IMG/VR virus record: IMGVR_UViG_3300012919_001529
Location: 1-25,431 of that record
Length of the DNA: 25,431 bases
DNA from: a virus
Lineage: Duplodnaviria; Caudoviricetes
Strand: one strand, 5' to 3'
The notes beneath the pieces are model-generated. The model was not told the origin of the DNA. It did not search any database and saw only the letters and a program-made list of their open reading frames with translations. Within the stretch, counting starts at the first letter, position 1. The number at the start of each line of letters is the position of its first letter. Shown here piece after piece: positions 1 to 25,431 of the stretch. The position numbers and the translations under genes were made by a program.

Positions 1-159
1 AATGATGTCACATATTTGTATGAAGTAGTCTACGAAACGTAGTCGAAGGATGATTTGAGTTTCCTCGGCGAGCCTTTGCGTGTATTCTTCTTTGCCTGGA
101 CAGTGCCTAATGAATCTATCGTACAGCCTTGTTATGTCGTTCAGTTCTTTGTCTTTCAT
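1..159 (-). CDS. DNA polymerase III alpha (DnaE)-like protein, N-terminal part, truncated by the window edge
   Basis: Not in the ORF track. Manual translation from ATG at 159 is open to position 1: MKDKELNDITRLYDRFIRHCPGKEEYTQRLAEETQIILRLRFVDYFIQICDII. It matches the DnaE 'Y..RL..E...I....F..YF..V.D.I' segment that precedes the GRGS motif. Confidence 0.75.
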   Translation of the reverse strand, partial: MKDKELNDITRLYDRFIRHCPGKEEYTQRLAEETQIILRLRFVDYFIQICDII

Positions 160-202
160 TTGCCTATGCTTTTATATTTGCCTGTGTTGCCTTGAGCAAA
201 TA

Positions 203-210
203 TATTTATC
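203..210 (-). promoter_or_regulatory. T4 late-promoter-like element GATAAATA upstream of the DnaE-like ORF
   Basis: 7/8 match to TATAAATA in the intergenic gap between the nth stop (222) and ATG 159. Confidence 0.4.
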
Positions 211-221
211 TGCGTATATTA

Positions 222-902
222 TTATGAGTTAAGATTTTGGCGAAGTTTGCTTTTTGGAATATCTATATCTCGCTTGTCGCAGGCGGCACTAATGACACAT
301 GGGTCACATTCCGGAGATCTAGATCTACAAACTTTTTTAGCATGGGTAATGAGCCACATGTGTGCTCCGTACTTGTATTTGCTGGGAGTGGTTTTGTTGA
401 CAGTGATAGATGCCTTGCCCTCGTCTAGGCTGTCAGCCCATCCAAGTCTCCACAACATTCTAAACACATGAGTATCTACCGCTATGTGTGGTTCACCGAA
501 TACAAATCTCATCACTATATCAGAACTCTTCCGACCAACACCCGGCAAGGACATCAATTCTTTTTGTGTGCTAGGAACTCGCCCGTTAAATTTTTCAATA
601 AGCATCTTACTAGTTGCCAGTATGTTTTTAGACTTTGCGTTGAACAGTCCTGCGGGTCTTATTGCCTCTATGATTTCTTCTTGAGAAAGTTTCAGCATTT
701 CCTCTGGAGTGTTTGCTAATGCAAAAAGTTGTCTACAAGCAATCGCTGTTCTTCTATCTTGTGACTGTGCTGACAACATCACACCTATTAGGCTGGTGTA
801 TGCCTTAGAATATATTTTTGCTTTTGGCTTCTTATTAGAATAACTTGGATAGAGAGAACTTAACTTCTCGTATATGTAGTTGATATCATTATTGTTCTTC
901 AT
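222..902 (-). CDS. nth: Endonuclease III (HhH-GPD DNA glycosylase/AP lyase with 4Fe-4S cluster)
   Basis: LSAQ, HhH motif LPGVGRKSS (catalytic K), VDTHV (catalytic D), C-x6-C-x2-C-x5-C cluster motif. Start at ATG 902 preferred; the track starts at 917. Confidence 0.93.
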   Translation of the reverse strand: MKNNNDINYIYEKLSSLYPSYSNKKPKAKIYSKAYTSLIGVMLSAQSQDRRTAIACRQLFALANTPEEMLKLSQEEIIEAIRPAGLFNAKSKNILATSKMLIEKFNGRVPSTQKELMSLPGVGRKSSDIVMRFVFGEPHIAVDTHVFRMLWRLGWADSLDEGKASITVNKTTPSKYKYGAHMWLITHAKKVCRSRSPECDPCVISAACDKRDIDIPKSKLRQNLNS

Positions 903-2331
903 CTGAGTGCAGTTCATTTAAGAGTTGTCTCAGTTTGCCGCCCTCAACTGTGGCTTTGACTTTTCCTATTGTATCTCCTTTACGAGGATCTGGCACATCT
1001 GGTCTGGCATCTTTTTTAGGACCATCCGATGCTGATACTTTCGATGTTTGCTTCAGTGAATCATATATCGTGCTTCTCTGTTTGTCAAACTGCTTGTACT
1101 CTGGATCATCTGCTAGATCTCTTATTCTCAAACTGTCCACGTCAAATTCTAGGTCCACTTTCTGTCCTACACCAGAACTAGATCTAGTCTTCATGAACTG
1201 TATCTGATATCTGCCACGTTCTTTCATGGCTCTGCTTGTGAATATACCTATCACGTTATCTGCTGTCTGTATCTTGGACAGTCCACCTGATATGTGAGAG
1301 TGATCAAACTCTATTTCTTCTACAGATGCCCTGTTCAACTGAGATGCTGTCGCCAATATGCATTGTTTTTCAACAACCAAGTTCCTCAGTTCTTCTGACA
1401 CATACTTGTCTTTGATGAACAAGTCTGCCGGCGAAATCCTCTTGCTTTTCGGCATCATCAAATCCAGATAGTCAATCAGTATACAATCTATTTTCTTTTT
1501 GTTTTTCAGTTCTAACTCTTTTAGATATGTCCTTATGTCCAAAACAGTGCTACCACTTGGTAGATATTTTATCTGTAAGGTTCCAGACTTCTTAGCCATC
1601 ATTTTGACTTTCATCTCCACATTGTCTATTTCAGGAAATACTTTACGTGTTGGAATGTTAGTCATCATGGCATCCAATCTCATAGCAGTAAGTTGTTCAC
1701 TCAATTCAAAAGATATGTAACAAACGTTCAGACCAACAGTGGCCCAGTTAACTGCAAGATTCTGCAAGAACAAACTCTTACCTGCGCCTGATCCACCTGC
1801 AAAGATGTTTAGTTCTCCTCGGTTAAATCCACCGAATAGTTTCTTGTCTAAGTTAGCCCAGCCAGTGCTGATCTGTCCGTTGTTTGCCTTGAGTGCCTCT
1901 AGTCTTCCTTTCGGATCCTCAAAGTAGTCTGTACCTAGGTCACGAGTCAACCCTACATTGACAGCATTTTTGACCATGTCTTCGACCGGAGCATAGTCTC
2001 CCTTCTCCAACAAGTCTGCTGATTGTAGTATTGCATGTTCAAGTGCCTTGTGCCTAGAAAATGTTTCAAATTCATCTAGCAACCAATTGAAATGACTTGG
2101 ATCTAGGTCTTTTGCTGACTTTAGTTTGATATCAAATTTTGCATTTACTTGCTCGACTTCAGGCATCACCTTATACTCGTCCATGTAGTCTTTTATGAAC
2201 TTTGCAATGGGTTGTAGTTTCCTGTCAAACGATTCTGGTTTGAATATGTTCTGTGCCCTGGCAAACGATTCTGCATCTGCTAGTAGCATCTCCATATAAA
2301 GTTTTTGTACATCAAATGTATATTCAGCCAT
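889..2331 (-). CDS. Replicative DNA helicase, T4 gp41/DnaB-like (SF4)
   Basis: Walker A GGSGAGKS, YISFEL, Walker B ILIDYLD, TASQLNR, K-TR arginine-finger region; near primase. Confidence 0.93.
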   Translation of the reverse strand: MAEYTFDVQKLYMEMLLADAESFARAQNIFKPESFDRKLQPIAKFIKDYMDEYKVMPEVEQVNAKFDIKLKSAKDLDPSHFNWLLDEFETFSRHKALEHAILQSADLLEKGDYAPVEDMVKNAVNVGLTRDLGTDYFEDPKGRLEALKANNGQISTGWANLDKKLFGGFNRGELNIFAGGSGAGKSLFLQNLAVNWATVGLNVCYISFELSEQLTAMRLDAMMTNIPTRKVFPEIDNVEMKVKMMAKKSGTLQIKYLPSGSTVLDIRTYLKELELKNKKKIDCILIDYLDLMMPKSKRISPADLFIKDKYVSEELRNLVVEKQCILATASQLNRASVEEIEFDHSHISGGLSKIQTADNVIGIFTSRAMKERGRYQIQFMKTRSSSGVGQKVDLEFDVDSLRIRDLADDPEYKQFDKQRSTIYDSLKQTSKVSASDGPKKDARPDVPDPRKGDTIGKVKATVEGGKLRQLLNELHSDEEQ

Positions 2332-2932
2332 TCAATTCCTCTTTGTCTTGGTTCAAAAACATCACAAGTGCTTTCTTTTTATCAAGTTTATTCTTTTTAA
2401 AATTATCGCTGGCATGTAATAATTTTCTGTGCCAGCAAATAAGTGAACCACGTTTCCACTTGTAACTTGACAGTAATGAAACCCTTTGTAACTTTTTATC
2501 ATTGCAATGGTCCAATATGGCAAGTGTCTGAGTATCCAATTTGTTTTCACTTTCAGGTAATTGAAATATTTCCTCTCTATTCTTTGCTTCTTCGTTGAAG
2601 ACCACAGTGTGGGTGTCCTTGCCGTCGTATTCAAGTGGTATAAGACACGCATAGTATGGATGGGTGTCTCCCTTGTTAAAATCAGTGTGTATGTCCCATG
2701 GTTTTGTTTCTTCGAGTATCATACAGTCTTTCACATTAAACTCACCAAAAATATTTTTAAGTTTTTCGTCTACAATCTTTTTTATGAGAGAATAGTTGAA
2801 TCCGCTAGTGAAGGTTTGTTTTTCATCATTATTCATCTGCTTAGGTATTTTGTTGCTTATGATATCGATGTGCATAAGTTCTTTTTCACTTAAGAAGTTT
2901 TCTATCGTAAATGCTTTTTGCGGACTATCCAT
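2324..2932 (-). CDS. Putative 2OG-Fe(II) oxygenase
   Basis: N-terminal IENFLS, HTD metal motif, LIPL strand, distal G...W....LHAS motif. Confidence 0.65.
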   Translation of the reverse strand: MDSPQKAFTIENFLSEKELMHIDIISNKIPKQMNNDEKQTFTSGFNYSLIKKIVDEKLKNIFGEFNVKDCMILEETKPWDIHTDFNKGDTHPYYACLIPLEYDGKDTHTVVFNEEAKNREEIFQLPESENKLDTQTLAILDHCNDKKLQRVSLLSSYKWKRGSLICWHRKLLHASDNFKKNKLDKKKALVMFLNQDKEELNG

Positions 2933-3938
2933 ACATTTTTCTTTTTAAATCAATTTTCAGTTTACTAGATTCTGTTGTTTTCAATATCGATTGTATAGTA
3001 AACAGTCTCCCATATTTTAACACAGCGTCCGCCACATCGCCAACCGATTTGTCCCATTCTGGAAATGCAACACTCCAGCCAAACTCTATTGCTTGATTAA
3101 TCAATTTCTCTCCAGGTGCGTCTCGGTCCGGCACAACAATTACCTTTCTACCAAGTCCGTCTATGAGCTCTCGCTGTATGTCATTTATCTCTGAACCCAG
3201 TATGCTCACACCAGAAACGGATATGGCATCGAATGGTCCTTCTGTTACAATAACAAACTTCCTTGTCCAATCCTGTGCGTCCATGTTGAACACATATCCG
3301 GGTTGTACGTCTGTGTAGTATTTGACTTTGTCGGATTGCTCAAACATTCTACCCGTGAATCCAACAACATCTCCTCTCCAGTAAAAAGGTATCAGCAATC
3401 TTTTATTCACGTCCCAGTGCTGGTCCGGAGAATACATAAAGTCATACCATTCCGGTCCGATGCCTCTGCTTTCCAAATACTTCAGCACTGCGTCTATTTT
3501 TTCCCACTGTGGTTCTGTAAGATCTTTTGCCACGTATTTTTCAAGCCACACATCAAGTTTGTGTGCGTTCTTGGGCAGTGTTTTATTTTTGAATGTTACA
3601 AATTTTTTCTTCTCATATTTTACATCACCCTCTTCTTCACGCATGGCCTCTATTGCCAACTTGCGGATAGTGTCGTCTGGTATTCCTATGTAACCCATGA
3701 ACTGCCTCATCTTGTAAGTCAATTTACGTCCTATCACATAACTTGCCTTGAATCCACAGTTGAAACAATGATAACTTACGGTTCCGTCGGCACTTGCCAT
3801 AATACCGCCACGTTTTTTCTTGTCGGCTGTTTCACCATTGTGTACGCAACACGGGGCATTGAAAGATATCCACCCACTCGGAGTTTTCTTTCTGTTCGTT
3901 GGAAGGCTCGTCAGAATAGTAGATTGGATCAGGTTCAT
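2925..3938 (-). CDS. DNA primase (gp61/DnaG-like; Zn finger plus TOPRIM)
   Basis: CCVH...HCFNC zinc-binding domain, YLESRG, IPF...G...GR, TOPRIM EGPFD and PDRD, terminal DVAD. Confidence 0.9.
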   Translation of the reverse strand: MNLIQSTILTSLPTNRKKTPSGWISFNAPCCVHNGETADKKKRGGIMASADGTVSYHCFNCGFKASYVIGRKLTYKMRQFMGYIGIPDDTIRKLAIEAMREEEGDVKYEKKKFVTFKNKTLPKNAHKLDVWLEKYVAKDLTEPQWEKIDAVLKYLESRGIGPEWYDFMYSPDQHWDVNKRLLIPFYWRGDVVGFTGRMFEQSDKVKYYTDVQPGYVFNMDAQDWTRKFVIVTEGPFDAISVSGVSILGSEINDIQRELIDGLGRKVIVVPDRDAPGEKLINQAIEFGWSVAFPEWDKSVGDVADAVLKYGRLFTIQSILKTTESSKLKIDLKRKMYG

Positions 3939-3944
3939 CCTTAT

Positions 3945-3973
3945 ATTTTACTGTCTATAAAGTATTTTGTCAA
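3945..3973 (-). promoter_or_regulatory. Sigma70-type promoter TTGACA-17-TAAAAT upstream of primase
   Basis: Perfect -35 at 3973-3968, 17-bp spacer, -10 at 3950-3945; embedded in the 3' end of the upstream gene. Confidence 0.65.
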
Positions 3974-4727
3974 TACGGCCTGTTGTACCGGTGGATCTTA
4001 CCGCTTTGAATCTCACGTTTTGGTAAACGCCTGTGAAGTTCACATATGAAACACTTGATGAACTTGATAGATTTGATGTGGTAATATCAAAATAATCATT
4101 ATCTGTGCTTGGACTAGATTCCATGGTACCCTGTACAGTTACCGTGCCTGAGAAGTCTCTAGGATAAATTGCAATGGTATGTAAAGCAGTATTGTTGTTG
4201 ATGCCCGGTCTTCCAGTTATGGCACCCGATGTGAATGTGTCACTAGAAAGTGTGAAAGCAGTCACCGATGTGCTATCGGCAAACTGTGCATAGGCTCCGT
4301 CTAGCACTTCTATTGTGCCAGCGGCAACGTATCCTGTGTCCGAATAAGTCACTTCCGGATTGTCCGCATCTGTGACATCGCTCACTGAATAATTGTAAAA
4401 TTTAGCATCAAGTTTCAATAAATCGCCTTCACTAATTGTGCAACTTGCGGTTCCCTTTGCACTAGTTGTGGACCCATCATCTAGTATCGTAAGACTTTTT
4501 GTTAATGCATTTTTCTTGGACTGTGTGTCAACAACATTTAGGGTGTATTTTTTGCTAGATATGTCCTGTGGCTTCTGATCTTCATTCTTGAACGTGAATG
4601 AGACAGGATTTGATACCCCTCTATGTAATGTTAGACGCCTATCGTACACTTTTGAGTTCCTTCCGTGATAACCGGAAATATAACCAATTACCAACTGGTT
4701 TAGTAAATACCTTTGTATTGTTTGCAT
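3948..4727 (-). CDS. Hypothetical protein, probable virion structural (beta-rich, BppU-like Ig-fold) protein
   Basis: 259 aa, S/T/G-rich, alternating beta-strand pattern, preceded by late-promoter-like TAAATA motifs; fold call is inference. Confidence 0.5.
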   Translation of the reverse strand: MQTIQRYLLNQLVIGYISGYHGRNSKVYDRRLTLHRGVSNPVSFTFKNEDQKPQDISSKKYTLNVVDTQSKKNALTKSLTILDDGSTTSAKGTASCTISEGDLLKLDAKFYNYSVSDVTDADNPEVTYSDTGYVAAGTIEVLDGAYAQFADSTSVTAFTLSSDTFTSGAITGRPGINNNTALHTIAIYPRDFSGTVTVQGTMESSPSTDNDYFDITTSNLSSSSSVSYVNFTGVYQNVRFKAVRSTGTTGRIDKILYRQ

Positions 4728-4733
4728 AGTACA

Positions 4734-4751
4734 TATTTAACAATATTTATG
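4734..4751 (-). promoter_or_regulatory. Tandem T4 late-like motifs (CATAAATA, GTTAAATA)
   Basis: Two TAAATA cores 10 bp apart directly upstream of ATG 4727. Confidence 0.45.
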
Positions 4752-4759
4752 GATAGTGA

Positions 4760-5134
4760 ATGAACGAAATTTTTAACACACTCAGGGACAAGTTCCCCTT
4801 TTTAAGCCTAATTAGAAAGGGTGATATGGAGTTTGTTGGCATTATACAAAATGAAGATGCCAATGTGATCAGTTTCTATGACTATGGTAGATTGATGTTG
4901 CCCCAAGACAAGATGAGATATCTTAAATGCGGTGAAACTTGGTGGCACGAATCAAATCGTAAACTACCTATTAACATATTCCTCAAAGGTGAGTTCAGAT
5001 ATTTTAGGTCAACATTGGTTACTTTAAATTCAAAAGATGTTGAAATAGTTCACGGACCCACAGTGAAACTTTCTGAAATTTCGAAGAAACGGGTGAAAAG
5101 GAAGACTATCCAATTAGTAAGACGACCTATCTAG
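4760..5134 (+). CDS. Hypothetical phage protein
   Basis: 124-aa ORF filling the gap, protein-like composition (FPFLS, GIIQN, WWHESNRKLPINIFL), basic C-terminus. Confidence 0.8.
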   Translation: MNEIFNTLRDKFPFLSLIRKGDMEFVGIIQNEDANVISFYDYGRLMLPQDKMRYLKCGETWWHESNRKLPINIFLKGEFRYFRSTLVTLNSKDVEIVHGPTVKLSEISKKRVKRKTIQLVRRPI

Positions 5135-5288
5135 TCTTCTTTTTTTCAGGGAGTATAGCACCTGTTGTAAGATAGTGTAATGTTAAAGGACTATCCGGCT
5201 GATAACTGCCACACTCTGAACGTTTTGAAGATTTGGATTTTCTAGTTCGTCTTTTGATGATTTTACTTTTACTTTTTTGATGTTGCAT
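5127..5288 (-). CDS. Small basic hypothetical protein (53 aa)
   Basis: Below the track cutoff. MQHQKSKSKIIKRRTRKSKSSKRSECGSYQPDSPLTLHYLTTGAILPEKKKTR; start overlaps the end of mini-DnaE and the ORF fills the otherwise empty 5135-5268 gap. Confidence 0.5.
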   Translation of the reverse strand: MQHQKSKSKIIKRRTRKSKSSKRSECGSYQPDSPLTLHYLTTGAILPEKKKTR

Positions 5289-5859
5289 CAAAACTATATT
5301 TAGCTCTGCTCATCAGATTCATCTGCACAACTATTGCCTGGGCGTATGCAACTGCGTGTGACTTCTTGAAAAAATAACTTCCGTCCTTTGGTTTTACCCA
5401 CACTTCTTTCATTATGTCCACCCAGTTCTTGTACATCAGTCCTCTTTTTGCAGGACGTATTATTGCCAATACAGCCGCAAGTTGTTCTATGTTTTTTGGT
5501 TCGAGACTCGAAACTATCTTGAAATGTCCGTTGAGGTGGAATAAGTTTTCTACAACCTTTGGATCTTTCAGCATGTCCCAGTCCGGCTCTTGTATCATCA
5601 GTTCAACAAGTTCCTGTTCTGATTTTACATCCTTGTAGATGTTTACGTTTAGGCAGTCTATCTTGAAATATCCTCTGTCCTCCGCGTTCTTGTAATCCAG
5701 TGAAGCGTGTCCGGTCACAGGATGTTCTGGAACAGCATGGAAGTATACACCAGTCTTGTGCTTTTCCGTTTTTCCCTCTTTTATCATTGTGGCAGGAGTG
5801 TGTTTGAACAATTTTAAAACTCCGTCCCTATCGAAAAAGTCTATGTCTACATCAGGCAT
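5269..5859 (-). CDS. Miniature DNA polymerase III alpha (DnaE)-like catalytic core
   Basis: Ordered DnaE motifs: PDVDIDF, KHKTGVY, GYFKIDCL, LFHL, QLAAVLAIIRP, YFFKKSHAVAYA. Confidence 0.88.
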   Translation of the reverse strand: MPDVDIDFFDRDGVLKLFKHTPATMIKEGKTEKHKTGVYFHAVPEHPVTGHASLDYKNAEDRGYFKIDCLNVNIYKDVKSEQELVELMIQEPDWDMLKDPKVVENLFHLNGHFKIVSSLEPKNIEQLAAVLAIIRPAKRGLMYKNWVDIMKEVWVKPKDGSYFFKKSHAVAYAQAIVVQMNLMSRAKYSFDATSKK

Positions 5860-6092
5860 TAGTGAATGCTTCCTTTCTCTTGTTGTCTGTGTTTTATAAA
5901 CTTATCTTTGGCTCCAGGTTGCAAGACGTCTAGCACATCTAATAACTTTCTGTATCCTTCTGTGTTTACAATTTCTTCTGTCATCTTTGGCATTATTACT
6001 CTACCTATTGAGCCATCTTGTTTTATTATGATCGCACAGTCACCGTCGTCAAACTCTAATGTGTCTGCTATTTCCAAATCTATCTTAGACAA
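5859..6092 (-). CDS. Hypothetical protein (77 aa)
   Basis: GGAGG SD upstream; overlaps both neighbours (TAATG junction with mini-DnaE). Confidence 0.7.
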   Translation of the reverse strand: MSKIDLEIADTLEFDDGDCAIIIKQDGSIGRVIMPKMTEEIVNTEGYRKLLDVLDVLQPGAKDKFIKHRQQEKGSIH

Positions 6093-6771
6093 TCTTGGCC
6101 TCCTTCGCAGTTTCTTCTACCAGTAGCAAGTCAGCCGGATAACTTTTCATTTTGCTAGGCCAGAAACTTGGATTTATGAAAATTTCAATCATTTGCAGTT
6201 GTTCGTCGTTGAATGATTTTAACATCCTTTTGCCTGCGTTGCAACCTAGTAGTAACCACGGACTTATTTTTCCTTGCTGTATGTGTTGGACTGCTCTGTT
6301 TGTATTGACCAATCTAAAGTAGTCCGACCATTGTGCATTTTGTTCTTCTGCCCAATCCATCATGGTCGTAATACTTCTTTGCAGTGCGGCCTCTACAGGT
6401 TCGCTTTTGATTGCTTCAATAAGATATGTTTCATACAGGTCATCCCTTGCCCAGTGATCCAGTTTTATTTTAGATTTCAAAACAAAATCTATGTATTTGT
6501 CCGGGTACAGTGGATTGATATGCATGATGAATCGACCAAATTTTACAAACGCATTGTAGTAAGGACTTTTTACAAAGTCGTCGTATGTCTTTGCTTTTGA
6601 ATTTTTTTGATGTATTTGATAGAAACGCTGGAATACCATGAACGCATTCACTACCCATTTCTCATCTTTTTGCAGGTATCTTCTTTTTGGCTCACACATA
6701 TGAACTTGTAAAGTTCTTTCTCTTGTGAACTCCTTACCGCAATAAGGACATTTATATTTTGTCAATGCCAT
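6085..6771 (-). CDS. Hypothetical protein with N-terminal C2H2/C2HC-type zinc finger
   Basis: YKCPYCGKEFTRERTLQVHMC at the N-terminus; in operon. Confidence 0.75.
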   Translation of the reverse strand: MALTKYKCPYCGKEFTRERTLQVHMCEPKRRYLQKDEKWVVNAFMVFQRFYQIHQKNSKAKTYDDFVKSPYYNAFVKFGRFIMHINPLYPDKYIDFVLKSKIKLDHWARDDLYETYLIEAIKSEPVEAALQRSITTMMDWAEEQNAQWSDYFRLVNTNRAVQHIQQGKISPWLLLGCNAGKRMLKSFNDEQLQMIEIFINPSFWPSKMKSYPADLLLVEETAKEAKIV

Positions 6772-7207
6772 GTGCCTCCAGTAACTCTTCTAGTTCTCGG
6801 TCTGATATCACTTTGTCAAGTGTTTCTAAGTCTGACTCTTTCCAGGTAGGATATATTTGTTGTAGTTTCTTTAAACTCTTGTTTGGAACACGCTTCATTG
6901 GTTTGATCCATGGGTGGAATTGTTGTTGCAAAGTTCCACACATCGCAGTGAGTATCCAAAGTAACTTTTTATGTTTGCCCAAAGTAAAACAGTGTTTGTT
7001 CACACATTCGTTGACCATTTCTACGTAGTGTTCAACATAGAATGGATCTCTAGATGAACAACTTGACACATATCTCATAAGCATATACGGTGAGTACAAT
7101 GATTTTTCTTTGTCGTCGATACGATCGAAGTAATCCTTATTCCTAAAGTCCACGGCCTTCAAGCCATTCCTTAATTCAAAAAATTTTCTATTTTTTTCTG
7201 CTGGCAT
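6752..7207 (-). CDS. Clamp-loader small subunit, gp62-like
   Basis: YSPYMLMRYVS, EMVNE, HKKL, FHPWIK, LQQIYP pattern and 151-aa size resemble T4-type gp62. Confidence 0.65.
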   Translation of the reverse strand: MPAEKNRKFFELRNGLKAVDFRNKDYFDRIDDKEKSLYSPYMLMRYVSSCSSRDPFYVEHYVEMVNECVNKHCFTLGKHKKLLWILTAMCGTLQQQFHPWIKPMKRVPNKSLKKLQQIYPTWKESDLETLDKVISDRELEELLEAHGIDKI

Positions 7208-7418
7208 ATTTTAATCCAAACATTGTGCATTCTTTTGCATCAACAAATGTTAATTTTAATTTATTATTCAAATGTTTCATACCCGAAAGTTTAAATTTGT
7301 TCTTGTTCATCCATCCAAAAAAATCCCTCACCCATGCTTCGTCCATCCAAATTGCTTTCTTCTGTACTAACATAACCGGAGCATCTATTTTGATACTTTT
7401 TTTACCATACCGAGCCAT
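7188..7418 (-). CDS. Hypothetical protein (76 aa)
   Basis: Start moved to ATG 7418 (MARYGKK) to minimise overlap; C-terminal F.D...CTMFGLKY is typical of small phage proteins. Confidence 0.65.
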   Translation of the reverse strand: MARYGKKSIKIDAPVMLVQKKAIWMDEAWVRDFFGWMNKNKFKLSGMKHLNNKLKLTFVDAKECTMFGLKYASRKK

Positions 7419-7905
7419 AATCAACCTGTTCGCATTGTCTTGAAATGTCTTTAACAAAATAAGCACATATGGGTTTAGAACCATTCTTCAATGGAACTGC
7501 CAGCATCTGTCCCGATTTAATTTTAGGAAAGTACCATTTAACTTCTGTGTATATGTCAACAACATCTATGGGCATAAAGTCTGGTTTGCTACTTGATAAG
7601 GGATTGAAAGTGAAAGCATCAAACCCTCTGTCGTTTAAACTTGTAATTGGTAACACATGCATCTCAGATTGCCCGGCCTCTCCTATCAGCATCTTCCAAT
7701 CAAGAGGCATTTTTATTTTGTAATCACCTATTTCTAGTACCGCCGCCGGCGCATTGAAACTTTCTAAAAATATTAATGGTATGTAAAAGAAGTCAGGATT
7801 CGCTGGGTCTGAGTTATCAAGAACTGCAAACCGTAGGTTCTCATCCACCCATTCCGGTATCTTTTCTAAAGTGTAGGTTCTATTATCCAGTGTAAGGATT
7901 TTCAT
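7402..7905 (-). CDS. Hypothetical protein, possible degenerate stand-alone Hint/intein-like fold
   Basis: 167-aa ORF coupled to UvsW; strand pattern resembles Hint blocks B and F but the catalytic residues are absent. CDS is confident; fold is tentative. Confidence 0.7.
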   Translation of the reverse strand: MKILTLDNRTYTLEKIPEWVDENLRFAVLDNSDPANPDFFYIPLIFLESFNAPAAVLEIGDYKIKMPLDWKMLIGEAGQSEMHVLPITSLNDRGFDAFTFNPLSSSKPDFMPIDVVDIYTEVKWYFPKIKSGQMLAVPLKNGSKPICAYFVKDISRQCEQVDYGSVW

Positions 7906-9349
7906 AATCTATCTTCTCTATATTATACGGGTAATTTGCCTCTTTGTAAAACTTTTTCCTTGCACCAAGGTGTCTTTTTGCAAACTTGCAACTGCTGGTA
8001 ATGTCCCAAATTTGTACGTTCTCTTTATCTTCTGCTTTACGGATGCCTCGTCCTATGCTCTGGATTACTCTTACGAAAGATTTCCCAGGTTCAATAAGAA
8101 CAAGATTGAATATCCGAGGAATATTAATTCCAACGGATGCGACGCCATATGTCGCAATAATAATTTTGTTTTGTGTTGTAGACACCTCATCGTAGTGTTC
8201 TTTCCTTTCTAAATTTTTTGTTGATCCCGAAATAAACACAGAATCTTTTAATTTTTTATTGAGTATTTCGCCCGCGGATATTCTGTCTACTAAAATTAAG
8301 GTGTTCCCCGAAGTTGAAATATCTTTTATTGTGTTCGCCACCCAGTTCATTCTGGTGCTATCCGTAGTTAGCCATTTCAGTTCTTCTGCATAGGTTTTGA
8401 ACTGCGGGTGGTCTTGTGTCTGCAGAACATTCACATGACAGTTCGCGAGGACGCCCTTGTCTTGTAATTCACTTGCTTGTATCCTGTTTGCTACTTCACC
8501 TATGCTACATTTCAATCCCATGAATTCATAGTCTGCTTTTGGCACAGTGCCTGTAAGTCCCCAACGTATACCACAGTGTGCAAACGGACCTGTCAGTAAT
8601 CTTTTGAGAACATCTGCTTTCGCCATGTGAACCTCGTCAATTATTACAGTCTGGATTCCGTCACAAAACTCTTTGAATTCTGTGCTGTGTTCATTTTTTG
8701 CTTTCTTCTCCAGTACATTGAGGCTTTGCCATGTTGCTATTGTGTTATATCTTCCAACTTCTTTTCTATCCCCGTAATACACTCCTGTGTCGAGATTACA
8801 AGCAAGGAAGTCTTCTTCGGTCTGCGTCACAAGACTCTTGTTTGGAACAATGGTTATCGTTCTTCCATATGGTTCTACTAGTTGACACAACGCCGCTGTG
8901 ATTATGGTCTTGCCTGCCCCGGTGGCTATTTCTTGTATGCTTTGGGGGTTTTCGATAAACTTGTTTATTGTTTCAACTTGATAGTCTCTCAACTCTATAG
9001 GTTGTCCTGCACATGGATGTTTGTCAGGCCATTTTATGTGTGACAAGTAATTTTTGTCCACCTCTTGAAATTCAAAGTCGTGCTTGTGGCGTTGGTCGAC
9101 AACATCAATGTAGACACCGCCTTCGTCCAGTATTGGAATAATTTGGTCCACCAGGTTGAGATATGTCGTACCACCTAATCCAAAGAATGATACCTTACCA
9201 TCCCATCTGCCTAATTTTACCGCCGGCAGGTGTCTGGCATATGGTATTTCATATTTGAACTTGTTTGATAATCTTTTGCGCCATTCGAGAGATAAATTCT
9301 CAAACTTCACATTTACTTCGTCTTTTATAACTAATTTACAACTACTCAT
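7883..9349 (-). CDS. uvsW: UvsW-like SF2 DNA helicase
   Basis: Q motif LRDYQ, ATGAGKT, DEVH, GLTGT, GINIP, QSIGRGIR, WDGK N-terminal motif. Confidence 0.9.
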   Translation of the reverse strand: MSSCKLVIKDEVNVKFENLSLEWRKRLSNKFKYEIPYARHLPAVKLGRWDGKVSFFGLGGTTYLNLVDQIIPILDEGGVYIDVVDQRHKHDFEFQEVDKNYLSHIKWPDKHPCAGQPIELRDYQVETINKFIENPQSIQEIATGAGKTIITAALCQLVEPYGRTITIVPNKSLVTQTEEDFLACNLDTGVYYGDRKEVGRYNTIATWQSLNVLEKKAKNEHSTEFKEFCDGIQTVIIDEVHMAKADVLKRLLTGPFAHCGIRWGLTGTVPKADYEFMGLKCSIGEVANRIQASELQDKGVLANCHVNVLQTQDHPQFKTYAEELKWLTTDSTRMNWVANTIKDISTSGNTLILVDRISAGEILNKKLKDSVFISGSTKNLERKEHYDEVSTTQNKIIIATYGVASVGINIPRIFNLVLIEPGKSFVRVIQSIGRGIRKAEDKENVQIWDITSSCKFAKRHLGARKKFYKEANYPYNIEKIDYENPYTG

Positions 9350-9350
9350 T

Positions 9351-10700
9351 CTAAAGTTTTACTATAACACGATCATGCCAATCCCAACTGCTTGGCTGAT
9401 AGTCACTATAATACAACTTTTTTGGAAGATTTTCAAGTAATCTTTTTAAATTGTCTGTGCCTGTGGAATAATGGCCTCCACCTATGGCAACCAAAGATGC
9501 TTTTGGTTTTACCTTGCTTTTGATCAACGCTCTCGGTATTCTGTTACGTACGAAAATTACTTTGGTGTTGTCATTTATCAATTTGAATTGTTTGCTCATC
9601 TGATGCAATTCATAAAGGTTCTGAAAGAATTCTTCAGGCTTTTGGTTGTCAACTAGCCAATGTTTTTGGTCTGAGAATTTATCGATGTCTTTTTTGTACA
9701 TTGGTTCTTTTATATCGAACCCCCACGAACAGTCGTTCAGTATATCTATATTATGAGATTTAAAAACATTTAACCACTCCCAGCAATTCCTTACGTCCTC
9801 TTCCATATGTATATCTCCGCTTACAGGCATCAACAAAGGGAAACAGTCTAACTCTAATAGTCCTTTGACAACTTCGTGTTTCGCAAAAGTTTTTGAATCT
9901 ATCCATAGTTGCGGATTGTTGTTATGGGCTATCTTTTTTGCAATAATGTTTTGTGCAGGCACATCCAATCCGTTTGATTTTATGCCAAAGTTCTTCAATG
10001 AGTCTATTTGATGTAACGCCGGTTTGTCTTTTAGATTGTTGTCCCAATATTCCTGTAACGTTTCTGGTGCATCGTTCAAAACAACTTCACCACCCACTAG
10101 TCTTGCTGTTGGTTTCCTGTGGCCTGTTATTTCTTTTTTAATCTCATCGTAGTCGTTCAATAGACTATCATCGCTGAATTTGAAATCGTATCTTACTGCG
10201 ATCAACGTCAGGTAGTAAGCAGTGACGTCGGTGTGTAGGAAAGTCCATTTTTTAGCCTCACCATCATACTGTGCATACATTCCAGGCAGGCCACGTTTGT
10301 CTTTGACACATCTAATTAACTGTATTACTTTCTTATTGTATGGAAACCGCATTTCTATTTTTGTTACATTGTCATCGTCAATGTATTTCTCAATGATTTT
10401 ATCGAAACTAATCACACGAAATTCTTCGTCATACTTGGGATTATCTAGTAAGTCCTTTATGTCCATTCCGTGTGCTTGGAATTTGGTTAGGTACCTTTTG
10501 AGGATAACCAGGGCCAATCGTGCCTGCTTTTCAGTCCAAGCATACTGAGATTCTGCCAGTGATTTAACTGTTGATAGATCTTTGGGGTGTGGCTTAATTA
10601 CTGCCGTATTTCCTATCTTAGAAGAATCTGCCCAAAAATAATCATTATATGCTAGTATTTTGAGTGCTTCGTTTATTGTTTTTGGTAAATCTGTGTGCAT
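9351..10700 (-). CDS. Hypothetical protein with a HARP-like segment
   Basis: 449 aa; TEKQ motif, then FPYNKKVIQLIR...YD...KKWTF resembling HARP; first gene after the sigma70 promoter. Confidence 0.7.
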   Translation of the reverse strand: MHTDLPKTINEALKILAYNDYFWADSSKIGNTAVIKPHPKDLSTVKSLAESQYAWTEKQARLALVILKRYLTKFQAHGMDIKDLLDNPKYDEEFRVISFDKIIEKYIDDDNVTKIEMRFPYNKKVIQLIRCVKDKRGLPGMYAQYDGEAKKWTFLHTDVTAYYLTLIAVRYDFKFSDDSLLNDYDEIKKEITGHRKPTARLVGGEVVLNDAPETLQEYWDNNLKDKPALHQIDSLKNFGIKSNGLDVPAQNIIAKKIAHNNNPQLWIDSKTFAKHEVVKGLLELDCFPLLMPVSGDIHMEEDVRNCWEWLNVFKSHNIDILNDCSWGFDIKEPMYKKDIDKFSDQKHWLVDNQKPEEFFQNLYELHQMSKQFKLINDNTKVIFVRNRIPRALIKSKVKPKASLVAIGGGHYSTGTDNLKRLLENLPKKLYYSDYQPSSWDWHDRVIVKL

Positions 10701-10733
10701 TTTATCCTGGCGTTTTTTGATAATTACTAGTAT

Positions 10734-10761
10734 ATTATAGCATAATTGGTAATATAGTCAA
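10734..10761 (-). promoter_or_regulatory. Sigma70-type promoter TTGACT-16-TATAAT with extended -10 (TGc)
   Basis: -35 at 10761-10756, TGCTATAAT with the -10 at 10739-10734; upstream of the HARP-like/UvsW/mini-DnaE operon. Confidence 0.7.
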
Positions 10762-10763
10762 CC

Positions 10764-11237
10764 ATGAAAAAGAAAACAGTATTAAAAGGCAAGGCAAAAA
10801 ACCTTAAAAAACAGTTCAAAAGAACTTTGACGGTAAAAGAAAGTGTGATTGGATACAAGCCAACACCCTTGGTTGCCGCACACTGGTTCAGAAAACTTAA
10901 CACTATCTTGTTTGGTAACAGATTAAGTGGGTGTGAAATAAGGATTAATAAACTTCATCACGACTGGGGAAGATGTGTTGCCGACTGGGACAACAGACAT
11001 TGTAGGAAAGGGACCTTCAATCAGAAGGTAATTCCATATCACAAAACAGAAGTGTATTACAGAATTGAACTACATTGTAAATTTCCTAAATGGAAAGACT
11101 TCATTGAAACCTTGGCACACGAAATGGTGCACCTATATCAGATGCAAGTTATGAAAGATCCTTATTCAAATCATAACGCAAACTTTTACGCCTTCAGAGA
11201 AAAATTTAATGCTGTTGGTTTAAGACTGTATCGTTAA
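10764..11237 (+). CDS. SprT-like zinc metalloprotease
   Basis: F..LN...F...L, WG.C, TLAHEMVHLYQ (HExxH) and downstream H...F third-ligand region. Confidence 0.85.
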   Translation: MKKKTVLKGKAKNLKKQFKRTLTVKESVIGYKPTPLVAAHWFRKLNTILFGNRLSGCEIRINKLHHDWGRCVADWDNRHCRKGTFNQKVIPYHKTEVYYRIELHCKFPKWKDFIETLAHEMVHLYQMQVMKDPYSNHNANFYAFREKFNAVGLRLYR

Positions 11238-11961
11238 ATTCTTTATAACTTATAACTCTGCTGTTTCCTAAATTTGTTCCGGTCTGCAAGTGATTCATGA
11301 ACACGGGTGGATTGTCATGTACAACTGTGTAGTTCACGTAAGGTCTCATCTTCAGCATATCCCTGAATTGCTTTAGCCAACCCTCGAAAATTTTGTCGTC
11401 GTTACGCTCACCATAAAAGTCTGTGTTCTGATAGATGTTGTTAAGTTGTGCTTTGCCATATTCCCTGAAATCGAATCCTATCAAATAAATGTTTTTGTGA
11501 CCATGCACACCCGCTGTCCAGAAAGCCGCGTTGCCTGATATCCAATGAGGGTTATTTGGAATCAGGTGTAACATACCTTTGTTCTGTTTTCTATTAACTT
11601 CTAGTGCTGGTGCATAGTGTATAGTTTTAAGACCCACTTCATCTTCACACATTTTTACTGTCATTTTCATATCAACCGAAAATATAAAATCAGGCATGAA
11701 ATCTCTATACAATGCATTACATCCATATGTTTGTCCTGTTACTTTTAATGTGTTAAGGTCAAAACCTTTCCGTGAAGGACCGTTTCCTATGATGTATGCG
11801 TTGCCACGTGGTACTGCTCTAACTTTGTCTTCGAAAAATGCAGTTTCCTGTATACGTTTACCTTTTCGAATTATGGTATTTACTATCACGGTCTCACCAG
11901 CGTATGGCTTCCACTCTATTGGTTTTATCTCTGGCTTTCCGAGTATTATAGTTTTCATCAT
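11206..11961 (-). CDS. Maf/DUF115- or CstII(GT42)-like glycosyltransferase-fold protein
   Basis: IIGNGPSR, YGCNALY, PD...VD, SG..A, KNIYLIGFDF. Confidence 0.72.
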   Translation of the reverse strand: MMKTIILGKPEIKPIEWKPYAGETVIVNTIIRKGKRIQETAFFEDKVRAVPRGNAYIIGNGPSRKGFDLNTLKVTGQTYGCNALYRDFMPDFIFSVDMKMTVKMCEDEVGLKTIHYAPALEVNRKQNKGMLHLIPNNPHWISGNAAFWTAGVHGHKNIYLIGFDFREYGKAQLNNIYQNTDFYGERNDDKIFEGWLKQFRDMLKMRPYVNYTVVHDNPPVFMNHLQTGTNLGNSRVISYKEFNDTVLNQQH

Positions 11962-12452
11962 TAAAAATAGTTAAGGTTAAAAACAACTCTGTAAGGAGCA
12001 TCGCATGAGTTTGTTGTACCAAAATGTTCTAGGCTTCCTTTAAAGGTAATAAGTCTGTTTGCCACACTGTCTACCTTTTCACCTGTTGCAAATTTCGTGT
12101 ATCCGTTATTCGTGTTGAGATATAATATCGCTGTCTTAAGGTCATTTGGCGGATTTTCTATATCTATGTGAGAATGGTGCTCTATTATTTCTTCGGTCCT
12201 GTGTAATAAGTTTATTTTGGCTCTCACTAGTGACACTATGTTTAGTTTCTCTTTAAATATTTCTAAGCCTCCCAGCGTGAAAGAACTGTTAAAAGTGTCA
12301 TTCTTATACATTAGATGTGTGAACATAATACCACTGTCATCTCCCTTGTAACTTACTCCATGGTTGAGATACCAAGGAAAGTCTGCAGACAGTACAATGT
12401 TTTGTAAGTCTCGAAAGTCATTTTTATCTAAAAAATTGTCAATTATTTTCAT
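11961..12452 (-). CDS. 2OG-Fe(II) oxygenase
   Basis: Start at 12452 (ATGA overlap, GGAGG SD). IIDNFL, FPW, HID, ILYLN..NGYT, NRL..F.G...H, R.V.N.NY. Confidence 0.85.
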   Translation of the reverse strand: MKIIDNFLDKNDFRDLQNIVLSADFPWYLNHGVSYKGDDSGIMFTHLMYKNDTFNSSFTLGGLEIFKEKLNIVSLVRAKINLLHRTEEIIEHHSHIDIENPPNDLKTAILYLNTNNGYTKFATGEKVDSVANRLITFKGSLEHFGTTNSCDAPYRVVFNLNYF

Positions 12453-13321
12453 TTGAGATATTTCTCCTCCAGTCTTTTCTTCAACCTTGACCATGGCAGT
12501 CCTGCTTCTATTTCTTCCTTGAACCATTCGGTGTAACTCAACCAATTTGCCCATTTTGATCTGTTAGGCATGGCCGGTGTGTTTATATCTGCCAGACTTG
12601 TGTTTCCTACATCATGGCACAGGCTAGATTCTGAAACAAAAACTGGTACGCCTCTGATCACGGCTTCCATTGCAGGATTCGAACTGTGGTTTACAACTGC
12701 CCATGTTCGTTCCAATGTCATTTTAAAGTCTGTGTCGTCATATGTTTTATAATCTCTTCTAGGCAGTCTCAATTTAACATTTTCAAAATCACTTTCCTTG
12801 AATTGTATAAGGTTTCTAGGGTGTGGCCTTACTAATATCGGTCTTGTGGTGTATTTCCTTATTTCTCGGATCTGCTTCACTATCCATTGTTCCATTCTTG
12901 GCAGTCCTTTCCATTGTTCTGATGCATCGTGTTGTCCACATATTACAATCATCTCTCCGGTGGGATTCCACGGTGTCAGTTTGTGTTTGAACAGTGGCCA
13001 ACGTTTGTCGTCAAAGGTCTGATTGGCAAAATCTGCATCTCTATTGATACCATTAATGCCAATTTTGAAACTGTGATTCCTCCTCAATCCGCCAACCTCT
13101 ATTACTATTACAGGGAGGCCCTTACTCCTATATTCATTCCAAATCTTTTTGTACTGCTCCATTCTTCCCCGCCATAATACGCTCCATATAACTGCCACGT
13201 CAGCATTTGTTGACTTGTTCAATACTACTTGATCACCTGCATCTCTGACACTTTTTATAAATGCATCAAATATAGGTTTGGAATTCAGAGGTCCATATTC
13301 TGTCCATATTTCTAGTTTCAT
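12449..13321 (-). CDS. KpsC/KpsS-like (capsule polysaccharide biosynthesis family) glycosyltransferase paralog 1
   Basis: E.G, GQ...S, VRPHP, VNHSS..A.EA...GVPVF, R..W...L.Y..W...E...G. Confidence 0.62.
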   Translation of the reverse strand: MKLEIWTEYGPLNSKPIFDAFIKSVRDAGDQVVLNKSTNADVAVIWSVLWRGRMEQYKKIWNEYRSKGLPVIVIEVGGLRRNHSFKIGINGINRDADFANQTFDDKRWPLFKHKLTPWNPTGEMIVICGQHDASEQWKGLPRMEQWIVKQIREIRKYTTRPILVRPHPRNLIQFKESDFENVKLRLPRRDYKTYDDTDFKMTLERTWAVVNHSSNPAMEAVIRGVPVFVSESSLCHDVGNTSLADINTPAMPNRSKWANWLSYTEWFKEEIEAGLPWSRLKKRLEEKYLK

Positions 13322-14241
13322 CAGTTTCCTTGTTTTCCTTTTGCAACTTTGCTCACTATGTCCTCTGCCTGTTTAGGATCAAATTTTATACCACCAAAGG
13401 GATCATAAGATTCTACATTTTGCCAATATGATTCCTGTCGGTCACCACGTAGATCACTTTTACTACTCTTGCCCTTGACTTTTCTTTTGCCTTTCATGTG
13501 GTCAATGTATGCTCCCAACACGCTGTTAATGAATACGTGATGTCCTTTTGCGCCTGCACCTTTTCCTATATCTTGTCCATCTGTGGGTGCAATTCGTTTT
13601 ATACACTGCCAGAATAGATAACTGTCATGCCACTCTAGTTCTTTGAATATTGTGTCGTTAATATACATGTCTGTCCAATACTTCATAAATTGGTCAACTT
13701 TGGGGTGTTTTGTGTTGTAGCATACCCATCCACACTCTGGATATTTCTCTCCACGTCCTAAAAAATTTACAAGTTTTGTTTCGGGCAAAAGGTCCACAAC
13801 AAATTCTTTTGTAATTGGTCTGAATGTGTACGTATCGGCATCTAGCCATAAAACATAGTCTGTTCCTGCATTTTTAATTGCATGATCAACAGCAAAAGTT
13901 TTATGAGCAAATCTCACAGCGTCCCAAAGGTAAGAACCTTTTCCTTTATCGTTTTTGCCAGCACTGGGATCTCTCCTTACTCCTCCTGCTATCTCTGTTA
14001 CTTCACCGTTCGCCACCGGGTCGTCTTTGTGTCTTTGTTTGAACTTGACTAGTTCAGGATTGACTTCTTCTATATTGATATACTTAACTTTGTTGTGTTC
14101 CAAGTCTGGCTTATCTCCTTCGTGATATGCATGAAGCATGACGTCATTGGGCCAAAAGTCAATATGACTTTGTAGCATTCTTTTAGCATACGCATTCCAT
14201 CTGTTAGGCGGAAACGTTGTAACAACGGTCAATGTTTTCAT
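13321..14241 (-). CDS. GT-A fold glycosyltransferase
   Basis: WDAVRFAHK, VLWLDADT (DxD), ECG, EWHDS, DHMKG.RK. Confidence 0.72.
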   Translation of the reverse strand: MKTLTVVTTFPPNRWNAYAKRMLQSHIDFWPNDVMLHAYHEGDKPDLEHNKVKYINIEEVNPELVKFKQRHKDDPVANGEVTEIAGGVRRDPSAGKNDKGKGSYLWDAVRFAHKTFAVDHAIKNAGTDYVLWLDADTYTFRPITKEFVVDLLPETKLVNFLGRGEKYPECGWVCYNTKHPKVDQFMKYWTDMYINDTIFKELEWHDSYLFWQCIKRIAPTDGQDIGKGAGAKGHHVFINSVLGAYIDHMKGKRKVKGKSSKSDLRGDRQESYWQNVESYDPFGGIKFDPKQAEDIVSKVAKGKQGN

Positions 14242-15224
14242 TACAGACCCAACCTTTGCTTGAATCTTTTGTACACAGTACCATCCTTAATTTCTTTTAT
14301 GCTCCACATCTTGTAGCCAAGATCGTTTACCCATTGTGTTCTATCAGGATATTCAGGAGTTTCTATTTTAGATAGATCTTTGTTTGCTACAGGCCAACAA
14401 ATTGCAAGATCGCTTGTAACAAAGGTAGGGATTCCACGAATGCAAGAGTCGACGCTGGCAGTAGAATTGTGAGTAACAAAAGCATGACAATTATTTAAAG
14501 CCTCTTGGAAATGGAATCTATAATGCTTTTTCTCATCTCCTATGAAATGTTTTTGTGTGAATTGTATTTCTACATCGTCCGGGAGTTCTGCACTGCGTCC
14601 ATCGATGTTTGCCACATTGTTTGGATGTGGTCTCACAATAAATTTTCTTTTAGTAAGTGGTCTCAGTTTTTCATAAACATTGTTGAACCAATCAATAGGA
14701 TCGAGCTCGTTCATACTCCAATTGTCTTTTGGTTGTAGTCCAAATAGTATAGGGTCATCCGGATTGGATTTCCTCCATGGTTCGTATCGCACCTTGAATT
14801 TCTTCACCATCATTTCCCAACGATCACTGGGACTGTTATCTGACAAGAAGTCACCGTCGTTCATAGGAGTGTATAACGAAACCCTAAAATGATGATCTGG
14901 AGATGTTGATACATTTCCAAAACTTGACAGCAATCCACCATCAAATGTGATTAAAGGAATTTTTTTTGCTCTACAGTTGTTTGCAAGTTCCCTGCGTCTT
15001 CCTTTTGTATGGTGCATCTGTCTATCACCACCGTAACCAAACATTGCCGCCATGGGGGCAGTTGGCATCATTTCACCTTCGACAGTTGGCCCTGTCATGT
15101 GTTCATTTACTATGATTGCTTCATCGCCTGCGGCTTCTATGCCTTCTTTTAAGTGATACAAAAGGTCATAACTGTTTCCACGCTTACGATCTTTGACAGT
15201 TCTTCTAAATATTTCAACTTTCAT
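14241..15224 (-). CDS. KpsC/KpsS-like glycosyltransferase paralog 2
   Basis: D.G, LQ..D, VRPHP, VTHNST..VDS...GIPTF, R.QW...L.Y..W...E...G. Confidence 0.62.
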   Translation of the reverse strand: MKVEIFRRTVKDRKRGNSYDLLYHLKEGIEAAGDEAIIVNEHMTGPTVEGEMMPTAPMAAMFGYGGDRQMHHTKGRRRELANNCRAKKIPLITFDGGLLSSFGNVSTSPDHHFRVSLYTPMNDGDFLSDNSPSDRWEMMVKKFKVRYEPWRKSNPDDPILFGLQPKDNWSMNELDPIDWFNNVYEKLRPLTKRKFIVRPHPNNVANIDGRSAELPDDVEIQFTQKHFIGDEKKHYRFHFQEALNNCHAFVTHNSTASVDSCIRGIPTFVTSDLAICWPVANKDLSKIETPEYPDRTQWVNDLGYKMWSIKEIKDGTVYKRFKQRLGL

Positions 15225-16023
15225 TAAGCATTCTCCAAGCAGTGCCGTCTGCCATTTCTTGTAGTGTCCAGTTATTATATGCTAAACTTGAAAATAATGC
15301 AATCCTGTCACCATATACTGGCGTTTCTATCTTGCTAAAATCGGTTTCTGAAATTGGTGCGGCGCCACTATTCACAGGGTCACAAAATACAGGCACGCCA
15401 TTTGTCAAACTGGCCACCATGGTGTTGGAATTATATGTCACCATTGCATGGTAATCACTCCAATTAATTTCACCTTTATGAACGGTCTTTGTTTCGATCT
15501 TTACGGTCGCACCAACATGATCCTTACCAACTATTGGGTTGTAAGGTTTCTCTCTAATGTCTATTTCTCTGTCTGTGTTTTCTTTCAGTGTTTTGATTGT
15601 TTTGTCGAGCCAGTCTGTTACATTAAAAAAATTTGCTATTGCATTTGTTGGAGGCAGTACTAAAATCTTCCTGCCTTTTTTCCACGGTTTGATATCTTCT
15701 TTGAAATTCTTTTCATAACGATCAGTTGGTCTGTTTTGCAAAACGTTCTGGCAGTGTTTATTTTTTGTTATCCTTAACCAGTGCGGGGGAACATGAGCAT
15801 TTGTGAAATACCCGTGATCCATAAAATAGAAATTTTTATTTGCCTTTTCACAATCTTTGTATACCTCTCCAGACCCTGCTAGTATTCCGTACATGGTCAA
15901 GTCTTCTGCAGGCAGTCCTTTAAGTTGCCGAAAATGATAAATCGTGCCCTGTCCGGATCCTTTTACGAAAGCATCAATATATCGTTGTGTCCTTGGTTTG
16001 GTAGTGTGTATGCCTGACAGCAT
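15214..16023 (-). CDS. KpsC/KpsS-like glycosyltransferase paralog 3
   Basis: DHGYF, RI.KN, VLPP, IREKP, VTYNSN...S...GVPVF, R...F..LAY..W...E...G. Confidence 0.58.
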   Translation of the reverse strand: MLSGIHTTKPRTQRYIDAFVKGSGQGTIYHFRQLKGLPAEDLTMYGILAGSGEVYKDCEKANKNFYFMDHGYFTNAHVPPHWLRITKNKHCQNVLQNRPTDRYEKNFKEDIKPWKKGRKILVLPPTNAIANFFNVTDWLDKTIKTLKENTDREIDIREKPYNPIVGKDHVGATVKIETKTVHKGEINWSDYHAMVTYNSNTMVASLTNGVPVFCDPVNSGAAPISETDFSKIETPVYGDRIALFSSLAYNNWTLQEMADGTAWRMLNES

Positions 16024-16778
16024 TATATTCTGTTTTCCCTGACATCGAACATCTTACGCTTGGCGGCTCGGTTGAACTCTGCGATGATGTTAACACTTCG
16101 CCTGTGCAGTGTTGCATTCTGTCTAGCAGATACGCCGTGTACACATTTTGTTGAGTTATTACAAAAAGCAACTACTGTGTTTGCTTTGTATGGCACTGTC
16201 TTTACTATTTCGCCTGCCTTGTCGCCAACTGCCCTACCACCATTTTTATTCACCTCATGTATATGCTTATCTGTCTTGTATATTTGAAATTCACCGCCTG
16301 TGCTTAGGTCATCTTTGTAAGGCATGTAAAGTAATGCCGCATAAATTTCCCTAGGATTGTCTATGTGAGGAGTCCTCGAACTGAAGTCGATGGGTTTGTG
16401 CATGACAGTTTGACAGTCAGTGCCAATCCAGTCATCGCCCTTATCCCAACCTCTTGGACTTAGAGTATTTTCTAAATTTTCTATGTGTGGCACAAGATCA
16501 CCAAATGCTTCTTGCATCTCTTTGTAAAAAGAAGAAGACGTGTGGTACTCGGTGAATTCTCTCCATATGTTGGCAACTTTTCCTGGCTTCAACATTTGAT
16601 CTGCCTTAAGTCTATGACATATGCCCTTGTCAAAAGGTTCCGTTTCCAGAAGTTGATCCTTGGGCCATTCTCTTTCGAGACTATCATATATGTCTTGCGG
16701 CAGTGCGTCCTCAATTACAAAATGCGGATAAGGTTCTAGGACTAACGTTGGTTTTTTCTGTAGTATTGAAATTTTCAT
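16023..16778 (-). CDS. 2OG-Fe(II) oxygenase
   Basis: PYPHFVIEDALP, PHID, LLY, GGEF, PY..N..V.F, HGVS.R, RRSVN. Confidence 0.85.
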   Translation of the reverse strand: MKISILQKKPTLVLEPYPHFVIEDALPQDIYDSLEREWPKDQLLETEPFDKGICHRLKADQMLKPGKVANIWREFTEYHTSSSFYKEMQEAFGDLVPHIENLENTLSPRGWDKGDDWIGTDCQTVMHKPIDFSSRTPHIDNPREIYAALLYMPYKDDLSTGGEFQIYKTDKHIHEVNKNGGRAVGDKAGEIVKTVPYKANTVVAFCNNSTKCVHGVSARQNATLHRRSVNIIAEFNRAAKRKMFDVRENRI

Positions 16779-17863
16779 TCTAGGTGCTCCATTATTTCTG
16801 GTATGTTTATTTTAAAGTTTATCATGTCACTGAAACGCTTTATTCCTTTCGGCTTAGACCCGTCCTTCAGAGGAATTGGTACTACATCTGCCAAGTATAA
16901 TTTATGCTCTAGATCTAAATTATGTGATAGCAATGGATATACTTTTTTATGTATCATGTTTTTATCTTGTATCTCTAGTATTTTAGTTCCTGGTTTACAC
17001 CATAGCAAGTTAACCAAACCTGCTCCATGGGCCGCAACAATGTGTGATGCTTCTGCAAAGGTTTTCATTTGATCTTTGATTGACATTTTTTCTAAAGCAA
17101 CTGTCTCCCATCCTTTTAATTTCAATAATAACTCATCAGAGTTTACAAGTTTCCTACTTTTTGCTCCAGGTCTTAATACAACTATCTTTCTATGTGGCTT
17201 GGTTCCTTTGAGATTTTTCAAGCCTTTGAAGTGTCTTAACCATGGAGCCAACGGCGGAACAATTACTCCGTCCTTAGAGTTACTCATGCTTGGTACTAGC
17301 AGATGTTTGAACTGCCATGTTTCACCCTTGGGCATTGTAACTATTTTTACATCAGGAAAAAGTGTCTGGCATACCTTCTCAAAATAAGGACTGTGGTTTG
17401 CCAAAATAAAACAATATCTGGAAAAGTTAGTTGACCATCTTTTCTCTAAAAGTCTAAATTTTGAAATAACGTCTATCCAGATGTGCCATGGATTTTTTCC
17501 ACTACCTTCGTCCACGGGCAACCAAACGTAAGTATTTGTTTCATTGAAACTTTGTGTCACAGGTGGCAATTCGATATTCATGTCATCTCTCCACTCCTTC
17601 CATAGTGAGTGTGTCTTGTGGGGTTTATGTTTGCTCTGGTGAGTGAGCGACCATATGTATTCTGTGATCATTTTATTTTCTCTAGTTACCAGTAAGGGGC
17701 AGGTATGGACTTTACATCCATGGAACTCTGCAACGAACGTTGGTAAACTTGTAAACATAGGATCTATGGAATCGTGATAGGGAACGGTGTAATTGTACTC
17801 GGGGTCAACTGTTTCCCACCTATCAAGGAAATACTTCAGAGAGTTTATGTTTTTTACTGACAT
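16775..17863 (-). CDS. Glycosyltransferase family 61 (DUF563)
   Basis: NPWH...D, R...R.L.N..E, E.MS..DQ..F..A...V.AHGAGL.N.LW..PG...LEI. Start moved to ATG 17863 because the track start overlaps the divergent gene. Confidence 0.85.
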   Translation of the reverse strand: MSVKNINSLKYFLDRWETVDPEYNYTVPYHDSIDPMFTSLPTFVAEFHGCKVHTCPLLVTRENKMITEYIWSLTHQSKHKPHKTHSLWKEWRDDMNIELPPVTQSFNETNTYVWLPVDEGSGKNPWHIWIDVISKFRLLEKRWSTNFSRYCFILANHSPYFEKVCQTLFPDVKIVTMPKGETWQFKHLLVPSMSNSKDGVIVPPLAPWLRHFKGLKNLKGTKPHRKIVVLRPGAKSRKLVNSDELLLKLKGWETVALEKMSIKDQMKTFAEASHIVAAHGAGLVNLLWCKPGTKILEIQDKNMIHKKVYPLLSHNLDLEHKLYLADVVPIPLKDGSKPKGIKRFSDMINFKINIPEIMEHLE

Positions 17864-17886
17864 TTTATTAATAATTATGTTATAAT
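17857..17886 (+). promoter_or_regulatory. Sigma70-type promoter (CTGACA-18-TATAAT, extended -10 TG) for the plus-strand four-gene block
   Basis: TGTTATAAT with the -10 at 17881-17886, 8 nt before ATG 17895. Confidence 0.55.
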
Positions 17887-17894
17887 ACACGATC

Positions 17895-18557
17895 ATGATA
17901 TTATTTTCAAACGGATGCAGTTTTCTCACGACCCGGCCCAAAGACGGCGTGGACACTTTTACCACTAAAATTATTGCTGAAAATTACAAAATGGAATTGG
18001 CAAACTTGGCGATGGGTGGCAGAGGTAACACCAGGATAGGATTTTCAACCAAAGTGTGGGTTGAACAGAATAAGGATAAAGACATTTTTGCAATAATAGG
18101 TTGGTCAAGTGCTGTGAGAAATGATTATATCACGGACGACGGATGGAAAAAAGGACGTATACCAGGCACCGATCTGACTTGGCGTACTTGGAAGACATTG
18201 GATAATGTAAGTTTTATACGAAGTCATAAAGGATGGGATATAGAAAACAATCTCACCATGAACTTCCTTGATAATGTTTTTGACTTGCAGAACTACTTTG
18301 AACGCAAGAGAATACCTTACGTGATGTATAACAGTTTGCCCAACGACTTTGGCAACGGCACAGAAGATTTTAACGTGATAAGAAACGCAATCAATATGGA
18401 TAGATTCTTCAGTCCAAAGGTAAGTCACTTGGAGTTTGTGTCTGACAAAAAATTAGTAGTCAGTCCGCACGATCCTCATCCGTCGGCAGATGGGCACCAA
18501 CAATGGGCCGAACAACTTATGGAGTTTATAGATGCTAACAATCTACGCACCATTTAA
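17895..18557 (+). CDS. SGNH/GDSL-like hydrolase-fold protein
   Basis: NGCSF block I, NLAMGGRGN block II, IGWS...R, DPHPS..GH block V. Confidence 0.75.
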   Translation: MILFSNGCSFLTTRPKDGVDTFTTKIIAENYKMELANLAMGGRGNTRIGFSTKVWVEQNKDKDIFAIIGWSSAVRNDYITDDGWKKGRIPGTDLTWRTWKTLDNVSFIRSHKGWDIENNLTMNFLDNVFDLQNYFERKRIPYVMYNSLPNDFGNGTEDFNVIRNAINMDRFFSPKVSHLEFVSDKKLVVSPHDPHPSADGHQQWAEQLMEFIDANNLRTI

Positions 18558-19344
18558 CAACAAGAACAGTAAAGCATATGAAGTGTTTGACGGTGTACAG
18601 AAATCTTGGCCGGAACAGACTACGTTATTAGACAATCAAACTGAAACAGAGCCAGTGCCAAATAGCATGTTCTGGGGGTTTGTTGGCAACAACAGAGAAA
18701 TGGTCAAAAAACTCGAAGCACGTAAACATCAGTTTTGGTTTACAGATACTCCATACTTTGGAAGATTCGACAACAATAATTTAAAACCAGACAATCATTA
18801 TTGGCGTATTTGTAAAAACGGAATACATGTACCGTACATTAAAATGTGTAAATCTGATAGGTTTGATAAATTTGGAATCAAGATAAAAGCACCTGACTTC
18901 AAAGGCAGTTATGTACTAGTCTGTCCAAGTTCAGCAGGCATACACAACTACCTGGGTAAACCAAACTGGACAAATGAAATTGTTGAACAAATAAAAAGAT
19001 ACACAGACAGGCCAATTAGGATCAGACACAAACCCAGAGGCAGGGGAACATCTGGGCCAAGCGAGGCAACAGTGCCCCTATCAGAGGACCTTAAGGACGC
19101 ATGGGTGTGTGTGACAAGTTGTTCGATTGCCGCCGTGGAAGCACAATGCATGGGCATTCCTGTAATTTGTGATGAAAAAAGTTTTGCGAAAGAAGTTGGA
19201 GGTCAGGAACTTTCCGACATTGAGAATCCGTATTTTGTTGGTTGTGAGGATTGGCTCTACAGTCTAGCATACCAGCAGTTCACACCAGAAGAAATAGCCA
19301 ATGGCAAAGCAGTAGAAATACTGATGGATAAAGGTCTGTTATGA
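18532..19344 (+). CDS. KpsC/KpsS-like glycosyltransferase paralog 4
   Basis: DTPYF, RI.KN, VCPS, IRHKP, VTSCS.AAVEA...GIPV, W...LAYQQF...E...G. Confidence 0.58.
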   Translation: MLTIYAPFNNKNSKAYEVFDGVQKSWPEQTTLLDNQTETEPVPNSMFWGFVGNNREMVKKLEARKHQFWFTDTPYFGRFDNNNLKPDNHYWRICKNGIHVPYIKMCKSDRFDKFGIKIKAPDFKGSYVLVCPSSAGIHNYLGKPNWTNEIVEQIKRYTDRPIRIRHKPRGRGTSGPSEATVPLSEDLKDAWVCVTSCSIAAVEAQCMGIPVICDEKSFAKEVGGQELSDIENPYFVGCEDWLYSLAYQQFTPEEIANGKAVEILMDKGLL

Positions 19345-19982
19345 GCATTGAACAACTATCAAATGGCTTATGGGTGCCATCAAACGATGCCCAAATAGAA
19401 CAGTGGCGTGAAAAAGGTCACCCATATATGCAGGATACTTGTCTCGATAAATTGGTAGAGTGGTGTAAGACGAATGATAAAAAATTCAATCTAATAGTTG
19501 ACGTTGGTGCATGGTGTGGTACTTGGACATTGTCTATGCAACCGTATGCAAAAAATATCCATTGCTATGAACCTAACAAATTGCATTATGGTTGCCTCGC
19601 AAGAAATATCAACAGATACAGTCATGTTGAATCTTATAACCAAGCATTAGGTAACGATGACGGCTATGTTAAATTAACAGAAGAAAGTGCCACTCAGAAT
19701 ACGAGAGTTTTGCTAGAAAACGGTGAAACAAAAATAAACAAGTTAGATTCTTTAGGATACAATGATGTAGATTTCATCAAGATAGATGTTGAAGGTCTAG
19801 AGATGGAAGTACTCAAGGGTGCGGCAAGAACTTTAGAAAATGTTGAATACTTAATGATAGAATTAAATGGCAATAGTGAGAGGTATGGCAGTAGTAAAAA
19901 AGATATAAAGGAACATTTGAAATCCTTAGGTTTCAAAATATTAATAAAGTCTTGGCCAGACATTGTATACACAAAAGCATGA
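19341..19982 (+). CDS. FkbM-family SAM-dependent methyltransferase
   Basis: VDVGAWCG, YEPN, ALG, LDS, FIKIDVEG.E..VL.GA. Confidence 0.9.
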   Translation: MSIEQLSNGLWVPSNDAQIEQWREKGHPYMQDTCLDKLVEWCKTNDKKFNLIVDVGAWCGTWTLSMQPYAKNIHCYEPNKLHYGCLARNINRYSHVESYNQALGNDDGYVKLTEESATQNTRVLLENGETKINKLDSLGYNDVDFIKIDVEGLEMEVLKGAARTLENVEYLMIELNGNSERYGSSKKDIKEHLKSLGFKILIKSWPDIVYTKA

Positions 19983-20584
19983 TGTACGAATACTTGAAAA
20001 AAATTAAAGCAGAAAAAGATTTCTCACCCTCTAGGATTTTGGACATAGGTGCAAACATAGGCTACTGGACCAAAAGTGTTAAAGAAATTTGGCCCGATGC
20101 TGAATATACCTGCATAGAAGCAGGGGCAAAATATGAAAAGCATTTGAAGGAGATATGTAATGCATGTCATATTGCCGTGCTTGGTGATAGCAATAAAGAA
20201 GTAAAAATGTATCTACGAGAGATATACAAGGGAAGCAAAAAGAAGGTCACCTATACAAAAGGGTCGACAGTGTTTGGTATTTTCAAAGACTTTGAGATTC
20301 GACAAATGCAGACTTTGGACGAATTGGTTGGTAAGGATGCACAGTTTGATTTGATAAAACAAGATGTGCAGGGTGCTGAGATTATGATAATGAATGGTGC
20401 TCCTGATATATTTGCACGTGCCAAGTATGTAATTCAAGAAGTAAATTTACATAAGAATAAACAGTTCCCAGACATGCCATCGGAAAACGAAATGGATGAG
20501 TACATGTTCCAACTAGGCTTCAATGACAGCAAAGTTATCGAACAAAAAGAAAACGCTGATCAAATAGATAAAATATATTTTTAG
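19979..20584 (+). CDS. FkbM-family SAM-dependent methyltransferase
   Basis: LDIGANIG, IEA, TLD, LIKQDVQGAE; start at the ATGA overlap (19979). Confidence 0.88.
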   Translation: MMYEYLKKIKAEKDFSPSRILDIGANIGYWTKSVKEIWPDAEYTCIEAGAKYEKHLKEICNACHIAVLGDSNKEVKMYLREIYKGSKKKVTYTKGSTVFGIFKDFEIRQMQTLDELVGKDAQFDLIKQDVQGAEIMIMNGAPDIFARAKYVIQEVNLHKNKQFPDMPSENEMDEYMFQLGFNDSKVIEQKENADQIDKIYF

Positions 20585-20585
20585 T

Positions 20586-21260
20586 TTACGAACTGAAAAG
20601 ATTTATAAGTTCTTTCTTCCAATCGTCTCCGTATTCACAATCACGATATCCGTCAAACCATGGACCACCTTCTGTGTAGTGCAGTATTTTTGGTGAACCG
20701 TCTTTAGGCTCCTTGTACCAACCCACGAGCCAGTTATATTCTAAAGGCAAAGAACCAATCTCGTTGTCATCAAGCCAACTGAATCTGTGTAAGAATTTTG
20801 GTGATTCTTCATTCAATAATTCCGGTGTGAGGATTTTATTTTTCGGATGTTCACAGTTCCATAACACCATGCTCGACCAATTCTTTCTTGGATACACAGT
20901 TTGCACCTGCCCATCCATTTTTGTAGTTTCTTTTGGTGTGTAATCGTGTTGCACCACAACAACTGCTTTTGATGAATCACAGTATTTCACAAGTTCGTGT
21001 GACGGGATCTTCCATAGAAAATCACAGTCGCAAAACACTGCCCAACCCTTGAAATCGTTTAGGTATGGTACAAAGAATCTAGTAAATGTGAATTCTGTTG
21101 ATGCAAGTTTATCCACAGGACGTGTGTACAATCCTTGGTCTCTCATCTGTTTTTGTTTCAGAGGTATTACTTCCGCGGACGGATCTCTTCTCTTGATGCT
21201 GTGTTCACATACTTGATATGCTATGTCTTCTCTGCTGTCGTGTCCAACGTATATTTTCAT
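20586..21260 (-). CDS. GT-A glycosyltransferase (GT8-like)
   Basis: IYVGHDSRE, STEFTFTRF.VP, FCDCD (DxD), YPRKNWSS, WNC.H, YNWL, HYT.GGPW; start at the ATGA overlap (21260). Confidence 0.82.
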   Translation of the reverse strand: MKIYVGHDSREDIAYQVCEHSIKRRDPSAEVIPLKQKQMRDQGLYTRPVDKLASTEFTFTRFFVPYLNDFKGWAVFCDCDFLWKIPSHELVKYCDSSKAVVVVQHDYTPKETTKMDGQVQTVYPRKNWSSMVLWNCEHPKNKILTPELLNEESPKFLHRFSWLDDNEIGSLPLEYNWLVGWYKEPKDGSPKILHYTEGGPWFDGYRDCEYGDDWKKELINLFSS

Positions 21261-21886
21261 TTTCTTCCTGATACAAGACGATGTATTTCTTGCCAATTAT
21301 TTACTCTGGTTATTTCAGGATGTTCAAAATCTCGATTGTATGGGTGGTCTATTAATATAGTCTTTAAACCGTATTTGAGCCCGGTTATAGCGTTCTTAGG
21401 CTTGTCCTCGACCCAATATAGTCCGGTATTGTGAAACTCCGCCAATGCTGAATCTTTGTCCGCTCCTGTGTCTAGAATATGGTAATTTGTGAAGATGTGA
21501 TGTCCAAAAAGTTCACCCAATCTTTTCTTCCTGACAGTCTGTGCTGGTATGTCAGAAGTCTGAGCAGTGATCGGAATAAATGTCCAACCTTCTGCGGCCA
21601 ATAACTTTACCCAGGTCTGTGAATCGGGCATAGGGCACTGTGTGGCCATCCAAGCACTTTTATTGAATTCACGTATCTCTTTTCGTATTTCAGGAATGGA
21701 AAGACCAAAACGCTCCGCCATTTCATAGGTATTCTCTTTGTTAGGCAACAGTTTGTAAGGATATATCCTTTCCTCATTTTCGTTGTAGTATGAACGCTGT
21801 AACATCCAATCTGTGAAATGTTTTTCCCATTCCAACAATACGCCATCAACGTCTGTAAGTATTATTCTATTATTTGATATCGGCAT
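21257..21886 (-). CDS. HAD-superfamily 5'(3')-deoxyribonucleotidase-like protein
   Basis: TDVDGVL motif I, ITA motif II, K, VEDK..N motif IV, HPYN, RV.NW. Confidence 0.8.
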   Translation of the reverse strand: MPISNNRIILTDVDGVLLEWEKHFTDWMLQRSYYNENEERIYPYKLLPNKENTYEMAERFGLSIPEIRKEIREFNKSAWMATQCPMPDSQTWVKLLAAEGWTFIPITAQTSDIPAQTVRKKRLGELFGHHIFTNYHILDTGADKDSALAEFHNTGLYWVEDKPKNAITGLKYGLKTILIDHPYNRDFEHPEITRVNNWQEIHRLVSGRK

Positions 21887-22331
21887 CTTCCATTCCCGCT
21901 ACTCTCAGTTTTACAATATTTGTTATCTGCCATTGTTTCTGATCCAGTCCTTTCGTGATGCCTAGGTATTGATTTCTAATTAATGCAAAGTCATTTACAA
22001 TTTTTGTTAAATCAACAACGTCATCCTCGCCGTCGACGTACTTTTCTGCATCTCTGCTGGACAATGCTCTATTGTAGTTCTCTAGAAACTTTTTGAAAGT
22101 TTTAGATCTGAGTCTTCTTAATTCTATGTTTAGGTATTCCAGTATTGCTTCGAGTTGTTGTAGTTGTCCAAATCTTTCCTCGACTATTCCAGGTAATGCC
22201 GCACTTGCTTTTTCAAGATTGCCATATATCTTGCACTGTTTCTTTGCTTCTTGTAGTTCTTTGTCAAAGTATGCTGTGCAGGCTGGTATCTTGTCTAGAT
22301 TCCTACTTACTTCATTGTACCAGTTTATCAT
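21870..22331 (-). CDS. uvsY: Recombination mediator UvsY-like
   Basis: Helical 153 aa, Y.RAL...DAEKYVDG, K.WQI.NIVKLR.AG C-terminus; downstream of UvsX. Confidence 0.78.
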   Translation of the reverse strand: MINWYNEVSRNLDKIPACTAYFDKELQEAKKQCKIYGNLEKASAALPGIVEERFGQLQQLEAILEYLNIELRRLRSKTFKKFLENYNRALSSRDAEKYVDGEDDVVDLTKIVNDFALIRNQYLGITKGLDQKQWQITNIVKLRVAGMEDADIK

Positions 22332-22558
22332 TCATCCTCACCGTACGTTTCTTCTTCGTCGTCTTCAAACACGGTATTGATCGCTTCTTCTAGTTTTGGA
22401 TCGTATTCTGCTGATGCTTTTATTTCGTCATGTTCCACGCCTATGTCTTCTAAACTTTTTATGAAGTCGATAGCCATGTCTAACTTTTGTCTTTCAGGGA
22501 CGTAATGTATTATCGAACTCCAGAGTCTTTCTATTTCTTCGTGTGTGAAATCTACCAT
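22328..22558 (-). CDS. Small acidic hypothetical protein (76 aa)
   Basis: Start at 22558 (MVDFTHEE), immediately after the UvsX stop; ATGA overlap with UvsY. Confidence 0.75.
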   Translation of the reverse strand: MVDFTHEEIERLWSSIIHYVPERQKLDMAIDFIKSLEDIGVEHDEIKASAEYDPKLEEAINTVFEDDEEETYGEDE

Positions 22559-22559
22559 T

Positions 22560-23612
22560 TTATTCTTTTTCTTCTTCAGTTGATTCAGCAGGTGCAACTT
22601 CTTTGAAGTTTGCCATTATCATATCTAATTTATCACCTGTCCATGCTTTTCTGAACTCTATGTGCTCTTTGCCTTGTGGGTCAACGTATTTTAGCCTGTT
22701 GCCTGTTTGTACAAGTATGCCCTTTTTCTCAAATAGATCTACAAGTCCACTGTAAGGATCCATGCCTGTGTCATATGGTATCTTGACCTGAACACCTTCA
22801 AAAGGTTTCGCATAACGAGTTTTCATAACTTTACAAGCGGCTCTTATACCTCTGACGTCGCTTACTTTGTTTCCTTTTTCGTCTTCTTTTAGTTTTAGTT
22901 TTTTCATTGCAACAACAATGCTTGACGCATAGATGAATCCCTGTCCACCCGATATCTTGTCGTCCGGGTCAAACATATCTTGTGATGCATAAGTGTGGTT
23001 TGTGGCTATAAGTCCTACGTTCCAACTTCCAAACATGTTCACACAGTTTCTGACAAGTGCTGTCAATGCCTTGGGCTTTCTACCCAGGTCACCTTTCATC
23101 TCACCTGCTTCAAACTGGTTTACATCTGTTGGTGTCAACAACATACCTAAACTGTCGATGACAAACAGAACTTTAGGTGCACCCTCTTTGTTGTCGGCGT
23201 GTTGGTCCTTGTATCCTTTCATGAACTCTGATACAGTTTTTGCAACGTCATCAACCATGGACATACTCAATTTCATTAATTTGTCTTCTGATGTGTCCAC
23301 GTTAAGTGCTTGTAGCCATTGTTCGTCTAAAGCATTCTCTGTATCAATCAGTATCACGAATATGCCTTGGTCTTGTGCATTTTTAATAATGTTGCCTGAT
23401 GCTATGTAAGATTTACCCGCACCAGACTCACCGGCAAGTACCGTTACCTTGCCTAGGGGAATTCCTTTGTTGAAGTCACTAGTCATTAGATAATTCAGTG
23501 CGTAATTACCTGTCGATATCCAATCAGTTGGATCACTAAACCCTATTCCTAGTCCTTGTATAGATTTTGTAATGCTCTTTCTAAATTTTGTTGCATCAAA
23601 TACTTTTGTCAT
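22560..23612 (-). CDS. uvsX: RecA-like recombinase UvsX
   Basis: ISTG, Walker A GESGAGKS, IDTE, Walker B VIDSLG, TNH, SGG, K.R. Confidence 0.93.
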   Translation of the reverse strand: MTKVFDATKFRKSITKSIQGLGIGFSDPTDWISTGNYALNYLMTSDFNKGIPLGKVTVLAGESGAGKSYIASGNIIKNAQDQGIFVILIDTENALDEQWLQALNVDTSEDKLMKLSMSMVDDVAKTVSEFMKGYKDQHADNKEGAPKVLFVIDSLGMLLTPTDVNQFEAGEMKGDLGRKPKALTALVRNCVNMFGSWNVGLIATNHTYASQDMFDPDDKISGGQGFIYASSIVVAMKKLKLKEDEKGNKVSDVRGIRAACKVMKTRYAKPFEGVQVKIPYDTGMDPYSGLVDLFEKKGILVQTGNRLKYVDPQGKEHIEFRKAWTGDKLDMIMANFKEVAPAESTEEEKE

Positions 23613-23615
23613 TTT

Positions 23616-24428
23616 TTAGTTCCTTTCTACTATTATATTCGCTTTACTGTCTTTTGTCAAATGTTCTATGTTCATGGACTCCACTTTACCAATTGGCATT
23701 AAACCAATTCCGTGCTTCTTGTCCAAATAGTTTATCTTATTGTCTCTACACCAATTTTTGAAACCGTCTTCGAAAATATTATCATTGTCTTCGAGTGCTA
23801 TGTTTATGTCCGCACCAATATAGTGATTGTTTTTTGTTGCGGTGTAATCAATTGGTAAGTTATCGTGCCAAAGGTCCATGAAACTTTTTCCTAATTCGTT
23901 GTAGGAAAGGTACACTTCGTTCTTTGCCATGTGAAATTGTATCAAATCGTATTCATCCTCCTCGAGTCTAATTCGTGGCATTTTTGTTCTCGCCTTGGTC
24001 CATTGTATAGGCAGTGTGCTTCTGCTAGAGTCATGCTCGAGCGAGTGGACACAAAAATTTAAATCCCTCACGCTTTCTTTTACTTTATCTGGTGCCACTT
24101 TCATTAGTTTTGTTGGATTATCAAAATCACCCGACAATTTTTCAAAAGCGATATGCAGTGTGTTGTATAAGTCCTGGTCATTCCAATTTATTTGTTTTGG
24201 TATTTTTATAAATTCTCTTCTTAAAAATTTGTTAATAGTTTGAACAGCATCTAGCAGTATTGCCTTTATGTCATCTTTAGATCTAAAGTTGAAAAATGTT
24301 CTTTTGTGATCTATGTCATCTCCGTCGCCCACATATATGTTTTGAATCAGTTCTTTCCATTTGTGGGCGACAGAGTTGTTATAAAGGTCTATACGAAAAG
24401 CGGGTATACCATCAATCTCGTATAACAT
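23616..24428 (-). CDS. Hypothetical protein (270 aa)
   Basis: Fills the gap between gp32 and UvsX; LH..FE and LN..VH..E helices, VYL.Y...GK motif. Confidence 0.8.
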   Translation of the reverse strand: MLYEIDGIPAFRIDLYNNSVAHKWKELIQNIYVGDGDDIDHKRTFFNFRSKDDIKAILLDAVQTINKFLRREFIKIPKQINWNDQDLYNTLHIAFEKLSGDFDNPTKLMKVAPDKVKESVRDLNFCVHSLEHDSSRSTLPIQWTKARTKMPRIRLEEDEYDLIQFHMAKNEVYLSYNELGKSFMDLWHDNLPIDYTATKNNHYIGADINIALEDNDNIFEDGFKNWCRDNKINYLDKKHGIGLMPIGKVESMNIEHLTKDSKANIIVERN

Positions 24429-24436
24429 TTGTCAGA

Positions 24437-25411
24437 TTATTTTGCCTGTCTTGACCTAATCAACTTCAAGATGTCTTCTGCTCTCTTGGCACTGTCACCT
24501 GCAGGAGCCGTTGCCGCCGCTGGTTGTGGTGCTGGTGCAGATTCAGTCACAGGTGCCACACTAGGTGCCGCCTCTGCCACTGGAGCCGATGCTGTTGGTA
24601 CTGCTACCTGTGGTTTACCCTGGTAAGCCACGCCTGCCGGTCTGAAGTACTGTCCATACTGCTCAAGATCGTAAGCCTCACCTTCCACAGATTTGGAAAA
24701 TAATTCTGCAATTATTTTGACTTCTGCTTCGGATGGTTCTTTTGGTCTGAAGTCACCTAGGTTGAATAAACCATGTGTATCTATCGCGGCTCTCTCTGCC
24801 TCGTCTAGAGCTCTTTCTCTTCTTGACCATTTTGATGTTGAGTAGTCAGCATATCCACCTTTAGTTGTTTTAGTAATTCTAAAGTCAACACCTTTCACAT
24901 AATCAGTCGGCATTTCTTCCATCTCTGGATCCATCAATGCACTTCTGATGATGTTAAAAATCTGAGGTCCGATTATGAATCTTCTGATCGGATTCTCAGG
25001 TTGTGTGTCTTCTGCTAGTGGATTTGTCGTAACAAAACCTTGGAAAATATAACTTTTCTTTTTCCAATATTTCCTGCCCATGTCTTCCATGCTCTTGTCT
25101 TTGAACCATGGTCTAACTTCTGTTAGTACTGGACAAGTCTTTCCATACATCTCCATGCATGGTACTTGCACCGTTACTGGTCTTGAATCAGTCTGACCTT
25201 TAATACCTGCGAAAGGTAGTTTGATCATATTTCTTTCAGTCCAGAAGAAAGTGTTGTTTGGATCCCTATCAGGTAAGAATCTAACAACTGCTTCTGAGCC
25301 TTCTGATATATTCCAGTGTGGGTAGATGGCGTTGTCTCCGCCTGTTGATGAAGTGGAGCGATTCACTTCTTGAGATTTTAACTTCGCTCTTATTTCAGCC
25401 AATGATGCCAT
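24437..25411 (-). CDS. Single-stranded DNA-binding protein, gp32-like
   Basis: A.VRFLP, C...CPV, YW.K.SYI, G..I, G.DF...K, GYADY..S.W; GGAGG SD at 25419-25423; adjacent to UvsX/UvsY. Confidence 0.9.
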   Translation of the reverse strand: MASLAEIRAKLKSQEVNRSTSSTGGDNAIYPHWNISEGSEAVVRFLPDRDPNNTFFWTERNMIKLPFAGIKGQTDSRPVTVQVPCMEMYGKTCPVLTEVRPWFKDKSMEDMGRKYWKKKSYIFQGFVTTNPLAEDTQPENPIRRFIIGPQIFNIIRSALMDPEMEEMPTDYVKGVDFRITKTTKGGYADYSTSKWSRRERALDEAERAAIDTHGLFNLGDFRPKEPSEAEVKIIAELFSKSVEGEAYDLEQYGQYFRPAGVAYQGKPQVAVPTASAPVAEAAPSVAPVTESAPAPQPAAATAPAGDSAKRAEDILKLIRSRQAK

Positions 25412-25431
25412 AATGTAAGCCTCCTATTTTG

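Follow-up and report, generated by a model that had tools for sequence, protein, structure and literature searches.

A jumbo phage gene very probably encoding the C-terminal half of a split minimal C-family DNA polymerase

The 196-aa protein encoded on the minus strand at positions 5269..5859 of a 25,431-nt stretch of uncultured phage DNA (the window) is almost certainly the C-terminal half (C-half) of a split minimal C-family polymerase. We think it likely that the whole enzyme consists of two pieces, becomes active when the C-half is bound by an N-terminal half (N-half) and serves as a short-patch helper beside a B-family replicase. A two-gene minimal Pol III alpha, to whose C-terminal half this gene corresponds, is described for group 2.2 jumbo phages in passages of Iyer et al. 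2021 (PMC7824862). The gene is thus an ordinary member of a family described computationally in 2021, and the novelty that an earlier sequence-only reading had claimed for a mini-polymerase at this locus falls away. It resembles the described genes in its whole-length family match, its gene order, its catalytic residues and its start at the first aspartate, and is 38-54% identical to isolates of the split family among the matches listed. Named members are Atu_ph07 gp074/gp316, PA5oct gp264 and 121Q gp16, with PHROG 11778 representing the C-half and PHROG 11127 the N-half. The family belongs to the core genes of jumbo phages such as PA5oct, Paride, 121Q and Atu_ph07 and is very widespread, 4452 protein clusters at 90% identity matching it. 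A literature search, whose scope excluded most subscription papers, found no later study or assay of the split enzyme, and the family goes unmentioned in passages of PMC12926913, PMC7318152 and PMC12641269. If active, the enzyme would represent the minimal catalytic unit of a bacterial replicase within a two-family phage replisome. Of lasting value are the exact breakpoint, the modelled interface and the natural 375-aa fusions, which make activity and role directly testable.

Sequence, fold and catalytic residues of the C-half

The assignment is based on sequence, profile and fold matches. The ORF matches PHROG 11778 across the whole profile (E 8.7e-66), and the family HMM matches E. coli DnaE with an E value of 1.9e-10 in a two-sequence search; Pfam gives a sub-threshold finger match only. 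An AlphaFold2 model of the C-half alone reaches a pLDDT of 95.4. With this model, C-family polymerases fill the top 18 rows in Foldseek (best E 1.1e-3, none below 0.001) and the top 7 rows in a VIA fold search. The sequence-only reading had placed the ORF in the C family with its motifs in the right order and had proposed a structural comparison as a check; the profile and fold matches bear out the family.

The protein begins with MPDVDIDF and continues through H34..G37, KIDCL (D68), R135-P136 and F.KSH..AY (H168, Y172), i.e. with the catalytic and fingers motifs in the same order as in bacterial Pol III alpha, DnaE and PolC, which are also its top fold matches. In E. coli DnaE the catalytic residues are D401, D403 and D555. 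Since the E. coli protein, fetched and translated, reads P400-D401-F-D403-V-D405, K553-F-D555, R639-P640 and H760..Y764, the equivalent residues of the C-half are D3, D5 and D68, and not D5, D7 and D68 as first proposed, an offset of two. On the minus strand, D3-V-D5-I-D7 (5839..5853) corresponds to D401, D403 and D405, K66-I-D68 (5656..5664) to K553-F-D555 with the third catalytic aspartate, and H168...Y172 (5344..5358) to H760 and Y764. The first and third catalytic aspartates are 63 residues apart, where 61 had been counted, versus 152 in E. coli; the earlier figure for D68-H168, 100 residues versus 205, stands.

A search of 50%-identity representatives returned 447 proteins at E <=0.001, and from the best 150 of these the 81 near full-length ones were aligned with the query, three close kin and one locus; the 69 others, partial matches and one fusion, were excluded. 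In all 86 rows D3, D5, K66, D68 and P136 are invariant, D7 is present in 84, H168 in 85 and Y172 in 75, with F in another 8. Lengths run from 179 to 219 aa in this set, which is biased towards constant length because near full-length matches were chosen.

Compared with the 1160 aa of bacterial Pol III alpha, only 196 aa are present here, or about 370 with the partner. As judged from length and alignment, the PHP, thumb, OB and clamp-binding regions are absent as complete DnaE/PolC parts, little of the thumb being kept, and the 120 residues of the E. coli fingers stretch 640-760 are reduced to 32, which agrees with the losses deduced earlier. This stretch takes part in dNTP binding, as do R390 and R396, neither of which is kept in the aligned split family. 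Loss of both arginines and of most of the fingers could impair catalysis; our guess is that their part may be taken over by conserved K138/R139 of the C-half and by the N-half's invariant H161 region.

The missing N-terminal half

The ORF contains nothing of the region that precedes the equivalent of E. coli D401, to which the GRGS motif (E. coli 361-364) belongs; it is therefore one half of a catalytic core and not the self-contained core that had been proposed. Unlike a complete family C polymerase it has no GRGS segment in the same chain and starts at the D401 equivalent; its features are those of a stand-alone homologue, about 190-200 aa long, of the C-terminal Mg- and template-binding part of Pol III alpha. 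An in-frame stop lies at most 62 codons upstream of the C-half in 159/160 close loci. In the window the ATG overlaps the stop of a 77-aa ORF upstream and is preceded, at a distance of 9 nt, by a Shine-Dalgarno-like AAGGAAG (5869..5875, minus strand).

The GRGS motif is borne by an N-half gene of about 170 aa that ends where the C-half starts. In Atu_ph07 a Pfam search places it, as a 177-aa gene (PHROG 11127), some 182 kb from the C-half. The N-half gene lies outside the primase block, a point against the role proposed below. Ninety-seven N-half loci were fetched, 93 of them with a match and 81 distinct, encoding proteins of 147-202 aa. In 69 of the 81 the C-terminus falls 33 residues from the GRGS start, at the equivalent of E. 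coli N393, and since the C-half begins near D401, the two genes abut in the loop 393-400. Both halves are present in 2/2 complete IMG/VR genomes and in 2/8 partial ones. The N-half was not found in the window, which covers ~7% of its genome, or in 13 fragments of close relatives that are 8-18% complete, so that for the window's clade we infer it from kin. The sequence-only reading was right to include a subunit of a multi-part enzyme among its options, and the missing half accounts for most of what had seemed surprising in it.

In fold searches the pol-beta fold was recognised only when the N-half was added to the C-half. The complex was modelled with the pair of one relative (G001), whose C-half is 58% identical to that of the window, and such a model is to be read with the caveat that split halves can pass by their likeness to solved DnaE. 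Cyanobacterial DnaE is likewise encoded in two genes, its halves being spliced by a split intein; in contrast, the ends of the phage halves meet at the palm break and no intein sequence is present here. In Atu_ph07 (238820-241380; L082 / L085) the N-half gene is found just upstream of a 'head morphogenesis' gene and of the clamp-loader gene.

Natural fusions of the two halves

In one 375-aa protein, P0193, only the second half matches the query; the first is an N-half, and the joiner is ~8 residues long. A search with P0193 (15 matches from 4262 candidates) added two fused clusters, with identities of 81% and 78%. The five fused sequences (P0193, P0276, P0277, P0303 and P0304), a rare form among the relatives, are 375-376 aa long with all motifs intact, and because two sources contribute a total of ten contig records with them, of up to 33 kb, an assembly slip is unlikely. 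Against isolates, P0193 matched 188 places in 96 records, none with at least 80% coverage, and among the matches listed 59/60 rows show two places. The model of the fusion is of moderate quality (pLDDT 70.9, pTM 0.71). In a quick tree of 108 rows, backed by SH-aLRT values and by neither a completed thorough search nor an AU test, all fusions fall into a single clade (support 100), which is nested among the stand-alone halves behind two branches with support 95; five DnaE outgroups stand apart (98), and the window's clade joins the G001 half (88). This topology favours fusions that were re-joined after the split, provided that their stand-alone sisters are no gene-calling artefacts. The literature search found no report of N-C fusions, and the passages of Iyer et al. 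2021 (PMC7824862) describe split forms only. As a single-chain test enzyme, a natural 375-aa fusion would make the predicted activity easy to assay.

Gene neighbourhood and a second C-family gene

The C-half lies in a T4-like replication context (gp32, UvsX, UvsW, DnaG, DnaB) in the order typical of group 2.2. Its fixed upstream neighbour (6085..6771, minus strand) encodes a 228-aa zinc-finger protein of PHROG 11058, in 7/7 distant and 77/77 close loci, and its fixed downstream neighbour is a convergent 124-aa ORF of PHROG 11637 (4760..5134, plus strand), in 7/7 distant loci. A DnaG-type primase is encoded at 2925..3938 (minus strand; phrog_47, E 7e-39), and profile matches and synteny identify a DnaB/gp41-type helicase at 889..2331 and a UvsW-like helicase of the same conserved block at 7883..9349, both on the minus strand. 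Primase and helicase follow downstream in each of the 35 close loci that extend far enough. Common to Atu_ph07, PA5oct and 121Q is the order UvsW, 167-aa protein, 151-aa protein, 228-aa zinc finger, C-half, convergent 124-aa ORF, structural protein, primase and helicase. By eye, the conserved neighbours at 6085-6771 and 6752-7207 (both minus strand) resemble gp59 and gp62, a likeness for which shallow profile comparisons gave no support. The conserved 167-aa protein directly after UvsW (7402-7905, minus strand; PHROG 11279) appears Hint-like by eye, with no Atlas support.

At the edge of the window, which cuts it, lies the start of a second C-family gene (1..159, minus strand). In close relatives this is a compact, unsplit DnaE of 561-563 aa without PHP, and not an N-half; one such gene of ~562 aa with no PHP match is found in locus L002 (15694-17382, plus strand). 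Of 17 loci that extend 9 kb or more downstream, 6 contain it, frequently next to an HhH-GPD glycosylase (222-917 in the window). It shares 38% identity with a gene of LR756508, a 484-kb phage without the split enzyme. Since the compact DnaE is also found in this clade, these phages can carry two C-family genes 5-7 kb apart. The clade differs in this feature of some of its members, and in being uncultured, from the described group 2.2 phages. The ~562-aa enzyme looks accessory.

A possible role at the replication fork

We propose that the N- and C-halves, made from distant genes, would bind each other and rebuild a pol-beta-type palm, to which the C-half would contribute the three metal-binding aspartates and the shrunken fingers and the N-half the GRGS motif. 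An active heterodimeric polymerase is likely. Having lost most of the thumb together with its PHP, OB and clamp-binding regions, the enzyme is expected to be distributive and non-proofreading. A B-family polymerase is kept in the genomes of 5/5 relatives, which argues that the split enzyme is not the main replicase; the search for gp43 suggested by the sequence-only reading thus succeeded among the relatives, and the 7%-complete window yielded no B-family polymerase. In Atu_ph07 (W01) and PA5oct (W02) the PolB match itself is spread over two separate reading frames.

The fixed place in the UvsW - primase - helicase block would put the enzyme at the fork, where it may extend primase-made RNA primers by a few deoxynucleotides before passing them to PolB. 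This role with its hand-off, drawn by analogy, is advanced tentatively. A T4-type PolB extends RNA primers unaided, so that a primer extender would meet no obvious need. Primer extension was nevertheless chosen because of the gene order and of the precedent in B. subtilis, where DnaE extends RNA primers by a few dNTPs for PolC, according to parts of PMC13220808. There, DnaE3 is likewise a C-family enzyme beside a different main replicase, but it is a full-length single chain (same source), whereas the role of the split enzyme is predicted only. We are a little more hesitant still to suggest that N- and C-halves together form the smallest working C-family polymerase (~370 residues), a Pol-alpha-like primer extender in a T4-type replisome that mixes families B and C, of which the 375-aa fusions would be single-chain versions re-joined after the split.

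It is possible, though rather unlikely, that the same heterodimer instead resembles DnaE2 and bypasses lesions or fills gaps during repair and recombination-dependent restart. The lack of a proofreading domain and the position in the gp32-UvsX-UvsW block would suit such an enzyme, and the possibility is named in a passage of Iyer et al. 2021 (PMC7824862). However, the fixed synteny in 7/7 distant loci fits a core function, and the patchily distributed 562-aa DnaE beside a glycosylase (6/17 loci) is the better candidate for repair. Synthesis of one whole strand by the heterodimer, held by the phage clamp or by extra subunits, seems improbable to us. One-strand synthesis is raised in the same article (PMC7824862, in part), in Atu_ph07 the clamp loader is four genes away from the N-half gene, and unassigned conserved neighbours could supply missing domains; but neither half nor the fusion has a thumb, OB or clamp-binding region, no neighbour could be shown to match a missing DnaE domain, and PolB is present in 5/5 relatives.

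The loss of most DNA-gripping parts, together with the numerous sugar- and methyl-transferases predicted for other parts of the window, might also point to a repurposed nucleotidyltransferase acting without a template in end-tailing, modification or signalling. We judge this slightly more improbable again, as each of the 7 strong fold matches is a C-family polymerase, the protein retains the fingers motifs RP and KSH..AY, and the gene order links the C-half to replication genes rather than to the transferase cluster. The analysis turned up no evidence of the DNA-modifying transferase that the sequence-only reading had entertained. A self-sufficient miniature polymerase of 196 aa, compatible with the three aspartates and the confident fold of the C-half alone, is very improbable, given the lack of a GRGS segment, a pol-beta fold that emerges only with the N-half, and an N-half that co-occurs, abuts exactly and is sometimes fused.

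Conservation and selection

Decay of a host dnaE fragment, which the shortness of the gene and its large deletions might suggest, is practically excluded and was rejected on the basis of dN/dS and of length conservation across close loci. The median dN/dS against the window is 0.041 (range 0.019-0.092, 106 of 123 comparisons being usable), and a value of 0.045 was obtained over 251 unsaturated pairs. Among the close loci, the 124 distinct coding sequences contain zero stops and all keep the catalytic aspartates, and 160/160 loci are ungapped with products of 195-204 aa. Among isolate records, 95 of 96 reach a query coverage of 80% or more; both counts are independent of the choice of full-length rows made for the alignment. 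Judged by these substitution patterns, the C-half is a gene under selection, streamlined and no pseudogene, as had been argued before. The earlier proposal to look among homologues for random truncation and free Asp positions likewise ends in its favour, with D3, D5 and D68 constant throughout the alignment and lengths nearly so in the close loci.

Elsewhere, the window carries a cluster (11206-21296) of predicted glycosyltransferase, FkbM methyltransferase and 2OG-Fe(II) oxygenase genes (PF04577, PF05050 twice, PF13640), possibly for glycan or surface modification. A C-half 44% identical to that of the window occurs at 5001-5540 of locus L427, on a 42-kb contig of a Legionellales MAG that is perhaps a binned phage contig.
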